From Escherichia phage vB_EcoM_ESCO49: a stretch of DNA of 64,000 nucleotides. Under the pieces are notes generated by a model. The model was given only the letters and a program-made list of their open reading frames with translations, made no database searches and was not told the origin of the DNA. The stretch lies in sequence record OM386663.1, one strand, 5' to 3'. Below are positions 1 through 64,000 of this stretch, in pieces (within the stretch, counting starts at the first letter, position 1; each line of letters opens with the position of its first letter). The position numbers and the translations under genes are program-made.

Positions 1-463
1 TTCTGATTGGTAATTTAGCCCATCCAATTAGACCATCATCAAATTTAGACTGGTACTTTCCTTTTTTACCCTGTCGCTTCTTATAAACTTTCTCGTTAAC
101 ACAGAATCCATAAGTGCAGAATGACATTACAGAGTTAATAAAATCTGCCCAATCATGCTCCATGTCATCCATTAAAGAATTAAAGAAGTCTGCTCTTTCA
201 AGCATTTTAGGGTCTTGCTCTTTTCCCTTTGGAGGTACGAATCTCCAGTTGACTTTTCTGACAAACATCTTAATAATATTTACAGATGCTGCTACAGCAG
301 GGTCACGCATCATTAATTGGAAAGTTTTAATACTTTCAGGGAACCTTAGTGCCTGACGAGGTTCTTCATAGATTCTTCCATTCTTAACCTTCAGACCCAA
401 AGAACCTACTTCACCCATCCTAAATGGTGGTAAGCTTTCTTGTGTTTCTGTAATATCTGCCAT
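1..463 (-). CDS. putative portal protein, N-terminal part (continues past the window start)
   Basis: Minus-strand ATG at 463..461 behind an AGGTGAG RBS; frame stays open to the window edge (MADITETQESLPPFRMGEV...). Sits directly downstream of the terminase large subunit. Absent from the ORF track because it has no in-window stop. Confidence 0.4.
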   Translation of the reverse strand, partial: MADITETQESLPPFRMGEVGSLGLKVKNGRIYEEPRQALRFPESIKTFQLMMRDPAVAASVNIIKMFVRKVNWRFVPPKGKEQDPKMLERADFFNSLMDDMEHDWADFINSVMSFCTYGFCVNEKVYKKRQGKKGKYQSKFDDGLIGWAKLPIR

Positions 464-479
464 TCTTCTCACCTAGCTA

Positions 480-2096
480 TCAACGTCTAAGCCCCTCATA
501 TGGGTTTCCTCTCACTAAGTCTGTGTGAACACCCATTGATGGTGGCTTGAATAATTTAACTTCATTAAGACTGTTGAAAGCATCACTGGTAGCATCCACT
601 TGGTCATCTTTAGTTTTGCCATCACCACAAAAGCCTTCAAGCTCTTGAAAGTAAGCTTCATTCCAACTACCTCTCAAGACTTTTACAAGTCCAGCTTCAG
701 AAGCAGCAGAAAATCCCGCAAAGCGGGTAACTTTATCTTTATTTGTTGGTTTAGCTCTTGCACGATAGCCTTTCTCGGCAAGTTTCCTGATGAGGGATGT
801 TGCGTAGGATTTACCAGCAGCGCCTGGGTCTTGAGGGATAAAAATACCAGTTCGCTTACCGTCACTTTCAGCAGTCAAATTAATTTGTGTTTCGACTCCA
901 GAGGGTCTATCTCTAAATCTTACTACATCAATGATATAATAGCAACCGTCTTTTTTAGATTTACCCATCTTAACACCTGCTGTCCAGTCTGGATTAGGGT
1001 TAACCTCAGATGGTAAAGTTGCTGCTAAGTCCCATGCTCTAACATCAAATACATCTTCTGGGAGTGAATCAACAATCTCACACCATTGTCTTTGCCAATA
1101 GTTTGAACCTTCTGCACGAGCCTTCCAGTTACCAAAACGAAGTCTTGCAACGTTTACAGGAGTGTTGTTTTCCAACTTACCACGGTACTTAGGTTCTAAG
1201 AAGTCAAGGATTGGGTTATCATCAATCGTACCAGAGATAAAGGTGTATGTTTGAGGAATCTCAAGAGGGAACATTTCAAGAATCTTATCCCTTTCCCAAT
1301 CAGAAACCATCACACCATCATTCATTACATACCAACGAATACGACCACACTTTTCAGGGTCTGGATAACCTTCTTCATCTAAGAATGGTTCTACCCAATC
1401 GTAAATAAAGTGGTCTCTATCTGGGTTCATGGAAATCTTCATGTATGAATCACCTTCAGCACCAGAACGTAGACGGGTTTGTAGGTATGAAATCTGTGAA
1501 GCAGAGAAGTGTGTACCTTCGTCAAAGTAAATAGCTGAGTATTCAATACCCTGATGACCTTCAGCGTGCTTTTCAAGTTCTAGGTAGGTAAACTTGATAG
1601 TTGCCCCAGAAGGGAATGTGATAGTCATTTTCTGCTCGTGAGGAATCCCACCAAACTTACCAAATAGTTTCTTTGCAGCAGGCCATAAACCACCTTGTAA
1701 CTGTGTTGTGTTTCGACGGAAATACACAGCATTATAGTTGGGGTCTTCAATAAATCTTAAAGAGTCCATTAACAATGCGGCAGTCTTACCAGCACCAGCA
1801 GCACCACCATAAAGAACCAAGTCAGCATTAGTGTTTAAAAAAACCTCTTGAGAACCCGGCTGAGGGGCTACATAGTTCTTATCAGTCATCAATTTAAAGA
1901 TGAGGCGAACTTGGTCTGGTGTGTATCTTAATAAAGTCAGAATTTGAGTTGGAAGGAATTTAGAGGGGTCTTTACCGAATGATTTAATAATTTCTTTTAC
2001 TTCATCAGAAAGCCCCAACTCTCCAGCTAGGACTTTCCTAACATCTTCCACTCGCTTCTGCTTAACAGTATTTAAGTCCATTAAGCGCCTCCGCAA
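480..2096 (-). CDS. terL: terminase large subunit
   Basis: 538 aa; Walker A LYGGAAGAGKT near the N-terminus; size and C-terminal acidic nuclease-like region typical of TerL. Confidence 0.8.
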   Translation of the reverse strand: MRRRLMDLNTVKQKRVEDVRKVLAGELGLSDEVKEIIKSFGKDPSKFLPTQILTLLRYTPDQVRLIFKLMTDKNYVAPQPGSQEVFLNTNADLVLYGGAAGAGKTAALLMDSLRFIEDPNYNAVYFRRNTTQLQGGLWPAAKKLFGKFGGIPHEQKMTITFPSGATIKFTYLELEKHAEGHQGIEYSAIYFDEGTHFSASQISYLQTRLRSGAEGDSYMKISMNPDRDHFIYDWVEPFLDEEGYPDPEKCGRIRWYVMNDGVMVSDWERDKILEMFPLEIPQTYTFISGTIDDNPILDFLEPKYRGKLENNTPVNVARLRFGNWKARAEGSNYWQRQWCEIVDSLPEDVFDVRAWDLAATLPSEVNPNPDWTAGVKMGKSKKDGCYYIIDVVRFRDRPSGVETQINLTAESDGKRTGIFIPQDPGAAGKSYATSLIRKLAEKGYRARAKPTNKDKVTRFAGFSAASEAGLVKVLRGSWNEAYFQELEGFCGDGKTKDDQVDATSDAFNSLNEVKLFKPPSMGVHTDLVRGNPYEGLRR

Positions 2097-2102
2097 ATAG
2101 AA

Positions 2103-2303
2103 TTATTCAGAGTCTGTCGCAGTCTCTTCTTTCTTAACTTCGAACTTTTCATCAACAGCATCAAGAAGTGCATCCATAGATGCTTCTTTAATATCAATAC
2201 CTGTTGCTACAGATAATCTATCTGCAATTGCCATGATAGTATTCTGCATAAACTCTAACTTCTTGTTAGCTTCATAAAGTTCTTTATAAACGTTCTCGCT
2301 CAT
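2103..2303 (-). CDS. small hypothetical protein (66 aa)
   Basis: Track ORF 2103..2378 trimmed to the internal ATG at 2303..2301, which has a GGAGA RBS; the upstream part of the track ORF overlaps a terminator hairpin. Confidence 0.4.
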   Translation of the reverse strand: MSENVYKELYEANKKLEFMQNTIMAIADRLSVATGIDIKEASMDALLDAVDEKFEVKKEETATDSE

Positions 2304-2338
2304 TATGTTTTCTCCAAATAATAAATCTTGTTTCCCCT

Positions 2339-2363
2339 TAAAAAAGACGGCACGGAGACCGTC
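2339..2363 (-). terminator. rho-independent terminator at the end of the tRNA transcription unit
   Basis: Hairpin GACGG-CACGGAGA-CCGTC (2346-2363) followed on the minus strand by a U-run (plus-strand A-run 2339-2345). Confidence 0.5.
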
Positions 2364-2525
2364 AAGGAGAAACCACAATGTACGTCAGAGACATACTGTA
2401 TAAGTCTTCCTATAAAGTATAACTCTGTAAAAAAGCCCTGTCTAAAAATACTCTTCGGTAGCGAAAGGAAGAATACTTATAGCAGGGCATTATTATTATT
2501 TTAATTGAGAGAGAGTAAAATAACT

Positions 2526-2601
2526 TGGAGAATCCGAAGGGACTTGAACCCTTATAAACCTGTTTTGCAGACAGGCACATATCCATTTCTGTCACGGATT
2601 C
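2526..2601 (-). tRNA. tRNA-Cys (anticodon GCA)
   Basis: CCA encoded; perfect 7-bp acceptor (2530-2536 with 2595-2601); T-arm AAGGG/ACTTGAA/CCCTT; anticodon stem CCTGT/ACAGG, loop reads CUGCAAA. Confidence 0.75.
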
Positions 2602-2606
2602 GAAAT

Positions 2607-2697
2607 TGGGGGAAGATACCAGACTTGAACTGGTACACCGATTTCTCAGCTACTGGCAGTTTAGCAAACTGCTCCCTTACCTTTAGGGTTAATCTTC
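2607..2697 (-). tRNA. tRNA-Ser (anticodon GCU), type II
   Basis: Perfect acceptor (2611-2617 with 2691-2697); T-arm ACCAG/ACTTGAA/CTGGT; 21-nt variable arm; anticodon loop UUGCUAA. Confidence 0.7.
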
Positions 2698-2699
2698 CA

Positions 2700-3434
2700 T
2701 TATCTCTGTAATGCGCTCTTCATTTCTGGTGTTGCAATAGTATCAATCACACCAGTTTTACAAGCATCATCAAACCAGTCTGGTAAGATACCTGCTAAGA
2801 ACCCATTGATATTCGTTTTAAGGTACTCTGCAATAAGGGCAGCTTCTTCTTCAATCATCTGCACAACTTCATCTGCATAAGCTGTAATCTTTGAGATACC
2901 TTCATTAATCTTACTAACAGCCTGATTAGCTAAATCAGAAACAGTCTCAAGACCCTTATCAATAGCGTCTTGTAAGTCACTTAACACACCATTAACACTG
3001 TCTAGTGTGCTGTTAATCATGTCAATAGCTTGCTGACCATACTCTGTAGCAACACCCATAATACCACTAAATGGTGTACAACCAACTTGTTCTCCTGCTG
3101 CACCCATAACATTGGAGTATCCCTTTGCTACCTGCATACGTGATGAAAACTCATCAATAGACTTTTGACCGTAGTCTGTTAGGGTCTTAGTAGTTGCTGT
3201 AGTGCTTGTAAGGCTTGTTGTAAAGCTGTTTAGAAGGACTGTTGTGAGTCCAGCAGCAACAAGCTTCTCCTTCATTGTAGGGTCTGTTACAGAGCTAATA
3301 GAGCTTACAAGTGATGTAGAGGCAGCTACGGTTCCACCGAGAACTGCTGCACCAGTAATAAGTGGGTTAGAAAACCCTCTACCGGTTTTTAAGAGATTAA
3401 AAATCTCCTTACCTTGTTCTGTCATCTCTTTCAT
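2700..3434 (-). CDS. hypothetical protein (Ala/Ser/Thr/Gly-rich, about 244 aa)
   Basis: Track ORF 2700..3482 trimmed to the ATG at 3434..3432 because the upstream part overlaps a tRNA; low-complexity N-terminal half, helical C-terminal half. Confidence 0.4.
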   Translation of the reverse strand: MKEMTEQGKEIFNLLKTGRGFSNPLITGAAVLGGTVAASTSLVSSISSVTDPTMKEKLVAAGLTTVLLNSFTTSLTSTTATTKTLTDYGQKSIDEFSSRMQVAKGYSNVMGAAGEQVGCTPFSGIMGVATEYGQQAIDMINSTLDSVNGVLSDLQDAIDKGLETVSDLANQAVSKINEGISKITAYADEVVQMIEEEAALIAEYLKTNINGFLAGILPDWFDDACKTGVIDTIATPEMKSALQR

Positions 3435-3450
3435 TAAGCACCTTTGAAAT

Positions 3451-3521
3451 TGGTACTCCATATCGGATTCGAACCGATACATAACACAGATTTTAAGTCT
3501 GGCCTCTCTGCCAATTGGAGT
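3451..3521 (-). tRNA. compact tRNA, anticodon UAA (Leu by anticodon; atypical)
   Basis: CCA encoded; T-arm ATCGG/ATTCGAA/CCGAT; 6 of 7 acceptor pairs; short D-arm; 4-bp anticodon stem, loop CUUAAAA. Fold is non-canonical, so isotype is uncertain. Confidence 0.45.
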
Positions 3522-3531
3522 AATGGAGCAT

Positions 3532-3607
3532 TGGCTGGGGATGTTGGAATTGAACCAACTTCTTCGATTTCAAAGACCGAGGTTTTAACCTTGTAAACTA
3601 ATCCCCT
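3532..3607 (-). tRNA. tRNA-Gln (anticodon UUG)
   Basis: CCA encoded; T-arm GTTGG/AATTGAA/CCAAC; acceptor 3536-3542 with 3601-3607 (1:72 unpaired); anticodon loop CUUUGAA. Confidence 0.6.
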
Positions 3608-3615
3608 TTAAATCT

Positions 3616-4173
3616 TTACTTTCTCAGTGGATGAATAAAGAATGCCAACATAACTCTTTCCCTTGAGAATGCTCTTTCTTCTGGGACAACACTTTTTAGT
3701 TTCCATCCAATATAAATTCTCCAGTAAAACTGTTTACCAAAGATTTTAATTGATGGGATAAAAGCGAATAATCCCCAAGCATTGCTATTCCACATTAGGA
3801 GATAACCAGTCTGATTATCTTCAGGGTCAGAACTTACGCTGATATTACCTTTCCACTTAGTAACATCTTTTACATCTCTTCCTAATACATGGTAAGAGAA
3901 GTTATAAGCTTTGTTTCTCCAGAGCCATCCAACTCTCTGCATGTAGACACCCAGCTTACCAATCTTTCTAATCTTAGCCCATCTTTTAACGTGGCCTTCA
4001 TCACCATCAATCGGGTTGTCATAGGTCTCCATCCATCTGAATCCAAAAGGTAGATGCCCTTTCTTCTCACTGTAGAATGGAACCACGAAAGGTGCTAAGA
4101 TGACTGCTAGGGTTGCTGCAAATGGTTCTAGTAAAGCTAGGAAAATCCATGAAGCATACTTCAAATATCTCAT
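3616..4173 (-). CDS. hypothetical membrane protein embedded in the tRNA cluster
   Basis: 185-aa ORF with a hydrophobic N-terminal segment (WIFLALLEPFAATLAVILAPFVVPF); fills the gap between tRNAs without overlapping them. Confidence 0.35.
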   Translation of the reverse strand: MRYLKYASWIFLALLEPFAATLAVILAPFVVPFYSEKKGHLPFGFRWMETYDNPIDGDEGHVKRWAKIRKIGKLGVYMQRVGWLWRNKAYNFSYHVLGRDVKDVTKWKGNISVSSDPEDNQTGYLLMWNSNAWGLFAFIPSIKIFGKQFYWRIYIGWKLKSVVPEERAFSRERVMLAFFIHPLRK

Positions 4174-4192
4174 CTAAATAGCCTCTTAAAAT

Positions 4193-4270
4193 TGGTGTTC
4201 CAAGACGGATTCGAACCGTCACTAATACAAGGTTTGAGCTTGCATCCTCTGCCAATTGGGATACTGGAAC
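4193..4270 (-). tRNA. tRNA with anticodon CAA (Leu by anticodon; short variable arm)
   Basis: CCA encoded; T-arm GACGG/ATTCGAA/CCGTC; acceptor 4197-4203 with 4264-4270 (one G-U); anticodon stem 5 bp including G-U, loop CUCAAAC. Confidence 0.55.
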
Positions 4271-4271
4271 A

Positions 4272-4346
4272 TGGTACTCACTAAAGGACTTGAACCTTTT
4301 TCTTCATCTTGTAAGGGTGATGTTTTACCATATAAACTAAGCGAGT
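4272..4346 (-). tRNA. tRNA-Val (anticodon UAC)
   Basis: CCA encoded; T-arm AAAGG/ACTTGAA/CCTTT; acceptor with one mismatch; anticodon loop CUUACAA. Confidence 0.6.
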
Positions 4347-4441
4347 GTGAAAGAGGTCTGAAGTTGTGCCGCTAACTCAACTCCGTGGAATTTGTTACGG
4401 TCTTCAGTTGACACCAGCGGTCTTTCACTTGACCTCTGAAT

Positions 4442-4518
4442 TGGTGCTGCTCACAGGACTCGAACCTGCATTTCCATCCTTACAAGGGATGTGTAATAGC
4501 CAATTATACGAAAGCAGC
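4442..4518 (-). tRNA. tRNA-Thr (anticodon UGU)
   Basis: CCA encoded; T-loop ACTCGAA; perfect anticodon stem CATCC/GGATG, loop CUUGUAA; acceptor 6 bp plus G-U. Confidence 0.7.
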
Positions 4519-4524
4519 ATTATT

Positions 4525-4599
4525 TGGAGCATCCAGAGGGAATCGAACCCTCAACCTCAGTTTGGAAGACTGTAATTTTCCCGTTTAAACTATGGATGC
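4525..4599 (-). tRNA. tRNA-Gly (anticodon UCC)
   Basis: CCA encoded; perfect acceptor (4529-4535 with 4593-4599); T-arm GAGGG/AATCGAA/CCCTC; anticodon loop CUUCCAA. Confidence 0.7.
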
Positions 4600-4605
4600 A
4601 CTAAT

Positions 4606-4681
4606 TGGTGGAGAAGCAGGGAATTGAACCCTGTACTTAAGTTTGCAAAACTTATGTTTTAACCATGTAAACTACATCCCC
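4606..4681 (-). tRNA. tRNA-Ala (anticodon UGC)
   Basis: CCA encoded; T-arm CAGGG/AATTGAA/CCCTG; D-stem GUUU/AAAC; perfect anticodon stem UAAGU/ACUUA, loop UUUGCAA. Confidence 0.7.
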
Positions 4682-4687
4682 AATGTT

Positions 4688-4763
4688 TGGTACAGGTGGA
4701 GGGAATTGAACCCATCGTCTTACTGATTAAGAGTCAGCCGCATAACCATTTTGCTACACCTGC
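4688..4763 (-). tRNA. tRNA-Lys (anticodon CUU)
   Basis: CCA encoded; acceptor GCAGGUG/CACCUGU with G1-U72; T-loop UUCAAUU; anticodon stem GCUGA/UCAGU, loop CUCUUAA. Confidence 0.6.
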
Positions 4764-4770
4764 ATTAATT

Positions 4771-4847
4771 TGGTACACCTAGAGAGATTCGAACTCACAC
4801 TGAGCAGATTCTAAGTCTGCTGCCTCTACCAGTTGGGCTATAGGTGC
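4771..4847 (-). tRNA. tRNA with anticodon UAG (Leu by anticodon; short variable arm)
   Basis: CCA encoded; T-arm GAGAG/ATTCGAA/CTCAC; perfect anticodon stem GCAGA/TCTGC, loop CUUAGAA; canonical D-loop AACUGGUAG; 5-nt variable region. Confidence 0.6.
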
Positions 4848-5102
4848 ATTAAACCTTTTTAGAGAACTTCTAAGAACCTAAGCAACAAGGTTCCACAACA
4901 AGCCGTAATAACCTTAGAAGCCCTCTAAAAAGACCTAAAAAGGTCTTTGCATAGTCTTGTTTAATCCGGTGACTAGAACCTTTGGAGAGCTTGATATTAT
5001 CTCTTCTCCGTGACACCTGCTAGGTGCTTTATGAGTGTGTACGACAATACACGCGGGATACCAAAGCAACACCCTAATGAAGCTTGGCTTTAAATCTTAT
5101 TA

Positions 5103-5192
5103 GGCGGTAAGTAAAGGAGTCGAACCCTCACCGTATCTCTACAGTGGCAACTGTTTTCAAGACAGTTTGGCTACCATTAGCCGCTACCTACC
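5103..5192 (-). tRNA. tRNA-Ser (anticodon UGA), type II
   Basis: Acceptor GGUAGGU/ACUUACC; 3-bp D-stem; perfect anticodon stem ACUGU/ACAGU, loop CUUGAAA; about 20-nt variable arm; T-loop UUCGACU; 3' end CC without the final A. Confidence 0.65.
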
Positions 5193-5205
5193 CCTAATAA
5201 GACTT

Positions 5206-5288
5206 TGGCATGGGACGGAGGAGTTGAACCCCTTTGAAACGGTGTTGGAAGCCGTTGCTCATGCCTTAGAGTCTTAACATCGTCCCAT
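5206..5288 (-). tRNA. tRNA, probably Trp (anticodon CCA), 80 nt with enlarged D region
   Basis: CCA encoded; perfect acceptor (5210-5216 with 5282-5288); T-loop AGTTGAA; best anticodon loop UUCCAAC; D region is about 7 nt longer than canonical. Confidence 0.45.
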
Positions 5289-5431
5289 ACTATAATTCGA
5301 AGCTTACCGTATTATCTCAACACTGTAAAGCCCCTTCTCAGATTATTTACATGTTCTGGAAAACATGAGATACAGACCACCTCCCTACAGGAAGACCCGC
5401 TTAGGTCGTCTAAGTAATCTGCTAACTAAAT

Positions 5432-5518
5432 TGGTCGAGGCGGCAGGACTCGAACCCGCATACTCCACTTACTCGGTTAACGTCTGTTTAGAAGACAGAT
5501 GAGATACGCCCCGTAATT
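5432..5518 (-). tRNA. atypical tRNA-like gene (anticodon-type loop UCU; canonical D-arm not foldable)
   Basis: CCA encoded; good acceptor CGGGGCG/CGCCUCG and T-arm GCGGG/UUCGAGU/CCUGC; perfect hairpin UCUGU/ACAGA with loop CUUCUAA; only 7 nt where the D-arm should be and 23 nt between that hairpin and the T-arm. Confidence 0.4.
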
Positions 5519-5850
5519 ATCTTTAAAGACTCTCTTAGAAAGCCCTTAAAGATGCCCACCTTATTAATCATACCGTGGGCTAGTACGCCAAATTCTTTGA
5601 TGAGGGATTGGAAGACCTCACTGGTGTTTAGCCTATCAAGCTACTGCCAGAAAAACATTGTCGTTTGCATTTATTTTAAATTTGCAAAATAGACGCTACG
5701 CAACGAAAACTATTCAGAATATGTACAACAAATTTCCCCACATTGTGTTACGTCTAACGCTCATGTATTGGTGTTTGAATTATACATATTATGAAGTATT
5801 TTAGTTACTATAAAGTGGTCACATCTCAATGTCAACAACTTTATTGAAAT

Positions 5851-5926
5851 TGGTACTGGTAGGTGGAATCGAACCACCGACGTTCCCTTATCAGGGGAGT
5901 GTTATAACCTTCTTAACTATACCAGC
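5851..5926 (-). tRNA. tRNA-Ile (anticodon GAU)
   Basis: CCA encoded; perfect T-arm GGTGG/AATCGAA/CCACC; acceptor with G1-U72; anticodon loop CUGAUAA. Confidence 0.65.
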
Positions 5927-5927
5927 T

Positions 5928-6004
5928 TGGAGGTTCAGATGGGAATCGAACCCACATTCATAGGGCTTATGAGACCCTTGCATTACCTTATCTGCGACTG
6001 AACC
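5928..6004 (-). tRNA. tRNA-Met (anticodon CAU; elongator-type, or Ile2 if lysidinylated)
   Basis: CCA encoded; perfect acceptor (5932-5938 with 5998-6004); T-loop AATCGAA; anticodon stem AGGGU/GCCCU, loop CUCAUAA. Confidence 0.65.
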
Positions 6005-6008
6005 ATTT

Positions 6009-6084
6009 TGGTAGAAGTGGAGGGACTCGAACCCATCGCCTGTCAGATTAAAAGTCTGCCACATCACTATTCTGCTACACTTCC
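6009..6084 (-). tRNA. tRNA-Lys (anticodon UUU)
   Basis: CCA encoded; T-loop ACTCGAA; acceptor with G1-U72; anticodon loop CUUUUAA. Confidence 0.6.
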
Positions 6085-6278
6085 ATTAAATTATCTTTGT
6101 AGATAAGCTACCCAGACTTGCTTAAGGTCTGTAGCGATGTGACTTTTTGGGTTTAAATCTAGAATTTACCCTTTCACCCTTTGTGGTCGCATACTCACAG
6201 GTAAGCTTAATAACTTATCTACAAAGATAATTACCAGACCATTGTTTATCATCTTAACTAGATATCTCATAAAGTGTT

Positions 6279-6366
6279 TGGTGTGCCGTGTAGGAGTCGA
6301 ACCTACCGAGTCTCAATGACAAGGGATTTACAGTCCCCACCGCTACCATCTACGGGATAACGACAC
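6279..6366 (-). tRNA. tRNA-Tyr (anticodon GUA), type II
   Basis: CCA encoded; perfect T-arm GTAGG/AGTCGAA/CCTAC; 3-bp D-stem; anticodon stem GGGGA/UCCCU, loop CUGUAAA; about 15-nt variable arm. Confidence 0.6.
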
Positions 6367-6435
6367 ATCTAATTTCTATTCAGGCTAAGGACTTGCACCT
6401 TACAAATCGGTGAGTAATCGCTTCTCTCCTAAATT

Positions 6436-6512
6436 TGGCGGTTAGTCAGGGATTCGAACCCTGTGCCATTCGCTTAACAGGCGACCGCACATACCTTATG
6501 TGCTTCCTAACC
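6436..6512 (-). tRNA. tRNA-Asn (anticodon GUU)
   Basis: CCA encoded; perfect T-arm CAGGG/ATTCGAA/CCCTG; acceptor 6 bp; anticodon stem UCGC/GCGA, loop CUGUUAA. Confidence 0.6.
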
Positions 6513-6597
6513 ATGTTTAGTATTACCAGACCGTATCTTTCAATTTTTTCTGCTAAAAATTTAATAAATATTGCTGTAAACGGTCTTCTGTAAAATT

Positions 6598-6674
6598 TGG
6601 AGGCGGGTGCAGGAGTCGAACCTGCCGATACCATGCTAATGAGACATGTGAGACGCCCTTTCTCTATACCCGCA
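6598..6674 (-). tRNA. second CAU-anticodon tRNA (Met, fMet or Ile2)
   Basis: CCA encoded; perfect T-arm GCAGG/AGTCGAA/CCTGC; acceptor 6 bp with 1:72 unpaired; anticodon stem CAUGU/GCAUG, loop CUCAUUA. Confidence 0.6.
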
Positions 6675-6804
6675 ATTCTTAATGACCAGACCAAATCTCT
6701 TCTTTGTCCGATTTACCTTCAGATGAATAAGATTAAGTTTGCTGTAATTGGTCTTCTGTCAAAACTGGCGTTCCAGAAGGGATTTGTCTACTGGAACATT
6801 AATT

Positions 6805-6881
6805 TGGTCTCTGTTGGAGGACTTGAACCTCCGGCCTTACCGCCCCAAACGGAACGCTCTACCAAGCTGAGCTAAACAGAG
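6805..6881 (-). tRNA. tRNA-Pro (anticodon UGG)
   Basis: CCA encoded; perfect acceptor (6809-6815 with 6875-6881); perfect T-arm GGAGG/ACTTGAA/CCTCC; anticodon loop UUUGGGG. Confidence 0.65.
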
Positions 6882-7045
6882 ATAAACTTTTCAAACTCTA
6901 TGTAACCACTTTAACACTATTTTTTAGTGGCTGTCAAGAACTTTTTTAAAATATTTTCAGTATCTTAGAAAAGCTCTCGTTTCGTTTCTATGTAGAACAT
7001 ATTAAAGGGTATTAAACACATTGTCAATACCCTTTTTAAAACTTT

Positions 7046-8461
7046 TTACCAGATATAACGGTCAATCATTACTGCTTTGAGCATTACGCTGATTGGGTCA
7101 AACTTCTCACCACCAAGCAGAGCTTTTAAAGTAGCTGGAGAGAAACCAGATACCATTGCTACACCGTTATCCTTAACAGATACTTCGCAAGTACCATTAC
7201 GGTTTGCTAAGTACCAGAATACCAGTTGTGGCATCTCATATCCAGCTTTTTTGTACTTACTCTGAATTTCTTCAAAGTTTGTACGACCGTTAGCTCCATC
7301 AACCTGATTGAACTCCATATCGGAGAATATGATAAGCTTACTTGGCATATCTTTCTGAGTCAAGTTATTTCTTTTACCTGTCTCAAGAATGCGGTCAAAA
7401 GCTGCTTGTAAGTTAGTTGAGCCATATTCAACGTGTCGCATCACCTGACGATGACGGTTTTGTAAATCACCACTCAGTTCGATGAAGTGAGGGTTTGTTG
7501 AATAAACCATCAACTCATTCTTAAAGCAACCTGTATTACGTTCTGCTACATACAAGGCAAGTGATACACCAATATCAAGAGCAGTAATTGAACCAAAATT
7601 CACCCAAGACATTGAGCCTGAAACATCAGACATACATAAGATGTTTTCACCTTCTGCCATCCAGTTTGGTAGTGCCTTCCACTGCTCATTAGCAACATCT
7701 GCATCACCATACTTAACAGATTTAATCACATCATATGGGTAAACAGCACCAGCATTAATCTTAGCCTCACCCTTTGATAAGGACTCTATGTAGGCTTTGT
7801 AGCGTTCTCCATCCTTACGGTTAAACAGCTTTTGGTAACGTGCAGCAGCAAGTGAAGGAATCTTACTGTAGTCAATCTTACCAAACTCGTTAGCAGAGAT
7901 TTTTTGCTCAACTGTATCAGAGAGTGCAGACAACAGTGTGCGGTACTCTTTCTCACTCAAGTTGGCAAACTTGCAGAAACGTTTTACAAACTGCTTATGA
8001 CGTGGTTTGACTCGTGGTAACCACTTGGCTGCCAAACCTGCTGTTGCAGGGTCTAGTAATGCTGCTTCTAAATGCTTGAAGGTATCTGTCTCAAAACGAG
8101 TACCTACGAAGATTTTGAAGTCATCAAAACGACCAAGTTCTGCAATCTTATCCATAATGCGAAGAACCTGTGTAGGCTCTAAAACTTTATCTTCAATCGC
8201 TTGAAGCAAAACAGTTCTGAAGGCTTTACGCTCACCCATACCTTCTCGTACATCTCGCATATGAAGCAAAATACGAACTGCAACATCAACATCCTCACGC
8301 AAAGCTTTGTAGAACAGGTCTGGTAAGAATTCTACATTGCTACGGCTTGAACCAGCAGCTTTGTAAAAGTCTACAAGAGCAGACATTGATGAAGTATGGT
8401 TTACAGCACCATTTTCAGTTCGACCTGCATGAAGGTGCGCATGTTTAAATAACTCGCTCAT
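7046..8461 (-). CDS. vWA-domain protein with MIDAS motif (possibly TROVE/Ro60-like)
   Basis: 471 aa; DxSGS MIDAS motif in ILCMSDVSGSMSW and a second vWA strand LIIFSDMEF; N-terminal about 270-aa helical domain; sits next to the tRNA cluster. The TROVE assignment is recalled architecture, not an alignment. Confidence 0.5.
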   Translation of the reverse strand: MSELFKHAHLHAGRTENGAVNHTSSMSALVDFYKAAGSSRSNVEFLPDLFYKALREDVDVAVRILLHMRDVREGMGERKAFRTVLLQAIEDKVLEPTQVLRIMDKIAELGRFDDFKIFVGTRFETDTFKHLEAALLDPATAGLAAKWLPRVKPRHKQFVKRFCKFANLSEKEYRTLLSALSDTVEQKISANEFGKIDYSKIPSLAAARYQKLFNRKDGERYKAYIESLSKGEAKINAGAVYPYDVIKSVKYGDADVANEQWKALPNWMAEGENILCMSDVSGSMSWVNFGSITALDIGVSLALYVAERNTGCFKNELMVYSTNPHFIELSGDLQNRHRQVMRHVEYGSTNLQAAFDRILETGKRNNLTQKDMPSKLIIFSDMEFNQVDGANGRTNFEEIQSKYKKAGYEMPQLVFWYLANRNGTCEVSVKDNGVAMVSGFSPATLKALLGGEKFDPISVMLKAVMIDRYIW

Positions 8462-8542
8462 ATTTTACTCTCTTCTCTCATTTGTTGTTTGATGTGACAG
8501 ACTCTAGAGTAACTTTGTAGAGCCTGTCAACATCTTTTAAAA

Positions 8543-8914
8543 TTATTTTTTGAGAGTCGCTACAGCAGAGAACGTTGGTTTGTTATCTGTCTGAGACTGA
8601 CCACCGTTATCAGAGGTCTTCTTAGTGTCTGCTGCAAGTGCTTTCATCTCACCTGCTGAGTGAGTAAAGATGGTTTTACCGACCTCAATCATGCTCTTGA
8701 TGGTTACGTCATCTGTGTTTAACCCGAACTCTGCAAGCTTAGCAGCGTCCCTTGTAACAATCGCTTCAAACAACTTTGCAGCAAACTCAGCAGAATTATC
8801 AATGGTCAGTTGAGCTTTTACGAGAGAGCTTTTGTTACGGGAGCCTTTTGGTCTTCCAGATGGGTTTCCAGACTGGCCTTTTTTAAACTGGCCTTTGTTT
8901 GTTCTGTTTTTCAT
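8543..8914 (-). CDS. hypothetical protein with basic Gly/Pro-rich N-terminus
   Basis: 123 aa; N-terminal KGQFKKGQSGNPSGRPKGSRNK motif, helical remainder. Confidence 0.5.
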   Translation of the reverse strand: MKNRTNKGQFKKGQSGNPSGRPKGSRNKSSLVKAQLTIDNSAEFAAKLFEAIVTRDAAKLAEFGLNTDDVTIKSMIEVGKTIFTHSAGEMKALAADTKKTSDNGGQSQTDNKPTFSAVATLKK

Positions 8915-8954
8915 TGGTATGCCTCTTATAAGACCTCTTAAAAGGCTTTTAAGA

Positions 8955-8990
8955 TAAAAGATAGATATCCAGAAAGATATCTATTTAAAT
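8955..8990. promoter_or_regulatory. palindromic operator-like site in a divergent intergenic region
   Basis: Inverted repeat TAGATATC-N6-GATATCTA between the divergent genes ending at 8914 (minus) and starting at 9164 (plus). Confidence 0.3.
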
Positions 8991-9163
8991 AGCCTTTTTA
9001 GAGGAACCTTTTAAGTTATCTTCTAAGTATTTATAAGCCTATACCTTGTCAAGTGCTTTGTCAACAACTTTTTTAACTTGCAATAGTTCTTGACTTGTTG
9101 TATGGATTACTGTACCATCTTACTTAAAGCTGTAGGTCTGCCTTGTTCTACAAAGGAGACTTA

Positions 9164-9325
9164 ATGAGAAAATCAAATAAACCGAAGAAAGGTAAGAATA
9201 CCAATCACTGTAAGGAATCAAAAAGGGTAGAATTAATCTACTATTCATCCTCTGAAATTGGTCTGTACCTGTTCTTTCAAAATTACAGAAGACAAGAGGA
9301 TTATCTATGTGTAGTTCCCAATTAG
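9164..9325 (+). CDS. small basic hypothetical protein
   Basis: Track ORF 9143..9325 trimmed to the second ATG, which follows an AGGAG RBS. Confidence 0.35.
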   Translation: MRKSNKPKKGKNTNHCKESKRVELIYYSSSEIGLYLFFQNYRRQEDYLCVVPN

Positions 9326-9540
9326 AAATCGCAGATATTATAGACTTATATCAAACTGCAAAGAGTCATGGCTATATAACCTCAATTGGAAAGAATAGTC
9401 ACTATGATGCTTTGACTGGAATGTATTTCAGGGCAATGGCTCAATCTAGTGAACAACACTTAATGGTTTCTTCCAGTGAGTTTACTTCGTTTCTCTATTG
9501 CAGCAAAATTATAAACCGCAGGAGAACTGAAAAATGTTAA
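9307..9540 (+). CDS. hypothetical protein
   Basis: 77-aa ORF with AGAGGA RBS; start overlaps the upstream stop. Confidence 0.4.
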   Translation: MCSSQLEIADIIDLYQTAKSHGYITSIGKNSHYDALTGMYFRAMAQSSEQHLMVSSSEFTSFLYCSKIINRRRTEKC

Positions 9541-10124
9541 CAGTAAGTTTTAATTACAATAGTGATGGCTCTGTATCAATTAATTCACCGTATGCAAATG
9601 ACCTATTGAAAGAGTTAGTTAATCAGTGCTGTAGAGGTCTTCACTATGTCCCAACTTCTTTTAAACAGAAGACTATTGCTAATAACTTGATGCGTATAAC
9701 AGTGACGACATCGAATCCAAATTATAACTTTGATAGTGAAAGTCCGTACTCATTAGTTGCGCTTGGAGAGAGCAGCCAATTCAAACTTGTTTGCCACGAC
9801 TCAGAAACATTTCTTAAGGTATTTTCCAGCCTTATCCATAATAATAAGTACAGCTACGTTGATGGTAGTGTAAACTTCTATCCAGCAAACTATACATGTT
9901 TGTTGGTTGATAATATGCGAAAAAGTAAGCAAGAGCCTACAAAAATTTCATTTGATGTGAACTCTAGTCCAGACGCAGAAACAAGTAAGAACTTTGATAT
10001 GAGTTACGCATTGTCACTCAGTAAGAAATCCGAGTTCATTGATTATGTCAATGGATTTGGTTTTAAGTTTGATGAGAGTATGAATCTTAAAAAACTTAAG
10101 AACCTACTTAAGACCAAAACTTAA
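9534..10124 (+). CDS. hypothetical protein
   Basis: 196-aa ORF with AGGAGA RBS; followed by a hairpin terminator. Confidence 0.5.
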   Translation: MLTVSFNYNSDGSVSINSPYANDLLKELVNQCCRGLHYVPTSFKQKTIANNLMRITVTTSNPNYNFDSESPYSLVALGESSQFKLVCHDSETFLKVFSSLIHNNKYSYVDGSVNFYPANYTCLLVDNMRKSKQEPTKISFDVNSSPDAETSKNFDMSYALSLSKKSEFIDYVNGFGFKFDESMNLKKLKNLLKTKT

Positions 10125-10131
10125 GTGTGAA

Positions 10132-10160
10132 TAGGGGCTAATGCCCCTTTAACTATTTAT
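10132..10160 (+). terminator. putative rho-independent terminator
   Basis: Hairpin AGGGGC-TAAT-GCCCCT followed by a T-rich tract. Confidence 0.4.
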
Positions 10161-10171
10161 AAGGGTATTTA

Positions 10172-10546
10172 ATGCAAGCTAAGAGTGCAAAAGACTTTTA
10201 TTGCTTCCTACAAACCTATATCAATTCCGTGCAAAATGGTGAAAGGTACAACCTTAATGATGTTATCCCAACACCTTTGACATGGAGGCTTGATAAATGG
10301 CCTGAAGTAGAAATTACACCAACAAGCGAACAGTGTACCTACAATCCTGAAATCAATCTTCCAGACTCTGAGAATCTATTATATCCAATGTTCCATATTG
10401 TTGGTCTTGGAAGATTTCTTATGGATATCCAGTATGTAATTGGTAAAGATTATAAGGTTAAAGGTATTGTTGTTGGTGATGTATCTCCGCATCACAAAGG
10501 TTATTTTAGACTAAACGCACATTTAGAGGCTAAAAGAAATGATTAA
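10172..10546 (+). CDS. hypothetical protein, paralogous to the N-terminal domain of the next gene
   Basis: 124 aa; shares a conserved block with the 10539..11672 product (FLMDIQYVIGKDYKV versus FFMDLQYAIINDKDV). Confidence 0.5.
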   Translation: MQAKSAKDFYCFLQTYINSVQNGERYNLNDVIPTPLTWRLDKWPEVEITPTSEQCTYNPEINLPDSENLLYPMFHIVGLGRFLMDIQYVIGKDYKVKGIVVGDVSPHHKGYFRLNAHLEAKRND

Positions 10547-11672
10547 AGCAAAGACTTACCCAGACTTCAAAGAGTTTGTGAATGGCTTCGTTGCAAATGT
10601 AAAGGCTGGTAAGAGATATGATTTTAGAACATATCAGGAGGCTATTTTACCGCTTACCTATAGTTCATATTGGCCTGAAGCTGATATTGCAGAAGTTGAG
10701 GAGTTTGACTACGAGCCAGACTACAAAGTTCCATTTAGTGATGAGTTGCTTTACAGCATCGGTGCTCAAATGAGGACTTCTGACTTCTTCATGGACTTAC
10801 AATATGCAATTATCAATGATAAAGACGTTGATACGGTTTATTGTGAATGGTTGGCAAGAGTTAAACCATTCTCAATGCTGAATGCTAAGTTGAAGGATGC
10901 TATCAAGCCACCAGTAATCACTCAGCAGCCAACTAATCAAACAGTAAATGAAGGTGGTACACTTACCCTAAGTGTTGTTGCAACGAATGCTACTGGATAT
11001 CAATGGAAAAAGGATGGTGAGGATATCACTAGTGCCACATCTGCAACCTACACCAAAGAAAGTGCAACCACTGCTGATGCTGGTTCTTATACTTGTGTTG
11101 TGTCTGGAGAGGCTGGTACAAGTGTTACCTCAGATGCGGCAACAGTCACTGTCAACGCACTGCCTGTGATTACACAGCAACCTTCTAGCCAGACCATCAA
11201 TGAGGGTGGAAACATCAGCTTGGAAGTGACTGCAACAGGTGCAACAGGCTATCAGTGGAAGAAAGATGGTTCTGACATTCCTTCGGCTACAGAGGCCACC
11301 TATAGCAAGTCTGGTGCGCTTCCAGCAGATGCAGGTTCATATACTTGCGTTGTAACAGGTGCAGGTGGTTCTGTGGAATCTGATGCTGCAACAGTTACTG
11401 TGAACGCACTTCCAGTAATTACTCAACAGCCAACCAATCAAGAAATCACTGAAGGTGATACCTTAACGCTGAGTGTTGAGGCAACTGGTGCAACAGGTTA
11501 CCAGTGGAAGAAAGGTGAGGAAGACATCCTCGATGCAACTGCTGCAACTTACACCAAAGAAGATGCAACCGCTGCTGATGCAGGAAGCTACACCTGTGTA
11601 GTTACTGGTGCAGGTGGCTCTGTAACATCTGATGCAGCAACAGTTACAGTTAACCCAGCAGGGGAGGCATAA
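10539..11672 (+). CDS. protein with three tandem Ig-like repeats
   Basis: 377 aa; three near-identical about 82-aa repeats (PVITQQP(T/S)NQ...ATGYQWKKDG...AGSYTCVV(T/S)G...DAATVTVN) typical of an Ig I-set-like fold. Confidence 0.6.
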   Translation: MIKAKTYPDFKEFVNGFVANVKAGKRYDFRTYQEAILPLTYSSYWPEADIAEVEEFDYEPDYKVPFSDELLYSIGAQMRTSDFFMDLQYAIINDKDVDTVYCEWLARVKPFSMLNAKLKDAIKPPVITQQPTNQTVNEGGTLTLSVVATNATGYQWKKDGEDITSATSATYTKESATTADAGSYTCVVSGEAGTSVTSDAATVTVNALPVITQQPSSQTINEGGNISLEVTATGATGYQWKKDGSDIPSATEATYSKSGALPADAGSYTCVVTGAGGSVESDAATVTVNALPVITQQPTNQEITEGDTLTLSVEATGATGYQWKKGEEDILDATAATYTKEDATAADAGSYTCVVTGAGGSVTSDAATVTVNPAGEA

Positions 11673-12136
11673 TGCAACTCTCAAGAAAAGGCTTAGAAGC
11701 TATTAAGTTCTTTGAAGGTCTTAAGCTAGAGGCTTACGAAGATTCTGCTGGAATCCCTACAATTGGGTACGGAACAATCCGTATTTCTGGCAAACCTGTT
11801 AAGATGGGTATGAAGATTACCGCTGAACAAGCTGAACAGTATCTTCTTGCAGATGTTGAAAAGTTCGTTGCAGCAGTGAACAAAGCCATCAAGGTTCCAA
11901 CTTCTCAGAATGAGTTTGACGCACTTGTAAGTGAAACATACAACATTGGCATCACAGCTATGCAGGATTCCACATTTATCAAGCGCCACAATGCTGGTAA
12001 TAAGGTCGGTTGTGCAGAAGCTATGCAGTGGTGGAACAAGGTTACAGTCAAAGGTAAGAAGGTCACTTCAAACGGACTGAAAAACAGACGTAGAATGGAA
12101 GCTGACATTTATCTTGACAGTGTATACCCAAAGTAA
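11672..12136 (+). CDS. lysozyme, glycoside hydrolase family 24 (endolysin)
   Basis: 154 aa; GH24 signature FEGLKLEAYEDSAGIPTIGYGT with the catalytic Glu context, as in T4 E and lambda R. Confidence 0.75.
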   Translation: MQLSRKGLEAIKFFEGLKLEAYEDSAGIPTIGYGTIRISGKPVKMGMKITAEQAEQYLLADVEKFVAAVNKAIKVPTSQNEFDALVSETYNIGITAMQDSTFIKRHNAGNKVGCAEAMQWWNKVTVKGKKVTSNGLKNRRRMEADIYLDSVYPK

Positions 12137-12145
12137 TATCTTCAT

Positions 12146-12172
12146 AGGCTCCTTCGGGAGCCTTTTTATTTT
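12146..12172 (+). terminator. rho-independent terminator after the lysozyme gene
   Basis: Hairpin AGGCTCC-TTCG-GGAGCCT followed by TTTTTATTTT. Confidence 0.6.
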
Positions 12173-12186
12173 CTAAGGAGAAAACT

Positions 12187-12585
12187 ATGAAACTTTGGGC
12201 TAGTGACTTTGGAACTTTTAAGTACACTCGTGATGGTTCAATGGTGAGGATTATTGGCAGCCAGATTGTAGTAAGTGGTGATGAGGTTTGTACAAAGTTC
12301 ACTGTAGAGTTAGCTGAACTATCACCTATTACCCGTGCTAAGAATGGGTTTTTCAGGTTCGAGATTTACAAAGTAGATGAGTGCGGTCGGTTCAACCCTC
12401 TTGGAGAGAGTGGATTAGATATTATTTCTGAACACCCATTGACAGCAGAGCAATTGTCAGGTTATTATAAAACTCTACTTGAAAGAGAGTTAGCAACCCA
12501 CGAGTGTGAAGCAAAATATCACATAGAGCGTTGTGAAACACTCAAAGAAAAGATAAAACTAGCAGAGAGAGGTTTTTATGAATAA
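12187..12585 (+). CDS. hypothetical protein
   Basis: 132-aa ORF with AGGAGA RBS, co-oriented with neighbours. Confidence 0.45.
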   Translation: MKLWASDFGTFKYTRDGSMVRIIGSQIVVSGDEVCTKFTVELAELSPITRAKNGFFRFEIYKVDECGRFNPLGESGLDIISEHPLTAEQLSGYYKTLLERELATHECEAKYHIERCETLKEKIKLAERGFYE

Positions 12586-12973
12586 TAACAGTCATATTCA
12601 CGTTAAAGTTGATGTCAGCCGTTACAGCGAAAATGAGGAACTAGACCTGCAAGATGCTATTCTATTTGAGAAGAATGGTAATCTCCATCTGCACTTCGAA
12701 GGTACAAACACATATCTCCACAGATGTCGAGATGATGCAGATGGTTGCCCTGTTTTTGCTTGGTATAATTTAGAGTTCCCTCTTTACGCAATCCACTACC
12801 CAGATGGTGGAGAAGACTGGACAACTCAGTCAATTTTTGATGAGCTTAACGGTGTTCCGGTTGAGCAAGAAGAGCAAGAGCCTGTTGAACTGACCTTCAC
12901 CTTCGTCAAAGAAGAAACGGTTGGTGATTTGTCTGTAACTGAAGCAATTCAAGTCACACAGGTTATTCGTTAA
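12578..12973 (+). CDS. hypothetical protein
   Basis: 131-aa ORF; start overlaps the upstream stop. Confidence 0.45.
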   Translation: MNNNSHIHVKVDVSRYSENEELDLQDAILFEKNGNLHLHFEGTNTYLHRCRDDADGCPVFAWYNLEFPLYAIHYPDGGEDWTTQSIFDELNGVPVEQEEQEPVELTFTFVKEETVGDLSVTEAIQVTQVIR

Positions 12974-13266
12974 TGAGTAAAGTACAGGTTGTTTTCCCTA
13001 TTTGTGACTTCTCACTAGAGCGTGAACTTGACCTGTACGAAGAAATTACTGACGAAATTATCTGGTCTGTTGTAGAAGAGGCTATCAAGAAACTATATGG
13101 TGGCCTCTTAAACCCATCAAGTAAGAAGTTAAGCACTAAGCAAGTAGCTGACCCATATGTTTCATACGATGCCTACAACAAACCTTTTGAGAATACCTGC
13201 TTTGACCTTATGGTAGGTAATAACAAAGTCAACTATTTCTTCGTCAGAGAGTTTAACGATGAGTAA
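12973..13266 (+). CDS. hypothetical protein
   Basis: 97-aa ORF; ATGA stop/start overlap with the upstream gene. Confidence 0.4.
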   Translation: MSKVQVVFPICDFSLERELDLYEEITDEIIWSVVEEAIKKLYGGLLNPSSKKLSTKQVADPYVSYDAYNKPFENTCFDLMVGNNKVNYFFVREFNDE

Positions 13267-13603
13267 GCTCCATGTCACAGTGTACAAAAACTTCTCAGAT
13301 ATCAAAGATTCTTTAACAAATAAGCTTGACTTACAACGTAAAAGGCTCTTTTTAATGTATGACATAGACAACTACGACCATCCTAAAGAGTTTAACTACA
13401 AAGGTGGTACAAAGGTTGTTGAATTTGAAGATTCTGTGACGGTATATGTCAAGCATGACTTACCAGCAAAGGACATAGGGATGTTAGAGTATTACATATT
13501 CAAACATACCGGTATGCGTGGTGAATCTGTTAAGATATCTTCTATAGAAGTTTTTGAGAAACCTAACACACAACTTAAAAAGTATTTAATGAGGAAACTG
13601 TAA
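13259..13603 (+). CDS. hypothetical protein
   Basis: 114-aa ORF overlapping the upstream stop. Confidence 0.4.
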   Translation: MSKLHVTVYKNFSDIKDSLTNKLDLQRKRLFLMYDIDNYDHPKEFNYKGGTKVVEFEDSVTVYVKHDLPAKDIGMLEYYIFKHTGMRGESVKISSIEVFEKPNTQLKKYLMRKL

Positions 13604-14184
13604 TGTCCGAAGAGCAACAGGATATCATTCCACAAGTAACACTGGTACAACATTTTGGAAATATTGAAGGGTGTATTGCACTTTTTCAACCAAGTATCAA
13701 CTCTCCTGCAAAAGTTTGCAAGTTGACTATGAATGTTAACAATATCAGTGTTTGCCTTGTGGAAGAAGTTCAATATTTCAAGTTTAATGACAGAGAGGTT
13801 GATGCTGCACTATTGAAGTATCGAGCAAACCTCGAAAAAGATATTGACCACAAAGGACTTGTAACACTATTTGGTGACCTTCACAAGCTTCTTGAAAAGG
13901 TTATGAAACGCACATATTACATGAATAATGGTTCAATCATCACCACTTTGATTTCACCATGTATTTCAGAGCCAATTTTAACTGATGACGGTGGACACTA
14001 CGTGGTAGCATCAGCAGATTCTGATTGGTGGATGAAGAACACAGCACTTAAAACAGTGATTGATGCTATCAGAGAACACATCCCTACATTTAGTCCGTGG
14101 AAGGGTAAAAGTGATGATTTTATCGCACTGTTGAGTGAAGAGAGTAACAAGCGCAGTGCATTGCTGCCTAAAAAATACTCTTGA
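13603..14184 (+). CDS. hypothetical protein
   Basis: 193-aa ORF; ATGTCCG start overlaps the preceding stop. Confidence 0.45.
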   Translation: MSEEQQDIIPQVTLVQHFGNIEGCIALFQPSINSPAKVCKLTMNVNNISVCLVEEVQYFKFNDREVDAALLKYRANLEKDIDHKGLVTLFGDLHKLLEKVMKRTYYMNNGSIITTLISPCISEPILTDDGGHYVVASADSDWWMKNTALKTVIDAIREHIPTFSPWKGKSDDFIALLSEESNKRSALLPKKYS

Positions 14185-14256
14185 CCGAGTATACAAAACT
14201 GATTATGATGGGAGCTATTGAGAGGTAGTTCCCTTTTTAGTTTCTGGAGAATAGAT

Positions 14257-14802
14257 ATGGCTAAAGTGAAAGAACACGATAAAATTATTTTGTATGTTAA
14301 ACAGAGTCCTTCAAAGAGTGTTGAGGCTGTTGTAACACACATCTCACACAATGGAACAGTTTATTTTCGACCACTGAAGAACTTAGACTTTGACACAACA
14401 CCAAACCACACATTCAGTTCTCCTGCAAGACTGTGTGCAGGGATTGTATACTCAACCGCTGAGATTGAGTCCTTATCTTTCACAGGTGCTTACAAAAACT
14501 TTATAGGGATTGCTTTAAAGGACTCTGAGGAATCTTTTAAATTCTTCATAGAGACCAACAAAGGTTGTTACGCACATGTTATGCCAGTCTATAAGAAAGT
14601 TGACACAGAACTTACAAGCAAGTGCGAAGAGCTTAGTAGTGACCTGAAGGAGCGTAAAACAGCTATTCAGAATACCATTTACATCATTGAGAGGGACCAC
14701 TTAGAAGTTCTTTTCAGAGATATGCTAAAAGCAGGGTTTACCCCAAACGAAATTACAAGAGAAACACAACGCCAGTTCAGAAATGCTATGGTGAAAGAAT
14801 GA
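14257..14802 (+). CDS. hypothetical protein
   Basis: Track ORF 14218..14802 trimmed to the ATG preceded by a GGAGA RBS (MAKVKEHDK...). Confidence 0.45.
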   Translation: MAKVKEHDKIILYVKQSPSKSVEAVVTHISHNGTVYFRPLKNLDFDTTPNHTFSSPARLCAGIVYSTAEIESLSFTGAYKNFIGIALKDSEESFKFFIETNKGCYAHVMPVYKKVDTELTSKCEELSSDLKERKTAIQNTIYIIERDHLEVLFRDMLKAGFTPNEITRETQRQFRNAMVKE

Positions 14803-15017
14803 AAAAATTAACTACAGTTGAAGATTACTACAAACTGTCCTTGTTAGAACAGTATCGCAGAAGCCAGAATATCAGAAAATGCTACGGTAGACACGCTGAA
14901 TGTGACTTTTACCATTGCTATGATGCAGATTTAAAAGGTGTAACACCTAGAGGTAAAGTCCTACAAAGGTTTGTTGACCTTGAATGGAACAAACGATTGA
15001 GAGAGGTTGGAAAATGA
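14799..15017 (+). CDS. hypothetical protein
   Basis: 72-aa ORF; ATGA overlap with the upstream gene. Confidence 0.35.
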   Translation: MKKLTTVEDYYKLSLLEQYRRSQNIRKCYGRHAECDFYHCYDADLKGVTPRGKVLQRFVDLEWNKRLREVGK

Positions 15018-15517
15018 TTTACGAAGAAAGATACAAGATAGATTACCAGAAGACTGGTCATCATGTCTCCCTAAGAGTAACAAAACCGAATGGAGATACC
15101 GGTATCATAGCACATTTTGGTGGTGATTATTGGTACGGTACAGGTTGCTTTGAAGGCTACACTCAAGAATACTTGAAAGCTTTCTACAGAGACTTTACAA
15201 ATGACTACAACAGGCTTGTTGACGAAAAGAATAAGTGCATTAAGCATGAACACCGTGCCAGAGGTTGCCTAAGTATTGTTATGGTACTGGCGTTCTTCTT
15301 AGCAATGTTACTGACAGTATCAGTAATTAGCTGCATAGCTCAAGATTTGACAATTACACAGATTACTGCAAAGCTACATGATATCTGGTACTTGTATGTT
15401 GTTCCTTTAGCTGGTATCATCATCTCACTAATGAGGTTCAGAGTTCATAAGAAACGACTTAAGGACTCTGAAGTTAAACTTGAAGAGGTAAGTAAAGAAT
15501 GCAACCTACAATTATAG
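14984..15517 (+). CDS. hypothetical protein with C-terminal transmembrane segments
   Basis: 177 aa; hydrophobic stretch LSIVMVLAFFLAMLLTVSVISCIA and a second one near the C-terminus. Confidence 0.45.
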   Translation: MEQTIERGWKMIYEERYKIDYQKTGHHVSLRVTKPNGDTGIIAHFGGDYWYGTGCFEGYTQEYLKAFYRDFTNDYNRLVDEKNKCIKHEHRARGCLSIVMVLAFFLAMLLTVSVISCIAQDLTITQITAKLHDIWYLYVVPLAGIIISLMRFRVHKKRLKDSEVKLEEVSKECNLQL

Positions 15518-15593
15518 CTTTATGTGTTCGTTTTGCAATCGCTGAAATGATTAACAAGGCAATCTTAAAAGACGCCTATGGAGAGACTAAGTA

Positions 15594-15818
15594 ATGATTA
15601 AGACACCTGTACCAATTTTTGGATTTCCTTCTATAGAAGAATTTAAAGTTTATCTTGACAAAAACTTCTACAACGAGCAGCCTGTTACTTTACTGAAGAG
15701 TGACTTATCAGAGCTTCTTGATATGATTATCAAGGCAACTCCTGAGAAGGAACCTGAACAGAAAGCTGAGAAGAAGACTAGTAAGAAATCCGATAAGAAG
15801 ACTGAAAAGTCTGAGTAA
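15594..15818 (+). CDS. hypothetical protein with Lys/Glu-rich tail
   Basis: 74-aa ORF with AGGAGA-type RBS. Confidence 0.4.
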   Translation: MIKTPVPIFGFPSIEEFKVYLDKNFYNEQPVTLLKSDLSELLDMIIKATPEKEPEQKAEKKTSKKSDKKTEKSE

Positions 15819-15870
15819 TAACTTAGGGGTTACTTGATAGCCCCTTTGTAGAAACTTAGAAGGTAGCGAA

Positions 15871-16281
15871 ATGAAAATTAAAGAAGTAGTCCAAAAAGCA
15901 ATGCTTGACAACTCAACTAAAGATGAAATGTACAATGATATTTGTGATAAGTTGAATTGCTCAAGACATGCTGCTAAGATTCTTGTGCACTGTTTTATCT
16001 GGGAATGCTCAGAAGCTGGTGAGAATCTAAAAGAACCTGAAGTGAAAACAGTCCCTAAAGTTGGTAATGTATACCGTCTTAAAGACTTCAAGACTGGAAA
16101 GATTGTTGCAAAAGGTGTAGTAGAGTCTGTCTATCATGATGGTAAATACTTACTTAAAATATTTGAATATGATAGCCGCTATACACACTTGTGCGGTCTT
16201 ACATTCTTAGTAACAGAAGAAGACCTCATTAAAAACAATGACAACAAGTTTGCAGTACCAGATTACCAAGTTTTACGATAA
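15871..16281 (+). CDS. hypothetical protein
   Basis: 136-aa ORF with RBS. Confidence 0.45.
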   Translation: MKIKEVVQKAMLDNSTKDEMYNDICDKLNCSRHAAKILVHCFIWECSEAGENLKEPEVKTVPKVGNVYRLKDFKTGKIVAKGVVESVYHDGKYLLKIFEYDSRYTHLCGLTFLVTEEDLIKNNDNKFAVPDYQVLR

Positions 16282-16294
16282 TGGTGTGATAGCT

Positions 16295-16843
16295 ATGGAA
16301 AAAGATAACTTAAAAGAAGTTGAAGGTAACTACCTAGTCCTTGACTGGAGTGATATTCGAGAAGCATTATCCAAAGAAAGCCTTGACATACTGGAGCAGC
16401 TTGTCTTCTCAGTACGACATATCAGAGAAGTTAGGAATGGTAAAGAGCCACTTGAAGGAATCTTTGTAGAGAAGTCTTATCCGTTCTATGAAGACACTTT
16501 ACAGAAAGTTAAAATGTACTTTAAACAGAAGAACCGTAAAGTGGTCACTATGGTATCTCTTGGTGGGCAGAGTATGTCTATTATGGAAGATATCAATCCT
16601 AAGAGACCAAGTAAGGGTGTCTGTATAAAAATCACAGGGCATGAAGAGTATATCTCAATTGATGATTTTAGTGCACTCTGTAATGGTTCTGCTGTCTTTA
16701 ATGGGTTTCACTATGATATCCGAGTGTACCCAATCAAGGGAGATGCTGTTATGATGCAGATATTTGATATCAATGGTGGATTTACTCATTTTTATCAGAC
16801 AACCAAGTCATCATTGAAGACAGTTTTAGAAAGTCTGATTTAA
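16295..16843 (+). CDS. hypothetical protein
   Basis: Track ORF 16238..16843 trimmed to the internal ATG (MEKDNLKEV...) just after the upstream stop. Confidence 0.4.
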   Translation: MEKDNLKEVEGNYLVLDWSDIREALSKESLDILEQLVFSVRHIREVRNGKEPLEGIFVEKSYPFYEDTLQKVKMYFKQKNRKVVTMVSLGGQSMSIMEDINPKRPSKGVCIKITGHEEYISIDDFSALCNGSAVFNGFHYDIRVYPIKGDAVMMQIFDINGGFTHFYQTTKSSLKTVLESLI

Positions 16844-16851
16844 AATATCTT

Positions 16852-16882
16852 AAGAGCCTCCTTAATTGGGGGCTTTTTATTG
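16852..16882 (+). terminator. putative rho-independent terminator ending the plus-strand block
   Basis: GC-rich hairpin GAGCCTCC...GGGGGCT followed by TTTTTATT. Confidence 0.45.
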
Positions 16883-16889
16883 AGTGAAA

Positions 16890-18480
16890 ATTACGAAATT
16901 TATAATTTTTATAAAATTTTATCGGTTGTCCCAACCTCTGGGTCACCATCATACGTGAATAAAATATCTATCCTTCTTAACAACCTTCTTAATCTTACTC
17001 TCTATATAGTTATATAGTACTATATAGTATCTTAGTAACTATCTAGTGGTCTTAATAGCCTCTCTGTATAACCCTTCTAACAAGCCTTCTAACAAGCCCT
17101 CTAAACACTCTTCTAACAAGCCTTCTTAATAACCTATACAATCACCTTAACCATCCCTCTATACCCTCTTAGAAGCTCCTATACACCTCTTAATCTCTAT
17201 GTTACCTATGATACCCTCTATAGGTGTTCACTAGGCACTACTAAGCCTCTATATAGACTGTTTTAACAAACTTAACAGGAATATCTTTACAGACCTTATC
17301 TCACAAGGCCTAACACGGTACTAACAAGGTATCTTATAAACCTGTTTATGCCTGTATTTTAGAAAGACTGTATAGGTAATTATTCAGAATTTTAATTTTT
17401 TTTATAAAATAGGACTGTCAAGTCATTTTTTAGGGTCTTTGAAGGAACTCAAAAATATCTGTCTAGGATGTATATCTGCTTGGTAGCCCTTAACAGCCCT
17501 GTAACATCCCCTTTGCAAAATTTTAAAATATCATTAACAAACTCTTAACAACTCTCTCAAGCTCTTAACATCTCTCCAAAGGTCTTAACAAATTCTTAAT
17601 AGTTTTAACAAGAGGGTAACAAATTTCTAACAAGTGCTGAAAAGGCTTTACAGAATCTTAACAGATGATTAACAAGAGCTAACAAGTTAATTTTTAAGGG
17701 TTATTTTGTTAAGATAATTAACAAGTTCCTAACAAGTATTTAACCTTTTTAACAAGCTATTAACATGGTCACTACTCTTTTCTTATCGTTCCCTTTCTCT
17801 CTTAGTGATTCTCTAAACATACCTTTTAAAAGCTCTCTATAGCTCCTTGTAAGCTCTTTTAAGCCTCTTCCTAGTAATTACACCCCAACTATACAGACAC
17901 CTCTTTATAGAGCTTTACAGGAGCTTTTAAGGCTATGTCAAAGACTCTTACAAGGCTTTTACATGGTATTAACAGAGATTTAACAAGGGGCTAACAAGTT
18001 GCTAACAAGCATAACTATGTAGGGATTGTTAAGAATTTGTTAAAAAGATGTTAAAGGGGCTAGCATTTACGTAACTTTTACGTAACTTTTGAGTAACTTT
18101 ATAGCCCCTATAACATACTTTTAAGACACTATCAAGCCCTTTTTAGTAGTTCACGAGATACTAGTCAGCCTATAAGCTTATACCCTTATAAGGTTCTTTT
18201 AAGCCTCTAGAAAGCTTTATAAAGGGCTTTTAAGGGTGAGGTAATGCAATCCCTTAAGTTATATTGATAAGGCTGTTATAGGGCTTTATAGGGCGTTTTA
18301 GGGGTTGCCCTTCCCTTTCGGGTTATGGGCTTGTATTTAAGGGAAAGATTAGTTGATTTGATAAAAGGCTATAGAATAAGCTATAGAGTTATTGCTTTTT
18401 AAGGTATGGGATAGAGTCTATCGAACCAGTGGGGAGATTCTGGAAAGGTGAGGGAAAGGGTTGTATAAGGATTCGATAGA
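16890..18480. repeat. ORF-free region dense in short direct repeats (TAACAAG/TAACAG family and a triplicated ACGTAACTTTT)
   Basis: About 1.6 kb with no ORF over 60 aa on either strand; more than 25 copies of (C/T)TAACA(A/G)G, mostly in one orientation (for example CTAACAAGCC three times within 17060-17110, clustered copies 17540-17790 and 17960-18010); TACGTAACTTTT repeated around 18070-18105. Confidence 0.6.
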
Positions 18481-18482
18481 CG

Positions 18483-18540
18483 TAAAAAAGCCCCATTTAA
18501 GGGGCTGTATAAAGGTATCTGGGGCTATTTAGCCCCGCTG
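18483..18540 (-). terminator. tandem hairpin terminators ending the small-gene array
   Basis: Hairpins AGCCCC-ATTTA-AGGGGCT and GGGGCT-ATTT-AGCCCC; the first is followed on the minus strand by a U-run (plus AAAAAA 18483-18488). Confidence 0.45.
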
Positions 18541-18546
18541 CGTCGA

Positions 18547-18795
18547 TTAGTTGTAACCTTGTTTGCTGTAGTACAGAGAGATAATCAAGTCACCCCAATA
18601 ATGATAGTGATGCTCATCGTTTAGTGCCTCTTTTACGGCATCTTTCCAAAAGTCATCAGTTGGGTTATAGTCTGGGATAACTTGCTTGATAACTGTCTTC
18701 ACTAAGGAAAAGCATTCATCAGTTCCACCGATATCAAATTTAACATCCAGAGTATAACAGCCATAAGCGTTTACAGTTGCGCGGATAGTTGCCAT
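18547..18795 (-). CDS. small hypothetical protein (array gene 1)
   Basis: Track ORF 18547..18912 trimmed to the ATG at 18795, which follows the conserved leader CCTAAACTGGAGAaTCtAAAA; the track's N-terminal extension translates the conserved hairpin. Confidence 0.5.
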   Translation of the reverse strand: MATIRATVNAYGCYTLDVKFDIGGTDECFSLVKTVIKQVIPDYNPTDDFWKDAVKEALNDEHHYHYWGDLIISLYYSKQGYN

Positions 18796-18912
18796 TTTTA
18801 GATTCTCCAGTTTAGGAAGTAGTTTAAGGACTTTATTTAGTGGGGAGGTCATACCCTCCCCGTTGATTGACAATTTACAGATTTTTGATTGTATCGTCAA
18901 TGTCTTTTTCAA
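18796..18912 (-). promoter_or_regulatory. type A cassette: sigma70-like promoter, 5'UTR hairpin and RBS
   Basis: Minus-strand sense: TTGACG, 17 nt, TAAATT, then hairpin GGGGAGG-GTATGA-CCTCCCC, then CCTAAACTGGAGA RBS and ATG. Confidence 0.5.
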
Positions 18913-19405
18913 TATCTTTTAAAGTTTTTTCTAAGTTCTTGATATTGAAAGATAAGCCCTCTCCCAATGTCTTAGAGTAAACATCAGGGCGCAAGTCATG
19001 CAGTTCGATTTCTTCCACTTCAAAGAGACTAACCAGTTCACCGCTTACATTGTAAGCCATTGAAACAGTATTTACAGGGGCTTTGTAAAACTTGTTCAAC
19101 GACTTGATAGACCGTTCATAAGCCATTTTATAACCGTTTAAAAGGTTTTTAACGTGATTGCGAACGTTTTTACACTCATCTAAGTAAATCCCTAAGAATA
19201 ACGGCAATAACTCCGCTATAGCTTGCATAAAGTGAGAGACCACAACGGTTGCAACATTACGACGATGAACGTAATAAGCCCCTTTTCCTGATTTAGTGAT
19301 AGTTGCAAAGTGTACACCATTGCAGCGAAATTCGTAGGTATCTTTAACAGGTTTAGACATTACAGCATTTGAACGAATGAAGTTGATAGCTTTGAACTTG
19401 TTCAT
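18875..19405 (-). CDS. hypothetical protein (array gene 2)
   Basis: Track ORF 18875..19447 trimmed to the ATG at 19405 that follows the conserved leader GGAGATTCAAAATG. Confidence 0.5.
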   Translation of the reverse strand: MNKFKAINFIRSNAVMSKPVKDTYEFRCNGVHFATITKSGKGAYYVHRRNVATVVVSHFMQAIAELLPLFLGIYLDECKNVRNHVKNLLNGYKMAYERSIKSLNKFYKAPVNTVSMAYNVSGELVSLFEVEEIELHDLRPDVYSKTLGEGLSFNIKNLEKTLKDIEKDIDDTIKNL

Positions 19406-19470
19406 TTTGAATCTCCAGTTTAGGACTTTATTTAGCGGGGAGGTCATCCCTCCCGTTGATTAGTACTTTA
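19406..19470 (-). promoter_or_regulatory. type A cassette (5'UTR hairpin plus RBS)
   Basis: Conserved TTTGAATCTCCAGTTTAGG...GGGGAGGTCATCCCTCCC on the plus strand. Confidence 0.45.
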
Positions 19471-19621
19471 CTTGTTTTGATAGCTGATTGCAAGCAATTT
19501 TTTAAGTTTATCTATAAAGAGTCTTTTAAGTGAATCCCTTTTAGATAAACCCCCTCGAACAAATCTACCAATGTCAAGGGGTGTTGTCAATACTTTTTGA
19601 AAGTTTTTTGTAAGTTATTGA

Positions 19622-19963
19622 TTAACTGATAAATATTTTTTCAGGCTTTACATAGCTGATACGTTGGATTTTTAGTAGGTCATTCCAGATTAATGCGGCA
19701 ATATGAGAATAGCCGGATTCACGTAGAAGCTTCATTGTTTTACTTCTTGTTTCAAATCGGTTTACGTAGTACTCACTATTTAAAACCGTTTTATTGCCTT
19801 CATTGTCCACATGGATAATCTGCATTACTTGAAAGGGGCTTACATCCTCGCCTTTATTCCATTGTTCAAAGTATTTTAGGCACTGCATAGGTGACATCTT
19901 ATCACTAACCTGCGTTGACCAAGATGCGCCAGCTTTATCAGCAATTACGGTTACATAAGCCAT
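19622..19963 (-). CDS. hypothetical protein (array gene 3)
   Basis: 113-aa ORF starting exactly at the conserved leader. Confidence 0.5.
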   Translation of the reverse strand: MAYVTVIADKAGASWSTQVSDKMSPMQCLKYFEQWNKGEDVSPFQVMQIIHVDNEGNKTVLNSEYYVNRFETRSKTMKLLRESGYSHIAALIWNDLLKIQRISYVKPEKIFIS

Positions 19964-20045
19964 TTTTGAATCTCCAGTTTAGGGTTTTATTTAGTGGGGA
20001 GGTCATACCCTCCCCGTTGATTGACAATTTACAGATTTTTATCCG
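19964..20045 (-). promoter_or_regulatory. type A cassette
   Basis: Plus strand TTTTGAATCTCCAGTTTAGGGTTTTATTTAGTGGGGAGGTCATACCCTCCCCGTTGATTGACAATTTACAGATTTTTAT, near-identical to the copy at 18796-18912. Confidence 0.5.
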
Positions 20046-20051
20046 GCTTGT

Positions 20052-20285
20052 CTAGTCTTTTTCAATGATAATTTCATCTTGGCCGTCAACACTGTCAAAA
20101 TAGATTCCGTCGTCATCTTCTGTCTTAAAGTAGCATTTTATATCATCACTTGCGGGATAGTCTTGTCTTGCTATCTGGCAAACTTGAATAGCATTTTCTT
20201 TACTTCCTGAAAACTCCTCAAGCCCTTTAAAGTCGCATGAATACCCATTACAGGTGGAAAGGATGAGATAAACGGTTATAAGCAT
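20052..20285 (-). CDS. small Cys-rich protein with signal-peptide-like N-terminus (array gene 4)
   Basis: 77 aa; MLITVYLILSTCNG hydrophobic N-terminus, acidic C-terminal half. Confidence 0.4.
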   Translation of the reverse strand: MLITVYLILSTCNGYSCDFKGLEEFSGSKENAIQVCQIARQDYPASDDIKCYFKTEDDDGIYFDSVDGQDEIIIEKD

Positions 20286-20348
20286 GATTTAAGCCCCCTA
20301 AATGGCCCTGTACGGGCCTTAAGTTGGAAATTGGTGTCTTTGTATGGT

Positions 20349-20912
20349 TTAGCCTAAAAAGTCGCTCATATTGCGTTCTGTGAGGCTGTTGGTAATTTTG
20401 TCCAGTAGGTCACAATACACAGAGCTATCACCGCTATTCTGTACAATTTTTGCAATACTCAACAAATCATCGTCAATATAGCCCAAATTGCGGTTAGTTG
20501 TATCAGGTACAAAGAAAGGCGCATACATCGCACTAAAATTCGCGGAGTGGATACCAACAATCCAATTTTTATCAAAGTAACCTGTAAAGCTGGCGATGTC
20601 GCTCATATTGTCACAAGAATAATCGTCCTCAAGTTCTTCCTCTGGGATATCCATCTCAATTACAATCACTTCCTGCGTTTCCATTTGGAAAGCTGCCGTA
20701 ATAAGCCCCGACTCTAAAGCATTTTGAATGCAGCGTTCACGGATGTAAGAAGCTTCTTCATCTTCCAGGCATTCCGTTTTGATAATCTTATCCATCGGGT
20801 AAACGTAAAAACAATCATCCATGTAAGAGCAGTTCCAGATACCCTCCGGCTTGTCGCCACCTTTAAGCAGGTTTACAAAGTTTTTCAGAGTAGTGCCGTG
20901 ATAGCATTTCAT
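20349..20912 (-). CDS. hypothetical acidic protein (array gene 5)
   Basis: 187-aa ORF starting at the conserved leader. Confidence 0.5.
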   Translation of the reverse strand: MKCYHGTTLKNFVNLLKGGDKPEGIWNCSYMDDCFYVYPMDKIIKTECLEDEEASYIRERCIQNALESGLITAAFQMETQEVIVIEMDIPEEELEDDYSCDNMSDIASFTGYFDKNWIVGIHSANFSAMYAPFFVPDTTNRNLGYIDDDLLSIAKIVQNSGDSSVYCDLLDKITNSLTERNMSDFLG

Positions 20913-20997
20913 TTTTGAATCTCCAGTTTAGGATTTAGTGGTAAAGCTCTTTATCTGGGGCTTACTATATCGAACTATAAGCCCCTTGTAAAGTACT
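20913..20997 (-). promoter_or_regulatory. type B cassette: promoter embedded in a hairpin, plus RBS
   Basis: Minus-strand sense: TTTACA, 17 nt, TATAGT within hairpin GGGGCTTA-13 nt-TAAGCCCC, then ...ACCACTAAATCCTAAACTGGAGATTCAAAAATG. Confidence 0.5.
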
Positions 20998-21201
20998 TTA
21001 TTTGTTATTTTTTACAACTTTTAAAACTGCAAGATAGCCTAAGCAATAGGAATCACCAAAGAGAGTCCTACCCATGAAAGAATCTTCTTTAATATCCTTT
21101 GCAGTGACAGTTTTTTCTACGCCGTGGGAAAGGACTACATCACCAACTTTAATGTCTTTGATGTGTGTAGTTTCAATGGTTAAACCGTTAATAATAGCCA
21201 T
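20998..21201 (-). CDS. small hypothetical protein (array gene 6)
   Basis: 67-aa ORF starting at the conserved leader. Confidence 0.45.
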   Translation of the reverse strand: MAIINGLTIETTHIKDIKVGDVVLSHGVEKTVTAKDIKEDSFMGRTLFGDSYCLGYLAVLKVVKNNK

Positions 21202-21295
21202 TTTTGAATCTCCAGTTTAGGGTTTTATTTAGTGGGGAGGTCATACCCTCCCCGTTGATGTGTAATTTAATCTATCTAAAAACCAGTGTCAACAA
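21202..21295 (-). promoter_or_regulatory. type A cassette with clear TTGACA-17-TAAATT promoter
   Basis: Minus-strand sense: TTGACACTGGTTTTTAGATAGATTAAATTACACATCAACGGGGAGGGTATGACCTCCCC...GGAGATTCAAAAATG. Confidence 0.55.
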
Positions 21296-21300
21296 AATTT

Positions 21301-21705
21301 TTAGAGTTCTGCATAAATTGCATCACAGACATCACGAAAATCGTGATTTGTCAAATTACGCTGTAACCAAGTGGCGAAAAAATCAGCGATTGCATAATTG
21401 GCATCATACTCGACGGATAGCCATACTTTAACAGCAAATCGAAACATCTTTAAATCAAGCTCTTTATTCATTACCTTTGATTTGCCTAACATGTCGGACA
21501 TTTCATATTGTGCGCCGTCTAGCGTGATACCTGCTGCAACGTCAGCCAATGAACTTTTTACGTTTTTAACGTCTAAAATAACGCTTTGAATCTTTCCGAT
21601 AATGTTGTGCAATGTTTCATCTGGCGCTGCTGATGTCATCACATTAATCCGGTTGACGGTCAAACGTGCTTTTAAGATAGATAATTCACGGTTATTAATA
21701 GCCAT
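21301..21705 (-). CDS. hypothetical protein (array gene 7)
   Basis: 134-aa ORF starting at the conserved leader. Confidence 0.5.
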   Translation of the reverse strand: MAINNRELSILKARLTVNRINVMTSAAPDETLHNIIGKIQSVILDVKNVKSSLADVAAGITLDGAQYEMSDMLGKSKVMNKELDLKMFRFAVKVWLSVEYDANYAIADFFATWLQRNLTNHDFRDVCDAIYAEL

Positions 21706-21790
21706 TTTTGAATCTCCAATTTAGGATTTAGTGGTAAAGCTCTTTATCTGGGGCTTACTATATCGAACTATAAGCCCCTTGTAAAGTACT
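21706..21790 (-). promoter_or_regulatory. type B cassette
   Basis: Near-identical to 20913-20997. Confidence 0.5.
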
Positions 21791-22063
21791 TTAAACTAAA
21801 TGCAGCTTTTTGCCTTTTACCATGATGTAACTTGATGCGCTATTGCTACAAACATCCTGATAAATTCTGCGCAAACGCCCTTTATAGTGTACTTTCCAGC
21901 TGGTTGGAATCTTTTTACCGTATCCCGTAGCAGTTTTTTGGAATCCTGCAAGTTGCCAATTCAAAATATGCTGTTCAGCTTGTAAATCCTCAAAGTGCAT
22001 TATGCCGTTCACATAGTGGCGTAGGGTTACGTTTAAGGTGCGACCGTTGTTAGTAGTATACAT
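21791..22063 (-). CDS. hypothetical protein (array gene 8)
   Basis: Track ORF 21791..22126 trimmed to the ATG at 22063 after the leader GGAGATTCAAAAATG. Confidence 0.5.
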   Translation of the reverse strand: MYTTNNGRTLNVTLRHYVNGIMHFEDLQAEQHILNWQLAGFQKTATGYGKKIPTSWKVHYKGRLRRIYQDVCSNSASSYIMVKGKKLHLV

Positions 22064-22145
22064 TTTTGAATCTCCTAGTTTAAGGGTTTTATTTAGTGGG
22101 GGGTTATCGCCCCCGTTGATGTGCAATTTAATCTATCTAAAAACC
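22064..22145 (-). promoter_or_regulatory. type A cassette (variant hairpin GGGGGGTTATCGCCCCC)
   Basis: Same architecture as 21202-21295, with TTGACACTGGTTTTTAGATAGATTAAATTGCACATCAACGGGGGC. Confidence 0.5.
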
Positions 22146-22149
22146 AGTG

Positions 22150-22482
22150 TCAAGCATTTTGTTTTCGTTTGCTCATTTCTTGAGCAATTACAGCGTAGTA
22201 GTCTTTTAAGTCACTGGTATTTAAAGCATTTATCAGGGAATTATAATCATCAACTAACTGAAAATCATCTTTGAAGATGTCACTAATCTGGTATGTTCTC
22301 GCTTTAAATCTGAAGCTCATCTCTAGCCGCTTTATTTGCTCATCACTTAAACGCTCCAGGAAGCTCATTACAAGGCTATTATTAACCTGTTGTGTGATAG
22401 CCTTATCTGCTAAATTATAGGCTTTATATGCCTTATACAGCGCGAAAATGGCTATAATGGCGGTGACGCCGGTCATTAACAT
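22150..22482 (-). CDS. small membrane protein (array gene 9)
   Basis: 110 aa; N-terminal transmembrane helix LMTGVTAIIAIFALYKAY; its ATG overlaps the stop of a 26-codon upstream ORF. Confidence 0.5.
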   Translation of the reverse strand: MLMTGVTAIIAIFALYKAYKAYNLADKAITQQVNNSLVMSFLERLSDEQIKRLEMSFRFKARTYQISDIFKDDFQLVDDYNSLINALNTSDLKDYYAVIAQEMSKRKQNA

Positions 22483-22645
22483 GGTGTTTCCTCTTTGAAA
22501 TCAATTTTATTAAGTGACTTGCTTAGATTTTCACGGACCTTATTTGATAATTTCATTTTTTGAATCTCCAGTTTAGGATTTAGTGGTAAAGCTCTTTATC
22601 TGGGGCTATCTTATCAGCTTGATAACCCCGTGTAAAAAGGTCTAT

Positions 22646-23158
22646 TTAGTCCTTAAAGATATTCATCACTGAATCTTTTAATGCTTCCAATTGCTCCAGT
22701 ACTTCAGATTCTGCGCCTGAATTGCTCACTTCCTCTTTTAGTCTATCCTCTAAATCAACGCCGTCACTATAACACCAATCAAAAGCATAACCAAGATAAA
22801 AACTTTCTAAAACCGTTTTGCCGTTTACATCTACAACTTTCGCGGCAAGGATGTATTCTGAAGCCTCTAAATCTCTTTCTAGTTCTTCCTGTAAGCTGAC
22901 ATAAGCCTCTTTTGATGGATTTTCCCGGCCCTGTTTTGCATAGTCACTTGAAAGCTGTTTAAGGCTATAATTTAAAGGGATTGCATATTTAAAGGCATTA
23001 TGACGATAGTTGGGGTTTTTAATAGTCACGCCGCCTTGATGGTCGTCTGTAAACTCCCAATCAGCAAGATTATGGCTTGACTCGTAGCAGTTTACCGCTT
23101 CATAGATGATTGAAAATTTTTCTTTTACAACTTCAAAAGTAGCGTCTACAGTTTTCAT
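22646..23158 (-). CDS. hypothetical protein (array gene 10)
   Basis: 170-aa ORF starting at the conserved leader. Confidence 0.5.
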   Translation of the reverse strand: MKTVDATFEVVKEKFSIIYEAVNCYESSHNLADWEFTDDHQGGVTIKNPNYRHNAFKYAIPLNYSLKQLSSDYAKQGRENPSKEAYVSLQEELERDLEASEYILAAKVVDVNGKTVLESFYLGYAFDWCYSDGVDLEDRLKEEVSNSGAESEVLEQLEALKDSVMNIFKD

Positions 23159-23244
23159 TTTAGAATCTCCAGTTTAGGGGTTTAGTGATAAAGCTCTTTA
23201 TCTGGGGCTTACTATATCGAACTATAAGCCCCTTGTAAAGTACT
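23159..23244 (-). promoter_or_regulatory. type B cassette
   Basis: Near-identical to 20913-20997. Confidence 0.5.
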
Positions 23245-23628
23245 TTATTTGTTAATTTTGAAAATTGTCACATAGCCATCGCTCCCGATAATTTGAGATA
23301 CTCCAGCTTTTTCTACTGAATAGCCCATATTCTCAAGATGATAAACAGCATCATCATAACCATATGCGCCGCCCTGATAACGTCTCTTATCACATCTTAT
23401 CAGGTTTTTACCACGTCCTGCAAGTGCATTTAGTACGGCTTTTTCACTTGAAAGCGTACCATCTAACATTGTTGCCGTGTAGTGGTTGATTCTGTTCCCG
23501 TTAATATCATACTTAAAATTGAACGAGTGAACAACAACTATTTTATCGTTAAATTTTTCATCAAGCGCCTTCTCTAATACATTACGGAAATTTTCTTTAT
23601 TGATGAATTTAGGTGCACGATATGCCAT
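23245..23628 (-). CDS. hypothetical protein (array gene 11)
   Basis: 127-aa ORF starting at the conserved leader. Confidence 0.5.
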   Translation of the reverse strand: MAYRAPKFINKENFRNVLEKALDEKFNDKIVVVHSFNFKYDINGNRINHYTATMLDGTLSSEKAVLNALAGRGKNLIRCDKRRYQGGAYGYDDAVYHLENMGYSVEKAGVSQIIGSDGYVTIFKINK

Positions 23629-23716
23629 TTTTGAATCTCCTAGTTTAAGGTTGTTGATAAAGCTCTTTATCTGGGGCTTAAGATATCAACTTTTAAGCCC
23701 CTTGTAAAGTACTTTA
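23629..23716 (-). promoter_or_regulatory. type B cassette (variant)
   Basis: Hairpin GGGGCTTAAGATATCAACTTTTAAGCCCC within the same architecture. Confidence 0.45.
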
Positions 23717-23923
23717 TTAGATATCGTAGTAATAAACTGCTGTCTGTCTTATGTGCTTTCTTGTGTTTCTTGTAAGGTAGCAATTAGAGTTTATAGCCGT
23801 TTCTACATAATTGCAATAGTCAGACTCTGAAATTCTGGACCATGCGCCGCAAATTTGCATGTAAAAACGTTTTACATTTGTGTTAACGTTAGTTGTGACC
23901 ATCAATTCACGACCGTATAGCAT
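23717..23923 (-). CDS. small hypothetical protein (array gene 12)
   Basis: 68-aa ORF starting at the conserved leader. Confidence 0.45.
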   Translation of the reverse strand: MLYGRELMVTTNVNTNVKRFYMQICGAWSRISESDYCNYVETAINSNCYLTRNTRKHIRQTAVYYYDI

Positions 23924-24159
23924 TTTTAGATTCTCCTAGTTTAAGGCTATCGGGCTTATCGCCCTGTCTGATGCAAATACTAGATAACCCCGTTCAAATA
24001 GTCAATAAAATTTTTAAAAATATTTTTGGCAAAAATGTAATGAAACGGGTGCGCGCGAATACCACAAAACAGAACACAAATCAAGAATTATTTTTCAATC
24101 CGCTACAAATTTTTCTGTTGACTTTTCTTTTCGGATGTGGTAGCCTTGTGAGAAATGGC

Positions 24160-24370
24160 GACATCCCCACCTACACCCACCTACCTGCACAATTCTAAAA
24201 TGATTTTTCTTGCCCGACCTGATTTTTCTCTGCACGTTTTGAAAATGAAAAAGCTCTTTGGAGATTACCTGCACAGTTTGAAAATGAATTTTCTCTTTGG
24301 AGTTCAAGATTTTCTCTACAGATTTCTCTATAGAAATATACCTGCACAATTCTGAAATGAAAAAGCCCTC
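24160..24370. repeat. three direct repeats of about 22 bp, ACCTGCACA(A/G)TT(C/T)(T/G)AAAATGA
   Basis: Copies at about 24184-24205, 24271-24292 and 24342-24363 in an intergenic region; track ORFs here are repeat artefacts. Confidence 0.5.
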
Positions 24371-24434
24371 CTTACCTGAAAAAATCTACCAGATAAGAAA
24401 GGCTTAGTCTATTGTGAATATTATACAGAGTTTC

Positions 24435-25220
24435 TTAGTTCTTTGCGTCTAAGAAGGTTACTTCCGGTGAAGAGAAGACCGTCTCAATATCCTCATCAGT
24501 TCTTGCATAGATGTATGTATCTGCATCACTGCCAAATGTTACAGCTATCCTGTGATTGCTCTTCGACAGGTGGGTAACTAGAGCGTTACTTAGAGACATC
24601 TTTTCAACCGGAGGGTTACTTTGATGTATCTTACCTTTTCTTCGTCTGAAGAGGGTAACTGTATTGTCCGTGAACACAACTACACCTGCAAAGTATTCTG
24701 GTTCACAGTAGTTTTTCCAACCTGAGTGTAACTCGTTGTACATCTCTGTCTCGTAGACATACAGATAAACATCTACGCTCTTCATAACCTGATTGATGAT
24801 AACTGTGACAGCTTGAGGGTCCAGCCCACCGATACCTGCACCAATCATAGGTAGGCCAACCTTCTTCAACTGGTTAACTTCACAGTATCTGTTAAGTTGC
24901 TTCAAAGATGACTCTAAAGCACTGTATCGGGCGTCTTTACCAGTCTTAAGCTGAGTGTAAAGGTTAGCTATACGACCTTGTTTTAAACGTGCTACAGAGA
25001 AGTTACCCAGTAAATTTTCACAGGGTTTGTGGCCTATACCACCTGCATAGATGTAAACTTCTGTATCGGTCTCATATGCTTTTGGGTAAAGTTTAGAAAT
25101 CTTGTCAGCGATACCTGCACCCATTAAATTCATACAGTTGCAACCGTGACCAATGATGTCAAACTTACCTTTATCAAAGGCGTCAAAGATATCACCATTG
25201 ATGATTTTTACAATACCCAT
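24435..25220 (-). CDS. macro-domain protein (TARG1/DarG type, ADP-ribose binding or hydrolysing)
   Basis: 261 aa; N-terminal IINGDIFDAFDKGKFDIIGHGCNCMNLMGAGIADKISKLYP matches the NC..MGxGIA...YP pattern of TARG1/DarG-type macro domains (pattern recall, no alignment run). Confidence 0.5.
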   Translation of the reverse strand: MGIVKIINGDIFDAFDKGKFDIIGHGCNCMNLMGAGIADKISKLYPKAYETDTEVYIYAGGIGHKPCENLLGNFSVARLKQGRIANLYTQLKTGKDARYSALESSLKQLNRYCEVNQLKKVGLPMIGAGIGGLDPQAVTVIINQVMKSVDVYLYVYETEMYNELHSGWKNYCEPEYFAGVVVFTDNTVTLFRRRKGKIHQSNPPVEKMSLSNALVTHLSKSNHRIAVTFGSDADTYIYARTDEDIETVFSSPEVTFLDAKN

Positions 25221-25421
25221 TTAACATCTCTCCCAAGATTCTTTATCTTCTGAAGGCTTTACACGTTGCCCTTCGTGGTCTACCCAGATGCACCCACAGC
25301 CTTCACAGATTACTGGCATTGCATAACCAGCTTTAAAGTCATCTTCAGTGATAAGACCTTTTAAGTCACCTGTATCACGTCCAAACATTTCGATAGAACA
25401 GTCTTTGCAGAAGTCAGCCAT
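25221..25421 (-). CDS. small Cys-rich (zinc-binding-like) protein
   Basis: 66 aa with CxxC ... CEGCGC cysteine pairs. Confidence 0.4.
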   Translation of the reverse strand: MADFCKDCSIEMFGRDTGDLKGLITEDDFKAGYAMPVICEGCGCIWVDHEGQRVKPSEDKESWERC

Positions 25422-25433
25422 ACAATATACACC

Positions 25434-25661
25434 TTATAGTTCGGTTTCTCGTAATTCTTTACCTTCATCATAGAAGCATTTATAGAATGTGTCTATAGAG
25501 ATTCTGGCAAAGGTGAGGTCTTCAAAGTATTCCTCTGGAGTTGTCCCTGTAAAACTAAAACTGTCGAGGCTGTAAAATGGTATCACTGTGTCGTGACTCA
25601 CGAAAACACATGCTGACGTGACTTCTCCAGTATCTTTGTCAATTACCTCTAGAGCTTTCAT
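25434..25661 (-). CDS. hypothetical protein
   Basis: 75-aa ORF co-oriented in a tight operon. Confidence 0.4.
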   Translation of the reverse strand: MKALEVIDKDTGEVTSACVFVSHDTVIPFYSLDSFSFTGTTPEEYFEDLTFARISIDTFYKCFYDEGKELRETEL

Positions 25662-25962
25662 AGCTTACCTTTTCGGTTAGTTCATATAAATCAACATGCT
25701 CAATACTGTCAATGTTGATATCAATCTTTTTGAAACGTTCTATCACTTCGTTGGCAGTCATCCATATCAGACACCAATGATTCTTGATGGATTCTTCAAG
25801 AAGGTCAACACAATCTTTAAAGGTTTTTGTATCACTCCTTGTTCCAACTACTGCAATTGTCCCATATAGCCACTTACCATTGTCATAAGTTACTTGTGCT
25901 ACACCAACCTCTTTACCTTTCTCGTAGTAAACAGCTACAAAGTCTCTTCCATTAATCTGCAT
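25639..25962 (-). CDS. hypothetical protein
   Basis: 107-aa ORF. Confidence 0.4.
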   Translation of the reverse strand: MQINGRDFVAVYYEKGKEVGVAQVTYDNGKWLYGTIAVVGTRSDTKTFKDCVDLLEESIKNHWCLIWMTANEVIERFKKIDINIDSIEHVDLYELTEKVSYESSRGN

Positions 25963-25964
25963 AG

Positions 25965-26234
25965 TTACTTCCTCGTTTTAAGAACTGCTAAGATTTCTTT
26001 AGAGTCTGGTAAGAACCATGTGTAGTGATTTTCTTTGATTTCTGGATGAGTGTCAACCTTTATTTTGCACTCTTTACCAACATGCTTAAGCTGTGCTGTG
26101 ACACCTTGCATAAAGATATGGCACATCACATTATCCATAATGGTTGGTGAGAAATCAATTCGCATATAAGTTTCTTTTGGTCGTGGTAACAGTAAGTAAC
26201 CCTCTACATAGAAAGTATCTTGGTTCTCTGTCAT
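25965..26234 (-). CDS. hypothetical protein
   Basis: 89-aa ORF. Confidence 0.4.
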   Translation of the reverse strand: MTENQDTFYVEGYLLLPRPKETYMRIDFSPTIMDNVMCHIFMQGVTAQLKHVGKECKIKVDTHPEIKENHYTWFLPDSKEILAVLKTRK

Positions 26235-26500
26235 TGCTGCTTATTCCCTAGTAAAATCATGTCAATAAGGTTGTTAGCTTTGATTGTGCACTGGTAAAAG
26301 CCGTCACGATAGAACTCAAGTGCTGCTGCTACATCACTGCCTGTGTTGCCTTTGATGATATACCGTGACTCTTCTTGAGTGTACTTATCACTCTCACTTA
26401 CTTGGGAGTTTTTGAATGTACTGCTCACTTTGTTCGTTGAACACCCTGACATAATTATCAGTAACACAAACATTATAAAACTCTGGCTTAGTTTTTTCAT
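26231..26500 (-). CDS. outer-membrane lipoprotein, o-spanin-like (Rz1-like)
   Basis: 89 aa; signal peptide with lipobox LIIMSGC; overlaps the 3' part of the upstream i-spanin-like gene in another frame. Confidence 0.55.
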   Translation of the reverse strand: MKKLSQSFIMFVLLIIMSGCSTNKVSSTFKNSQVSESDKYTQEESRYIIKGNTGSDVAAALEFYRDGFYQCTIKANNLIDMILLGNKQQ

Positions 26501-26741
26501 ATGTTAGTACCTCTTTTGTATGCTTATTCTTAGCAAGCACATCTTTCAAATCATTTTTGTAATTGGTGCTCAGTGTGGCTAACCCTTCCTGATAAGCATC
26601 TTTAGCAACACTTATGAGCTTCTGATTGTTTAGCTCAGCTTCAGCAACTTGATAGTCTCTGTAAGAGTATCCTCCCCAGACACCTGCCCCAACTAAGAAA
26701 ACAATTATGAAAGTGGCTTGACAGAACTCTTTAAATGTCAT
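26394..26741 (-). CDS. i-spanin-like protein (Rz-like)
   Basis: 115 aa; N-terminal transmembrane helix FIIVFLVGAGVWGGY followed by a coiled-coil-like region; overlaps the lipoprotein gene. Confidence 0.5.
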   Translation of the reverse strand: MTFKEFCQATFIIVFLVGAGVWGGYSYRDYQVAEAELNNQKLISVAKDAYQEGLATLSTNYKNDLKDVLAKNKHTKEVLTYEKTKPEFYNVCVTDNYVRVFNEQSEQYIQKLPSK

Positions 26742-26759
26742 TTAACAATCTCCTGAAAT

Positions 26760-26785
26760 GAAAAAGGCTCCCGAAGGAGCCTGTA
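26760..26785 (-). terminator. rho-independent terminator
   Basis: Hairpin AGGCTCC-CGAA-GGAGCCT; on the minus strand it is followed by a U-run (plus AAAAA 26760-26764). Confidence 0.5.
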
Positions 26786-26793
26786 TCTTAACC

Positions 26794-27258
26794 TTAACCG
26801 AGGACTTTAGCAAGGATATTCGCAGCCATCGAAGAGGCTTTTGCAGCAGCAACTACGCCAGCTTTGATAGCACTATCCTTGATAGCAGATACCGTTGCAG
26901 CATCAGTAAAGAGATAAGTAGTTGTTTTAGAACCACTTGTAAAGGAAAGCATAAGAGCAGTTTCCAGATTGAAAGAGCGATACGGAGCACCTTCTTTAAC
27001 GATACCTTCAGCACCTAACTCTGAAGCCATACCCATATCATAGATAGTCATCAGGTTTTCTTTGTGTGCAGTCGTTGAACCAGCACCTTTGACGTGTTTC
27101 TTAACATTCAGAAGAGCACGATACTCCCGGATGTTACCGTCTGCTTTTACATTGACAGCACGGAAGATTTTACCTTCAAAGTTGCTCTTGATAATGTTAC
27201 GAACTACTTCAGATTTGTTTGCTGTAACGTCCAGTGCTACCGTAATGATACTGTTCAT
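26794..27258 (-). CDS. hypothetical protein
   Basis: 154-aa ORF, Ala-rich C-terminus. Confidence 0.45.
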   Translation of the reverse strand: MNSIITVALDVTANKSEVVRNIIKSNFEGKIFRAVNVKADGNIREYRALLNVKKHVKGAGSTTAHKENLMTIYDMGMASELGAEGIVKEGAPYRSFNLETALMLSFTSGSKTTTYLFTDAATVSAIKDSAIKAGVVAAAKASSMAANILAKVLG

Positions 27259-27267
27259 AAGTTTCTC

Positions 27268-27963
27268 TCAATGTTTAACTAACATGGTTTTAATGTGTGG
27301 AAGGATTCTGTTTACCTTCTGCACATTCTTCTCTGTATCTTCTATAAAACATACTATATTAAAGTAAGGCAGAATGCAAGACTGAATCATCCTCACTTTC
27401 AAACTTTCTGCACTTATAGAGTTAGCCCCAAAACCACGCATAAAAAGCATGTAGTCATGCTCTATGTAATGCCTTAAAAACATCTCAGTAGGTATTCTCT
27501 GAGATTCACCCCTCGCTGTCAAGAGTCCAATGGCAGCATGGTTGGCAATTGCATCAATAATATTGAAAACATACGTTGGTTTTGCACTTACAGAGTCAAG
27601 CAAATTAGTGTACTGTGAAAATGAACCATCAATCAGTTCCGTTGAGCAATCTTCGTGATTAAAATTTGTAAGGACACCATCAATATCTGCTAAGATGAGG
27701 TTACCTTTTTCTACAAGGTCTTTATTGACTATGACTAAACTGTCACGTCTTACACCTATAGATTGCCCCGTCTCTTTATCCACAACGTTCACAATCGGTT
27801 CTGAAGTGTGGAACTCTTCAAGTGAACATACAACTTCTCTTGCAGTGTCTTCAAAATCCCTACACTGTTCTGGAGTCCATACACCGGAATCAAGACCTAA
27901 CTCATGAGGGTGTAAGTCATAAGCATGACACAGTACTTCATCAGACTTTCTTAATTTTTTCAT
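27268..27963 (-). CDS. HAD-superfamily phosphatase (possible 5'-deoxynucleotidase)
   Basis: 231 aa; HAD motif I ILADIDGVLTNF (DxDG). Confidence 0.5.
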   Translation of the reverse strand: MKKLRKSDEVLCHAYDLHPHELGLDSGVWTPEQCRDFEDTAREVVCSLEEFHTSEPIVNVVDKETGQSIGVRRDSLVIVNKDLVEKGNLILADIDGVLTNFNHEDCSTELIDGSFSQYTNLLDSVSAKPTYVFNIIDAIANHAAIGLLTARGESQRIPTEMFLRHYIEHDYMLFMRGFGANSISAESLKVRMIQSCILPYFNIVCFIEDTEKNVQKVNRILPHIKTMLVKH

Positions 27964-28489
27964 GGTTTACCTTAGAAATGTTTGTTGCAAATTCACATTG
28001 AGCAATAACTTTCATGTTGTTATAGACATCTTGAGAATATTTCTTAGCTTTAGGGATTCTGTACGAATACCCAGCATTATATGATGCTAAAACTTTTTGT
28101 AAAGTCTTCTTTGACTTTGGCTGACCATGCACCTTTGTCCAAAACTCAAGTTCTTTGTGCGTTTCCTTTGCAGCATAGTCAAAATCTTTTAAGAGTTTCT
28201 TTTTAGCCACATTAGGACTAATTTTGTTACGCTTTACAACAGTCTTCAAGTGATTCTGGAAAATACCATAGTCGTGGGTCTTTTTATTCTCTACCTTCAG
28301 ACCTAACTCTGACTCTTGTAAGGCTATAGCTGCTAGAGTAATACCCCAGCCTTTCCCCATATTATTCTCACCATACTGGTAAGCTTTTAACATGTTTACT
28401 TTTTGGCTAATTGATAGCTCTGGGCAGTCAACTGCATAAGATAAGTGTGCTGTAAACATTAAGCACAAACCTAGAATCAATTTCTTCAT
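27941..28489 (-). CDS. secreted lytic transglycosylase-like protein
   Basis: 182 aa; N-terminal signal peptide MKKLILGLCLMFTAHLSYA; ALQESELGL...YGIFQN resembles the SLT catalytic Glu and G(L/I)(M/F)Q motif. Confidence 0.45.
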   Translation of the reverse strand: MKKLILGLCLMFTAHLSYAVDCPELSISQKVNMLKAYQYGENNMGKGWGITLAAIALQESELGLKVENKKTHDYGIFQNHLKTVVKRNKISPNVAKKKLLKDFDYAAKETHKELEFWTKVHGQPKSKKTLQKVLASYNAGYSYRIPKAKKYSQDVYNNMKVIAQCEFATNISKVNHEKIKKV

Positions 28490-28589
28490 TGGTTCTCCTG
28501 TTTAGTTTATCGTGACAACAATTATACAGCACTCTGCACAAAATACAAATAAAAAAGGCCGCCGAAGCAGCCTTTTAAGAAATTACTTA

Positions 28590-29699
28590 TTAGATTTCAC
28601 GTTTACGTTGGGAGATAAGTTCTCCAGCAGTACCAACGATGACATGTAAAGCTTCAGTCTTGCCATCCCATGCTTTCAGCACTTTACGTTGATTATCAAC
28701 GATTGCTGCAACTTCATAACGAGACGAGCGCATCTTCATATCGTTGTAATCAGTTGGTACGGATACAACGTCTCGTGGATGGACACGAACCTTCAGAATT
28801 GTGTCACCTGAGAAGCAACGAACATAATCCCAAGCACCAACATGAAGACCTTGAGAGCAAGTCACGTTACGATTATTATCAACCATCCAACGTGGCATTT
28901 CTACAATGTTACCCAAATCATTAGGTACTCTGTGGGTGTGGGAGTCAACCAGCTTGCCTTCACGAGTAGATACTTTCTTCCAACCAATGATGTAGCCTTC
29001 TTCATCAATTTCAACATCAAGGTGAGATACAAAGCCCCAAAGTTGTTCTACAGAGTCTTTAGATGGGTTTTCCATCAGTTTTTCGAAGAACATCACGAGG
29101 CGTTCAAAACCTTTATCTCCAGTCTTCATCATGTGAAGAATACGGTCAACCAGAGTAGAACGCATCTCAACAGCACCGTAGAATAGCTTGTCACCTTTGA
29201 TTGTGATAGCGCCCTGAGTGAAGTTTTCGATAGACTTACGAATATTCATCAGTTCAAATGCTTTCTTGAACTCACCTTTCACAACATGAACTACAATCTC
29301 TTGATAGTTCGGATGAGTAGACTCAACAATTTCAGATTCTGAACCATAAGTCATAATTACAGAATCACCAGTAATCATGTACTCAATATTGTCATCTTTC
29401 TGCATAGCTTCATGCAGTTTATTTACCGGAGCTTTCTGTACAGACTCTTTAACGACCTTTTCAACTTGTTTGCCAGATTTCTTTTTAAAGGTCTTAGCAA
29501 CTTGCTTCAAAGTCTTCGTAGCTGGTGTAGAAGTCGCCTTCTTTTTCCCTTTTAAGGTTGCTTCATGACGCTCTACAGCACGACCAACTGAACGGGTTGA
29601 AGTATTAAATTTCTGTGCAATAGCTGTTTTAGTCAGCTTACCTTCTTTAACCAGTTTGTAAATTTCTGCGTCAATCTGTGCTTTAGTTTTAGTAGTCAT
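28590..29699 (-). CDS. rIIB: rIIB-like protein
   Basis: 369 aa; C-terminal region matches T4 rIIB as recalled (LFY...RSGLVDRIL, CSQGLHV, KVRVHPRDVVSVPTDYNDMKMR); lies directly downstream of the rIIA-like gene. Confidence 0.75.
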   Translation of the reverse strand: MTTKTKAQIDAEIYKLVKEGKLTKTAIAQKFNTSTRSVGRAVERHEATLKGKKKATSTPATKTLKQVAKTFKKKSGKQVEKVVKESVQKAPVNKLHEAMQKDDNIEYMITGDSVIMTYGSESEIVESTHPNYQEIVVHVVKGEFKKAFELMNIRKSIENFTQGAITIKGDKLFYGAVEMRSTLVDRILHMMKTGDKGFERLVMFFEKLMENPSKDSVEQLWGFVSHLDVEIDEEGYIIGWKKVSTREGKLVDSHTHRVPNDLGNIVEMPRWMVDNNRNVTCSQGLHVGAWDYVRCFSGDTILKVRVHPRDVVSVPTDYNDMKMRSSRYEVAAIVDNQRKVLKAWDGKTEALHVIVGTAGELISQRKREI

Positions 29700-29778
29700 C
29701 TTATTACTCTCTCTTGTTAGTTAATCAATCAATTTGTGAGGCTATTCTAAGGGGCTTTGAAGCCCCTTGTCAAACACT

Positions 29779-32145
29779 TTAATCGTAAATTGTTGTACCT
29801 TCTGGAACACATTTCACATTAAAGCCTAAAAACTTACTCACTTCGATAGGTGATACCTTATTCCAATCTAAGTGTGAAAGCAAGAAGTTTTCTTGTTTTC
29901 TTTTTGAAAGATAGTTTGTCAGCTTGATAACCATGCGGTCACCTGCTTTCTTAATCTTTTTGTACAGTTTTGTGTCATTATCAAGGCATGACTTCAAATC
30001 CTGAAGAACACTGATAGTGTAAGTGTATGCAAACGGTGCAGCCACATACTGAATCTTACCAAACATTGCCTCAACAGCATCTTCATTCCCTTCTAAGAAG
30101 ATTGTCTTAATAGTATCCCTTGAATAACAATACCCGCGAGAAATCTTCCTGTTATTGAACGTAAAGTTTCTGGCAATAATCCTACTGCTTGTAAGGTCGA
30201 GGACACCATCCATGTAGATGCGTGTCATATACCTGTTATGGTTAATCCAATGAACATCAGTTAAGCTGTCGTTCAAGAGCTTCTCATCTACTTCAATCCA
30301 GTCTTCTGGTATCTTTTTCCAATTTGCTTTTCGGAAAACATAGACTGTCTTACCTGTAACATTAGCAACTGACTTAGCTACATCCTCTGGAGATGAGCAA
30401 AAACATCTACCATCAACTGTGTCACCTACTGCCTTAATATAAAGCTGAGGCTCTTCAATTGTGTCTAAGTCTTCTGACACCTCTTTGTATGAAGCTTTAG
30501 TTTCTGCTGGAACAGCTTTCCAGAGTTTTACAACACCTCTTACAGCTTCTTTACGCTGATAGTGATGTTCCTTATCAGACATCTTCACAATCTTTAACAA
30601 GCTTTTATCAAGTTTGTGCAGATTGATTAAGTCATCTAGCTCTTTCTCTGTAGAGAATACAAAGACAATACCATTGTATCTGTGAAACAGATTTGACTCA
30701 CTGGCGTAGTCTCGACATGCACCACGCAAAATTTGATTGCGTCCTACAGTCTTCTCAGTACCGTTTTTATTGCGACGGTCATTAATCACGAACAAAAACT
30801 GTTCAATTTGGCTTTTACGCATTGCACCAAAGATATTGAACATGCTTGCCTCTTGAGTGTAGGAAAGTGCTGTTACACGAATCTTACTCTCTAAAGAGTT
30901 GAACTTGACATAAGCAACTGGGTCATAAAGATAATCTACTTTAGGGATATTGTTCCCGTTCCTATCAACCTTAATATTGCCTTTACCGTCACGTTCATAA
31001 ATGACTGAGCCGTCTTCTGCGTAGATAATTCCACGACGAATGTTTAACAATTCTTCTTCCAGAGAATCAAGCTTAACGCCTCCCCACTCTAGCTTTGGAC
31101 ACACAGCATTAAACATCTCTCGTGAGTTCAAACGTAACTCTGCATAAGCCTGTGCAGCATCCATGAGTGTAGGTTGGCTATTAACTTTCTTGATAACATC
31201 CTTTGTAATTGCTTCAGTTATCTTTTTGGTAGCCTCGATGATAACATTTTTTGTCGTATCATTCATCTGCAATGCTTCACGAGAAGCTGCTATAGCAACT
31301 GAACCAATAGGCATGTAGATGTTTACAAGGTCTACGCTCCTACGGAAAAACTCTGGCAAGACTTTGAAGAAATCATCACCAAGTAATGCTTCCATGTTCA
31401 CTGGATAGGCAATATTACCCATCACCACATTAAACTCTATCCTATTACCACTAGAACGCCAGCTTTGCTTATGAATCATGGCATCATAAACACCTTCTTC
31501 ACGGGCAATGACGTTCATATCTGCTAATACATCGTCGTACTCAATATTACTTTCTGGTTTTACAGCAAAGTATGAGTACACATTTCCAGCTTCTTCAAAG
31601 AACTTTGAGATACGGTGGTCAGCAACTGCCACACGTACAGCTAAACCATTAGGTTCTTTTGTTGGGTTAGTGGTCAGCTTAGTTACTTGAGGGATACCAT
31701 TCTCAAGATAAACAGAGTACTTATTAACAACACCATCAACATAGCTAGATACTGTGAATGACTGAGCAATTGCAAATGGGGATTTTGAGCCGATACCCAT
31801 TGCACCAATGTAGTCATTAGAGTCATTCTTCGTAGAAGCCCCGTAGTTTAGGTACAAACTCATAACTTTATCATGAGTCAATCCAGTTCCAAAATCACGA
31901 ACTTCAAAGTAAGGCTCAAAACGAGTAGGTAAATGCACATGGAACGGGATATTCTCTTTTCCAGCTTCTTTCTGAGCATCTACTGCATTGCATGACAGTT
32001 CACGAATCACTGCCCTTTCTTTAAATGTGTATACACCAGAACTCAGAAGGCTGAACATTTCAGGTGTCATTGTAATCTGTGCTTGAGATGTCTCCAAAGA
32101 AGTTGAACTCTTAATCACTTCTGCGTGGTCATTTACCATGCGCAT
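29779..32145 (-). CDS. rIIA: rIIA-like protein (GHKL/Bergerat-fold ATPase N-terminus)
   Basis: 788 aa; N-box ERAVIRELSCNAVDA, G1 box RDFGTGL and G2 NDYIGAMGIGSKSPF, as in T4 rIIA. Confidence 0.75.
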   Translation of the reverse strand: MRMVNDHAEVIKSSTSLETSQAQITMTPEMFSLLSSGVYTFKERAVIRELSCNAVDAQKEAGKENIPFHVHLPTRFEPYFEVRDFGTGLTHDKVMSLYLNYGASTKNDSNDYIGAMGIGSKSPFAIAQSFTVSSYVDGVVNKYSVYLENGIPQVTKLTTNPTKEPNGLAVRVAVADHRISKFFEEAGNVYSYFAVKPESNIEYDDVLADMNVIAREEGVYDAMIHKQSWRSSGNRIEFNVVMGNIAYPVNMEALLGDDFFKVLPEFFRRSVDLVNIYMPIGSVAIAASREALQMNDTTKNVIIEATKKITEAITKDVIKKVNSQPTLMDAAQAYAELRLNSREMFNAVCPKLEWGGVKLDSLEEELLNIRRGIIYAEDGSVIYERDGKGNIKVDRNGNNIPKVDYLYDPVAYVKFNSLESKIRVTALSYTQEASMFNIFGAMRKSQIEQFLFVINDRRNKNGTEKTVGRNQILRGACRDYASESNLFHRYNGIVFVFSTEKELDDLINLHKLDKSLLKIVKMSDKEHHYQRKEAVRGVVKLWKAVPAETKASYKEVSEDLDTIEEPQLYIKAVGDTVDGRCFCSSPEDVAKSVANVTGKTVYVFRKANWKKIPEDWIEVDEKLLNDSLTDVHWINHNRYMTRIYMDGVLDLTSSRIIARNFTFNNRKISRGYCYSRDTIKTIFLEGNEDAVEAMFGKIQYVAAPFAYTYTISVLQDLKSCLDNDTKLYKKIKKAGDRMVIKLTNYLSKRKQENFLLSHLDWNKVSPIEVSKFLGFNVKCVPEGTTIYD

Positions 32146-32331
32146 AATACTTTCCTCTTAGTTTACTGTTAAATTACTTATTAAACATTCTACCAGAACC
32201 ACCACACATAGGGCAACAACCTGCTCTTGTATAACCTTCTCCATTACAGTAGTAACATCTCTTGTGCTCTGCATAGTACTTGCAAAGAAGGTAAACAAAA
32301 ACTGCTACACTACCAAGTGACAGTAAAATTT

Positions 32332-32667
32332 CTATCCAATATGCTTGCATGACTCACCTCTCATATTTTTGTAAAGGATAAAGCTTCTGTCATGGACGAT
32401 ACTTGTAGATACTGCAAAGTTACTTTCAAGCATCTGTTTGTTTGGATTGTAGAAGCTTTCTTTAAACTCGTCAAGCGCAAATTGGTGATGTTGTGGAAGA
32501 CCTTTTACACAGATTTTTATTGTGATTGCTGCTGCAATCTTGCCAGTCAGTTCTTCTTTAGCTGCTACTAAAATTTTGTTAAGAAACTTTTCACCATCTT
32601 CAGGTTTTTTAATGTTTTCCCAACGTTCTTCTAGGACAATGTTAATGTTCAACTCTTTGATTTTCAT
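32332..32667 (-). CDS. hypothetical protein
   Basis: 111-aa ORF. Confidence 0.45.
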   Translation of the reverse strand: MKIKELNINIVLEERWENIKKPEDGEKFLNKILVAAKEELTGKIAAAITIKICVKGLPQHHQFALDEFKESFYNPNKQMLESNFAVSTSIVHDRSFILYKNMRGESCKHIG

Positions 32668-32683
32668 AGTCTTCTCCAGAAAT

Positions 32684-32710
32684 TAAAAAGGCTCCCGTAG
32701 GAGCCTCTTA
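32684..32710 (-). terminator. rho-independent terminator downstream of the NAMPT-like gene
   Basis: Hairpin AGGCTCC-CGTA-GGAGCCT; U-run follows on the minus strand (plus AAAAA 32684-32688). Confidence 0.5.
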
Positions 32711-32720
32711 TCATATACTT

Positions 32721-34502
32721 TTAAAGCTGCTTGTCAATAATATTTCGAATATCACCAAGAGTTGTGTAACCGAACTGCTCAGAGTCGCTAAAGACTAAAC
32801 GTAAAGCACAAGCTGGGTGGTCAAGTACGTCTGCAAAACTCTGGAATCCATAGCCATCTACAGCTTTCAGCTTATCACCATCCCACATAGGTGCTACACC
32901 ACCAAAGGCAGACTTCTTAACACCACTATCTGTTTTAGGGTCTTTTGCAAGCATAATCTCTTTACCACCAATGCTTGCAAGAGTTGCTTTGACAGCAAAT
33001 GCAAAGGTGTCACGAGTCATGTACTGGTAAGTGTAAGAGCCTACACCAAATACTACGTTAGAGCTTGCAAAACCCATTTCATACAGACGATTCAGGATTT
33101 CGTTTGCACGTTCCAGCGTGATAGAGTCACCATAGATAAGGCCGATGTGCTCATCCAGTACCTTAAACCCTTTAGAGTTAATAGTTCCCCCAAAGATGTT
33201 GTACAGTGTCTTAATAGCTCCATCAATTTCAGCTACAGGACGTGTTACAACATTTGCAGAACCAACCATATAAGCATTCTTCAACATCACCGTATCAGCA
33301 ACTTCAAAGTCTTCTCTGTCAACAACCATTTCGTAGCCTTCTGACAGTAGCCATCCAGCAATACCATAGTCGATGTTTTCAAGCTTCATGTTCAGAACAG
33401 CATTCAACATTGTGTCGCTGGCTTCCAGCTTGCTTAGGTGCTCGTAATAAGCCTTCTTAGCACATTCTAAGTGGATTGCTTTATAACCTGTGACAATATG
33501 TACAGGGTCTCCAGAGTCAGGACGAATTACCAGTTTGCCATCACGTTCCATAATTTCTTTACGAAGTGCTGGTAAAATTTCTGACACAGCTCTCCAGAAG
33601 TTATAAGTGTCTGAAACAATACTTGCAATACCAGTTGGGTAAGTTTCTGTTAAGAAACGACGGAAGGTTTGCAACTCACCTTTAAATCGTCTTTCTTCTT
33701 CAACCAACTCGTTACCACCTTCCCAAGCAATGTTTGCACACATTACAGAGTGTTCAGTGGCTGGTACAGAGCTTCCAATATCAGAGATTGGATAGGTCTG
33801 CCCATAGATACGTTTAGCCGTGTATACAGCAGGGAAGCTATCAGTCCCTTTAAAGCTGGTTAAGTGGCCTACAGCATTGAATGCGTCATCAGTAAAGCCT
33901 GACATACCACGCATAGCAAAGTCATGGCACTGATAAGGTAAATGCAAGTCATTGTCGCAAGTAAGGTCAGCCCACTTCTTACAGATACGTTTGTAGTGTA
34001 ATGCAATAGTAGCAATGGTGCAAGCTTTCCAAATCTCAGCAGAGAAAGCATCCTCCAGATACCCTGCTACCCAATGGAAACCTGAAACAGTGTTCTGGAA
34101 GACAATCATTGGGACACGCATCGGGACAACTGTGCCTTCTTCTACAGCGTATACTTCAACCGGTAGATAACCTAAGTCGTGAAGTGCTTCCCAATGCTCT
34201 CGACCGATAGCATCTTTACCCAGAACACCATTCATGACTTCTAAGATTTCGTCAACTGCTTCTTTTTTATCACGTTCAAAGAAAGTGGCGTTCCAGTGGT
34301 CTATTAAGTAATCTTTAACAAAACGTTGAATACCAAAAGCCACTACACCATCAATTGCTAAGGGGCTGTTAAACCATTTATCACTACGTGGTGTCAGGTT
34401 GAACATCAAGTATTCTGTTGCACTAGGGTACTGGTAAACATGACCAGATTTGTAAGCATCTGCGTTTAAACCTGCTGGTACTGCATAAAGTGATTTAGTC
34501 AT
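32721..34502 (-). CDS. nicotinamide phosphoribosyltransferase-family protein (NadV or Namat-like)
   Basis: 593 aa; NAMPT-like N-terminus (DAYKSGHVYQYP) and full NAMPT length; directly downstream of a Prs-like gene. Confidence 0.7.
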   Translation of the reverse strand: MTKSLYAVPAGLNADAYKSGHVYQYPSATEYLMFNLTPRSDKWFNSPLAIDGVVAFGIQRFVKDYLIDHWNATFFERDKKEAVDEILEVMNGVLGKDAIGREHWEALHDLGYLPVEVYAVEEGTVVPMRVPMIVFQNTVSGFHWVAGYLEDAFSAEIWKACTIATIALHYKRICKKWADLTCDNDLHLPYQCHDFAMRGMSGFTDDAFNAVGHLTSFKGTDSFPAVYTAKRIYGQTYPISDIGSSVPATEHSVMCANIAWEGGNELVEEERRFKGELQTFRRFLTETYPTGIASIVSDTYNFWRAVSEILPALRKEIMERDGKLVIRPDSGDPVHIVTGYKAIHLECAKKAYYEHLSKLEASDTMLNAVLNMKLENIDYGIAGWLLSEGYEMVVDREDFEVADTVMLKNAYMVGSANVVTRPVAEIDGAIKTLYNIFGGTINSKGFKVLDEHIGLIYGDSITLERANEILNRLYEMGFASSNVVFGVGSYTYQYMTRDTFAFAVKATLASIGGKEIMLAKDPKTDSGVKKSAFGGVAPMWDGDKLKAVDGYGFQSFADVLDHPACALRLVFSDSEQFGYTTLGDIRNIIDKQL

Positions 34503-34547
34503 CTTTTAATCTCTCTCAAAATGGGGTTTTTAAGCCCCTATAAAGTT

Positions 34548-35453
34548 TTAATCAAGGTTTGCTACAGTAACTTGACCATAATGTGTTAAGCCACGGTCTT
34601 TAGCTTCCCCTAAAGAGTTTGTAGTGTAGATATGGTCAATGCCATTGTCAAGAAGGTTTTCAACATCTTTAGAGAAGATACCATGTGTTACATAAAGTTC
34701 CACACGTTTTGCACCTGCTTCACGAAGATGTTTCGCTGCTTCTATGAAGGTTCGACCACCATCACAAATATCATCAAGAATCATGACAGTTTTATCTGTC
34801 AAATCAACATCATCAAGGATTCGCATACCAGTTATTTCACCAGTCTTAAGGTTGCGTACTTTAGACATTGTGATATATGGTTTATCCACCTCTTTAGCAG
34901 TCTCTGCAATCTTCTTAGAAGCACCTGCATCTGGGGCTACTAAGTAATCAATCAGAGGGTCATTTGCATAGTGGACTGCAATCTCCTTTTGAGGAATACT
35001 TTGGAAGCAGTTGAAAAGGTTATCTGGAACGTAACTATGAGGGTCAACTGCACAGACTGCATCAAAACCCATTGCATTAACCTGTTGTGCAAACACTTTC
35101 AAAGCTGCTGCATCACCTTTAAACATGTGACGGTCGTAACGTGCATTTGGCAAATAGTAAAAGATAGCAGTCTTCATAGCAAACTTATGAGGTACTAAAT
35201 CATCAATTGCTTCTTTAGCAAGTGCCACAGCAAACAATGTGTCCTTGTCATAGCCTTTTACAATAATAACCACATTGTTGATGGATGATGCTGCATAAGC
35301 AGTAAAATCAACAAGCTCTTGTGAAAAGTGTCCACCAATCTCACCAGAAGGGAACTGGATGATGTTAAACTCTTCTTCATGAGACCCTTTTGTCGGTGAA
35401 TGAATTATAACACGAATCGATGTCTTCATAGTTTTCCCTCTCTTTATTCCCAA
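34548..35453 (-). CDS. ribose-phosphate pyrophosphokinase (Prs)-family protein (possible ADP-ribose pyrophosphokinase, Adps-like)
   Basis: 301 aa; phosphoribosyltransferase binding loop VMILDDICDGGRTF; Prs-like two-domain length. Confidence 0.65.
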   Translation of the reverse strand: MGIKRGKTMKTSIRVIIHSPTKGSHEEEFNIIQFPSGEIGGHFSQELVDFTAYAASSINNVVIIVKGYDKDTLFAVALAKEAIDDLVPHKFAMKTAIFYYLPNARYDRHMFKGDAAALKVFAQQVNAMGFDAVCAVDPHSYVPDNLFNCFQSIPQKEIAVHYANDPLIDYLVAPDAGASKKIAETAKEVDKPYITMSKVRNLKTGEITGMRILDDVDLTDKTVMILDDICDGGRTFIEAAKHLREAGAKRVELYVTHGIFSKDVENLLDNGIDHIYTTNSLGEAKDRGLTHYGQVTVANLD

Positions 35454-35851
35454 ATAACCTTTCTACGCTTTATCTGGATAATGTTCTTTTTACAATATTC
35501 GATAGCTTCATCTATTGACCCAAAACTTTCCTTCTCCACAAAGAAGCGAACTTCACCATCTTGTATCTTTTGTTCTTCGGCTGTTGGCTCTTCAAGTATT
35601 TTACTTGATACTTCTCTGTTAATCTGCATTACATACTCGAAAGAGTTCTTCTTGTACCCAACTATTTTAATGTAACCCCTCTGGCGAAGACGATTGAACC
35701 GAGTTGACTTGTTTGTCTTGGATACATCTGGAAATTCCTTGTCATGGATACTACGTATCTGTGAGCAAGTAAATGTTTTATCATAACCAAACTCATTATA
35801 CAGGACTTTTAACAGTTCAATCATAACATCACTCCCAAATAACTTTTGCAT
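35444..35851 (-). CDS. paralogue A2 of a four-gene winged-helix-like family
   Basis: Track ORF 35444..35896 trimmed to MQKLFGSDVMIELLKVLYNEFGYDKTF, matching paralogue 36315..36737; shared C-terminal motif EAIEYCKKNIIQIKRRKVIWE. Confidence 0.5.
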   Translation of the reverse strand: MQKLFGSDVMIELLKVLYNEFGYDKTFTCSQIRSIHDKEFPDVSKTNKSTRFNRLRQRGYIKIVGYKKNSFEYVMQINREVSSKILEEPTAEEQKIQDGEVRFFVEKESFGSIDEAIEYCKKNIIQIKRRKVIWE

Positions 35852-36293
35852 GTTTAACTTTAATAAGATGCTCTTTGCAGTGCTCAATAGCTTCATCTAG
35901 TGTTTTAAACATAACATCCGCGATAAAGTATCTTACGTCAGGTTGTACATCAACATCTTTAACCTCAGATAAGTTTGATTTTTGTGAACTCCCCAACTCT
36001 TCACGCGTGTTATTTAGCATCCTTGACAGTTGTATGTGCTTCTCCATAAAGGCTCGATTTAATTGATTAATACTTAGTCTACCTTTGCTTTTTACCTGCC
36101 CTACAGTCAGCAGTACACCAGACTGTCTTAACATTGTTAGATACCCACGGGTATTACTGATTGACTGGCCTCGTATAAAAAGGCTATTCTCTCTTAATGC
36201 GTCAATTGCTTCGTTAGAGTCAAAAGTGTTTTCTGTCCCGAAGGTTTTGTATAAAATCTCTATTACGTGCTTCTGTAAATTGCAAAAAATCAT
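35829..36293 (-). CDS. paralogue B2 of the same family
   Basis: MIFCNLQKHVIEILYKTFGTENTFDSNEAIDAL... matches 36715..37167; C-terminus EAIEHCKEHLIKVKHAKVIWE. Confidence 0.5.
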   Translation of the reverse strand: MIFCNLQKHVIEILYKTFGTENTFDSNEAIDALRENSLFIRGQSISNTRGYLTMLRQSGVLLTVGQVKSKGRLSINQLNRAFMEKHIQLSRMLNNTREELGSSQKSNLSEVKDVDVQPDVRYFIADVMFKTLDEAIEHCKEHLIKVKHAKVIWE

Positions 36294-36314
36294 AGTGTAT
36301 TCCTAATCAAATGT

Positions 36315-36737
36315 TTAAACTTCTTCCCAAACAATACGCTTTCTTTTTGTTTGGATAACCGTTCTCTTACAATGCTCAACTGCTGCCTCCATACTGGTAA
36401 AGTGTATGTCACCTATGAAGTATCCTACTTCACCTACACTAACCTCTTCATCCTTTTGTTGATGGCCATTACAATTTAGAAGCACATTTTTAGCTTTGCT
36501 TTCATTGATTCTCATAAGATACTCATTATTAAATCCTGTCGCTCCAACAACACTAATGTACCCACTTTTACGTAATCTGTGAGACCAATTAGCTTTATCC
36601 CTGATTGAAGCATGTGGTAGATATTTATTAAAAACCTTAGTTAGTTGTGAGCCAGAAAATGTTTTATCATAGCCAAAATTTATATACAGAACCTTCAGAA
36701 GCTCAAACATGTTATTACTCCCAAATAATTTTTGCAC
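36315..36737 (-). CDS. paralogue A1
   Basis: MQKLFGSNNMFELLKVLYINFGYDKTF...; C-terminus EAAVEHCKRTVIQTKRKRIVWEEV. Confidence 0.5.
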   Translation of the reverse strand: MQKLFGSNNMFELLKVLYINFGYDKTFSGSQLTKVFNKYLPHASIRDKANWSHRLRKSGYISVVGATGFNNEYLMRINESKAKNVLLNCNGHQQKDEEVSVGEVGYFIGDIHFTSMEAAVEHCKRTVIQTKRKRIVWEEV

Positions 36738-37167
36738 GTTTTACTTTGATAATATACTTTTTGCAGTGTTCAACAGCATCTTGGAGTGTATCAAACATCA
36801 ACTCACCAATAAAGAATTTTATGTCTGGAGACACACCTACACCACTTAAGTCTTTTTGCTGCTCTTCACGTTGGTTTCGTGGCTCTTTAAGTAAATAGTC
36901 TAGCTGAATGTGCTTCTCAATAAAACCTCTATTTAATTGGTTGATGAGCATCCTCCCTTGTTGCTTAATCTGTCCTACCACGATGAGCACACCCCACTTT
37001 CTCATCTGAGTCAAGTAGTACCTGATGTTTGCTATTGGCTGTTTTTTGATGTAATCACTTCCTTCTTGTAGGGCTTCAATAGCTTCATTTGAGTCAAATG
37101 TGTTATCTGTCCCAAACTTATTGTATAGAATCTCAATAATTCTTTTTTGGAAGCTGCAAAAAATCAT
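36715..37167 (-). CDS. paralogue B1
   Basis: MIFCSFQKRIIEILYNKFGTDNTFDSNEAIEAL...; C-terminus DAVEHCKKYIIKVKRAKIIWE. Confidence 0.5.
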   Translation of the reverse strand: MIFCSFQKRIIEILYNKFGTDNTFDSNEAIEALQEGSDYIKKQPIANIRYYLTQMRKWGVLIVVGQIKQQGRMLINQLNRGFIEKHIQLDYLLKEPRNQREEQQKDLSGVGVSPDIKFFIGELMFDTLQDAVEHCKKYIIKVKRAKIIWE

Positions 37168-37176
37168 AATTTTCTC

Positions 37177-37455
37177 TCAATCAAAAGTTACGTTTGTTAC
37201 TGCCATTGCAGATTTGCATTTTACAGGGTCTACAACGTGATAAAGTACACTACAGTTACCTGTGCTGTCTGGTACAGGCTTTACCCATTGCTGCTTTATA
37301 GTTGGTTCTCCTAAGTCTTTGTAAGAGCCGTCTGTAAAATTGTTTACCATCTCAAGTGCAATTGGTTCTGGGACATGACCACGTATCATGTACATTTCAC
37401 AACCATTACCACCATCGCTGACTAGTGGTAAAATCTCCCACTTTTCTTTAGCCAT
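37177..37455 (-). CDS. hypothetical protein
   Basis: 92-aa ORF. Confidence 0.4.
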   Translation of the reverse strand: MAKEKWEILPLVSDGGNGCEMYMIRGHVPEPIALEMVNNFTDGSYKDLGEPTIKQQWVKPVPDSTGNCSVLYHVVDPVKCKSAMAVTNVTFD

Positions 37456-37963
37456 TGTAAGTCGCCCTATAAACTGTCTCGAACTTCAACAGGAGAGATA
37501 TTGCCAAATCTGTATAGTTGTTGTCAAGCACATCTGGCATATTATTTTTGATATATTTCTCTTGCTCTTCATAGGTCATCTTAGGAGTGCTTAGAAGGTT
37601 ATCTCCTTGCTTCTGGTTATCAAGTTTAGTCTGGATAAACCAGTTTGCACAGTGATGCTCACCACCCTTTGTAACAGGTTTGTGGTGGCCTAATGTGAAG
37701 GATTGACTACCTGTGTATCTGCAAAGTTTATTGAGTACTGTAATGGTGTTCTTCACAACAAAACATTCATACAGGTTGTCTATGGTGTAGTGTGGGTAGT
37801 AGCGGAATAGTGCTCTTTCACGAGTGCTATCACGATTCCAGAGAATCATGTGATTAGAGTTTGAAGGGTCATATTGGTGGGAGTCAATGAACTCTTGGCG
37901 TTCCTCAAAGCTGAGTCTTAACACTGACATTGCAGCAGAACGTTTCAGGTTTGACAGGTACAT
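37448..37963 (-). CDS. putative HNH-type endonuclease
   Basis: 171 aa; GHHKPVTKGGEHHCANWFIQTKLDNQKQG resembles an HNH core (His-His ... Asn ... His). Weak call. Confidence 0.35.
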   Translation of the reverse strand: MYLSNLKRSAAMSVLRLSFEERQEFIDSHQYDPSNSNHMILWNRDSTRERALFRYYPHYTIDNLYECFVVKNTITVLNKLCRYTGSQSFTLGHHKPVTKGGEHHCANWFIQTKLDNQKQGDNLLSTPKMTYEEQEKYIKNNMPDVLDNNYTDLAISLLLKFETVYRATYNG

Positions 37964-38014
37964 ATTATCTCCAAAATAAAAAGGGAACCTTTACAGTTCC
38001 CTTATAGTATTTGT

Positions 38015-38335
38015 TTACTGAGCTACTTTCAAGATGCTTGTGAACGAGATTTCACTCTCATCCATAAACTCTTTTGCTTCTCCAGTAACTTTTACAAAGT
38101 TATCTAGGCAGAGAATCTTCTTATCTTTCTTGCTGTAGGTTAGCTTAACCTTTTCAATATCTTTCTTAGAGCTTTCCTCTTCATTAAAGAGCTTTACAGC
38201 TTCTTTGAATGGGAGGTATGAGCCATCATCATCGCTAATAAAACCTGTACCACAATAGTAGAAGTTATATTCTTTAGCCATAAACTGGCACAGTACGAAA
38301 ATCTGTAATTTGCGAGTGTTATAAACTTTACCCAT
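38015..38335 (-). CDS. hypothetical protein
   Basis: 106-aa ORF. Confidence 0.4.
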   Translation of the reverse strand: MGKVYNTRKLQIFVLCQFMAKEYNFYYCGTGFISDDDGSYLPFKEAVKLFNEEESSKKDIEKVKLTYSKKDKKILCLDNFVKVTGEAKEFMDESEISFTSILKVAQ

Positions 38336-38337
38336 GA

Positions 38338-38679
38338 TTATTTAGCCTTCTTATTACGTTTATGGTTACGAGCTTTCTTAGCTGCTCGTTTAATAGCTGC
38401 TGCACCAGACGGACGGTGGGCTTGTTTCTTACCACCTTTATCACGGCCTACATAGATACTTTTCATAACCTCATTAGCCAGCTTCTCCTCCATCTTAAAG
38501 TTCTGCATAAGATGAGTCACATCAACACCAGTGAGCATACCTAATGAAGCTAGTGCTGCTTTTACTTTTGATTTAAAACTATTCCAGAGTCCCATTTCAT
38601 ATCTCTCTCTCAATCTTTTCACAAATGTTTTAAGTTCTCCTTCAGTGACACCAATGGTTAAGTTTGTTCTGTAGAACAT
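38338..38679 (-). CDS. hypothetical protein with basic C-terminal tail
   Basis: 113 aa; C-terminus RPSGAAAIKRAAKKARNHKRNKKAK. Confidence 0.4.
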   Translation of the reverse strand: MFYRTNLTIGVTEGELKTFVKRLRERYEMGLWNSFKSKVKAALASLGMLTGVDVTHLMQNFKMEEKLANEVMKSIYVGRDKGGKKQAHRPSGAAAIKRAAKKARNHKRNKKAK

Positions 38680-38720
38680 TGTAAAGTGGTCTTTACCGAT
38701 AACCTACTTTACAACGAGAT

Positions 38721-39206
38721 TTACTCTGCTCTCCACTGGCAATCACCTTGCCATCCATACTCTTTTCTCCAGAGGTTTTGGTTATCAGAACCACGATATG
38801 GTTTAGCTGTTGGTTTAGATAAATCATACTTGCCATCAATCACCACGTCAATGTATTTCATCACATCAAGGTGAATTTTTTCGTGTAGTTGAAAACCTGT
38901 CCAAAGCCATATAGACTTCTCTGGATAAACAGTTTTAATACGTTTACATATATTGGTAACCTCTTGAATATTTCTATCATCCAGAGGTTCTCCACCAAGT
39001 ATTGACAAACCACTGACAGCATTATCACCCATTAGTTGGATGATTCCGTAGAGGTTTGCATAAGTAAACTCTTTACCAGCATTAAACTTCCAAGACTCCC
39101 TGTTAAAGCAGCCTTCGCAGTGATGCTTACAACCAGCTACGAAGAGGCTTACACGAACCCCTTCACCATTAGCTGTGTCAAATGGTCTAATCTCCATGTA
39201 ATTCAT
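38721..39206 (-). CDS. nrdG: anaerobic ribonucleotide reductase activating protein (radical SAM)
   Basis: 161 aa; CxxxCxxC cluster in VAGCKHHCEGCFN; immediately downstream of nrdD. Confidence 0.75.
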   Translation of the reverse strand: MNYMEIRPFDTANGEGVRVSLFVAGCKHHCEGCFNRESWKFNAGKEFTYANLYGIIQLMGDNAVSGLSILGGEPLDDRNIQEVTNICKRIKTVYPEKSIWLWTGFQLHEKIHLDVMKYIDVVIDGKYDLSKPTAKPYRGSDNQNLWRKEYGWQGDCQWRAE

Positions 39207-39270
39207 CTAGTCACCTCACCAATAAAAAGGTGGTGTAAGCCTATCAAGGCCCACACCACCTTGTCAAGTT

Positions 39271-41415
39271 TTACATAGAAACCCTATCCTTAATTTCTGC
39301 CATCTTAGCGTCATTCATTCGAGACTGACCTTTAATTTTTGTGAATGACAAGTACCCGCACACCCTGTTAATCACAGAGATATCGTGTGAATGACAAACC
39401 TCACATTCTTCAACATCAGCCTTTGGTCTGTTACCACAATGTTCACAGATTGCTAAGTCAAAGTTAAGTCCCTGATAGAAACCTTTCAACATCCCTCTGG
39501 TAATACAACTTTTAAGTGCTGATAAGTTTTCTGGATTAGCCACCCTTACATACTGGATTCTGCCGCCTCTACAGATATGGAAGAATGGCTCTTCTAAGTC
39601 CTGCTTCTCAAATGGTGTAATGTCTGCTGCAACATTCATATGGAAACTATTTGTAAAGTATTCCTTATCAGAAACACCTTTGATAACGCCAAACATATCT
39701 CTGAACTGTTTTAGCTGAGTTCCACAAAGTGATTCTGCTGGAGTGCCATATACCGCATACAAGAAGCCATCTTCGTTCTTAAACTCTTCAGTTTTCATGT
39801 TAATGTATGCCAGAACATCATATGCAAAACTACAGCTTCCAACTTCATGGAGTCGTTTACCCTCAGCAAGAACAGATAGCTCATCAAGCGCAGTAACCCC
39901 AAAAGAGGCTGTGAAAGATTTCACGATATCCCAACCAACCTTATCAGTAGGCTTCTTAGTCCCTTTGTACAGACCACCTTGCGTAAATGCAAGAGGGTTA
40001 GAACTTGCTGGCATATTAGCAATCATTTCGTAACGTTTCTTGTGGAAGCTGCGAATCATCTCTAGGTACTTATCAAGCTCTTTCCAGAAATCTAAACCAT
40101 TCTCTTTAGAATACTGGTAAATCATTGGTAAGTTCAAAGATACAGCACCAATGTTAGCACGACCAACGTAGAACTCTTCCCCATTCTCGTTAAAATATGG
40201 AGATAAGAAGGCTCTGCAACCCATCGGGGAAATTACCTTACCAGAACGCTCAAAAGCCTCTGCTACAGCACCATGACCAGATACACTTAAGAAATCTGGA
40301 TACATTGCTTTAGAGCAACACTCAATGGCTTTACTGTACAGGTGTCCTTGACAGATATTCTCATCGTGTCTCTTCTGGTCATAAATATAAACCAGTTTAG
40401 GGAATACAACAGGCTTCTTGCTCTTACCTTGTCCATTCATACGAACATCTAGGAGGGTACTTGCAATCATGTATTGTAGTCGGTTATCTTCATTGGCCAT
40501 ATCTGAGTCAAGTAACCCGAATGTCAAAGTTGTGAATGCAAAATCCCCACGGCTACAAGGCACAGTGTTTAGTTTCATTTCAAGTGACTGGAAACCTTGA
40601 GTCAGTTCAATCTGTAGCTGCTCCATGACATAATTGTGGTAATGTTCTTTAGGAATACCATAAGATGCTGCTTTCTCAGCATGATAGCGTAGAGACTTCT
40701 TAGCATATGGCACAAGTACCTTATCAATCTCTGCTAAAGTAAAACCACCAAATTGCTGTGCAGTTGCTGAAAGAACTACATCACCAATAACCTGTAATGC
40801 CGACAGTACAGACTTCGGTTCACAATATTCGATGCCAGACATTTCAAAGCCACCTTTCAGGACTTTACCAATGTCAAACAGACAACAGTTGATACCACCG
40901 AAAATTAGGTCTCTTAAATCATGGATATAGATAAACCCTTTTTCAATGGCTTCAAGTTCCTCTGGTGTTAAATGGTACTGTTTAAAGATTTCTTTAGTCA
41001 GATAACCACGAATAATTGAGCCTTTTGTAGAAATTAAACTGCTGTCAAAGTTAGCATTCTCTCTGTCACCTAAGAAGAGTGTATCTTTGGTCTTCTGGTA
41101 AAGTTCATCCCAATTTTGAGCAACTTCTTTACGGTAATTTCTATATGTTGAGTAAGACTCATAAATCTCGTGATTGACTTCTGCCAAAGCACCCTCAACA
41201 ATACTGTGAATATCATTTACTGAAATGAGTAAATTATTCTGCTTAGTGGATTTTACCAGAACCCTCATAAATGCTGACTCAAGAGCTTGGGTAACATCTG
41301 GCGGGAGTTCTTTATACCCAACCCTATTAGCTGACTTTGTGACTGCTGTTAAAACTTTTTTGATATCAGGTTCTTCGAGTGAGCCATTCTTTTTAATAAT
41401 CTGTACTTTGTTCAT
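39271..41415 (-). CDS. nrdD: anaerobic ribonucleoside-triphosphate reductase
   Basis: 714 aa; C-terminal Zn-ribbon CEHCGN...CEVCHSHD and glycyl-radical region RVCGYLS. Confidence 0.8.
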   Translation of the reverse strand: MNKVQIIKKNGSLEEPDIKKVLTAVTKSANRVGYKELPPDVTQALESAFMRVLVKSTKQNNLLISVNDIHSIVEGALAEVNHEIYESYSTYRNYRKEVAQNWDELYQKTKDTLFLGDRENANFDSSLISTKGSIIRGYLTKEIFKQYHLTPEELEAIEKGFIYIHDLRDLIFGGINCCLFDIGKVLKGGFEMSGIEYCEPKSVLSALQVIGDVVLSATAQQFGGFTLAEIDKVLVPYAKKSLRYHAEKAASYGIPKEHYHNYVMEQLQIELTQGFQSLEMKLNTVPCSRGDFAFTTLTFGLLDSDMANEDNRLQYMIASTLLDVRMNGQGKSKKPVVFPKLVYIYDQKRHDENICQGHLYSKAIECCSKAMYPDFLSVSGHGAVAEAFERSGKVISPMGCRAFLSPYFNENGEEFYVGRANIGAVSLNLPMIYQYSKENGLDFWKELDKYLEMIRSFHKKRYEMIANMPASSNPLAFTQGGLYKGTKKPTDKVGWDIVKSFTASFGVTALDELSVLAEGKRLHEVGSCSFAYDVLAYINMKTEEFKNEDGFLYAVYGTPAESLCGTQLKQFRDMFGVIKGVSDKEYFTNSFHMNVAADITPFEKQDLEEPFFHICRGGRIQYVRVANPENLSALKSCITRGMLKGFYQGLNFDLAICEHCGNRPKADVEECEVCHSHDISVINRVCGYLSFTKIKGQSRMNDAKMAEIKDRVSM

Positions 41416-41436
41416 TATTGCCCCTTTACATTCTAA

Positions 41437-41462
41437 AAAGGTCTCCGAAGAGACCCTTTCAT
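41437..41462. terminator. hairpin terminator
   Basis: GGTCTC-CGAA-GAGACC flanked by A-run and T-run. Confidence 0.45.
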
Positions 41463-41463
41463 T

Positions 41464-41670
41464 TTAAATCTTTTTAGAAAACTTCGCAAAGAGTTCTCTT
41501 AGTTTTTCAGTGATACCTAACTGTATCTCTAATATTTCAAAGATAACCCATAGTAACATGGCTCCAAACAACGAACCTTGTTCAAAGTCAGTAAATAGGT
41601 TAACAATAAACATACCAATCACAATAGCTGGTGCATCAACAACCAAACCTTCCCAAATGCGTTTAAGCAT
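41464..41670 (-). CDS. small membrane protein
   Basis: 68 aa with two hydrophobic segments. Confidence 0.4.
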   Translation of the reverse strand: MLKRIWEGLVVDAPAIVIGMFIVNLFTDFEQGSLFGAMLLWVIFEILEIQLGITEKLRELFAKFSKKI

Positions 41671-41905
41671 TATTCACCTCTGCCATAAAATTCTGTAGCG
41701 TCCCAACAGGTTTTAGGTTTTGTCCATCAGTTTTCATGATGAATGGCATCTGACGAACTGGCATCTGTGCAATATCCATTAGTTCTGATAGCTCATAATC
41801 CTGCCCTAACATTCTCACAACATGGTCAATACCACGAGCTTTTGCAAAATTCTTTGCAGTCTCACACTGAGGGCATCCAGTTTTGGAGTAAATTACATAA
41901 GTCAT
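41663..41905 (-). CDS. glutaredoxin-like protein (NrdH/NrdC-like)
   Basis: 80 aa; CPQC active-site motif in YSKTGCPQCETAK; adjacent to nrdB. Confidence 0.7.
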   Translation of the reverse strand: MTYVIYSKTGCPQCETAKNFAKARGIDHVVRMLGQDYELSELMDIAQMPVRQMPFIMKTDGQNLKPVGTLQNFMAEVNNA

Positions 41906-43038
41906 TAAGGAACCTCTAAAAATCCACTATTCAAATCGTCTACAACAGTATTCAATAGGTACGCACCGTTCTGTTGCTCCTGATTAGCATTCTGCTCTTT
42001 ATCAATTTCCATCTTCTTAATCATGTACTTCAAAGGTGGTTCTTTAGGAGCTACAAAATCTCTTTGAATACCAAACATATCATACAGCGGGGCAGCATTA
42101 TAGTAAACCCACTCATGAAGAAGCTTTGTATTTAAGCCAACTACAGCACGTCCTTCGGAGAAGATATAATACGACCATTTCTCTTCACTTTCAACTACTT
42201 CATCTAAGATTACTTTAATCTCTGGAAGAATTTGTTGAAAGGCTTTCTGCCACTCATCGTCTCTTAAAGTTTCTTTTAAAACTTCAATATCAATTTTAGT
42301 GTGAAGGATTTCGTCAAGCATAATTTTCTGGACAGCTTGAGCAATACCCTGAAATTTATCTTGAGCATCAAGTGCAAAGGTACATGCAAAGGATGCCATA
42401 AAAGATATACCTTCCAGTGCAGTCACTGCAAATAGACCTTTCAGAATCACTTTATGGAAGTGTAAAGGGTCTTTGTCCAGAAGTGAGTCACGCACATAAC
42501 TCAGACGATAGTTTATACCTTCATCCAGTAATTCTTCAAGAACACGATTCACAGTTTTTAATCGGTCTTGCACAGCAACATTCTGGTTAATCTCATCTAA
42601 GATTGTTTCAGGGTTTTTAATACATTGTCTTACAATCTCTGAGTAAGTAAGAGCATGTAGGTTTTCAATCTCAGACTGCTTCATAATTGCAGTTGCATAG
42701 ATGTCATCAGAGATAAATGGTGCAAAGGCAAATGCCAAGCTCTTAGCAACTTGAGTGTCTGCTTCCCATTGCCACTTAAGAATCTCAAGCATTACACCTG
42801 ACATAGATGCTGGAACACTCTCAAAATCAAGACGTGATTGTTCAAAAGGGAACTCATCTTCTGACCAGTCTTGTGCTTTTTGTTGTTTATAAAGTTCAAA
42901 GATTTTTGGGTAGTGCTTGTTAAGTGAGTCAAAAGTTTTTCTCTCACCACCTAAAAAGATTGGGTGCTGGTTAATCATAGTGTGATTTCTCCTTTCTTTA
43001 TCATTTCTGAGGCTTGTTTTCTGTCTAAAACTTCCCAA
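41905..43038 (-). CDS. nrdB: ribonucleotide reductase class I beta subunit
   Basis: 377 aa; ferritin-like fold with conserved Glu/His iron ligands and C-terminal Tyr region; downstream of nrdA. Confidence 0.8.
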   Translation of the reverse strand: MGSFRQKTSLRNDKERRNHTMINQHPIFLGGERKTFDSLNKHYPKIFELYKQQKAQDWSEDEFPFEQSRLDFESVPASMSGVMLEILKWQWEADTQVAKSLAFAFAPFISDDIYATAIMKQSEIENLHALTYSEIVRQCIKNPETILDEINQNVAVQDRLKTVNRVLEELLDEGINYRLSYVRDSLLDKDPLHFHKVILKGLFAVTALEGISFMASFACTFALDAQDKFQGIAQAVQKIMLDEILHTKIDIEVLKETLRDDEWQKAFQQILPEIKVILDEVVESEEKWSYYIFSEGRAVVGLNTKLLHEWVYYNAAPLYDMFGIQRDFVAPKEPPLKYMIKKMEIDKEQNANQEQQNGAYLLNTVVDDLNSGFLEVP

Positions 43039-43232
43039 TTTTCTTTGTTGAACATCTCATAAGGTCTTGCGTAGACTTTACCATCTGCTGTAGAGATGTA
43101 AGAGATACCAGCAACCCATGAGTCATCCTTTTGTTTTATCATCATATCTGTGCTACTCACATAGTACATCGTTTTCCGAGGCTTGTGAAGCAAGTATATA
43201 GGCCGCTCATGTTTTTCTATTAAATCTTTCAT
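42975..43232 (-). CDS. small hypothetical protein between nrdA and nrdB (uncertain)
   Basis: Track ORF 42975..43316 trimmed to an internal ATG; overlaps the nrdB start, so it may be spurious. Confidence 0.25.
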   Translation of the reverse strand: MKDLIEKHERPIYLLHKPRKTMYYVSSTDMMIKQKDDSWVAGISYISTADGKVYARPYEMFNKENWEVLDRKQASEMIKKGEITL

Positions 43233-43287
43233 GGTCTTTCCAAAGTTATTTTTAGAGGGTCTTTTACGACCCTCATAGTTGTTAAAA

Positions 43288-45522
43288 CTAAACACCACAA
43301 CCCTCGCAATAAGCATCTTGCAGTGCAGATTTACCTACACCAATGCGACTGTTAAGGTAGTACATGGTTTTCATACCTACCGAGTTGGCATAAATCATGT
43401 ACTTCAAAGCTTGAGCCAATGATACCTTCTTAGACTTTGCATAGTCAACATAGAAATCTGAAGAGATAGCTTGACCAGTGAACTTTTGAACAATTGCATA
43501 ACAATCAATCAGGTCAAAGGTGTCAATATCCCAAGCAATTTCATAAACATACTTCAACTCTTCATAATCTGGAACAATAAACAGCACGTTACCAGTTGCA
43601 GACTTTTTAGTTAAAATAAAGTCACGAATTGGGTACAAGCCATTTGTCGTATTAGTTGCTAGTGAAGAACTCTCATTAGGCATGTAAGCTTCTAATACAG
43701 AGTTTCGGATTCCACCATTTTCTTTGATACGTTGTGCTAAGTCATCCCAATCATATCGTAGTTTTGCATCATGCTTTTCATCAATCTTCTTGTTAGCTGT
43801 TTTTGGAGGAACCCAGCCTTCAGGATACTTAGTGAACTTCATGTACTCTGGAACACCACGCTCTCTAGCAAGTCTCAGAGAGGCTTCATGCAGATAGTAA
43901 GAGTGCATCTCTGCAAGTTCATGAAGCTTCGTCTTACCTGCTCGTGAAGAGTAGTTCACGTAGTTCTTCGCAAGGTAATGAGCCACATTTGTAAGGCCAA
44001 TCCCAACAGAACGACGCTTCTGTACATGGTTACGCATCGACGGATACGGATAATCCATAAGGTCAATAACGGAATCAACCATTGCAAGAGCATAATAAGC
44101 AACGTCAGCGTATTCATCTTCTGAAATTCTCCCTGCAACCAAACTAGCTAGGAAGCAAAGAGCCACCTCACCATCCTCTTTCACAGCATCGTCTCTGTAA
44201 AGGTCTGTCTCTTTCTCAAAACCATACACTGGCAACACAATTTCCATACAAAGATTTGACATCTTCAATGGCTCTTTAAATGGTGTATGTGTGTTCGCAT
44301 TGTTAGTGAAGAATGGATACACACGACCTGTAGCATAACGCTGTTGGATAAACAGCTTAGCAATTTCACGAGCCTTTACCCGTCTGTGCTTAACTCCTGA
44401 ATGTACTGCGTGACCAACTGCCATAGCAAACTCATCAGCAGATGCTGTGTAGAACATGTCATAGAGTTTTGGTGCATCTTTGTAAGAGAATAGCAACCAA
44501 TCTGTATCATACTGAACACACTGCCAGAAATAATCGTTTGTGCCGAAGGAGTAGTCCATCTCATTAATACGCTTAGAAGGAACCGTTGTAGGGTGCTTCA
44601 AACGCAGTAAATCTTCAATCTGCGGGTCTAGAGCAGTGTAGAAGTTATTAGCTGAACCACCACGGCTCTTCTGTTTGTTTGCCTCTACAGATGAACGTAC
44701 AAGCTTGTAATAAGGTAGTTTACCCATGTGCTCAATCGTATTTTGACGGATACCATCACCAATAGTGCGAGTCTCCATCAGCATACCGATACCAGCTTGC
44801 TTCGTAGTCATATCATAAGCAACCTTTGCAGCAATACCAAGTGATTCAGCAGTGTCATTCGCCTTAATCAAACAGCATGACGCATAACCTGATTTAGTTG
44901 CTCTTAAACCATTTAAATAAGGCGTAGGAGCGTTAATCTTCAGGTCAGATAGGTAAGTGTACAGCTTGATAACATCTTGTAACCTACGGTGCTTTGGTTG
45001 CTTCTCAAAGGCTTTCATAGCCATACCCATAAACATAAACTGTGGTGACTCAAAAAGTCTTCCAGTTTTAATATCACGGATACCATACTTGTCTCTGAAC
45101 TGTTTCAAGACTGCATAACCGTAAGAGATATCTTTTGAGTGTACGATGTAACCTTGCAGGTATTCAAGCTCTTCCTGTGAATAATCCATCTTCTCCCAAA
45201 GTCCTGCTCTCTCCATATTTTTAACGAAGGTAATCAGCGTAGGAACCTTAGTAAAGCCTCCAAAGGCTTCTTTGTAGATAATACCCAAAAGTAGCCGTCC
45301 AGCCATATCTGAGTATTCTTGAGTTTGTTTATCAACACAAACATCAATCATGGCTTGGTGCATCTCTTTTGTAGTGCAACCTTCATAGATACGTTTCATA
45401 GCTTCCATAGTGACTTCTGACCAGATAATTCCACGTTTATCTGCCCATGATGCCCACTTATTCAGTCTTTCTGGGTCAAAGCTTACTACTGTACCGTTTG
45501 ATTTTTTAATTGTCTTAATCAT
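43288..45522 (-). CDS. nrdA: ribonucleotide reductase class I alpha subunit
   Basis: 744 aa; ATP-cone-like N-terminus, active-site region NLCMEI, C-terminal CEGC redox pair. Confidence 0.85.
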   Translation of the reverse strand: MIKTIKKSNGTVVSFDPERLNKWASWADKRGIIWSEVTMEAMKRIYEGCTTKEMHQAMIDVCVDKQTQEYSDMAGRLLLGIIYKEAFGGFTKVPTLITFVKNMERAGLWEKMDYSQEELEYLQGYIVHSKDISYGYAVLKQFRDKYGIRDIKTGRLFESPQFMFMGMAMKAFEKQPKHRRLQDVIKLYTYLSDLKINAPTPYLNGLRATKSGYASCCLIKANDTAESLGIAAKVAYDMTTKQAGIGMLMETRTIGDGIRQNTIEHMGKLPYYKLVRSSVEANKQKSRGGSANNFYTALDPQIEDLLRLKHPTTVPSKRINEMDYSFGTNDYFWQCVQYDTDWLLFSYKDAPKLYDMFYTASADEFAMAVGHAVHSGVKHRRVKAREIAKLFIQQRYATGRVYPFFTNNANTHTPFKEPLKMSNLCMEIVLPVYGFEKETDLYRDDAVKEDGEVALCFLASLVAGRISEDEYADVAYYALAMVDSVIDLMDYPYPSMRNHVQKRRSVGIGLTNVAHYLAKNYVNYSSRAGKTKLHELAEMHSYYLHEASLRLARERGVPEYMKFTKYPEGWVPPKTANKKIDEKHDAKLRYDWDDLAQRIKENGGIRNSVLEAYMPNESSSLATNTTNGLYPIRDFILTKKSATGNVLFIVPDYEELKYVYEIAWDIDTFDLIDCYAIVQKFTGQAISSDFYVDYAKSKKVSLAQALKYMIYANSVGMKTMYYLNSRIGVGKSALQDAYCEGCGV

Positions 45523-45540
45523 TTTCGAATCCTACAGATG

Positions 45541-45566
45541 AAAAGAGCCTCCGAAGAGGCTCCCTA
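45541..45566 (-). terminator. rho-independent terminator
   Basis: Hairpin GAGCCTC-CGAA-GAGGCTC; U-run on the minus strand. Confidence 0.45.
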
Positions 45567-45568
45567 GT

Positions 45569-45907
45569 TTAAATCTTGAAAATTTGCTCATTCTGCCACA
45601 TATCGTAAAACTTATCACTTACTTTTGTGACTGAAGAGGTGTGCATACAATTCAGGGAGAACCATGATGATGTATTATCATCCCTAAGTGTTTCAAGTTT
45701 TTGTGTAGCGTTCACATCCATGTCTGCAACAACGTAATTACCTCGCATCTTGCAAACAATTCTTCCAAACAAGATTGCACTTCTGCCTCTTCGGTCATCA
45801 CAGTACATAACTGTGTCTCCGTGCTTGATGTCTTGTCCGATACTGTCAACACCTAACTTAGCACCTGAGATGATGTCATCATAAGATAGCTTTTTTGTTT
45901 TAGACAC
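45569..45907 (-). CDS. hypothetical protein
   Basis: 112-aa ORF. Confidence 0.45.
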   Translation of the reverse strand: MSKTKKLSYDDIISGAKLGVDSIGQDIKHGDTVMYCDDRRGRSAILFGRIVCKMRGNYVVADMDVNATQKLETLRDDNTSSWFSLNCMHTSSVTKVSDKFYDMWQNEQIFKI

Positions 45908-46232
45908 GGTATTTCTCCAAGTTTCTTTTCAGATACAGCCAACCATAGTCAGTCCTTTCTACACCCATAAAGAGCGGAGCCATCACAACTTTACCAAAAG
46001 TATTCCTGTGTTGGCAGATTTCAAAAGAATACTCTTTTTCAATGTCAATCCCGTATTTGTACAGGACTGCTTTTAAAACTTGTTCATTATCCAGAAGTGT
46101 ATCTGGAGTCTCACCATACTTTTCAAGTAACGGGTCATTCATAAACACCGTCATAGAAATATTGTAGTTTGAGAAGTGGCTCTTCTGAGCCACACCCTCT
46201 TTATTAATGTTCTGTGAATCCATTATAACCAA
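45900..46232 (-). CDS. hypothetical protein
   Basis: 110-aa ORF. Confidence 0.45.
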   Translation of the reverse strand: MVIMDSQNINKEGVAQKSHFSNYNISMTVFMNDPLLEKYGETPDTLLDNEQVLKAVLYKYGIDIEKEYSFEICQHRNTFGKVVMAPLFMGVERTDYGWLYLKRNLEKYRV

Positions 46233-46959
46233 CCCCTTTTAACCAGCACTTCAGGTTATTAGCATCATAATTCAGTTTCGGGTATGAGGTTACATGGAAC
46301 TGCTCACCATCATAGTAGACAATATCTGCAATCCATAGTCCATTCTCTTTACAGAAATCTTTATCTGCTTTAGAGGTAATTGGATTAACTTCTACAAAAC
46401 CATCTACACCCAAATCCTTTAAGCTACCTACAAGACCTTTGCAGATAACGCATGTCTCAGATACTACCACAAAAAGTTCTTGGCTTTCAAGTTCTACAAT
46501 GTATTCACCAAGCTGTACTTTAGGGAGATTCGATTGCTTCATAATCTTCCCATCTGCTGCACGAACAATCGCATACCACTCTTTACTATCAACTACTGAC
46601 ATTCTGATAGTACACTCTTGACCAGTACGCTTTTCAATGTCTGCAAGACGTTTTAAAGCTTCTTCATAGTCATCTGTGTACTTCAGGTCGTTATTATGGC
46701 AAACAGCTTCCATAGCACCATTATGGTCATGTTGTGACAGGTAAATCAAACCGTCAAGAACATATTGCAAATCTGCCTGAGCATCCAGTGTCTCAATGGG
46801 GTCTTTCTCTTCAATTGCTTTTACAAGCTCTTTTGCTTCTTCAAGCATACACAGAGATTGAGATTTTAAAGATTCCCAATACTCATCACTATAAGGTTGC
46901 TTTTGAGTGTTCCCACAACGAAGGTTCCAGTTTTTTACTGATTCTCTTGAGTTAAACAT
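46204..46959 (-). CDS. hypothetical two-domain protein (N-terminal MazG-like region possible; C-terminal CxxC region)
   Basis: 251 aa; N-terminal helical EEAKELVKAIEE...DAQADLQYVLDGLIYL; C-terminal SETCVICKG. Weak call. Confidence 0.3.
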   Translation of the reverse strand: MFNSRESVKNWNLRCGNTQKQPYSDEYWESLKSQSLCMLEEAKELVKAIEEKDPIETLDAQADLQYVLDGLIYLSQHDHNGAMEAVCHNNDLKYTDDYEEALKRLADIEKRTGQECTIRMSVVDSKEWYAIVRAADGKIMKQSNLPKVQLGEYIVELESQELFVVVSETCVICKGLVGSLKDLGVDGFVEVNPITSKADKDFCKENGLWIADIVYYDGEQFHVTSYPKLNYDANNLKCWLKGVGYNGFTEH

Positions 46960-47198
46960 TCGGACTCCTTAAAATATTTGTTAACCTTTAGCTCTCGTGT
47001 TTCAATATATTCTAGATGCTCACGTAGCTCTTGACGTTTAAGCATTAGGTGCTGTATTTGAGATTCAACAGCTTCAACTTCTTTAATTATTGACTCTCTA
47101 GCATTTGCAAGGATGCGCTCAAGTTCTTCAATCTTGCTGTCAACTTTTGCTACATGACTCACAGCTTTGCTTTTGTTAAACATTTTATTCTCTCTCAA
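46935..47198 (-). CDS. small coiled-coil protein
   Basis: 87 aa, heptad-like pattern. Confidence 0.4.
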   Translation of the reverse strand: MRENKMFNKSKAVSHVAKVDSKIEELERILANARESIIKEVEAVESQIQHLMLKRQELREHLEYIETRELKVNKYFKESECLTQENQ

Positions 47199-47204
47199 TA
47201 GTTA

Positions 47205-47702
47205 TCAAGCACAATTTGCTTTCATTACCTTGTGGATTCTTTTTTCAGCATCTTCATAAGTTTCTTTAGTAATAAACTTAATTGCTGCAATATTGGCATT
47301 GTAGAAGAGTCTGAGCTTCGAGTCAATCCTTTTTGTCATTACATCGAATTTATGTTGAAGGTTTGCTTCACCATAGACTAGGCCACCTTTTGTGTAGTAG
47401 GTCTGAATAATGTAAAAGTCAAAAAATTCTTTCCCAAAGCTCTCAATATCTTTTTTAATATACTCAGAAGAGGTTTCGTAAGTCATCCAATCGCTTTCCT
47501 TAGTGACTATCTTCTTCCGAGTCTTACCAGCAACTTTTCTTTTGGTCACGCTATTAAACTGTTTCCTTCCTATATAATATTGTCCAGTCTTCTTACAGTG
47601 TACTAAATAGACAAAGCCAAAATGTTTAGTGGGGTCAACTTCCCCACATAAAGATACCCAATGACCATAGGTGGGGCAATTGCCAAATCCTTTAATCTTC
47701 AT
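47205..47702 (-). CDS. GIY-YIG domain nuclease
   Basis: 165 aa; GFVYLVHCKKTGQYYIGRK matches the GIY-(x10)-YIG core. Confidence 0.55.
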   Translation of the reverse strand: MKIKGFGNCPTYGHWVSLCGEVDPTKHFGFVYLVHCKKTGQYYIGRKQFNSVTKRKVAGKTRKKIVTKESDWMTYETSSEYIKKDIESFGKEFFDFYIIQTYYTKGGLVYGEANLQHKFDVMTKRIDSKLRLFYNANIAAIKFITKETYEDAEKRIHKVMKANCA

Positions 47703-48732
47703 TCATACACGGCTCCCAATTATATTTCTTGAAAGAGAAATCGTCTTTCTTATTTCTTTCCTGATAAGCTAAGAAAAAGTGTTGCTGCATTAACTCTAAG
47801 GGTGTTCTGGTAATTGTTTGACCATCCCACGAGACATAAGTGTACGACTCTTTCTTAGCATAAAGCTCATAAATTGCATCAAGACACTCTTTGTAAGTGG
47901 TTTTACCTTCAAGGGCTTTCATTACAGTAGCCTTACCAACGCCCTTTAAACCAAAATAATTATCCGCGTTATCACCAGCCACAGCTTGATAACAAAGGAA
48001 TTTGAAACCTACACCAACTGTCTTCTTAGCTTTTGGTGTTGATTTTATTGGGCAATCCCAAATTTCACCAACGTTGTTATCAGCAATGAAAATCAAAGGT
48101 GACTTTTCATAGGTCATATCAATGCAGTAAGTCCCTTCAGCTTGGCGAAGGTCTTTATCAATACTCATTAAGGCAGCCTTTTTACCCATCTTTTCAGCTT
48201 TAGCAATAACGATAGAGTCAGCTTCAAATCCATCAAGAATTAGTTTGAACTCTGGTCTTGACAGAAGATATTCACGACAAGCAACTAAGTGTGTTGGTGT
48301 GACAGCATCTTTGCGGTTACCTTGATATTGGTGCTCAAGACCTTTAATGTCTTTATGCTTATGCACACCTTTCTCTGTTAAATAGCCTACCCAAGTTCTC
48401 TCTTTACCAACAACCTTAAGCCATTCCTGAAGCACCTGTTGAGTAGCCATGATAGCTTCTTTTTCACTCTTAGCTTCTTTCCAAGTCTGTCTTTCCCATT
48501 CATCTTCATCAAATGTCAGGCCAAGCTCTTCCACAAGGATTCTCTGGTCTGCTAACCATCTTGCAGCATCTTTCGCATTATCAAATGGCTCAGACTCTTC
48601 TGCTGTGAGTTTATTGACGTATTTATATTTTGCTTTCTCAACTACACAAGCACCTTTATAGGCAATACTGTCAGAGTCAATAAAGACGTGTGTAACTGAA
48701 TCGGGAAGTTTTGTTAATGTGTACTTCTCCAT
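47692..48732 (-). CDS. 5'-3' exonuclease / flap endonuclease (FEN family, RNase H-like)
   Basis: 346 aa; acidic N-terminal active-site cluster VFIDSDSIAYKG and H3TH-type motif AGDNADNYFGLKGVGKATVMKAL. Confidence 0.6.
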   Translation of the reverse strand: MEKYTLTKLPDSVTHVFIDSDSIAYKGACVVEKAKYKYVNKLTAEESEPFDNAKDAARWLADQRILVEELGLTFDEDEWERQTWKEAKSEKEAIMATQQVLQEWLKVVGKERTWVGYLTEKGVHKHKDIKGLEHQYQGNRKDAVTPTHLVACREYLLSRPEFKLILDGFEADSIVIAKAEKMGKKAALMSIDKDLRQAEGTYCIDMTYEKSPLIFIADNNVGEIWDCPIKSTPKAKKTVGVGFKFLCYQAVAGDNADNYFGLKGVGKATVMKALEGKTTYKECLDAIYELYAKKESYTYVSWDGQTITRTPLELMQQHFFLAYQERNKKDDFSFKKYNWEPCMNED

Positions 48733-48794
48733 TATGGCTCTCCATATGAAAAAGCCCCATACTGAGTACAGGGCTTTAAAGTAACTTTTAGAGA

Positions 48795-49649
48795 TTAGTC
48801 TTCTGTATCGAAGTCTTCATCTTCTTCGTCATCTGGGTCTGGCAAATCTTCTTCATCATCATCAGAATCATTCGAAGGTTTGTGGTCTGTTGCGTCTTCT
48901 TCAGTGATTTCACCGTTATCTTCAACACCATCAAGACCAAGCATAGCCAGTTCATCTTCATCCAGTTCAGGTTCACCATTAGCACCGTTACCACCAGCGT
49001 AAGGTACAAGAGTATCAATGATAAACTGTTCCTGAATAGGTTTTGTCAGAACATTGTTCTCAAAAGTGTAGAAGTGAGTAGAAAGAATCACACTACCAAA
49101 AGAACCGTTACCAACTGCAATATCTGGATGAATTACATCATAGTTCTTGTCATCTTCATGTTTATCAGATGCTTGAGCTTTGATTTTCTTCATCGGCTGT
49201 TTAACAGCTACACGCTTACCATTTACTTCTTCAATCAGCATTACAGGGAATGACTGTTTAGCTGTCCATACAGCACCATCTTTATAAGCTGCTGCACGAC
49301 TTACTTTCAAGATGTGGTAAGTGTCTGCTTCAAAAGGTGGTTTACAACCAAACTTCTCTTCGAAGTCATCTGCATCAACTGCTTCAGTAGTGACTTTATC
49401 CCAACCTTCTGGGTTCTTCTTAGACTTAGTAAACTCTTTAAATAGTTTGTTACCGTCTTCTGCCAGAATTGATACGCTGTAGTTACAGTCTTTGCCTGGG
49501 AATTTCTTATCAATAGACTTACCTTTCCCCGGACGTGGTGAAGTGTTCAGGTAATAAAACCAGACATCTTTCAGCAGGTAACGCAGAGTTTGACGTTCAG
49601 TACCATTGTACTTCTCTACCGGAGCTTTCATTTTAACAACTTTAGACAT
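48795..49649 (-). CDS. single-stranded DNA-binding protein with acidic C-terminal tail
   Basis: 284 aa; C-terminus DDDEEDLPDPDDEEDEDFDTED; located beside primase-helicase and FEN genes. Confidence 0.5.
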   Translation of the reverse strand: MSKVVKMKAPVEKYNGTERQTLRYLLKDVWFYYLNTSPRPGKGKSIDKKFPGKDCNYSVSILAEDGNKLFKEFTKSKKNPEGWDKVTTEAVDADDFEEKFGCKPPFEADTYHILKVSRAAAYKDGAVWTAKQSFPVMLIEEVNGKRVAVKQPMKKIKAQASDKHEDDKNYDVIHPDIAVGNGSFGSVILSTHFYTFENNVLTKPIQEQFIIDTLVPYAGGNGANGEPELDEDELAMLGLDGVEDNGEITEEDATDHKPSNDSDDDEEDLPDPDDEEDEDFDTED

Positions 49650-49868
49650 TATTTTAAACCTCTATCTCAATTTATGAAGAGTACCAATTCTAATTTGTTG
49701 ACACTCTATTGTCAAATACTAATTACTGGAAGTTGTGCTTATCTTTAGAAGCTGCTTTACGTGCAGTTTTTCCAGTTCTTACACGTTTTTCTTCATAGTA
49801 TTTTGCTGGTTTTCCAGCAGTGGCTTTTAAGGAATCCCCAAAAACTTTTTCAAATGCTTTAGAGTGTT

Positions 49869-50162
49869 TCATGATATTCTCCGATATACTTGATATTCAA
49901 ACACGTTTTCTTTCATTATAAACAGCCAGCTAATGTTATGCTGATGCAGCGCAATGACGACTGTAATCATGTTCTGGTGGAAATCTTCTTTTGCCTCAAC
50001 TTCCCCATCGCATTTCATGAGGAGCATTCTATAGAACCTATCAAGCTTTGTCAAACACTCTTCCTGAAATTTATTTAAACTTTTTTCTTCAAAGAAGGGT
50101 GTGAACCCCTCTCTTTTATAACTATCACTCAGTTTCGAATGGGCAGTCATCTGCATCCTCAC
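49869..50162 (-). CDS. hypothetical protein
   Basis: 97-aa ORF. Confidence 0.4.
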   Translation of the reverse strand: MRMQMTAHSKLSDSYKREGFTPFFEEKSLNKFQEECLTKLDRFYRMLLMKCDGEVEAKEDFHQNMITVVIALHQHNISWLFIMKENVFEYQVYRRIS

Positions 50163-52116
50163 TTAATACAGGTGGAATCGTTGAGCTTTGACGCTGCTCT
50201 TCAGTATAGACTTCACCAGTATCACGGTCAAACACTTCATCCTCATAATGTGGCAGAGAGTCATCGTAATGGTCTTCAGCTTCACCAATACCAAACTGTT
50301 GGCGAATATTCTCTGCTGCACCATCAATGTCAACTCCACAACCAGATGCTTTGATAAGACGCCCTGTATCTGGATTGTACCAAGTATGACCAGCAATACC
50401 AGTTGACTTACCGTGACGACGACACTTAGTTAACTTGATTTTTGTCAAGTTTTTCTTAACAGGGTCTGGGTCAACCTTGTTACGCATTAACAGAATGTTG
50501 TTCATAGAAATCTGGAAATACGCACCAGAGCCTTTAATATCCTCTTCAGAGATATCTCCACCTTCAGAGTTAGCCTTCTGACCACCTGCACTCTTACGAA
50601 CGTGACAGACGTTTACCTGTGCATACTGGTAGCGTTTGCAACGACGCAATAGCTCAGATAAAACTTCCTCTTCATCCGTATCTGAACGTGACAGAGCCAA
50701 CGTAATAGGGTCAAGAATAATAATCTTACAGTCTAAGCTGTTAACAAGATAGTCAACAAACTCCAGCAAGTTATCTTGGTCAATTGCCCCTTGATGGTCT
50801 ACGATGTGGATACGACGACCTTTAGATAGTTCTGCGTGTGCTTCCTTCAATTCATCCCAATCACGTTCGTCATAAGGAATCTCAGAAATCTGCTTACTCA
50901 GGTGGATTGCACAGAGCATCTCCATCAACTCTTCATAGGTATCTTCTACAGGAATTACACCAATGTTGTAATCGGTATCTTTCCAAGCAGTATAAATCAT
51001 TTCACGAGTGTATGCAGATTTACCCACTGAAGATGGTGCTGCCAGAGTTGTAATCTCACCTAAACCATAACCACCATAAGTCAGCCTGTTCAAATCTCCG
51101 AAAGACTCTGGGAAAGGAATCAATGGAATCTGACCACGATTCTTCATTGCCTCAAAACCATCTGCAAAGTTCTTGATACCAGCAGGACAGTAACGAGGTG
51201 CATTGTAGATACGCTGCTTAAACCCTTCCAGAACTGTATCTTTCTCTTTATAGAACTTTGTCCACCACTCGTTAAGGTCTTTTACACCTTCTGGATACTG
51301 GAATAAACGAACCTTCTCAATAGGTAGGATACCAGCAGCCTCTTTAGTGGCTTTAGCACCTGCTTCATCGTTATCAAAGCACAAGTAAATCTCATCAAAT
51401 GATGTGATGTACTGATAGTTATCCTTGATAGACTTGATGTTTGCACCTGATGGAACAGATACGTGACAGTAATTCTTACGACGAGACTTGTCCTTAATCG
51501 CAAGAGAAGTCATATAGATTGCTGTCGCACATTCCATCTCACCTTCCCAGATGAATAGACGGTTACCACCTTCTGGAGCAATCCATGAACCGAACATTGC
51601 CAGTTCACCTTTAATGTCTCCAACACCACCTGAGAAGTCTTTTAGCTTACCGCGTAGGTGCTCTTTTGGATGGTCTTCTGGATAACGATGACGTACACGG
51701 TAACCGACGTGCTCTAGCTTACCATCTTCATTACGTTTGTAAGTTGGATAGAAATGCGCATCAATTTCACCATCACTGTCAATGTCAACCTTGATACCTA
51801 AGCGTTCAAGGACTTTTGCAGGAATCTTCCTGTCTTTCAAGTCCATTGCTTCAAGGTTTTCTTTCACATCGTCTAAATCCATTCCACGGAAAGTACGGTT
51901 TTTATTGTCTGAACCAGTAGAATAAGTGCTCACGATTTGTCCTTTATCAAAATCCCACTCTGGGAAACCTTTGTTACAACTAAAGCAAGTCATCGAATAA
52001 GAATCATCGTCATGATGATAGATTGAACCAGCATCTGATGAACCACAACGTGGACATGCACAATGACCAATAAACTGACCAGCCTCTTTCAATTTACGAC
52101 CTTTAGACATTAGCAC
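50125..52116 (-). CDS. bifunctional DNA primase/helicase (T7 gp4-like)
   Basis: 663 aa; N-terminal Zn-ribbon CPRCGSS...CFSCNKG, TOPRIM-like middle region, C-terminal DnaB-type Walker A AAPSSVGKSAY. Confidence 0.75.
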   Translation of the reverse strand: MLMSKGRKLKEAGQFIGHCACPRCGSSDAGSIYHHDDDSYSMTCFSCNKGFPEWDFDKGQIVSTYSTGSDNKNRTFRGMDLDDVKENLEAMDLKDRKIPAKVLERLGIKVDIDSDGEIDAHFYPTYKRNEDGKLEHVGYRVRHRYPEDHPKEHLRGKLKDFSGGVGDIKGELAMFGSWIAPEGGNRLFIWEGEMECATAIYMTSLAIKDKSRRKNYCHVSVPSGANIKSIKDNYQYITSFDEIYLCFDNDEAGAKATKEAAGILPIEKVRLFQYPEGVKDLNEWWTKFYKEKDTVLEGFKQRIYNAPRYCPAGIKNFADGFEAMKNRGQIPLIPFPESFGDLNRLTYGGYGLGEITTLAAPSSVGKSAYTREMIYTAWKDTDYNIGVIPVEDTYEELMEMLCAIHLSKQISEIPYDERDWDELKEAHAELSKGRRIHIVDHQGAIDQDNLLEFVDYLVNSLDCKIIILDPITLALSRSDTDEEEVLSELLRRCKRYQYAQVNVCHVRKSAGGQKANSEGGDISEEDIKGSGAYFQISMNNILLMRNKVDPDPVKKNLTKIKLTKCRRHGKSTGIAGHTWYNPDTGRLIKASGCGVDIDGAAENIRQQFGIGEAEDHYDDSLPHYEDEVFDRDTGEVYTEEQRQSSTIPPVLSEDADDCPFETE

Positions 52117-52303
52117 CTCTTCGTTGTAGTTCTACCTTCAGTCCATTTTCAATCTTGTTCAGTTCATGAATTTCATCTGCAATCTCTTTCCTTCGTGATT
52201 CAACTCTCTTAAGACGTTCAATCATTACCTCATTGGAAAGAGATGAGAGTTCCACTAAACGGTGGTCAATAACTTTAAAATTGTCTTTTACTCTCATCTT
52301 CAT
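52103..52303 (-). CDS. small hypothetical protein
   Basis: 66-aa helical ORF. Confidence 0.4.
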   Translation of the reverse strand: MKMRVKDNFKVIDHRLVELSSLSNEVMIERLKRVESRRKEIADEIHELNKIENGLKVELQRRGANV

Positions 52304-52311
52304 TCTCTCTT

Positions 52312-53055
52312 TTAAATCTTCAGGATAGCTCTTAGCTTGCCCTCAAGGTCTTCAATAGTACCATTATTATGAATAATGTCACGCTCATATTTTGTAGAAA
52401 TGCCATTTTCTGAGACATGTGATGAAACTTTGTCCACATTGTCTCTTTTTACTTCAATAGTTTGGTGTGCAAATCTACTCAACCACTCAGCTTCAGAGTC
52501 AAATCTTAAATCACTGATTAAAACAACACCTTCTTGATTTCTAAGTGAGCACATTTCATAGAATCTAACCATTCGTTTTTCGAGGTCTTTAGCCCAGAAC
52601 TTGTCACCCATAACTTTACGGATAACTTCAGTGCCCCAAATCTGTTGAATTTGTCTTGATGAGAATTTATACTTTTTGCTAAACCCCAGACGTGTCAATA
52701 GAGTCGGTTTAGCAACCTTCTTAAGCTCCATGATTAATCGTCCGGTTAACTCTGACATAAGCTTAAAATCCATATGGTAACGTTCACCTTTGAAGGTGAA
52801 CTCCGTAGCTTCGGTAACTTTTAACATTAGTTCAGGATATGATAAGTCAAAAACCTGTGGAGTCTCTTTAGTTTCACCATACAGGTCATTCCAAGTCAAG
52901 TCAAATATCTTTGATGCAGATAGTTTAAGGTTGTCTGCAAAGGCCATTACTTCAACATTGTAGCCATACTCATCCTCTAAGATGTTCTTCACAATAGAAC
53001 ATGAGGTGTCTTTTCCAGAACGTGCCTTTCCAGTAAATGCAATGATTTTACTCAT
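52312..53055 (-). CDS. deoxynucleoside monophosphate kinase (T4 gp1-like)
   Basis: 247 aa; N-terminal P-loop IAFTGKARSGKDT resembles T4 gp1 (FLSGVKRSGKDT). Confidence 0.65.
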   Translation of the reverse strand: MSKIIAFTGKARSGKDTSCSIVKNILEDEYGYNVEVMAFADNLKLSASKIFDLTWNDLYGETKETPQVFDLSYPELMLKVTEATEFTFKGERYHMDFKLMSELTGRLIMELKKVAKPTLLTRLGFSKKYKFSSRQIQQIWGTEVIRKVMGDKFWAKDLEKRMVRFYEMCSLRNQEGVVLISDLRFDSEAEWLSRFAHQTIEVKRDNVDKVSSHVSENGISTKYERDIIHNNGTIEDLEGKLRAILKI

Positions 53056-53116
53056 TTTATCTCCCTTAATTACTAAAAAGCCCCCAACTAAGGAGGCTTG
53101 TAAGATTTATAAAGGC

Positions 53117-53917
53117 TTAGTGCAGTTGCTCAGCAGACTCTTTTTCAGCCATAGCTGAGAGTTGCTTCACAAAATCATCACCGAAGTTAATGCGCAGTTT
53201 CTCTTCAATGATTGAAGCACCAATGTTCACCAAAACATCATTGATTGCTTGCATACTAACACCACCAGTCATCTCCTCAATGAACTCCATACTCACACCC
53301 ATCATCTGTGAAAGTTGGATTAGTGCAACGATATTCATCATTGTAGAGATAGCTGGAATCATCAGTGCAACTTTCACCTGAAGTGGCTCTATATCAGCTA
53401 CAAAGTCATTCTCAACAGCTTCTTTCAAAGATTCTTTAGTTTGCTGGACAATCTCCTTGATTCGTGGGTTTAGTTCTTCTACACCCCAATCAAGCTTTTC
53501 ATATCGTGACAGCTTTTCTTCCATACGCTTCTCAAGAACAGCCATAACAGCACTTGTTGATGAGATAAGTGTATCAATAATGAAATCAGTGTCCTTAGTC
53601 AGCAACAGTTCCTTATCTTCGTCTGACATCCTGATATAGTCATTCTTTTGCATTTCATAAAAAATGAACTCAGCAAGTGCATCAACACCAACCGCAATAG
53701 ATGCCAGAGCAAGTGTAGTGTCTGTCAACATCATGTTAACCTGTTCTGCAAAAGCATCGTTATCAGACTTGTCTTTAGGCAGATTGTAGCTTGCAGGCAT
53801 AAACTGTTCTGTGTAGTTGTTTCCACGAAGAATCATAGCCATACTTTCTACGGCATTGATTAAGAACGCTTCGTCAATACCCTTTTCTTCAAGCATCTTT
53901 TCTACATCGATATTCAT
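53117..53917 (-). CDS. hypothetical protein
   Basis: 266-aa ORF. Confidence 0.45.
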   Translation of the reverse strand: MNIDVEKMLEEKGIDEAFLINAVESMAMILRGNNYTEQFMPASYNLPKDKSDNDAFAEQVNMMLTDTTLALASIAVGVDALAEFIFYEMQKNDYIRMSDEDKELLLTKDTDFIIDTLISSTSAVMAVLEKRMEEKLSRYEKLDWGVEELNPRIKEIVQQTKESLKEAVENDFVADIEPLQVKVALMIPAISTMMNIVALIQLSQMMGVSMEFIEEMTGGVSMQAINDVLVNIGASIIEEKLRINFGDDFVKQLSAMAEKESAEQLH

Positions 53918-53918
53918 A

Positions 53919-54341
53919 TTATTTCTCTCTCAGTTGGTTAAGTTTCTTTCTAGAACATTTTAAGTTTTCGGATGAAGAAAAGTCAAGTGTCTTTTCAGAA
54001 CGTGGATAATAGTGCCTATCCCAAGAAGTTTCAACATCATTAATCAGTGACGCTAGATTACACAGGTCTGTACCACTTTGCAACCTCTTTTTAAGAGAAT
54101 CTAGTAAAGCAACTGTGTCTTTAGCTTTACGTCTCGCTGTAGCAACATCTTTCATATGCTCAAATACAGAGCATTTTAAGTCATCTTCATAGTTTTCAGA
54201 TAACTCTATTTCATGTTGTATATCAACCATTCTCCTGTGATGGTGAGCATATTCCCGTTGAGCAGCAATGTCAAGTTCTTCCAACTTCTGCAAAGCTCTA
54301 ACAAAGTCAGCTATGTCTGGGTGAACAAACATTTTCTGCAT
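53919..54341 (-). CDS. hypothetical protein
   Basis: 140-aa ORF. Confidence 0.45.
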   Translation of the reverse strand: MQKMFVHPDIADFVRALQKLEELDIAAQREYAHHHRRMVDIQHEIELSENYEDDLKCSVFEHMKDVATARRKAKDTVALLDSLKKRLQSGTDLCNLASLINDVETSWDRHYYPRSEKTLDFSSSENLKCSRKKLNQLREK

Positions 54342-54598
54342 GTAAGCCTCTTTTAAGTAACTATTAAGTTTTAATCTTTTATCTTAACGTATTCTATACG
54401 TTATACTTTAAAGCTTTTTAAAAGCTATTAAATAATCTTTTAAGAGTTTTAAAGTATCTGTATAGTTAAACTGTTAAGTAACCTTTTAAGTAAAAACCCA
54501 CTTCGCAAAGATTAACACCTTGTCAAGTACATTGTCAACTTGCTTTTTATAATTTTTTGCAGTAATGTATGAGGTTAATGATTGTAGAGGGAGTAAAA

Positions 54599-57298
54599 AT
54601 GGAAAACGTAGATTTTAAAAACTTACATTTAGTTGGCGATACAGAAACTGATGGTTTGCTCCTTGAGTTCACTAAAGTGCACGTAATGGCTTTCGCAGAC
54701 TATAAATCTGACGATGAAGAGCCACCTGTATGGGTCTTTACAGATGAGCCTATCCTCGGTCACAAGTACACTAAGTACATCAAGGGTGGTTTGCGTGAAG
54801 GTGTTGAGTTTGCGTTAAAGGCAAAACGTCTTTGCATCCATAACGGTCTAGGTTATGACTGGTGGGTTTTCAATCACATTGCACCGGATTTATGGAACTT
54901 TGATAATCCAAAGTGTAAGCCGTGGAGTAATTTCTTTCAGGATTCTCTTATCCAGTCCCGTGTTCAGTGGATGGATAGACCAACTCCAAAGGGTTATAAA
55001 GGTGCTCATGGCTTGGCTGCATGGGGTGCTCGTGTTGGTGTTCGTAAACCAGAGATTGAGCATTGGGGTGTGTGGAATGCAGAAATCTTCACTCGTGTTG
55101 TAGAAGATATCCGTATTAACGCCAAAACTAAACGGGCACTTGATAATGAATATCTCAAGCTTAAGAAGTGTGGCATAGACACTTATGAAACCTACATGCG
55201 AGCTAAAGAAACATCTTTCTGGATGAGTCAACAAGCTATCAATGGTTGGAAAGCTGATAAAGAGCTTATGGAGTTCCATGTGAAGGAACTTGACAAGTTG
55301 ACTAATGAGCTTGCTTCAGAGGTTGAACCACATCTACCTCCAACTATTAAGACTAAAGGTAAAGTCACTGGAGAAGAGTTTGCAAAAGCTTGGAATGAGT
55401 ATGTTGAAACATTTGGTCATGCAGATGGACTGAAAAGAATTACCAAGTACCCTAAGACAAAGTATCGTCAGCAGGTACGTAACGGTGAGATGCAAACATA
55501 CGAAATCAAACCATTTGGTAAGCCAACTACAAAGATTTTTAACATTGAAAAGAGAAATTGCTATACACCAACCAACTCTGTAACTGGTGAAGAGTACAAG
55601 GAAGGTTTTGTAGCAATGAAGGATGCTCGTGCAATTTGCAATGAGTTGAATGCAAAGATTGGTAAGAAGTGCAAAGACTGGAAGCCAGTAAAAACAGTCA
55701 AAACTGTGAAGTATTATAACAGCCACGTTGTTAACCACTTTGAACTTGAGTCAAGTCGCTACACAGGTTTGATTGATGCACCATATACACCAATTGAGTT
55801 TGAAGTTTCTCGTATGACTCAGGTAGCAGTTGTTAAAGACTACTTGAAATCAGTTGGTTGGATTCCAGATGACTGGAACTACAAGAAAGACTCAGACGGT
55901 CGCCCTGTCAAAGTTTGTCGTTTCAAAGACAATAAAAAGATGATTACAAAACATCCTAAGTGGCAGGAGATGGTTGAACGGTGTGGTTTGAGTTATGTTG
56001 AACATGAAGGTGTACAGTACATTGAGCATAACTGGTCTGTGAAGAAATACACAGATTTGCTTGAACCTTGCTTAATCCGTACTTCACCAAAACTTACTGA
56101 ATCATCTTATGACACGATTGAAGGTGAGCTTGGACAGAAGATTGCGAAATACTACACTTTGATGCACAGACGCAGAACTATTGAGAACTCAAAGGATGAT
56201 GAAAAAGGTTGGTTAAACCAGATTCGTCCCGATGGTCGCCTTAGTGCTGGTGCAATGGTGTTTGGTACTTCAACTGGACGTATGACACAATATGGTATTG
56301 TAAACGTACCATCTGGTGCTGCTGTCTATGGAGCACCTATGAGGGAGGTTTGGATTTGTGAGGAAGGGACTAATGTTGTCTCTGTTGATATGAACTCAGC
56401 CCAGCTAGTTCTTCTTTGTAACTTTATGGGTGATAAAGAGTTCACTAAAGCGGTAACGCAAGGTAAAGAAGAGATTGAGTTCATTCGTCAAGAAGATGGA
56501 CGCTATTACTGTAAACATTTTGATGAGTACCTCAATCCAGAGATTGATAAGTACCTTCGCTATGACTCTGAGAATGACCTGTACGTTGTCTATTCAGGGA
56601 CTGATGCACATACACTGAACAGTATCTACTTTAGCTTGAACGATGAGCAGGACATCTTGACTTGTCGAGCTACTCAGGATGAGAACCTTCTTCATGAGAT
56701 TAGCAAAGGTCGTAAGAAAGCTAAGAATGGTATCTATGCACTGCTGTTCGGTGCAGGTGACGAGAAGTTTGCTAAGACGATTAAAGCTGCAACTACTCAG
56801 GAAGGTGCGCTAACTAAACAGACTTACTTTATTCGTTTGCCTAAAATTAAGAAGCTGTTAGATGACTTGGAAGCTGACTACAAAGCAACTAAAAAGGCAC
56901 TTGAAGAGGTATTTGGTAAGACTGCTGCAATTTCTAAAGGGGGTTTTGTAAAGGTTGCTGGAGCTTGGTTGTGGTGTAAATCTCCACATAAGTTATTGAA
57001 TTATTTGCTCATGGGTTCGGAAAGTCAGATTCAGAACGAGGCAATTAACCTTGCTTGTAGAAGAGCATGTGAAGAAGGATTGACAAAATTAAATGGACGA
57101 AAACCAGCAATCGGTGCTAGGCTTTTGCTGGCATACCACGATGAAAACAGTTGGGAATGCCCAGAAAGTATGACTCAAGAAGTTAAAGCCATAACTGACT
57201 GGATGTATGGTCAGGCATCTAAGAATTTAGGTTTGAAGAGTGAGACGCTTGTAACTGGCACAGGTAAGGTTGGTAAGAGCTGGTATGAGGTACACTAA
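54599..57298 (+). CDS. DNA polymerase, family A, with 3'-5' exonuclease domain
   Basis: Track ORF trimmed to the ATG after an AGGGAG RBS; Exo I motif GDTETDGL; polymerase motifs A (VSVDMNSAQL), B (RKKAKNGIYALLFGAG) and C (YHDENSWE). Confidence 0.85.
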   Translation: MENVDFKNLHLVGDTETDGLLLEFTKVHVMAFADYKSDDEEPPVWVFTDEPILGHKYTKYIKGGLREGVEFALKAKRLCIHNGLGYDWWVFNHIAPDLWNFDNPKCKPWSNFFQDSLIQSRVQWMDRPTPKGYKGAHGLAAWGARVGVRKPEIEHWGVWNAEIFTRVVEDIRINAKTKRALDNEYLKLKKCGIDTYETYMRAKETSFWMSQQAINGWKADKELMEFHVKELDKLTNELASEVEPHLPPTIKTKGKVTGEEFAKAWNEYVETFGHADGLKRITKYPKTKYRQQVRNGEMQTYEIKPFGKPTTKIFNIEKRNCYTPTNSVTGEEYKEGFVAMKDARAICNELNAKIGKKCKDWKPVKTVKTVKYYNSHVVNHFELESSRYTGLIDAPYTPIEFEVSRMTQVAVVKDYLKSVGWIPDDWNYKKDSDGRPVKVCRFKDNKKMITKHPKWQEMVERCGLSYVEHEGVQYIEHNWSVKKYTDLLEPCLIRTSPKLTESSYDTIEGELGQKIAKYYTLMHRRRTIENSKDDEKGWLNQIRPDGRLSAGAMVFGTSTGRMTQYGIVNVPSGAAVYGAPMREVWICEEGTNVVSVDMNSAQLVLLCNFMGDKEFTKAVTQGKEEIEFIRQEDGRYYCKHFDEYLNPEIDKYLRYDSENDLYVVYSGTDAHTLNSIYFSLNDEQDILTCRATQDENLLHEISKGRKKAKNGIYALLFGAGDEKFAKTIKAATTQEGALTKQTYFIRLPKIKKLLDDLEADYKATKKALEEVFGKTAAISKGGFVKVAGAWLWCKSPHKLLNYLLMGSESQIQNEAINLACRRACEEGLTKLNGRKPAIGARLLLAYHDENSWECPESMTQEVKAITDWMYGQASKNLGLKSETLVTGTGKVGKSWYEVH

Positions 57299-57359
57299 TT
57301 AGTATTGACAAGGTGCTCAGGGAAGAGTACCTTATACTATATCTTGTATAGGAGGGCTT

Positions 57360-57578
57360 ATGACACTTTCAGAGATTGAAGTTCAGTTGCAATGTGCTGG
57401 TTATTCTCAAAAAGAGATTGAAGGAATGTTTATTGTTCTTTGCAGTGGTTCTAGAAATTTGAAGGTAAGTCCTGAATTTCTTCGTCGAGTAGATATCTTT
57501 ATTGCTGGAGGCAAAATTGCAAAAGACAAGACAGGGTACTTAAAAGGTGAACGTGTAGACATCGAGAATTTGCTATGA
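57360..57578 (+). CDS. small protein, paralogue 1 (shared C-terminal GGKIAKD(K/R)TG.LKGER.DI motif)
   Basis: 72 aa; C-terminus IAGGKIAKDKTGYLKGERVDIENLL matches the 57766..57999 product. Confidence 0.5.
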   Translation: MTLSEIEVQLQCAGYSQKEIEGMFIVLCSGSRNLKVSPEFLRRVDIFIAGGKIAKDKTGYLKGERVDIENLL

Positions 57579-57784
57579 GCCACCGTGGAAGAACCCATGC
57601 AGCGATGATGAAAGGTGCTTCAAAGGAAACTATCAAGAATCGTAAACAGAAGTTGTTTGAGAGAATGAACAGGTTAATTGACAATTCATCTCTTTCAGGT
57701 TCTGAGAAGGTTTTCTTGAAAGGTAATCTGAAAAGCATTGCACAAGAACTTATTGACATTGAGTATTGGAGACATCAAAAATGA
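57575..57784 (+). CDS. small basic hypothetical protein
   Basis: 69-aa ORF between the two paralogues; ATGA overlaps on both sides. Confidence 0.4.
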   Translation: MSHRGRTHAAMMKGASKETIKNRKQKLFERMNRLIDNSSLSGSEKVFLKGNLKSIAQELIDIEYWRHQK

Positions 57785-57999
57785 CACTTGCAGACGTTAT
57801 TCAGCAACTTCACGACAATTGCTACACTCCAGAGATGATTCAGGAGATGCCCATTGTAGTGATGCCTAGTAAGTTTGTAAAAGCTTTTAATGGTGATGCT
57901 TTAAGGTCTGCGCATATCCTTATTGTTGACGGTAAGATTGCAAGAGACCGTACAGGAGTCCTTAAGGGTGAACGTATTGATATTCTGGAGTTGATATGA
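57766..57999 (+). CDS. small protein, paralogue 2
   Basis: 77 aa; C-terminus VDGKIARDRTGVLKGERIDILELI. Confidence 0.5.
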   Translation: METSKMTLADVIQQLHDNCYTPEMIQEMPIVVMPSKFVKAFNGDALRSAHILIVDGKIARDRTGVLKGERIDILELI

Positions 58000-58265
58000 A
58001 TAGACTGTATAGTCTCTGGAGAAGTATTATGTGGAAAGCAGTAATTGCACTTGGTGTTATTTTTCTATCTGGCTGCAATCCTTCTTATGAAGATAAAAAT
58101 GCTTCTTACAGTCTCCCACCAGAGATGCAAGATTGCATAGTCTATGAGTTATATGGTGATACTACAAGTAGAGATATTGTTGTTGTAAGATGTCCAAACT
58201 CTCAAACAACAACATCTTATAGCTATGGCAAAAATGGCCAATCACATACTACGGTTATTGAGTGA
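57996..58265 (+). CDS. putative lipoprotein
   Basis: 89 aa; signal peptide with lipobox FLSGC. Confidence 0.45.
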   Translation: MNRLYSLWRSIMWKAVIALGVIFLSGCNPSYEDKNASYSLPPEMQDCIVYELYGDTTSRDIVVVRCPNSQTTTSYSYGKNGQSHTTVIE

Positions 58266-58272
58266 GGTTTTC

Positions 58273-58482
58273 ACGATGGAAGTCCTAGTAAACTATATCT
58301 ATCGTTATGATGTTGTTCACTCCACTACAACCATAGCTCAACGTAATCCAATCGTCCCACGAGAAGGTGAGTTTGTTCGCATTGAGGGTTGGACTTACAC
58401 TGTGGAAAGCATCATTCATAAGTTTGATGTTGCTGGCGATGTTCAAGTTATCGACGTAGAAATTGGTAGTAAGAGAAAATGA
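58273..58482 (+). CDS. small hypothetical protein
   Basis: Track ORF 58225..58482 trimmed to the ATG after a GAGG RBS. Confidence 0.35.
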   Translation, partial: TMEVLVNYIYRYDVVHSTTTIAQRNPIVPREGEFVRIEGWTYTVESIIHKFDVAGDVQVIDVEIGSKRK

Positions 58483-59579
58483 CAACACTGTACAAACAAA
58501 ATAAAGATGGCTCTTTCAACGTCTGGTCATGTACTGCTGTAGGTGATAAAGTTATTACAACCTACGGTAAAGAAAATGGCAAGATGATGTTTGAAGAGTA
58601 TACAGCAGAACCTAAAAACATCGGTAAAAAGAATGAGCGTAACGCTGAACAGCAAGCTCTCTTTGAAGTTGCTGCTAAGTATAAAAAGCAAGTTGACCGT
58701 AAAGGGTATGCTTACACAAAAGAGTCTGCACAGAATACTGAAAAGGTAGGTGTACAGCTTGCTCATGATGCTGCAAAGGTTAGTCATGCAAAGTATCTGA
58801 AGTTCCCTGCTGATGCCCAACCAAAACTTGATGGTGTCCGTTGTAGAATTTCAAGAGATGCTGATTCAGTCAGTTTCACAGCTTATTCTCGTGAGAATAC
58901 TGTTTACAACGTTCCAGCAGAACTAATTCCAGATTTGCTTTTGTTGCTTAAATTACATCCACAAGTTGAAGACTTTGATGGTGAGATTTATGCTCATGGT
59001 TGGGACTTAGAAGATATTGTGTCTATGGTTAAGAATGCTGACAATCCAGACCGTCACCTGCTTAAATTCTACTGGTATGATATCTGTGACAATTCAAAAT
59101 CTTGGCCTGAGCGTCGTGAAGTTATTGATAACTCACCCATTGTTGAACTTGGGGATACCTGTAGAGTTGTTCCTGTACAGACTGTCCGTGTAAATTCTTG
59201 GGAAGAGTTTGATGAAGCTCACGATAAGTGGGTTGAAGCTAAGTTTGAAGGTGCAATGTACCGTTCAATCTCTGAAGACTCCTTCTATGAGTGTTGTCAC
59301 CGTTCATACTTCTTGATTAAGCACAAGAAGATGCACACTGAAGAGTTTAAAGTGACTGGTGTCAAGACCGATAAGCGTGGTCATGGTAAGTTCGTTGTAG
59401 AGACTCTTCCTAACGTCTTTGTAGATGTCTCATGGAAGACTACTCATGAGAAGAAACAGTATCTTGCTGAACATCCTGAAGAGTTTATCGGGAAACCTTT
59501 AACGGTTCAGTTCCAGAAGATGACTCGTAAGGGTTCTTTACAGTTTCCTGTTGGCCTCGTTATTCGAGATTATGAATAA
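58479..59579 (+). CDS. ATP-dependent DNA ligase
   Basis: 366 aa; adenylation motif I KLDGVR in AQPKLDGVRCRI; T7-ligase-like size. Confidence 0.75.
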   Translation: MTTLYKQNKDGSFNVWSCTAVGDKVITTYGKENGKMMFEEYTAEPKNIGKKNERNAEQQALFEVAAKYKKQVDRKGYAYTKESAQNTEKVGVQLAHDAAKVSHAKYLKFPADAQPKLDGVRCRISRDADSVSFTAYSRENTVYNVPAELIPDLLLLLKLHPQVEDFDGEIYAHGWDLEDIVSMVKNADNPDRHLLKFYWYDICDNSKSWPERREVIDNSPIVELGDTCRVVPVQTVRVNSWEEFDEAHDKWVEAKFEGAMYRSISEDSFYECCHRSYFLIKHKKMHTEEFKVTGVKTDKRGHGKFVVETLPNVFVDVSWKTTHEKKQYLAEHPEEFIGKPLTVQFQKMTRKGSLQFPVGLVIRDYE

Positions 59580-59861
59580 AAGTTGTTGACATAAAAAATT
59601 TGGTGAGTATACTGAGCAGCATAAACCAACGGGTACTCACCAGCATCACTTAAGAGTCTTTTAAGAGGGTTTTTAAGTGATGTCCAGTGTTGTATGGTTT
59701 GGTATGGTTTGGTAAGGTAGGGTTTGGTAAAGTATGGAAGGATGGCAGTAGCCTTATAAAAAATCTGCCAAGTAAGCTATAAAATCTGTTGACAAGTCAG
59801 GTGTTATAGCTTATTTTTATACTCAATGTAATACAAAATTTAATATAACTTTGAGGTCATT

Positions 59862-60245
59862 ATGAAAAAGATTTTATTAGCTGCTGCAATGGTTATGGCA
59901 ATGAATTTACCAGTCAATGCAACAGAACTTCCAAATGTGAACTTATCAGGTGTTCCAGAAGACACTTGCCAGATTGTTAAAGGTGTTGCTCTATATAAAG
60001 GTGAGCTACTTAAACCAATCTCTGAAGAGTCTTTAACAGAGATGACTGATAAGGTGACTGACTACCAGTATCGCGTTCTTGCAGAGTATTTCCTGCAATC
60101 TGCAAATATTAAAGAGAAACACCATGATGATATTGATGTACAGGTTATGCTCAATCATCGTATCCAGTTTAAAGAAGATTTGATGCAAAAAGCTATGTAT
60201 GGTGTTGAGTATTTCTTAGAAAACAGAAGCTGCACAGGTATTTGA
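59862..60245 (+). CDS. secreted hypothetical protein
   Basis: 127 aa; N-terminal signal peptide MKKILLAAAMVMAMNLPVNA. Confidence 0.45.
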   Translation: MKKILLAAAMVMAMNLPVNATELPNVNLSGVPEDTCQIVKGVALYKGELLKPISEESLTEMTDKVTDYQYRVLAEYFLQSANIKEKHHDDIDVQVMLNHRIQFKEDLMQKAMYGVEYFLENRSCTGI

Positions 60246-60246
60246 T

Positions 60247-60459
60247 ATGGCTCTTAAAAAGTTACATCCCAGAAGCGGTTATGGTAAGATAATTGACGAT
60301 ACAGACGGCTTTACAGTCTTTACAGTTATCTGTCAAGATGATTCACAGATTGAAAAGACTCTTGATGATTATCTTAACGATGAACGTGAAAAGGTTAGGG
60401 CTACAAACATAGACTCACTGATTGACACTTCACGCAAACGGAAGAAGAAAGATGAATGA
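60247..60459 (+). CDS. hypothetical protein
   Basis: 70-aa ORF. Confidence 0.4.
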   Translation: MALKKLHPRSGYGKIIDDTDGFTVFTVICQDDSQIEKTLDDYLNDEREKVRATNIDSLIDTSRKRKKKDE

Positions 60460-60751
60460 GGTTTTTGACCCTTATGCCCCACAAGATGATTGGGAGGCTG
60501 ATAGAGAGGCTGAAATGGAGAGTTATATTTGTCCAATGGATGTAGACGAAATGAGAGACTTCGTTGCACATCGTTTTAAGAGAGAGATTAAATCCAGAGG
60601 TCTTTCTCAAGAGCAAGTTGCTAAAATTTGTGGTATCTCTCAGGCTCGTGTATCCAACATAATCCATCTCACTGGTAACGTCTCCCTTGAGTATATGTTG
60701 GAAGTGTGTGAAAAATTTGGTGTTAATTTCAATTTAAGGTTGGCAGATTAA
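60422..60751 (+). CDS. HTH (XRE-like) DNA-binding protein
   Basis: 109 aa; helix-turn-helix LSQEQVAKICGISQARVSNIIH. Confidence 0.55.
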   Translation: MTLHANGRRKMNEVFDPYAPQDDWEADREAEMESYICPMDVDEMRDFVAHRFKREIKSRGLSQEQVAKICGISQARVSNIIHLTGNVSLEYMLEVCEKFGVNFNLRLAD

Positions 60752-60752
60752 T

Positions 60753-61112
60753 ATGAAACGTGAAAACATTATCTACTCTGAAAACTTCGCATTAGGCTTT
60801 TACGGTGCACCTACTCACCTTGAAAAGTATTATGGTGTAAAGATTCTTTCCAATCTCATTATGGCTTACAAAGATGGTAAGATTAAGCACACTGAGAAGA
60901 AACGTGTCATGGGTTATATGGCTGTAGGTTCAGCAATCTCGAACATTAAGCTGGAAACAACTAGCAGTCAGATTGTGAAAGACCACTTCATCAAAGAGCT
61001 TTACCAGAATCTTGATGGTGTAGATGTTCAGGCTGTTTGGCTGGATGTTGATGGTCATAACTACACAAGTTTTGTTTTCAAAAACGATGACATTAAGTGC
61101 TTGTTCCCATAA
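60753..61112 (+). CDS. hypothetical protein
   Basis: 119-aa ORF. Confidence 0.45.
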   Translation: MKRENIIYSENFALGFYGAPTHLEKYYGVKILSNLIMAYKDGKIKHTEKKRVMGYMAVGSAISNIKLETTSSQIVKDHFIKELYQNLDGVDVQAVWLDVDGHNYTSFVFKNDDIKCLFP

Positions 61113-61125
61113 TAGGTGATTAGCT

Positions 61126-61641
61126 ATGATTGATATCTTCTTACAAGATGCTCATGCAGATTTCCTTAAAGAGATGCTTAAAAAGTTTATGGCTTCACAG
61201 TATGAGAATGAAACATCTTTTAAAATAGTTACATGTGGCGATGAAGCTGGTTTTGTTGAGATTGAACATGAAGGTACTGGAAAGACTGTTTGTAAGCTAC
61301 CTGATAGTATGTTCTCTAACACATTCTTAACAAAGACTAGTATAAATGTTAAGCTTGTACCGCAGATTGAAACATACTCTGGTACAGATTACCCTAAAGG
61401 TTTCAAGTCACTGATGAAGTATTTCTTAGATGACTTTGTGAGTAATCTTATGAGGGAGGTAAAAGAAAGTCGTACAGTGTTAACTGTAGAGAATATGGGA
61501 GGCACTATAAGGGTTACTTCTGACTGTTTTGTTATGAACCTCTTCGACTTCGTTCCTAAGAACTTTGATGGAATTCTGGATGAAGAAGATGACTGTGTAG
61601 ACTTTATATTGGTTCTTGAACCAGTTTTTGAGGTTAAATAG
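61126..61641 (+). CDS. hypothetical protein
   Basis: 171-aa ORF. Confidence 0.45.
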   Translation: MIDIFLQDAHADFLKEMLKKFMASQYENETSFKIVTCGDEAGFVEIEHEGTGKTVCKLPDSMFSNTFLTKTSINVKLVPQIETYSGTDYPKGFKSLMKYFLDDFVSNLMREVKESRTVLTVENMGGTIRVTSDCFVMNLFDFVPKNFDGILDEEDDCVDFILVLEPVFEVK

Positions 61642-61902
61642 ATGAAAATTGAACACTGCTATGGGTCTGACGGAACACCTATCCGATGTCCACATTGTGG
61701 GTGTACAGACTTACAAGGTGAGGTAAGTGAAATAGTCAACGGTCATATTGCTGAAGAGAGTACAAGGTGTACAGGATGTAATGAAATCATTGCTTTCTGG
61801 GCTTATGGTTCATACCAACCTACACCACACTTAATCTACCATAGCAATAAAGCTGTGAAGAATGTTATCAACTGGTTTATTAAGAAAGGATTTACAAAAT
61901 GA
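61642..61902 (+). CDS. small zinc-ribbon protein
   Basis: 86 aa; CPHCGC ... CTGC cysteine pairs. Confidence 0.4.
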   Translation: MKIEHCYGSDGTPIRCPHCGCTDLQGEVSEIVNGHIAEESTRCTGCNEIIAFWAYGSYQPTPHLIYHSNKAVKNVINWFIKKGFTK

Positions 61903-62444
61903 TTAAATTAATCTTTGCAAGTGGTGAAAATGGAGAGTTTGGTACTCCAACTGGTATGCCGTGGCCTCGACATAAGCAAGATATGCAAGAGTTTAAGAGA
62001 CTCACTAAAGACAACTTAGTAGTTATGGGTAATGAGACTTTTAAGACTCTAGGTAGTAAGCCTTTACCAGAACGTGAAAATCTTATCTTAACAAACTCTG
62101 TTCCATATTTGGGTATAGACTTTGACAAAGACGATGTAATGTATGCTAAGGCTAGTAAAGAGTCCTTTGGAGCATTTTTGAAGTATCTTGATAGCTCTAT
62201 TGATGAAGATGTCTTTGTAATTGGTGGTGCAGGTGTTCTTGTCGATGCTTTGCCGTATGCTGGTGTAGTTTTCCATACAGTTTTCCATAAAGTTACTGAA
62301 GAGGCCACTGTGTATTTACCTTTTGAAAACTTCTTCGATAAACTGTATGATAGCCGTGTATTTGCAAAGGTGCAGTCAAGACCCTCAGATGATGGTAAAG
62401 CAACCTTTGAGATTTATGTTCCACAAGTAAAAGGACACTTTTGA
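61899..62444 (+). CDS. frd: dihydrofolate reductase
   Basis: 181 aa; DHFR N-terminus LIFASGENGEFGTPTGMPW and NADPH-binding GGAGVL; directly upstream of thymidylate synthase. Confidence 0.75.
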   Translation: MIKLIFASGENGEFGTPTGMPWPRHKQDMQEFKRLTKDNLVVMGNETFKTLGSKPLPERENLILTNSVPYLGIDFDKDDVMYAKASKESFGAFLKYLDSSIDEDVFVIGGAGVLVDALPYAGVVFHTVFHKVTEEATVYLPFENFFDKLYDSRVFAKVQSRPSDDGKATFEIYVPQVKGHF

Positions 62445-62445
62445 T

Positions 62446-63345
62446 ATGTCACAAGCTGATTTGAGTTATAAAAATATCCTGAACCATGTTTTATCAGTCG
62501 GTGAACTGCGTACTACACGAACTGGAGATGTTATCTCTGCATTTGCTCCACCACAATTTCGTTTTGATATGAGAACTGGTTTCCCACTCTTAACATCTAA
62601 ACAGGTGTTTACACGGCAAGTTATTGGGGAAGCTTTATGGTTCCTGAATGGTGAGAATAAGCTTGGTGAACTCCGTTATCGTACTTGGGGTGAAAATGAT
62701 GGGGAACGCTGGACTATCTGGTCAGATGATTTTAAACGTTGGTTAAGCTCTAACTATTCTTCTGAACAAGACTGGTTAGAAGATGCAGGTGGTAGAATCT
62801 ACGGGGTTCAGTGGAGAAACTTTGAAGGTCATAATGGTTGTGTTGTAGACCAGTTAGAGACCTTAGTAACGAAGATGAAGGGTGATATCACAGACCGTTA
62901 CATGCTTGTTAATGCTTGGAATGCAGCAGACATTGCAGCCAACTCGATGGCTTTAGCACCTTGTCATGTTCTGTTTCAGATTTATATCACTAACGAAGGT
63001 GAAGTTGACTTACAATGGTATCAACGCTCTGTAGACACCTTTTTAGGACTTCCGTTTAACATTGCATCTTATGGTTTTATTCTGGAAGTTCTTTGCAAGA
63101 TGACTGGATACACTCCACGGTACTTGATAGGTGTCTTTGGAGATACTCAGATTTATCAGAACCATATGAAGCAGGTTTATGAACTGATGAACAATGAAGA
63201 GTTTCATGCACCTACTTTTGAGATTGGTGTGCAGCTTAATACTCTAAGTGATTTAAAACATCTTACTGCAAGTGATTTTATTGGTGGCATTAACAACTAC
63301 CAACATGCAGGAAAGATTGAAGCACCTTTGTCAGTAGGTAAGTAA
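62446..63345 (+). CDS. thyA: thymidylate synthase (ThyA type)
   Basis: 299 aa; conserved active-site region LAPCH and folate-binding regions. Confidence 0.8.
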   Translation: MSQADLSYKNILNHVLSVGELRTTRTGDVISAFAPPQFRFDMRTGFPLLTSKQVFTRQVIGEALWFLNGENKLGELRYRTWGENDGERWTIWSDDFKRWLSSNYSSEQDWLEDAGGRIYGVQWRNFEGHNGCVVDQLETLVTKMKGDITDRYMLVNAWNAADIAANSMALAPCHVLFQIYITNEGEVDLQWYQRSVDTFLGLPFNIASYGFILEVLCKMTGYTPRYLIGVFGDTQIYQNHMKQVYELMNNEEFHAPTFEIGVQLNTLSDLKHLTASDFIGGINNYQHAGKIEAPLSVGK

Positions 63346-63349
63346 AACA

Positions 63350-63380
63350 AAAAAGGCTCCCGTAAAAAGGAGCCTTAAAA
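63350..63380. terminator. bidirectional rho-independent terminator
   Basis: Hairpin AGGCTCC-CGTAAAA-GGAGCCT flanked by A-run and T-run, between convergent genes. Confidence 0.55.
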
Positions 63381-63388
63381 TTTTATTT

Positions 63389-63754
63389 TCAGTGTTCTTC
63401 TGTATTCTTCTCAGTAATAGCTTGGAGGGCTGATACTGATTGAGCCAGATTATTCACACTGTCAGAGAATTTATCAAGAGTTTTGGTAAGTTTTGCGTTT
63501 TCACCCTTAACATTCTCTAACTGAACTTTCTGGTTCTCCATCCCTAACTGAAGCAGTCTCATGTCAGACTGTAAATCACGAATAGCTGAATAGTTACTAC
63601 TTGTGTAATTATCCAACTGTTGTAACTTTGTTTTGACAGACACCTCTTGTTTACCACTTGACACTTGCATGGTGGTATACATTCCGATAACACTAAAAAT
63701 ACCAACTACAATTGCACCAATATTGTTTTTAAAAGCTTCCTCTAGCCACTTCAT
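63389..63754 (-). CDS. membrane-anchored coiled-coil protein
   Basis: 121 aa; N-terminal transmembrane helix IGAIVVGIFSVIGMY then heptad-rich region. Confidence 0.45.
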   Translation of the reverse strand: MKWLEEAFKNNIGAIVVGIFSVIGMYTTMQVSSGKQEVSVKTKLQQLDNYTSSNYSAIRDLQSDMRLLQLGMENQKVQLENVKGENAKLTKTLDKFSDSVNNLAQSVSALQAITEKNTEEH

Positions 63755-63949
63755 TTATTTCTCCCCCTTAAAAGCTTTTTCTAAGTTGTCTACGAACTCA
63801 TCATCAATAGGTGTGTCTGTTTTACTCGCAAGATATCTTGCAAGCTTAAAGAACACTTTCTCAATCATGTATTCACTTAGAAGGGATAAAATGAGTTTCC
63901 AGAAGAAACTACCTAGATTTTTTAGAAGAATTGCTAGGATTGTAGGCAT
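63755..63949 (-). CDS. small membrane protein (holin-like topology)
   Basis: 64 aa; hydrophobic N-terminal half and charged C-terminus. Confidence 0.35.
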   Translation of the reverse strand: MPTILAILLKNLGSFFWKLILSLLSEYMIEKVFFKLARYLASKTDTPIDDEFVDNLEKAFKGEK

Positions 63950-64000
63950 TTAATCACCTCATCAGCCAAGATGGTGAGAATACCCATAAAGAATATTAAC

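What the first reader, a model, noticed from the sequence alone, without database searches (positions are those of the whole stretch)
6573..6800. Conserved 30-nt element repeated at the 3' flank of tRNAs, plus a tRNA-acceptor-like remnant
TGCTGTAAACGGTCTTCTGTAAAATTTGG (6573-6601) and TGCTGTAATTGGTCTTCTGTCAAAACTGG (6750-6778) are about 80% identical; the first overlaps the CCA end of the CAU tRNA at 6598-6674. Right after the second, GTTCCAG...CTGGAAC (6771-6797) forms a 7-bp stem with the same acceptor sequence as the tRNA at 4193-4270 but has no tRNA body, suggesting a decayed duplicate. These may be processing or termination signals spread by tRNA duplication.
Basis: seen in the sequence. 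Interest (0 to 1): 0.4.

Follow-up and report, generated by a model that had tools for sequence, protein, structure and literature searches.

The report
Phage Y-RNA-like genes between tRNAs
The repeated 30-mer is half of two small folded RNA genes sitting between phage tRNA genes; they belong to a widespread RNA family, absent from Rfam and the searched literature, that always sits next to a phage copy of the Ro60 RNA-binding protein and is probably its partner RNA.

Summary
The window is a Felix O1-like phage (Felixounavirus). All tRNAs lie on the minus strand. The two 29-mers are real (6572-6600 and 6740-6768; 24/29 identical). They are not tRNA trailers spread by duplication. Each is the 5' half of a 71-79-nt hairpin-closed RNA: a 4-bp outer helix, an AGA/G internal loop, a 7-bp inner helix, then an unpaired UUACAGCAA. 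The 3' arms lie 40-60 nt away, and three of the five differences between the copies are compensated there.

The same architecture (terminal stem, ACAGCA(A), unpaired G after the 3' arm) occurs in tandem next to the homologous gene in 12 phage groups and in 41 of 75 independent metagenomic phage loci. All 51 hits lie on the gene's strand, and 44 lie within 500 nt of the gene. That gene (window 7046-8461, DUF2828+vWA) is predicted to have a Ro60 fold. Long family members carry a YrlA-type tRNA-like module.

I therefore read the elements as short Y-RNA-like ligands of the phage Ro60 homologue, released by tRNA processing; binding is not shown. They also match the Dictyostelium Class I RNA model below threshold. 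The "remnant" is a tRNA-Glu with a 46-nt internal deletion, not a copy of tRNA-Leu.

The parts
6683..6761 (-). Y-RNA-like element 1, in the spacer from the deleted tRNA-Glu to tRNA-Met. Outer helix UGAC 6761-6758 pairs with GUCA 6686-6683. Internal loop is AGA 6757-6755 opposite G 6687. Inner helix AGACCAA 6754-6748 pairs with UUGGUCU 6694-6688. The motif UUACAGCAA is at 6747-6739.
   Evidence: Fold; motif and arm positions; covariance model R1 44.4 bits; model R2, built without any Ounavirinae sequence, 29.4 bits, E 4.6e-4; RF01414 19.7 bits.
6523..6593 (-). Y-RNA-like element 2, in the tRNA-Met to tRNA-Asn spacer. Outer helix UUAC 6593-6590 pairs with GUAA 6526-6523. Internal loop is AGA 6589-6587 opposite G 6527. 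Inner helix AGACCGU 6586-6580 pairs with ACGGUCU 6534-6528. The motif UUACAGCAA is at 6579-6571.
   Evidence: Fold, z = -1.8; positions; R1 57.4 bits; independent R2 32.9 bits, E 6.8e-5; RF01414 21.4 bits.
6766..6797 (-). Remnant of tRNA-Glu(UUC): the 5' 14 nt and the 3' part (T-loop end, acceptor 3' strand, G, CCA) are retained; 46 nt are deleted internally.
   Evidence: Alignment with Felix O1. ARAGORN and Rfam call no tRNA here.
6598..6674 (-). tRNA-Met(CAU), atypical, flanked on both sides by the two elements.
   Evidence: ARAGORN. No RF00005 match even at E <= 10. Conserved in all Ounavirinae loci.
6805..6881 (-). tRNA-Pro(UGG), the first gene of the tRNA array.
6436..6512 (-). tRNA-Asn(GUU). 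RNase P cleavage at its 5' end would release the 3' end of element 2 (inferred).
7046..8461 (-). Gene for a 471-aa Ro60-fold protein (Pfam DUF2828 + DUF7788/vWA), the proposed protein partner. It is homologous to Bas63 gp130.
   Evidence: ORF; Pfam; AlphaFold model pLDDT 88; Foldseek against PDB puts Ro60/TROVE structures on top, e.g. 2i91 with TM 0.66 over the full length; literature on Bas63 gp130.
6231..6257 (-). Relic 3' end (…AACAAUGGUCU-G-GUAA) of the long, YrlA-like family member that Felix O1 has. In this lineage its 5' ~100 nt, short element 3 and tRNA-Asp are deleted.
   Evidence: Alignment with Felix O1; motif search; Felix O1 long element with T-arm and D-arm.
6908..7027 (-). Two sigma-70-like promoter matches upstream of tRNA-Pro (TTGACA-17-TAATAT at 7027-6999 and TTGACA-18-TAAAGT at 6937-6908). 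A terminator-like hairpin follows the Ro60-like gene at 7035-7004.
   Evidence: Consensus scan only. The number of promoter-like sites in the region is no higher than in shuffles, so this is weak.

Best explanation
The two repeated 29-mers are the 5' halves of two paralogous small RNA genes (71 and 79 nt) embedded in the minus-strand tRNA operon of a Felix O1-like phage.

Shown:
- Each RNA is closed by pairing of its 5' and 3' ends: a 4-bp outer helix, an asymmetric AGA/G internal loop and a 7-bp inner helix.
- Each presents an unpaired UUACAGCAA directly after the 5' arm.
- They belong to a large phage RNA family (terminal 6-9-bp stem, N-W-A-CAGCA-A, variable interior, unpaired G after the 3' arm).
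- This family is genetically linked to a Ro60-fold protein gene of the DUF2828+vWA type, which here lies immediately upstream at 7046-8461.

Inferred:
- The RNAs are transcribed with the tRNAs.
- They are cut out as by-products of tRNA maturation. RNase P cleavage at the 5' end of the next tRNA, plus endonucleolytic cleavage and trimming after the CCA of the previous one, would set the ends, and the terminal helix would stop exonucleases.
- The stem, the ACAGCA motif and the G form the binding site of the phage Ro60 homologue. On this reading they are short (YrlB-like) Y RNAs that gate or tether that protein.

From the literature:
- In related systems the protein and its RNAs act on host exoribonucleases such as PNPase.
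- In the Felixounavirus Bas63 the protein counters the Ppl defence system.

The neighbouring 28-nt hairpin is a tRNA-Glu gene inactivated by a 46-nt deletion. This lineage has also lost tRNA-Asp, a third short element and the long tRNA-like (YrlA-type) member.
For: 1. Structure. Both spacers fold into the same closing stem. Orthologues and paralogues add outer-helix variants UUGC/GCAA (SUSP1, TH10) and GAGC/GCUC (Felix element 3).

2. Family. 38 distinct elements came from 12 phage groups. In the scan window immediately flanking the Ro-like gene, copies are absent only from the Pseudomonas phage Milchi locus, whose elements lie in its tRNA array about 3 kb downstream. All 7 stem pairs show double changes and 99.6% of cells are paired. 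CAGC is invariant, the following A is nearly so, and a G follows the 3' arm in over 90% of elements; that G was not used to select them.

3. Independent detection. A covariance model built only from non-Ounavirinae phages finds exactly these two sites in the 64-kb window (32.9 and 29.4 bits; the next hit is 17.9 bits).

4. Linkage. In 75 metagenomic phage loci chosen only for the protein (39-47% identity), the RNA model gives 51 hits in 41 loci. All 51 are on the gene's strand, and 44 lie within 500 nt of the gene.

5. Protein. The AlphaFold model (pLDDT 88) matches Ro60/TROVE structures over its full length, including Xenopus Ro60 (TM 0.66), Thermus phage phiLo Ro60 and D. radiodurans Rsr. 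Homologues in mycobacteriophages are annotated 'Ro-like RNA binding protein'.

6. Y-RNA character. Long family members have the same terminal stem and ACAGCAA but enclose a T-arm / stem / D-arm module. They hit Rfam YrlA below threshold in two loci: Klebsiella FBKp34 (39.6 bits, full length) and mycobacteriophage Whirlwind (38.3 bits). A further sub-threshold YrlA hit in phiM12 (35.2 bits, L013 2562-2626) lies about 480 nt outside the family element found there.

7. Operator mimic. Mini-versions (stem + ACAGCAA + G) sit 8-13 nt before the Shine-Dalgarno/ATG of the Ro-like gene in at least 6 lineages. That fits autoregulation by a protein that recognises this motif.

8. Literature. Bas63 gp130 is Ro60-like and lies directly upstream of the tRNA block; its authors only guessed that some 'tRNAs' might be Y RNAs. 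Phage phiLo Ro60 binds two adjacent Y-like RNAs and host PNPase.
Against: - No expression, end-mapping or binding data exist for any family member. None was found in the literature searched.
- The canonical Ro-binding motif (GGUCCGA, or GNCGAAN0-1G / CGAA) is absent. The conserved motif is different.
- The two window elements lack the tRNA-like module and do not match Rfam YrlA.
- Their thermodynamic stability is unremarkable (z = -1.8 and -0.7).
- The stem covariation statistic is partly circular, because elements were collected by requiring at least 6 bp.
- This lineage has lost the long YrlA-like member, so the system may be decaying here.
- 34 of the 75 metagenomic loci gave no hit at E <= 0.1.
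Confidence: 0.7

Rival explanations
1. The hairpins are purely cis-acting spacers of the tRNA operon. They would serve as folding insulators or RNase III/RNase E/RNase P processing guides that help neighbouring tRNAs mature, with no function once released.
For: In Ounavirinae and in Pseudomonas phage Milchi they sit exactly between tRNAs. They start 4-5 nt after a CCA and end about 10 nt before the next tRNA. A/U-rich AUUUU/GUUUU follows the CCA, like RNase E sites (own knowledge).
Against: Most tRNAs in the same array are separated by only 1-7 nt and need no such spacer. Family members in mycobacteriophages, Listeria and Staphylococcus phages have no flanking tRNAs. An invariant single-stranded CAGC(A) and a fixed G are not expected for a mere insulator. 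The covarying bases favour pairing within a spacer, not across tRNA-Met as in rRNA-type processing stems. Position tracks the Ro60-like gene.
Confidence: 0.1
2. They are base-pairing small RNAs. The conserved unpaired ACAGCAA would act as a seed that pairs with a UUGCUGU target in a host or phage RNA, independently of the Ro60-like protein.
For: A conserved, predicted single-stranded 7-9-mer is presented on a stable stem, in several tandem copies with variable bodies.
Against: No target was identified. Strict co-location and co-orientation with one protein gene, and copies placed as 5'-UTR hairpins of that gene, point to protein recognition. The fixed G at the far end of a fixed-length helix is not explained by seed pairing.
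Confidence: 0.1
3. They are cis-regulatory mRNA elements (operators or stabilisers) of the Ro60-like gene's transcript rather than separate RNAs.
For: Many hits lie 26-32 nt after the stop codon or 8-13 nt before the ribosome-binding site of the gene.
Against: In this window they are separated from the gene by a terminator-like hairpin, promoter-like sites and tRNA-Pro, and they lie between tRNAs that must be excised. Up to 8 tandem copies occur (Aeromonas LAh_6), and long members carry tRNA-like modules. Both fit RNA genes.
Confidence: 0.07
4. They are DNA-level repeats: duplication scars, recombination or homing-endonuclease target sites in a tRNA region rich in HNH genes.
For: The tRNA block is highly plastic. 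HNH genes are inserted at several places in relatives, and this lineage has two deletions.
Against: All 51 independent hits are strand-specific. Compensatory changes keep a helix while its sequence is free. An unpaired motif is conserved across hosts from Mycobacterium to Campylobacter. HNH insertions lie outside the elements.
Confidence: 0.03

Closest known systems
Bacterial and phage Y RNAs (D. radiodurans Yrn1; Salmonella YrlA/YrlB, Rfam RF02553; Thermus phage phiLo Yrl1/Yrl2)
   Same: They are encoded next to a Ro60-fold gene, often in two to four tandem copies. They are about 60-130 nt, with a stem formed by the 5' and 3' ends containing an internal loop or bulge, and a variable interior. 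One long member per genome carries a permuted tRNA-like T-arm/D-arm module, like YrlA, alongside shorter members, like YrlB.
   Different: The partner protein is the divergent DUF2828 branch, not Pfam TROVE. The conserved motif is ACAGCA(A) on the loop side of the stem plus a 3' G, not GGUCCGA / GNCGAAG / CGAA. The window's two copies have no tRNA-like module and do not match RF02553. In Ounavirinae and in phage Milchi they are interleaved with tRNAs. Binding has not been tested.
Dictyostelium Class I RNAs (Rfam RF01414; Kjellin et al. 2021, PMC7919456)
   Same: Both have a short terminal stem joining the 5' and 3' ends whose sequence is free but whose pairing is kept, and a conserved unpaired motif directly after the 5' arm. 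That motif is CCUUACAGCAA in Dictyostelium and N-W-ACAGCAA in the phage family. The positions most conserved across dictyostelids (C6, C9, A10, A11) coincide with the phage invariants. Both have a G at the 5' start of the stem, an unpaired (U)G after the 3' arm, a variable interior and many paralogues. RF01414 aligns end to end with the phage elements: 19.7-21.4 bits in the window, 23.6-25.2 bits in Klebsiella FBKp34 and 25.7-29.6 bits in Aeromonas LAh_6.
   Different: All scores are below Rfam's gathering score of 41.5. The phage stems are 7-9 bp and the RNAs longer. There is no DUSE promoter. The hosts are bacteria. The known Class I binder is an RRM protein (Rnp1A/CIBP), and no Ro60-like link is reported. 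Class I RNAs were reported as unique to Dictyostelia. The resemblance may be convergent or chance.
Small stable RNAs of the phage T4 tRNA cluster (species 1 and 2 / band C and D RNAs); comparison from my own knowledge, not tested here
   Same: These are non-tRNA small RNAs co-transcribed with phage tRNAs and released by the tRNA-processing machinery.
   Different: The T4 RNAs are about 120-140 nt with tRNA-like termini and no known protein partner. No sequence relation was examined.
tRNA pseudogene by internal deletion (applies to the 6766-6797 remnant only)
   Same: It keeps both acceptor strands, the T-loop end and the CCA of the tRNA-Glu of Felix O1.
   Different: The shared GTTCCAG acceptor is a similarity between two different tRNAs.

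Membership tests
Y RNA (Ro60-associated non-coding RNA) | Encoded adjacent to a Ro60 orthologue | tested here: met
   The Ro60-fold gene at 7046-8461 is 285-453 nt upstream of the elements. In 75 independent loci, 44 of 51 hits lie within 500 nt of the gene and all are on its strand.
Y RNA (Ro60-associated non-coding RNA) | About 80-130 nt, a long stem formed by the 5' and 3' ends with a bulge or internal loop, and a large variable internal loop | tested here: met
   The elements are 71 and 79 nt, slightly short. They have 4+7 bp helices around an AGA/G internal loop, with covariation between paralogues and orthologues.
Y RNA (Ro60-associated non-coding RNA) | Conserved Ro-binding sequence on the 5' strand (GGUCCGA in animals; GNCGAAN0-1G / CGAA in bacteria and phage phiLo) | tested here: not met
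   No such motif is present. The family invariant is CAGCA within UUACAGCAA, plus a G after the 3' arm.
Y RNA (Ro60-associated non-coding RNA) | Physical binding to the Ro60 protein | not testable with these tools
   Needs EMSA, RIP or a structure. The only indirect hint is the motif hairpins next to the gene's ribosome-binding site.
YrlA (Rfam RF02553) | tRNA-like T-arm / acceptor-like stem / D-arm module; score at or above the gathering score of 69 bits | tested here: not met
   The window elements give no RF02553 match at E <= 10 and have no T-loop. Long relatives reach only 38-40 bits (FBKp34 39.6, Whirlwind 38.3).
Dictyostelium Class I RNA (Rfam RF01414) | Terminal ~6-bp stem with the 11-nt motif CCUUACAGCAA directly 3' of the 5' arm | tested here: met
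   The window has GACCG-UUUACAGCAA...ACGGUC-UG and GACCA-AUUACAGCAA...UUGGUC-UG. Both align to model positions 1-56. 9 of the 11 motif positions are identical.
Dictyostelium Class I RNA (Rfam RF01414) | Score at or above Rfam's gathering score (41.5 bits), or at least 25 bits as used by Kjellin et al. | tested here: not met
   The window elements score 21.4 and 19.7 bits. The best phage relative scores 29.6 bits.
Dictyostelium Class I RNA (Rfam RF01414) | 42-65 nt, DUSE promoter about 60 nt upstream, dictyostelid genome | tested here: not met
   The inner-stem units are 59 and 67 nt. They lie in a phage tRNA operon with sigma-70-like promoters. DUSE does not apply.
   No terminator-like site overlaps the elements. 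The elements occur without tRNAs in several phage groups.
tRNA pseudogene (remnant 6766-6797) | Collinear homology to an intact tRNA in close relatives, with a disabling lesion | tested here: met
   The flanks are 100% identical to Felix O1 tRNA-Glu(UUC), with a 46-nt gap. It is not called by ARAGORN or Rfam.

The most novel reading that the evidence does not exclude
The phage 'stem + ACAGCAA + G' RNAs and the Class I RNAs of dictyostelid amoebae are the same kind of RNA. On this reading Class I RNAs, reported as unique to Dictyostelia and of unknown mechanism, would be Y-RNA-like ligands of a Ro60-fold (DUF2828-type) protein, either inherited from or exchanged with phages of the bacteria the amoebae eat. 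The phage family would then define a second, ancient Ro60-RNA recognition code found in viruses of Gram-negative bacteria, Gram-positive bacteria and actinobacteria.
Probability: 0.15. Interest if true: 0.9.

Novelty: new variant of a known kind. Interest (0 to 1): 0.75.

Why it matters
Ro60-like genes are common in large phages, and one of them (Bas63 gp130, a close relative of the gene in this window) was recently shown to counter a bacterial defence system. Its RNA partner was unknown, and the authors could only guess that some neighbouring 'tRNAs' might be Y RNAs.

This analysis gives:
- concrete, testable RNA candidates with a defined recognition signature (helix of fixed length, CAGCA, 3' G);
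- evidence that the signature is shared by phages of at least a dozen lineages and is absent from Rfam;
- a possible autoregulatory use of the same motif in the gene's leader.

It also explains non-tRNA 'spacers' in phage tRNA arrays as genes in their own right. The unexpected match to Dictyostelium Class I RNAs turns an open question, what those abundant RNAs bind and do, into a directly testable hypothesis.

Tried and rejected
1. Sigma-70 promoter. Copy 1 contains a perfect TTGACA and copy 2 TTTACA, but the -10 positions are poor and not conserved in Michonne or SUSP1, and the scan gives at best 9/12. Rejected.

2. Intrinsic terminator. There is no U-tract and no hit. Rejected.

3. A processing stem pairing across tRNA-Met (the 3' arm of spacer 1 with the 5' arm of spacer 2, as in rRNA operons). 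The covarying positions would mismatch, so pairing within each spacer is favoured. Rejected.

4. Degenerate tRNA or armless tRNA in the spacers. There is no T-loop, the inner unit is 59-67 nt, and neither ARAGORN nor Rfam finds a tRNA. Rejected.

5. Integron attC-like recombination site. Considered because the repeats flank a gene cassette. There is no R'/R'' core or integrase, and strand-specific RNA-type conservation argues against it. Rejected without a formal test.

6. YrlA membership of the two window elements. Not met.

7. Literature search for expression of any family member. The Campylobacter phage NCTC 12673 RNA-seq paper reports an ncRNA at a different locus. Searches for the motif string returned only primers.

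8. Whether Dictyostelium has a DUF2828/Ro60-fold protein could not be tested. The afdb50 library was unavailable, and the papers of Avesson 2011, Sim 2020 and Burroughs 2016 are not held.

9. A third and a fourth copy in the window. Only a 27-nt relic remains. The other 6-bp 'hits' of my regex scan in the window are at the level seen in shuffles (18 against 6.4 expected at the loosest setting; none has the G or scores in the covariance models).
Full report
**What the window is.** The region matches Felix O1-like phages (Felixounavirus, Ounavirinae) at 95-99% identity; the best matches are the E. coli phages ESCO45, ESCO50 and ESCO56. ARAGORN finds 19 tRNA genes between 2.5 and 6.9 kb, all on the minus strand. 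The finding therefore has to be read as its reverse complement.

**Checking the observation.**
- The two 29-mers are present at 6572-6600 and 6740-6768.
- They share 24 of 29 bases. A degenerate 24-mer matches only these two sites in 64 kb, with none expected in shuffles.
- On the transcribed strand each begins with the CCA of a tRNA, or of a tRNA remnant, and runs into the downstream spacer.
- The GTTCCAG/CTGGAAC hairpin is at 6770-6797 and shares its 5' strand with tRNA-Leu(caa).

**The remnant.** Aligning the region with Felix O1 shows perfect identity except for one 46-nt gap. The 'remnant' is Felix O1's tRNA-Glu(UUC) with its D arm, anticodon arm and most of its T arm deleted between two CAAA repeats.
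- In phage nataliec the same slot holds an HNH endonuclease gene and a different tRNA-Glu. Directly after that tRNA's CCA comes the same repeat element.
- The element therefore does not travel with a particular tRNA.

**Anatomy of the repeat.**
- The spacers from the deleted tRNA-Glu to tRNA-Met, and from tRNA-Met to tRNA-Asn, are similar at both ends and different in the middle.
- A second conserved block, GGTCTGGT(A/C)AT, lies 40-60 nt downstream of each 29-mer.
- Folding gives the same shape twice: UUAC-AGA-AGACCGU...ACGGUCU-G-GUAA and UGAC-AGA-AGACCAA...UUGGUCU-G-GUCA.
- Other Ounavirinae (Michonne, SUSP1, Andreotti, TH10) keep the arms and the unpaired UUACAGCAA while the interior diverges freely. 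They add further compensated variants of the outer helix (UUGC/GCAA), and a third paralogue has GAGC/GCUC.
- The '30-nt element' is therefore the 5' half of a hairpin-closed RNA of 71-79 nt: 6593-6523 and 6761-6683 on the minus strand.
- Promoter and terminator readings fail. The -10 regions are not conserved and there is no U-tract.

**The neighbouring gene.** Directly upstream of the tRNA array is a 471-codon gene (7046-8461, minus strand) with Pfam DUF2828 and DUF7788.
- An AlphaFold model built on 41 homologues (pLDDT 88) matches Ro60/TROVE structures over its whole length. These are Xenopus Ro60 (TM 0.66), a Thermus phage Ro60 and Deinococcus Rsr. vWA domains match the C-terminal part only.
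- Homologues occur in about 700 phage genomes of very different kinds. In mycobacteriophages they are annotated 'Ro-like RNA binding protein'.
- In the Felixounavirus Bas63 this protein (gp130) was shown to counter the Ppl defence system. Its authors speculated that some neighbouring 'tRNA genes' might be Y RNAs.
- Ro60 proteins normally work with Y RNAs encoded next to them. This has been shown for a Thermus phage, whose two Y-like RNAs bind its Ro60 and host PNPase.

**A family of RNAs linked to that gene.**

*Rfam matches.* The only family touching the two spacers is the Dictyostelium Class I RNA model RF01414, below threshold (21.4 and 19.7 bits). It aligns end to end because it shares a terminal stem, UUACAGCAA right after the 5' arm, and UG after the 3' arm. 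The gap downstream of the homologous gene in an unrelated Klebsiella phage gave the same match twice. It also gave a sub-threshold YrlA (Y RNA-like) match whose terminal stem is again followed by UUACAGCAA.

*Simple scan.* I searched for a stem of at least 6 bp followed, after 1-3 nt, by CAGCAA. This found tandem copies beside the gene in these groups:
- Ounavirinae: four per genome in Felix O1
- Klebsiella FBKp34: three to four
- Aeromonas LAh_6: at least seven
- two mycobacteriophages: three each
- Campylobacter NCTC12673: two
- Listeria LP-083-2: three
- a Staphylococcus phage: three
- Bacillus Izhevsk: five
- an Enterococcus phage, Cronobacter LPCS28 and Sinorhizobium phiM12

*Covariation.* Over 38 distinct elements the helix sequence is free but 99.6% paired, with double changes at all seven pairs. 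CAGC is invariant, the following A is nearly so, and a G follows the 3' arm in over 90% of elements. The pairing statistic is partly circular, because pairing was a search criterion. The G and the motif context were not.

**Non-circular tests.**
- A covariance model built only from non-Ounavirinae phages finds exactly the two window elements as its best hits in 64 kb: 32.9 bits (E 7e-5) and 29.4 bits (E 5e-4). The next hit is 17.9 bits.
- The full model also found new members it was not trained on, including four between tRNAs in Pseudomonas phage Milchi with the variant AACAGCAC.
- I then fetched 75 metagenomic viral loci, chosen only because they encode a 39-47% identical protein. The model gave 51 hits at E <= 0.1 in 41 loci. 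All 51 are on the gene's strand, and 44 lie within 500 nt of the gene.
- This linkage is far beyond chance and is the core of the argument.

**Why 'Y-RNA-like'.**
- The long members of the family have loops of roughly 100 nt. They occur in Felix O1, Klebsiella FBKp34, Cronobacter LPCS28, both mycobacteriophages and Bacillus Izhevsk.
- They keep the same stem and motif but enclose a T-arm, a stem-loop and a D-arm, which is the permuted tRNA-like module that defines YrlA.
- Two of them hit RF02553 below threshold (FBKp34 and Whirlwind). A further RF02553 hit in phiM12 lies about 480 nt outside the element found there.
- The short members, like the two in the window, correspond in role to the shorter YrlB-type RNAs.
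- In at least six lineages a miniature stem + ACAGCAA + G hairpin sits 8-13 nt before the ribosome-binding site of the Ro60-like gene itself. This is what one expects if the protein recognises this signature and autoregulates.

**State of the system in this window.** Compared with Felix O1, this lineage lacks about 335 nt between tRNA-Tyr and tRNA-Lys. That stretch held tRNA-Asp, the third short element and the 5' 100 nt of the long YrlA-like element. Only the long element's 3' end survives, at 6231-6257. Together with the tRNA-Glu deletion, this shows a decaying accessory region in which two short elements remain intact.

**Mechanism proposed.**
- Shown: two conserved, covarying hairpin RNAs with an invariant loop-side motif; membership of a family tightly linked to a Ro60-fold gene.
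- Inferred: co-transcription with the tRNAs from promoter-like sites at 7027-6908; release by RNase P at the next tRNA's 5' end and by cleavage and trimming after the preceding CCA; binding of the stem, the CAGCA motif and the G by the Ro60 homologue.
- By analogy with published systems: modulation of host exoribonucleases, or protection against a defence nuclease.
- I put 0.7 on the Y-RNA-like ligand reading, and about 0.9 on the narrower claim that these are members of a Ro60-gene-linked RNA family.

**Comparison with known families.**
- The elements work like Y RNAs but fail one defining sequence feature: the GGUCCGA/GNCGAA motif. Their partner is the DUF2828 branch rather than Pfam TROVE.
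- They resemble Dictyostelium Class I RNAs in every architectural feature and in the motif, but score below both Rfam's and the authors' thresholds, and those RNAs are reported as restricted to dictyostelids.
- Rfam 15 has no model that captures them. The literature searches found no description of them.
- I therefore class the finding as a new variant of a known kind. The Class I connection is an unproven but testable extension.

Noticed in passing
window 6598-6674 (-): The tRNA-Met(CAU) flanked by the two elements is called by ARAGORN but gets no Rfam tRNA match even at E <= 10. It has a U1-C72 mismatch and three nucleotides between the acceptor and D stems, yet it is conserved in all Ounavirinae loci examined. 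It could be a tRNA-Ile2-type or otherwise unusual tRNA.
   Followed up: partly
window 5435-5513 (-) and about 5208-5290 (-): Rfam finds a tRNA (33.4 bits) at 5435-5513 that ARAGORN misses. Relatives have tRNA-Arg(tct) there. A further tRNA-like 3' half (GGGGTTCAACTCCTC...CCCATGCCA) lies just upstream of tRNA-Ser(tga) and neither tool calls it.
   Followed up: no
window 4347-4441 (-): The 95-nt spacer between tRNA-Thr and tRNA-Val is almost invariant across Felixounavirus, Mooglevirus and Suspvirus. It has nested inverted repeats and contains ACTGAAGACCGTAAC, which resembles the 5' arm of the Y-like elements. It may be another structured RNA.
   Followed up: no
window about 6088-6228 (-): A 19-bp perfect inverted repeat (ATTATCTTTGTAGATAAGC...GCTTATCTACAAAGATAAT) encloses about 100 nt just upstream of tRNA-Lys(ttt). 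It is conserved in Felix O1. Its function is unknown.
   Followed up: no
window 6367-6435 (-): The 69-nt tRNA-Asn to tRNA-Tyr spacer folds well (-15 kcal/mol, z = -2.0) and contains a T-arm-like AAGGTGCAAGTCCTT. It is absent (an 8-10-nt spacer instead) in phages Andreotti and TH10.
   Followed up: partly
L008 1494-1610 (Aeromonas phage LAh_6): A tRNA (Rfam 49 bits) carries an insertion of about 40 nt containing the exact 11-mer CCTTACAGCAA of the Dictyostelium Class I motif. It looks like a tRNA fused with the Y-like signature.
   Followed up: partly
L029 3951-3990, L031 1761-1799, L035 2856-2894, L051 3947-3989, L081 3904-3947, L013 3893-3934, L010 3965-4005: Miniature stem + ACAGCAA + G hairpins lie 8-13 nt upstream of the Shine-Dalgarno/ATG of the Ro60-like gene in several unrelated phages. 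In Vibrio phage nt-1 the 3' arm includes the start codon. This may be an autoregulatory operator.
   Followed up: partly
L017 1429-1980 (Listeria phage LP-083-2): A near-threshold match to the large ROOL RNA (87.4 bits against a gathering score of 99.1) lies about 1 kb upstream of the Ro60-like gene and its three Y-like elements. An RtcB-like RNA ligase gene lies 1.3 kb downstream.
   Followed up: no
L021 761-1195 (phage nataliec); L001 850-1242 and 1730-2215 (Felix O1): HNH homing-endonuclease genes are inserted at different points of the tRNA array in different Felixounaviruses. This goes with gain, loss and replacement of individual tRNAs, so the array is a hotspot of cassette-like turnover.
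   Followed up: partly

What the first reader, a model, noticed from the sequence alone, without database searches (positions are those of the whole stretch)
7046..8461. vWA/MIDAS protein with large helical N-domain next to the tRNA cluster
The architecture (about 270-aa helical N-domain followed by a vWA domain with intact DxSGS MIDAS) resembles Ro60/TROVE-family RNA-binding proteins, which bind misfolded or tRNA-like non-coding RNAs. The gene sits 160 bp from the last tRNA, and the cluster contains structured non-tRNA spacers that could be partner RNAs. The TROVE assignment is from recalled architecture only.
Basis: inference. Interest (0 to 1): 0.55.

Follow-up and report, generated by a model that had tools for sequence, protein, structure and literature searches.

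The report
Phage Ro60-like protein with partner RNAs
This Felix O1-type phage gene encodes a ring-shaped Ro60-like protein already shown in a near-identical phage to defeat a bacterial defence nuclease, and I find that it travels, here and in very distant phages, with small hairpin RNAs carrying the same signature as an RNA class thought to exist only in social amoebae.

Summary

This is largely known. The protein is 96% identical to Bas63 gp130, reported in 2024 as Ro60-like, next to tRNAs, and a counter to the Ppl defence nuclease, even when moved alone into T7.

What appears new: the family is genomically coupled to small RNAs of the form G-N5-WW-ACAGCAA-(30-45 nt)-N5-C-UG. A covariance model built without Ounavirinae sequences finds 84 hits in 1.45 Mb, all on the gene's strand. 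Of 72 non-Ounavirinae hits, 49 lie within 500 nt of the gene (P about 3e-40). All six stem pairs covary. The window has exactly two copies (6753-6687 and 6585-6527), set between tRNA-Pro, tRNA-Met and tRNA-Asn. Architecture and motif match Dictyostelium Class I RNA, which Rfam's model detects (best 36.1 bits, E 0.0036). In mycobacteriophages one module encloses a YrlA-type tRNA-like domain.

Most likely this is a Ro60/Y-RNA-like particle of a distinct lineage. RNA binding is inferred, not shown.

The parts
8501..8530 (-). Promoter-like site for the gene (TTGACA-18-TAGAGT), between the upstream DUF5681 ORF (8543-8914) and the start codon
   Evidence: Consensus scan, 10/12 match. Consensus match only; function not shown.
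7046..8461 (-). Gene for the 471-aa Ro60-fold protein of the DUF2828+DUF7788 family (PHROG 850); ortholog of Bas63 gp130
   Evidence: 96% identical (454/471) to bas63_0130 with the same synteny.
7652..8461 (-). N-terminal helical domain (residues 1-270) that superimposes on the Ro60 HEAT-repeat ring
7097..7642 (-). vWA domain (residues 274-455, Pfam DUF7788); its closest sequence relative outside the family is the Ro60 vWA domain
   Evidence: Pfam E 8e-44. hhalign against a TROVE-protein alignment: probability 88%, E 3e-6, 131 columns. Ro60/TROVE chains make up 4 of the 8 weak PDB profile hits.
7613..7627 (-). MIDAS motif D279-V-S-G-S283 (with T349 and D381 elsewhere in the domain)
   Evidence: Invariant columns in alignment A1.
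7004..7035 (-). Conserved hairpin (AAAGGGTA...TACCCTTT) just after the stop codon, overlapping the -35 box of the next promoter; possibly a weak terminator for the gene
   Evidence: Terminator-like scan; conserved across genera. Function not tested.
6908..7027 (-). Two tandem near-consensus sigma-70 promoters (TTGACA-17-TAATAT at 7027..6999; TTGACA-18-TAAAGT at 6937..6908) driving the tRNA/small-RNA array
   Evidence: Hexamers invariant across Felixounavirus, Mooglevirus and Suspvirus (alignment A3); scan.
6805..6881 (-). tRNA-Pro(UGG), first gene of the array
   Evidence: ARAGORN and Rfam.
6687..6753 (-). Module M1: Class I-like small RNA, GACCAA-UU-ACAGCAA...UUGGUC-UG, 51 nt after tRNA-Pro and 12 nt before tRNA-Met
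   Evidence: Model R1, built without Ounavirinae sequences: 28.6 bits, E 3.1e-5 in 64 kb. Rfam Dicty_Class_I_RNA 19.7 bits. Motif scan.
6598..6674 (-). tRNA-Met(CAU) between the two modules
6527..6585 (-). Module M2: Class I-like small RNA, GACCGU-UU-ACAGCAA...ACGGUC-UG, 12 nt after tRNA-Met and 14 nt before tRNA-Asn
   Evidence: R1: 36.2 bits, E 2.3e-7. Rfam Dicty_Class_I_RNA 21.4 bits, E 0.097 in a local search.
2526..6881 (-). Co-oriented array of 19 ARAGORN tRNAs plus one more Rfam tRNA (5435-5513), interspersed with three ORFs and conserved non-tRNA RNAs
5514..5835 (-). S6: strong promoter (5835..5807, 11/12) followed by a roughly 290-nt structured non-coding RNA; relation to the protein unknown
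   Evidence: z -5.05. The 3' 200 nt are 90-95% conserved across genera. Three compensatory base pairs and no credible ORF.
4347..4441 (-). S9: 95-nt conserved hairpin RNA between tRNA-Thr and tRNA-Val; it goes with tRNA arrays, not specifically with the gene
   Evidence: z -2.96. 96-98% identity across genera. 81% copy in Vequintavirinae phage TH18, which has no DUF2828 gene within 7 kb.

Best explanation
The gene encodes a ring-shaped nucleic-acid-binding protein with the Ro60 fold (helical HEAT-like ring closed by a vWA/MIDAS domain). It belongs to a sequence lineage of its own, DUF2828+DUF7788. It is an accessory, early-promoter-driven counter-defence gene. Its 96%-identical ortholog, Bas63 gp130, neutralises the E. 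coli Ppl system, a 3'-to-5' single-strand DNA exonuclease that senses 3'-OH ends. I propose that in the phage the protein works as a Ro60/Y-RNA-like particle. Its cognate RNAs would be the roughly 60-nt modules M1 and M2. Each has a 6-bp terminal stem of free sequence starting with G, followed at once by an unpaired ACAGCAA, and ends in C-UG. The modules are transcribed from the two promoters just downstream of the gene, as part of the tRNA precursor. Processing of the flanking tRNAs 12-14 nt away would then release them. By analogy with Ro60, the stem-plus-ACAGCAA element would dock on the protein, while the central hole takes single-stranded 3' ends. This would shield phage nucleic-acid ends from 3'-to-5' exonucleases such as Ppl, or occupy those enzymes, and might also handle damaged or misfolded tRNA-like RNAs. 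What is shown: the fold, the family, orthology to an experimentally tested counter-defence protein, and the statistical gene-RNA coupling with covariation. What is inferred: physical binding of the RNAs, their excision, and the end-capping mechanism. The confidence given is for the composite. Taken separately, I put fold and family at about 0.95, orthologous anti-Ppl function at about 0.75, the protein-RNA partnership at about 0.6, and the end-capping mechanism at about 0.3.

For: Function of the ortholog: deleting Bas63 g130 gives tiny plaques on a Ppl host, and complementation rescues this. gp130 from a plasmid or inserted into T7 restores T7 plaques on the Ppl host (PMC11482910). Orthology is 96% identity with identical synteny. 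Ppl is an ssDNA 3'-5' exonuclease triggered by 3'-OH ends (PMC12904381).

RNA coupling: the strict motif occurs 43 times on the gene strand, 0 times on the opposite strand, and about 0.7 times in shuffles. Model R1, with Ounavirinae excluded from the seed, finds only M1 and M2 in the 64-kb window (E 2.3e-7 and 3.1e-5). Over 1.45 Mb it finds 84 hits, all on the gene strand, in 49 of 84 non-Ounavirinae loci. It finds none in a genuine-TROVE locus or in a tRNA array without the gene. Of 72 non-Ounavirinae hits, 49 lie within 500 nt of the gene, where only 6.7% of the flanking sequence lies (P 3e-40). All 6 stem pairs covary: 99.4% of cells are paired against 60% in shuffles, and no shuffle of 500 reaches the observed covariation.

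Link to Y RNA: in five Lclasvirinae genera the gene is followed by three such modules plus a terminator, and the middle module encloses a YrlA-type permuted tRNA-like domain (Rfam YrlA 39.3 bits, E 2.4e-5; 20 of 56 pairs compensatory). L021 has YrlA-like hits beside its modules. In Listeria phage CKA15 the homolog's best HHpred hit is Rsr, and highly transcribed non-coding regions lie within 2 kb upstream (PMC12282133).

tRNA context across the family: 325 of 325 tRNA/tmRNA genes in 78 loci are on the gene's strand, with about three times higher density downstream than upstream.
Against: gp130 alone rescues T7 on the Ppl host. T7 carries none of these RNAs, so phage-encoded modules are not needed for the one phenotype that has been measured, unless host RNAs substitute.

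There is no biochemical evidence that any DUF2828 protein binds RNA. The N-domain shows no detectable sequence homology to TROVE, so Ro60's RNA-contact residues cannot be mapped onto it.

By my count from the table, 35 of 84 non-Ounavirinae loci show no module at E<=0.01; some of these loci are truncated near the gene. About a quarter of hits lie 5-9 kb away, in several loci near tRNA-Met or tmRNA genes, so the RNAs could belong to the tRNA module and not to the protein.

Only two negative-control loci were available. The seeds were chosen for base pairing, and alignment A8 is fitted to the model, which inflates the percentage of paired cells.
Confidence: 0.55

Rival explanations
1. Protein-only inhibitor. 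The Ro60-like protein blocks Ppl, and perhaps other nucleases, on its own. It would do so by direct protein-protein contact through the MIDAS face or by capping DNA ends. The ACAGCAA modules would be unrelated passengers of the tRNA array.
For: gp130 expressed alone from a plasmid or from the T7 genome restores T7 growth on the Ppl host. The MIDAS residues are invariant across the family, and MIDAS sites typically bind acidic residues of partner proteins (established knowledge of vWA domains). The CKA15 homolog was detected in purified virions (20 peptides, 57% coverage), which would fit a protein injected with the DNA. Some modules lie kilobases from the gene, near tRNA or tmRNA genes.
Against: This does not explain why 49 of 72 module hits sit within 500 nt of the gene (P 3e-40), on its strand, in phages of Proteobacteria, Firmicutes and Actinobacteria whose other neighbours differ. 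It also does not explain why cluster L mycobacteriophages keep a gene / three modules / terminator unit in loci where at most one tRNA gene (tRNA-Tyr) is annotated within a few kb.
Confidence: 0.25
2. Classical Ro60-type RNA surveillance. The particle's main role is RNA metabolism: tethering or restraining a host exoribonuclease such as PNPase, or quality control of phage tRNA and tmRNA transcripts and of tRNAs cleaved by host anticodon nucleases. Under this view the anti-Ppl effect is secondary.
For: Thermus phage phiRo60 binds two Y-like RNAs and host PNPase and attenuates the nuclease (PMC12135203). Bacterial rsr lies in an RNA-repair operon induced by damaged tRNAs (PMC7790460, listed). 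The family sits at the head of tRNA arrays. tmRNA genes recur 4-7 kb downstream. RtcB and RNA ligase lie downstream in CKA15, and RNA ligase plus PTH2 lie upstream in L091, L020 and L027. A genuine TROVE Ro-like gene in Streptomyces phage Jada is also embedded in a tRNA array.
Against: RNA-repair genes are nearby in only about 5 of 85 loci. The only measured phenotype is against a DNA exonuclease. In my own ARAGORN scan, 40 of the 75 non-Felix viral loci (L007-L081) had no tRNA or tmRNA gene in their flanks.
Confidence: 0.3
3. The ACAGCAA hairpins are cis-acting elements, such as processing signals, attenuators or terminators for the gene or the tRNA precursor, and not trans-acting partner RNAs.
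For: They lie directly up- or downstream of the gene and, in this window, 12-14 nt from tRNA ends.
Against: They occur on either side of the gene and in one to four copies. They lack U-tracts, and in mycobacteriophages a separate terminator follows them. They have their own promoters here. An invariant unpaired heptamer next to a freely covarying stem is the signature of a protein-recognition site. The same architecture in Dictyostelium is an abundant stand-alone cytoplasmic RNA (PMC7919456).
Confidence: 0.1
4. An ordinary vWA adhesion or structural protein with no nucleic-acid role; the tRNA adjacency is a coincidence of phage genome layout.
For: Many database records call it only a vWFA protein or hypothetical protein.
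Against: The N-domain matches the Ro60 ring specifically. Every one of 325 nearby tRNA/tmRNA genes is on the gene's strand. The RNA-module coupling is strong. The deletion phenotype is specific to one defence system.
Confidence: 0.02

Closest known systems
Bas63 (Escherichia phage JohannRWettstein, MZ501086) gp130, a counter to the Ppl defence system
   Same: Ortholog: 454 of 471 residues identical, same length, same upstream DUF5681 gene, and tRNA-Pro 165 nt downstream. Already described as structurally similar to Ro60 and lying directly upstream of tRNAs, with the suggestion that some tRNA genes may be Y RNAs (PMC11482910).
   Different: The window protein has DVSGS where Bas63 has DVSSS, so the DxSxS motif is kept. 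The paper looked for partners among annotated tRNAs. The candidate partners found here are unannotated modules between the tRNAs. The anti-Ppl activity has not been tested for this phage.
Ro60 / Rsr / phage phiRo60 (TROVE family, Pfam PF05731 + PF25045) with Y RNAs
   Different: No TROVE signature. About 70 residues shorter (471 aa against 538 for Xenopus Ro60 and the Jada TROVE protein). The RNA recognition motif differs: ACAGCAA next to a 6-bp stem, instead of the GNCGAA bulged helix of YrlA. RNA binding has not been demonstrated.
Dictyostelid Class I RNAs (Rfam RF01414)
   Same: Length 42-65 nt. A roughly 6-bp terminal stem whose sequence covaries. An invariant 5' G paired to a 3' C that is followed by UG(U). 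The unpaired motif CCUUACAGCAA directly after the 5' stem strand. A variable A/U-rich remainder (PMC7919456; Rfam consensus). The curated model detects phage modules at 36.1 bits (E 0.0036), 30.8, 27.9, 21.4 and 19.7 bits.
   Different: All phage hits are below the family's gathering score of 41.5. There are two rather than three nucleotides between the stem and ACAGCAA, and the loops are longer. The phage RNAs are transcribed from bacterial-type promoters or tRNA precursors, not from DUSE promoters. The named direct binder in Dictyostelium is an RRM protein (CIBP/Rnp1A). Common descent versus convergence is unresolved.
YrlA (Rfam RF02553), bacterial Y RNA with a tRNA-like domain
   Same: In cluster L mycobacteriophages and in L021, RNAs with the permuted T-arm/D-arm module lie beside the gene.
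   Different: No YrlA-like match in this window even at E<=10. Where present, the tRNA-like domain is enclosed by the ACAGCAA stem and not by the YrlA Ro-binding helix. Chen et al. 2014 searched only TROVE-annotated genomes.

Membership tests
DUF2828/DUF7788 family (Pfam PF11443 + PF25043; PHROG 850) | Matches to both Pfam models above their gathering scores | tested here: met
   PF25043 149.9 bits (cut-off 27.1) and PF11443 102.4 bits (cut-off 29). phrog_850 E 5e-184 over the full length.
Ro60/TROVE family | TROVE domain sequence signature (Pfam PF05731) | tested here: not met
   No hit at E<=1. hhalign of the N-domain against a TROVE alignment gives probability 1.6%. A genuine TROVE phage protein scores 127 bits in the same scan.
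Ro60/TROVE family | Helical repeat ring plus vWA domain in the Ro60 arrangement (fold) | tested here: met
Ro60/TROVE family | vWA domain with MIDAS, related to the Ro60 vWA (PF25045) | tested here: inconclusive
   The MIDAS is intact and invariant. hhalign to the TROVE-protein vWA gives 88%, E 3e-6. Pfam, however, assigns the sister model PF25043 and not PF25045.
Ro60/TROVE family | Binds Y RNA and the 3' ends of misfolded RNAs | not testable with these tools
   Only genomic coupling to small RNAs is shown. Needs EMSA or CLIP.
Ppl counter-defence proteins (Bas63 gp130 type) | Orthology to the tested protein | tested here: met
   96% identity over 471 aa and identical synteny.
Ppl counter-defence proteins (Bas63 gp130 type) | Restores plaque formation on a Ppl-expressing host | not testable with these tools
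   Shown only for Bas63 gp130 (PMC11482910).
Class I RNA (Rfam RF01414), for modules M1 and M2 | Score at or above the curated gathering threshold (41.5 bits) | tested here: not met
   M2 21.4 bits and M1 19.7 bits. The best phage module scores 36.1 bits, E 0.0036.
Class I RNA (Rfam RF01414), for modules M1 and M2 | 5' G, 6-bp terminal stem with covariation, adjacent unpaired ...UUACAGCAA, 3' C-UG, about 60 nt | tested here: met
   Alignments. Covariation in all 6 pairs, with the terminal G:C in 78 of 80 sequences. Feature list from PMC7919456.
YrlA / bacterial Y RNA (Rfam RF02553), in this window | tRNA-like T/D module plus a Ro-binding helix near the gene | tested here: not met
   No match at E<=10 in 4300-7100 or at E<=1 in 1-10000. 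Met only in relatives: Jubie 39.3 bits, L021 38 and 34.8 bits, all below the gathering score of 69.

The most novel reading that the evidence does not exclude
DUF2828 Ro60-like proteins and Class I-type ACAGCAA RNAs form an ancient ribonucleoprotein, distinct from Ro60/Y RNA, that is shared by phages of at least three bacterial phyla and by eukaryotes. On this reading the abundant Class I RNAs of Dictyostelium, so far considered unique to social amoebae and of unknown mechanism, are the Y-RNA equivalents of a DUF2828 protein. One candidate is the uncharacterised pull-down protein DDB_G0281243. The phage version would be a counter-defence particle whose small RNAs gate or target a ring that binds nucleic-acid ends.
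Probability: 0.2. Interest if true: 0.9.

Novelty: new variant of a known kind. Interest (0 to 1): 0.72.

Why it matters
The protein itself is not new. Its Ro60 likeness, its position next to tRNAs and an anti-Ppl phenotype are in a 2024 preprint, and databases already call relatives "RNA-binding" or "Ro-like". The addition is a concrete, testable partner: a small RNA with a fixed heptamer next to a covarying stem, encoded beside this gene family in 709 isolated phage records' worth of lineages and in metagenomic phages, with two copies in this window.

If the pairing is real, three things follow.

1. DUF2828, a large domain-of-unknown-function family, gains an RNA ligand and becomes a second lineage of Ro-type particles.
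2. There would be a reason why these genes sit at the head of phage tRNA arrays, since the partner RNAs are made and released by the tRNA processing machinery.
3. It links phages to Dictyostelium Class I RNAs, an abundant RNA class that affects development and whose mechanism has been open since 2004. This suggests a direct experiment: test whether a DUF2828 protein binds them.

It also matters for phage engineering, because gp130 can be moved between phages to overcome Ppl.

Tried and rejected
(1) By eye I saw N-terminal motif similarities to TROVE (TxNGA...SS...LVDFF against NNAGGF...S...LERFL, and RxGxGER against GGWGRAKR). hhalign on the N-domains gave probability 1.6% and a different alignment, so I dropped the idea.

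(2) The length-conserved 164-nt spacer after the gene looked like the best Y-RNA candidate. It is two tandem promoters.

(3) I looked for canonical YrlA, ROOL, GOLLD or tmRNA in the window's array and found none, even at E<=10. There is only a weak tmRNA-model hit in S6 (15.4 bits against a gathering score of 47).

(4) The tRNA-like element in S7 (about 5205-5290) gets only 16.9 bits on the tRNA-Sec model, and ARAGORN calls it only at lowered thresholds and in a different register. I treat it as a degenerate tRNA-like remnant.

(5) S9 as a partner RNA: it also occurs in a Vequintavirinae tRNA array with no DUF2828 gene within 7 kb, so it goes with tRNA arrays and not with the protein.

(6) RNA-repair genes as conserved neighbours: found in only about 5 of 85 loci.

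(7) Identity of Dictyostelium DDB_G0281243: the AlphaFold-database libraries were unavailable, Avesson 2011 is not held, and literature searches gave nothing.

(8) My own dinucleotide-shuffle script hung. I used the built-in shuffles instead.

(9) The PDB sequence search with the single protein found nothing relevant.

(10) Ring geometry could not be computed because model coordinates are not exposed.
Full report
THE OBSERVATION. The window is a Felix O1-type myovirus (Felixounavirus), 96-98% identical to phages ESCO50, finno and LF82P2. ORF 7046-8461 on the minus strand encodes 471 aa. A 49-sequence alignment of homologs down to 40% identity (A1) shows an invariant MIDAS (D279, S281, S283, T349, D381). 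It also shows many invariant basic or aromatic residues in the N-terminal half. The AlphaFold2 model built on that alignment is confident (pLDDT 87.7, pTM 0.87). It is helical from residue 28 to 263 and adopts a vWA fold from residue 274. The gene lies 164 nt upstream of tRNA-Pro, the first of 19 ARAGORN tRNAs (plus one more found by Rfam at 5435-5513), all on the same strand. So the description in the finding is accurate.

WHAT WAS ALREADY KNOWN. The PhageMaP preprint (PMC11482910) reports several things about Bas63 gene 130.
- It counters the Ppl defence system. The deletion gives tiny plaques on a Ppl host, and complementation rescues this.
- gp130 is structurally similar to Ro60.
- The gene lies directly upstream of the tRNA genes, some of which "are possibly Y RNAs".
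- gp130 alone, from a plasmid or inserted into T7, restores T7 growth on the Ppl host.
bas63_0130 has the same length and the same synteny as the window ORF and is 454/471 identical to it. [quoted passage not shown] It is activated by nucleotide depletion and by 3'-OH ends made by phage homing endonucleases (PMC12904381). Independently, a multi-omics study of Listeria phage CKA15 found that CKA15_055 has Deinococcus Rsr as its best HHpred match. That gene lies on the same strand just downstream of the tRNA genes, and its protein is present in purified virions. It also sits within 2 kb of three very highly transcribed non-coding regions, which the authors suggested might be Y RNAs (PMC12282133). 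I confirmed that CKA15_055 is DUF2828+DUF7788. SEA-PHAGES annotates the mycobacteriophage members as "Ro-like RNA binding protein".

GENOMIC CONTEXT ACROSS THE FAMILY. The family is large: more than 3,486 hits in the protein collection and 709 isolated-phage records. These span Felixounaviruses, Vibrio T4-likes, and Campylobacter, Listeria, Staphylococcus, Enterococcus, Bacillus and Mycobacterium phages, plus Lak megaphages. In 78 non-Felix loci, all 325 tRNA/tmRNA genes within 10 kb are on the gene's strand. Their density is about three times higher downstream than upstream. tmRNA genes recur 4-7 kb downstream. A genuine TROVE Ro-like gene in Streptomyces phage Jada is likewise embedded in a tRNA array. 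RNA ligase, PTH2 or RtcB genes are nearby in only about five loci.

THE SPACERS. The 164-nt spacer after the gene holds two tandem near-consensus sigma-70 promoters. Their hexamers are invariant across three Ounavirinae genera. The gene has its own promoter-like site at 8530-8501. Other spacers are strongly structured and more conserved between genera than the protein gene. S6 contains a promoter (5835-5807) followed by a structured RNA with three compensatory base pairs and no credible ORF. S9 is a 95-nt hairpin that also occurs in a Vequintavirinae tRNA array without the gene. No YrlA, ROOL or GOLLD RNA is detectable in the window.

THE PARTNER-RNA CANDIDATE. The lead came from mycobacteriophage Jubie. 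Its DUF2828 gene is followed by a 381-nt gap containing a full-length YrlA-like match (39.3 bits, E 2.4e-5) with the permuted T-arm/D-arm module. Aligning that gap across five Lclasvirinae genera showed three tandem stem-enclosed modules plus a terminator. Each module begins GUGGAC-NNNN-ACAGCAA and ends NNNN-GUCCAG, and 20 of 56 predicted pairs carry compensatory changes.

The window's spacers S2 and S3 have the same architecture and the same heptamer: GACCAA-UU-ACAGCAA...UUGGUC-UG at 6753-6687, and GACCGU-UU-ACAGCAA...ACGGUC-UG at 6585-6527. Of 16 ACAGCAA occurrences in the 64-kb window, only these two have a closing stem.

Across all loci the numbers are as follows.
- A loose definition gives 138 modules on the gene strand and 16 on the opposite strand, with about 35 expected for both strands from shuffles.
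- A strict definition gives 43 on the gene strand, 0 on the opposite strand and about 0.7 in shuffles.
- A covariance model built from 35 seeds, with all Ounavirinae sequences left out, recovers exactly M2 (36.2 bits, E 2.3e-7) and M1 (28.6 bits, E 3.1e-5) in the window. The next hit has E 2.7.
- Over 1.45 Mb the model gives 84 hits at E<=0.01, all on the gene's strand. By my count from the table, 49 of 84 non-Ounavirinae loci and every Ounavirinae locus have at least one hit. There are none in the TROVE control locus or in the tRNA array that lacks the gene.
- 49 of the 72 non-Ounavirinae hits lie within 500 nt of the gene, where only 6.7% of the flanking sequence lies (binomial P 3e-40).
- On the 84-hit alignment all six stem pairs covary. 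99.4% of cells are paired against 60% in shuffles and 29-52% in slid controls, and 208 cells carry double changes against 59 expected.
The last result comes with a caveat: the seeds were chosen for pairing and the alignment is fitted to the model.

RELATION TO DICTYOSTELIUM CLASS I RNA. Rfam's Dicty_Class_I_RNA model weakly hit exactly M1 and M2. Its consensus, GaUcuC-CUUACAGCAAU...GagAuC-UG, matches the phage consensus feature by feature: the 5' G, the 6-bp stem, the unpaired motif directly after the stem, and the 3' C-UG. On other phage modules it reaches 36.1 bits (E 0.0036 over 58 kb and 4,227 families), 30.8 bits and 27.9 bits, against a gathering score of 41.5. Kjellin et al. describe Class I RNAs as follows (PMC7919456).
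- They are 42-65 nt long.
- They have a covarying 6-bp terminal stem and an invariant 5' G.
- An 11-nt motif lies next to the 5' stem strand.
- They are unique to Dictyostelia.
The preprint version lists four pull-down proteins: GuaB, NdkC, the RRM protein CIBP, and DDB_G0281243 of unknown function. I could not establish whether DDB_G0281243 is a DUF2828 protein. Chen et al. 2014 searched for Y RNAs only in genomes annotated with a TROVE protein. None of the top-listed papers containing the motif concerns phages.

MECHANISM. The supported steps are the Ro60 fold, orthology to an anti-Ppl protein, and statistical coupling to a covarying small RNA with an invariant unpaired heptamer. The inferred steps are these. 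M1 and M2 are transcribed from the promoters at 7027 and 6937 as part of the tRNA precursor. Processing of the tRNAs 12-14 nt away releases them. The protein binds the stem-ACAGCAA element as Ro60 binds the Y RNA stem. The ring takes single-stranded 3' ends and so shields them from Ppl-type 3'-5' exonucleases, or occupies those enzymes. The main argument against an obligatory RNA partner is that gp130 alone rescues T7 on the Ppl host. The RNAs may therefore tune or redirect the protein without being needed for that particular activity.

VERDICT. The protein is already known as Ro60-like and as a counter-defence factor. The Class I-like RNA partner class, and its link to an amoebal RNA family, appear to be new and are directly testable.

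Noticed in passing
L092 5428-5979 (Listeria phage CKA15, OR088597.1 about 26,195-26,746): A full-length ROOL RNA match (Rfam RF03087, 90.1 bits, E 4.7e-17, just under the gathering score of 99.1). It coincides with the region 26,236-26,727, which the CKA15 paper reports as the most transcribed in the phage (up to 67% of phage reads) and annotated as three small ORFs. The paper never mentions ROOL.
   Followed up: partly
window 5514-5835 (-): A strong promoter (TTGACA-17-TATAGT) followed by a roughly 290-nt structured non-coding RNA (z -5.05). Its 3' 200 nt are 90-95% conserved across genera. It has three compensatory base pairs in one hairpin and no credible ORF. There is a weak tmRNA-model hit (15.4 bits). 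Function unknown.
   Followed up: partly
window 4347-4441 (-); L087 7001-7084: A 95-nt hairpin RNA between tRNA-Thr and tRNA-Val, 96-98% conserved across Ounavirinae genera and unannotated in 259 records. An 81% copy lies in Vequintavirinae phage TH18 directly after tRNA-Gly. The 7-bp terminal stem is kept through a G:C to U:A change, and a 27-nt core is identical.
   Followed up: partly
window about 5205-5290 (-): A tRNA-like element in spacer S7: an 8-bp acceptor-like stem, a T-arm GGGGUUCAACUCCUC, a 9-nt anticodon-like loop and a 3' GCCA. It is 89-96% conserved across genera and is not called by ARAGORN or Rfam at normal thresholds (tRNA-Sec model 16.9 bits).
   Followed up: partly
window 5435-5513 (-): A tRNA found by Rfam (33.4 bits) but missed by ARAGORN. 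Relatives (finno, Bas63) annotate a tRNA-Arg between tRNA-Ile and tRNA-Ser, which is probably the same gene. Compared with finno and Bas63 the window lacks tRNA-Glu, tRNA-Asp, tRNA-His, tRNA-Phe and one tRNA-Gln.
   Followed up: no
window 6085-6278 (-): Spacer S5 folds with a 23-bp closing stem around a multibranch interior (z -3.87). It contains ...AAUGGUCUGGUAAU, which looks like the 3' half of a longer ACAGCAA module that is intact in finno (L001). This is probably a deletion remnant at the place where relatives carry tRNA-Asp.
   Followed up: no
L022, L028, L033, L037, L041, L048, L051, L021, L077: Phage-encoded tmRNA genes recur about 3-7 kb downstream of the DUF2828 gene on the same strand. 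Class I-like modules lie near the tmRNA or tRNA-Met genes in L028, L033 and L037.
   Followed up: partly
L088 8001-9440 versus L087 (TH18): The same PRPP synthetase / NAPRTase / tRNA-array layout occurs with the DUF2828 gene and three modules in L088, and without either in TH18. The gene and its RNAs seem to come and go together as a cassette.
   Followed up: partly
L070 8253-8443: A sub-threshold group I intron match (40.9 bits against a gathering score of 50, E 4.8e-7), next to tRNA genes upstream of the DUF2828 gene.
   Followed up: no
window 10539-11672 (+): A 377-aa protein with three tandem repeats of roughly 95 aa (each ending ...DAGSYTCVV...SDAATVTVNALPVITQQP), annotated in relatives as a putative tail protein or immunoglobulin-like domain protein. 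It is followed by the lysin gene.
   Followed up: no
window 8543-8914, 3616-4173, 2700-3482 (-): The upstream neighbour is DUF5681. Two ORFs embedded in the tRNA array are DUF7338 and DUF7217. All are of unknown function and conserved in relatives.
   Followed up: no

What the first reader, a model, noticed from the sequence alone, without database searches (positions are those of the whole stretch)
10172..12136. Triple Ig-like-repeat protein sharing its N-domain with the upstream gene, fused in an operon with a GH24 lysozyme
The 377-aa product has three near-identical about 82-aa Ig-like repeats after an N-terminal domain that is paralogous to the whole upstream 124-aa protein; its stop overlaps the lysozyme start (ATGCAACTC at 11672). 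Ig-like repeats are usually capsid- or tail-decoration domains, so pairing with a lysozyme suggests a surface-binding or cell-wall-targeting module. Alternatively the lysozyme is the endolysin and the Ig protein is unrelated.
Basis: partly seen in the sequence, partly recalled or inferred. Interest (0 to 1): 0.45.

Follow-up and report, generated by a model that had tools for sequence, protein, structure and literature searches.

The report
Known capsid decoration gene beside endolysin
The triple-Ig protein is the already solved Hoc-like capsid decoration protein of Felix O1-type phages and the lysozyme next to it is their ordinary soluble endolysin; the only undescribed detail is a small, dispensable upstream copy of the capsid-binding domain.

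Summary
The window is a Felixounavirus genome, 98.8% identical to Escherichia phage ESCO50 across this region. Three overlapping + strand genes sit between two conserved terminator hairpins. They encode a 124-aa protein, a 377-aa protein with an N-terminal domain and three I-set Ig repeats, and a 154-aa GH24 lysozyme. The repeats are 70-78% identical, so "near-identical" is too strong.

The 377-aa protein is a known protein. It matches the hexamer decoration protein solved by cryo-EM on the capsids of Bas63 (PDB 9NCF chain S, "Hex-Dec") and Sf14 (9C2D chain S, gp20). Its Felix O1 homologue gp36 was found in virions by mass spectrometry. The common "tail protein" annotation is a legacy error.

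The lysozyme differs at only four positions (about 97% identity) from LysF1 (7M5I), a soluble T4-lysozyme-like endolysin with no signal sequence. No evidence links the two proteins into a cell-wall-targeting module. They share a late cassette that is conserved across Ounavirinae.

The 124-aa protein is a real stand-alone paralogue of the capsid-binding domain (E 4e-14, dN/dS 0.13). It lacks both capsid-contacting arginines, is missing from Kolesnikvirus, and is a pseudogene in the SP116 lineage. Its function is unknown, and I found no paper that describes it.

The parts
10133..10148 (+). Terminator-like hairpin (AGGGGC-TAAT-GCCCCT) just upstream of the cassette. It corresponds to terminator t38 of Felix O1.
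   Evidence: Folds at -13.5 kcal/mol, z = -3.3. The stem is conserved across Felixounavirus, Mooglevirus and Suspvirus loci while the loop varies. Listed as t38 in Whichard 2010, Table 2.
10172..10546 (+). 124-aa stand-alone paralogue of the Hex-Dec capsid-binding domain (phrog_4463; equivalent to Felix O1 gp37 and Sf14 FDI99_gp021). Function unknown.
   Evidence: BLASTP E 4e-14 against the next gene. phmmer E 1e-8 against PDB 9C2D_S and 9NCF_S. phrog_4463 E 3e-75. dN/dS 0.13. The two arginines that anchor Sf14 gp20 to the capsid are replaced: Arg79 by an invariant Gly and Arg107 by His or Gln.
10539..10913 (+). Capsid-binding domain (CapBD, residues 1 to about 125) of the Hex-Dec / Hoc-like hexamer decoration protein.
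   Evidence: Residues 1-299 align almost identically to Bas63 Hex-Dec 9NCF_S, and residues 1-371 align to Sf14 gp20 9C2D_S. Arg79 and Arg107 are present. dN/dS 0.05.
10914..11165 (+). Ig-like (I-set) repeat 1. Orthologous to R1 of the four-repeat form.
   Evidence: Pfam Ig_3/I-set. Boundaries. 89% identical to pinkbiff R1.
11166..11414 (+). Ig-like (I-set) repeat 2. Orthologous to R2 of the four-repeat form.
   Evidence: 95% identical to pinkbiff R2.
11415..11672 (+). Ig-like (I-set) repeat 3 plus the stop codon. Orthologous to the terminal repeat R4 of the four-repeat form, so the internal R3 is absent here.
   Evidence: 90% identical to pinkbiff R4. The split alignment to 9NCF_S shows one extra internal repeat in Bas63.
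11672..12136 (+). GH24 T4-lysozyme-like soluble endolysin (equivalent to Felix O1 gp35/LysO1 and FAHEc1 LysF1).
   Evidence: PF00959 E 6.7e-41. 7M5I E 6.9e-98, near-identical over 154 aa. Glu15-x8-Asp24-x5-Thr30 triad present and no hydrophobic N-terminus.
12146..12173 (+). Intrinsic terminator (GGCTCC-TTCG-GGAGCC followed by a T-run) closing the cassette. It corresponds to terminator t35 of Felix O1.
   Evidence: Terminator scan. Folds at -12.9 kcal/mol, z = -4.1. Conserved in all loci inspected. Listed in Whichard 2010, Table 2.

Best explanation
This is the conserved late accessory cassette of an Ounavirinae (Felix O1-like) myophage. It holds three translationally coupled genes bounded by two terminator hairpins.

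The 377-aa product is the Hex-Dec / Hoc-like decoration protein. In the homologues whose structures are solved, the N-terminal capsid-binding domain plugs as a monomer into the centre of the 60 pentamer-proximal hexamers of the T=9 capsid. Arg79 and Arg107 form salt bridges to an Asp of the major capsid protein. The string of I-set Ig domains projects outward. I infer, by analogy with T4 Hoc, that these domains give weak adhesion to glycans, mucus or cell surfaces, or control aggregation of particles.

The 154-aa product is the phage's soluble endolysin. It accumulates in the cytoplasm and reaches the murein only after a separately encoded holin acts. It has no physical or functional link to the Ig protein beyond shared late expression.

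The 124-aa product arose by duplication of the capsid-binding domain. It has lost both capsid-anchoring arginines, is kept under purifying selection and is not needed for viability. I infer that it is a non-virion or sub-stoichiometric accessory factor, possibly acting in head assembly or Hex-Dec loading. Its mechanism is not shown.
For: Taxon: 98.8% nucleotide identity to Felixounavirus ESCO50; 238 related phage records.

Hex-Dec:
- PDB 9NCF_S (E 8.5e-266) and 9C2D_S/9C3A (E 2.5e-168) match the 377-aa protein.
- The Sf14 and Bas63 cryo-EM papers place the homologue at hexamer centres, give the Arg79/Arg107-Asp221 contacts, report detection in particles by mass spectrometry, and describe 1-4 predicted Ig domains across the genus.
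- Felix O1 gp36 was detected in virions with 44% coverage.
- Length classes of 210, 294, 377 and 461 aa occur in the 29 complete cassettes (28 related loci plus this window). The window protein carries repeats R1, R2 and R4.

Endolysin:
- 7M5I matches at E 6.9e-98.
- LysF1 biochemistry shows a monomer with no SAR region that acts only on outer-membrane-permeabilised cells.
- The catalytic triad is present and the N-terminus is not hydrophobic.

Cassette:
- Gene overlaps are as described and both hairpins fold well.
- The order 196-aa gene, paralogue, Hex-Dec, lysozyme, 132-aa gene is kept in every complete locus examined.
- Hex-Dec and the endolysin are also adjacent in Kolesnikvirus phiEa104 and in Sf14.
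- By RT-PCR, Felix O1 ORFs 36 and 37 peak late.

Paralogue:
- Homology is supported, and dN/dS is 0.13.
- It is absent from Kolesnikvirus.
- It carries an internal deletion and has lost its start codon in SP116, REP5-12, mio, Z31 and others, about 19 records in all.
Against: - Nothing was measured on this particular phage. Virion location and enzyme activity are carried over from homologues (near-identical for Bas63 Hex-Dec and LysF1, more diverged for Sf14 gp20).
- The biological role of the Ig domains is untested in any Ounavirinae; both cryo-EM papers say so.
- Felix O1 RT-PCR put ORF35 (lysin) in the 25-min class and ORFs 36 and 37 in the 60-min class. A single co-regulated transcript is therefore not proven. 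No promoter is conserved in the ~25 nt between the upstream hairpin and the first ATG.
- For the paralogue there is no direct evidence of what it binds. Its absence from the virion rests on a stringent mass-spectrometry list (at least 25% coverage) and on maps in which hexamers on icosahedral threefold axes are symmetry-averaged.
Confidence: 0.9

Rival explanations
1. One reading: the Ig-repeat protein and the lysozyme work together as a surface-binding or cell-wall-targeting module, for example a virion-associated lysin with an Ig targeting partner.
For: The two genes overlap by 1 nt and are adjacent in all four Ounavirinae genera examined. Ig-like domains can bind carbohydrates.
Against: The Ig protein's N-domain is a capsid-binding domain solved on the capsid. 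The two genes are separate ORFs with a stop codon between them. LysF1 is a free monomeric endolysin with no targeting domain or signal sequence. Felix O1 gp35 is not in the virion proteome list, whereas gp36 is.
Confidence: 0.03
2. The database annotation: the 377-aa protein is a (major) tail protein.
For: GenBank records call it 'major tail protein' or 'tail protein'. phrog_3995 is labelled 'tail protein' and there are PHROG hits to major tail proteins. Whichard 2010 named gp36 the major tail protein.
Against: The PHROG hits to tail proteins cover only the Ig region, from about residue 96 to 295. Two independent cryo-EM structures model the N-domain at capsid hexamer centres and identify other genes as the tube and sheath.
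Confidence: 0.02
3. The 124-aa paralogue is itself a capsid-binding protein: an Ig-less 'blank' cap. It would either occupy the 20 threefold hexamers (or the pentamers) that Hex-Dec leaves free, or compete with Hex-Dec to tune how many Ig fibres are displayed.
For: It is homologous to the CapBD over its full length. It is expressed late together with gp36 in Felix O1. It is under purifying selection. Hex-Dec is excluded from threefold hexamers because of altered Asp221 geometry, and the paralogue has different residues at exactly the two anchoring positions. Monomer density on an icosahedral threefold axis would be smeared by symmetry averaging.
Against: Both cryo-EM studies report no density on the other hexamers, and Sf14 encodes an intact paralogue. 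gp37 is not in the Felix O1 virion list. The gene is absent from Kolesnikvirus and is a pseudogene in about 19 viable isolates.
Confidence: 0.1
4. The 124-aa gene is a functionless duplicate in slow decay.
For: It has been lost twice: it is absent from Kolesnikvirus and is deleted in the SP116 lineage. It evolves about 2.7 times faster at non-synonymous sites than the CapBD.
Against: dN/dS is 0.13 over 393 pairs, at a median pairwise dS of 0.70. The ORF is intact at 120-124 aa in all but three of the 50 homologous protein clusters recovered. Blocks unique to the family are strongly conserved, for example LLYPMFHIVGLG and GYFRLNA. A roughly 48%-identical stand-alone copy occurs in a more distant uncultured relative.
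Confidence: 0.08

Closest known systems
Bas63 Hex-Dec (PDB 9NCF chain S) and Sf14 gp20 (PDB 9C2D/9C3A chain S): the Ounavirinae hexamer decoration protein
   Same: It has the same N-terminal capsid-binding domain, near-identical to Bas63 over residues 1-299, with Arg79 and Arg107 present. It has the same I-set Ig repeats. It occupies the same genomic position, more than 10 kb from the structural module and directly upstream of the endolysin.
   Different: Only the repeat number differs: three here (R1, R2, R4), four in Bas63 and three in Sf14.
[quoted passage not shown]
   Same: It is a monomer at hexamer centres with a string of I-set Ig domains projecting from the capsid and an acidic surface. 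The presumed role is adhesion or aggregation. PHROG 'Hoc-like' families hit the Ig region.
   Different: The domain order is reversed: the CapBD is N-terminal here and C-terminal in Hoc. The CapBD is larger, topologically distinct and pseudo-C2 symmetric, with no sequence similarity to Hoc's. It binds only 60 of the 80 hexamers.
FAHEc1 LysF1 (PDB 7M5I) and Felix O1 gp35/LysO1: GH24 T4L-like endolysins
   Same: The sequence is near-identical. It has the Glu15/Asp24/Thr30 triad and no SAR or signal region.
   Different: Nothing of note.
Kolesnikvirus (phiEa104/phiEa21-4) gp038
   Same: It has a homologous CapBD and lies directly upstream of the endolysin.
   Different: It displays a single Big_2 domain instead of I-set repeats. 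No stand-alone CapBD paralogue lies upstream.

Membership tests
Ounavirinae Hex-Dec / Sf14 gp20 hexamer decoration protein | N-terminal capsid-binding domain homologous to the solved chains | tested here: met
   phmmer E 8.5e-266 against 9NCF_S and 2.5e-168 against 9C2D_S, aligned from residue 1.
Ounavirinae Hex-Dec / Sf14 gp20 hexamer decoration protein | Arg79 and Arg107, which form salt bridges to Asp221 of the major capsid protein | tested here: met
   Both arginines are present at positions 79 and 107 of the 377-aa protein (sequence; contacts described).
Ounavirinae Hex-Dec / Sf14 gp20 hexamer decoration protein | One to four C-terminal Ig-like domains | tested here: met
   Three Ig_3/I-set stretches. 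Length classes of 210, 294, 377 and 461 aa in relatives.
Ounavirinae Hex-Dec / Sf14 gp20 hexamer decoration protein | Physically located at the centres of pentamer-proximal hexamers in the virion | not testable with these tools
   Shown by cryo-EM for Bas63 and Sf14, and by mass spectrometry for Felix O1 and Sf14. Not shown for this isolate.
T4 Hoc family | Hoc-type C-terminal capsid-binding domain with N-terminal Ig domains | tested here: not met
   The Ig domains are C-terminal here. The PHROG Hoc-like hits cover only residues ~120-289. The Bas63 paper reports reversed order and a distinct CapBD topology. It works like Hoc but is not a member.
Phage major tail (tube) protein | Tail-tube fold outside any Ig decoration domain | tested here: not met
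   Hits to tail-protein PHROGs are confined to the Ig region. The N-domain is the capsid-binding domain.
GH24 T4-lysozyme-like endolysin (canonical, holin-dependent) | PF00959 domain with the Glu-x8-Asp/Cys-x5-Thr catalytic triad | tested here: met
   PF00959 E 6.7e-41. Motif at residues 15-30.
GH24 T4-lysozyme-like endolysin (canonical, holin-dependent) | No signal peptide or signal-arrest-release N-terminal extension | tested here: met
   The catalytic Glu is at residue 15. The highest 19-aa Kyte-Doolittle window is 0.81 and lies internally. LysF1 was shown to lack a SAR helix.
GH24 T4-lysozyme-like endolysin (canonical, holin-dependent) | Muralytic activity on outer-membrane-permeabilised cells | not testable with these tools
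   Shown for the near-identical LysF1.
Virion-associated lysin or cell-wall-targeting fusion | Lysin domain covalently joined to, or co-assembled with, a virion or binding protein | tested here: not met
   The ORFs are separated by a TAA stop. Felix O1 gp35 is absent from the virion mass-spectrometry list.
Stand-alone CapBD paralogue (phrog_4463) as a capsid binder of the Hex-Dec type | Retains the capsid-anchoring Arg79 and Arg107 | tested here: not met
   Gly (invariant) and His/Gln occupy the aligned positions in all 16 paralogues in alignment A1.
Stand-alone CapBD paralogue (phrog_4463) as a capsid binder of the Hex-Dec type | Presence in purified virions | not testable with these tools
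   gp37 is not in the Felix O1 list. No unassigned hexamer density is reported for Sf14 or Bas63.

The most novel reading that the evidence does not exclude
The stand-alone CapBD paralogue (10172-10546) is an unrecognised third capsid-interacting protein of Felixouna-, Moogle- and Suspviruses. It could be an Ig-less cap for the hexamers or pentamers that Hex-Dec cannot bind. It could instead be a transient factor that controls where and when Hex-Dec loads onto the T=9 shell. Its altered residues at the two anchoring positions would retarget it to the differently shaped threefold hexamer.
Probability: 0.1. Interest if true: 0.4.

Novelty: already known. Interest (0 to 1): 0.15.

Why it matters
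The main features matter little, because they are already in the literature and the PDB (Sf14 2025, Bas63 2025, LysF1 2021, Felix O1 2010).

Practical value: the widespread 'major tail protein' or 'tail protein' label on this gene is wrong and should read 'hexamer decoration protein'. The gene is also a natural, length-variable display scaffold (1-4 Ig modules, or Big_2 in Kolesnikvirus).

The small open point is the conserved but dispensable CapBD-only paralogue, which neither structural paper mentions. If it touches the capsid, it would bear on how decoration proteins tell quasi-equivalent hexamers apart.

Tried and rejected
- AlphaFold2 on the 124-aa paralogue, using a 17-sequence alignment, gave a poor model (mean pLDDT 56.5, pTM 0.57). 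Foldseek against the PDB returned nothing below E 0.5 and did not recover 9NCF or 9C2D. This says nothing either way. The Sf14 authors also note that AlphaFold mispredicts this capsid-binding domain. Homology therefore rests on sequence.
- Tandem Repeats Finder missed the Ig repeats, whose DNA is only 68-73% identical.
- The sigma-70 promoter scan found no excess of sites (8 found against 9.9 expected) and none in front of the cassette. The short spacer after the upstream hairpin carries no motif conserved between genera. I rejected a T4-like late promoter reading of 'TATTTATAA' because Mooglevirus and Suspvirus lack it.
- I looked for virion proteomics of the paralogue. The VpaE1 list is in a figure that is not held. 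The wV8 paper covers only the tail fibre.
- I could not locate the Bas63 genome record in the phage collection to confirm that its paralogue is intact. I used Sf14 instead.
- A profile search of 1.84 billion representative proteins found only 9 family members, so no distant functional clue is available.
Full report
**What is there**

The window carries three + strand ORFs. They are 10172-10546 (124 aa), 10539-11672 (377 aa) and 11672-12136 (154 aa). The first pair overlaps by ATGATTAA and the second pair by TAATG.

A hairpin at 10133-10148 precedes the genes (-13.5 kcal/mol, z = -3.3). A classic intrinsic terminator at 12146-12173 follows them (-12.9 kcal/mol, z = -4.1).

Pfam finds three Ig_3/I-set stretches in the 377-aa protein and PF00959 in the 154-aa protein. 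It finds nothing in the 124-aa protein.

The three Ig repeats are 83-85 aa long. They are 70-78% identical in protein and 68-73% in DNA, so they are clearly related but not near-identical. Tandem Repeats Finder does not see them.

The 124-aa protein matches the N-terminal ~120 residues of the 377-aa protein at 32% identity, E 4e-14. A multiple alignment extends the match to both C-termini.

**What the window is**

The region is 98.8% identical to Escherichia phage vB_EcoM_ESCO50. It matches 238 phage records, nearly all of them Felixounavirus (Ounavirinae).

The cassette lies at the start of a + strand block that diverges from the block holding the tRNA array and the terminase. This matches Felix O1 ORFs 37-36-35.

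**The Ig protein is a solved capsid decoration protein**

A search of PDB sequences returns three chains:
- 9NCF chain S, 'Immunoglobulin-like domain protein', 460 aa, E 8.5e-266.
- 9C2D and 9C3A chain S, 'Tail protein', 372 aa, E 2.5e-168.

9C2D and 9C3A come from the Shigella phage Sf14 capsid (PMC11821841). 9NCF comes from the Felixounavirus Bas63 (PMC12609058).

Both papers show that the N-terminal domain binds as a monomer at the centre of the pentamer-proximal hexamers of a T=9 capsid. The Ig domains extend outward and are disordered in the maps. In Sf14, Arg79 and Arg107 bridge to Asp221 of the capsid protein, and the protein was detected in particles by mass spectrometry.

The Bas63 paper names the protein Hex-Dec. 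It notes that the gene lies more than 10 kb outside the structural module. It reports a pseudo-C2-symmetric capsid-binding domain (CapBD) and 1-4 predicted Ig domains across the genus. It proposes Hoc-like functions but states that role and essentiality are unknown.

The window protein carries Arg79 and Arg107.

Felix O1 gp36, the 294-aa homologue, was found in CsCl-purified virions at 44% coverage and was then named 'major tail protein'. That naming is the source of the 'tail protein' label that still spreads through GenBank and PHROGs. The PHROG hits to tail proteins and to Hoc-like families cover only the Ig region.

**The lysozyme is the ordinary endolysin**

It differs at only four positions (about 97% identity) over all 154 residues from PDB 7M5I (E 6.9e-98). 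7M5I is LysF1 of the Felix O1-like phage FAHEc1.

LysF1 is a monomeric T4-lysozyme-like enzyme with the Glu15/Asp24/Thr30 triad and no signal-arrest-release region. It lyses E. coli only after the outer membrane is permeabilised.

The window protein has the same triad and no hydrophobic N-terminus. Felix O1 gp35 is not among the virion proteins. The holin candidate lies elsewhere: a 185-aa ORF inside the tRNA array is annotated as holin in ESCO50. Whichard et al. likewise noted that Felix O1 has no holin-lysin cassette.

Nothing supports a cell-wall-targeting partnership between the Ig protein and the lysozyme.

**Why the genes sit together**

The order 196-aa gene, paralogue, Hex-Dec, lysozyme, 132-aa gene is identical in all 29 complete cassettes compared: 28 loci from phage records and IMG/VR contigs, plus this window.

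Hex-Dec and the endolysin are also adjacent in Sf14 (Mooglevirus) and in phiEa104 (Kolesnikvirus).

Both flanking hairpins are conserved across genera, and their loops vary. They correspond to terminators t38 and t35 of Felix O1.

By RT-PCR in Felix O1, ORFs 36 and 37 peak at 60 min, alongside portal and tail-fibre genes. ORFs 35 and 38 peak at 25 min.

The simplest reading is an ancestral late accessory cassette. No promoter is evident, so single-transcript status remains inferred.

**Variation in repeat number**

Hex-Dec falls into length classes of 210/211, 294/298, 377 and 461 aa, which correspond to 1-4 Ig modules.

Compared with the four-repeat pinkbiff protein, the window's repeats are orthologous to R1, R2 and R4. 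Most two-repeat Felixounavirus forms, Felix O1 among them, are R1 plus R4. Change therefore happens by in-register gain or loss of internal modules.

In Kolesnikvirus the same CapBD carries a single Big_2 domain instead.

**The paralogue**

Neither cryo-EM paper mentions a second CapBD-like gene. A full-text search found no paper that does.

The gene is clearly real:
- It has a dedicated PHROG family (phrog_4463, E 3e-75).
- 50 homologous protein clusters were recovered, all but three of them 120-124 aa long.
- dN/dS is 0.13. For comparison it is 0.05 for the CapBD and 0.08 for the lysozyme.
- It has its own invariant blocks, for example LLYPMFHIVGLG and GYFRLNA.

It differs from the CapBD at the positions that matter for capsid binding. 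Arg79 is an invariant Gly and Arg107 is His or Gln in all 16 paralogues aligned. It is also less acidic than the CapBD (pI 6.1 against 4.7).

The whole CapBD superfamily is very small. Only nine representatives at 50% identity were found among 1.84 billion proteins. One of them is a divergent stand-alone 122-aa form.

The paralogue is absent from Kolesnikvirus. It is a pseudogene in a Felixounavirus lineage, where the start codon is lost and about 180 nt are deleted internally. About 19 records from several countries and hosts share this deletion junction, among them SP116, P54, Z31, mio, REP5-12, Tf and fBSPA4. The gene is therefore dispensable for plaque formation.

Three further facts argue against a structural role. 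gp37 is absent from the Felix O1 virion list. No density is reported on Hex-Dec-free hexamers. Sf14 encodes an intact copy.

Together these favour a non-virion or sub-stoichiometric accessory role. A capsid-binding role is not excluded, because threefold hexamers are symmetry-averaged in the maps and the mass-spectrometry list was stringent. I put that at about 0.1.

**Dead ends**

The AlphaFold2 model of the paralogue was poor (pLDDT 56.5) and Foldseek found nothing. The Sf14 authors report the same difficulty for this domain.

**Verdict**

This is an ordinary, already described locus: the Felixounavirus Hex-Dec capsid decoration gene next to the canonical endolysin. Its headline hypothesis is not supported. 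The only undescribed element is the conserved, dispensable CapBD-only paralogue.

Noticed in passing
L032:2306-2497 (Salmonella phage SP116); same junction in L034 (REP6): The 124-aa paralogue is a pseudogene here. Its ATG is lost and about 180 nt are deleted internally. The same junction (93.5-100% identity, single piece) occurs in about 19 phage records from different countries and hosts.
   Followed up: yes
L031:2501-3115 (Erwinia phage phiEa104 gp038): Kolesnikvirus keeps the same capsid-binding domain next to its endolysin, but displays one Big_2 domain instead of I-set repeats and has no upstream paralogue. This looks like a swap of the display domain on a conserved anchor.
   Followed up: partly
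window 12578-12973 (+): This 131-aa ORF is annotated 'D-alanyl-D-alanine carboxypeptidase' in ESCO50, pinkbiff and many other relatives. It has no Pfam hit at E <= 0.01, so the label looks like an unsupported propagated annotation.
   Followed up: partly
window 2526-6881 (- strand); ORF 3616-4173 (-): There is an array of 19 tRNA genes. A 185-aa ORF with a hydrophobic N-terminus is embedded in it and is annotated as holin in ESCO50. The lysis genes are therefore dispersed: the endolysin is about 7.5 kb away on the other strand.
   Followed up: no
window 10914-11669 (Ig repeats): The best non-phage PDB match of the Ig repeats is the 5898-aa grappling-hook protein GhpA of Aureispira (9FLP; E 3.9e-102, 17 stretches). 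It scores far above the animal Ig proteins, which fits exchange with bacterial surface-protein repeats.
   Followed up: no
P0052 (209-aa cluster representative); compare the window out-of-frame ORF 10972-11169: One Hex-Dec cluster representative reads normally to the middle of Ig repeat 1. It then continues in the +1 frame (…WKRMVRISLVPPLQPTQ…), matching the window's out-of-frame ORF. This is a frameshifted, Ig-less variant or a sequencing error in some genome.
   Followed up: no
window 10914-11669: DNA identity between the repeats (68-73%) is no higher than protein identity (70-78%). The repeats therefore carry many synonymous differences, which would limit homologous recombination between them. 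Whether this has been selected is untested.
   Followed up: no
L015:~3960-3985 compared with window 10133-10148: In one IMG/VR relative the upstream hairpin stem reads GGGGGGT…ACCCC instead of GGGGC…GCCCC. Pairing is kept, which supports a conserved RNA structure.
   Followed up: no
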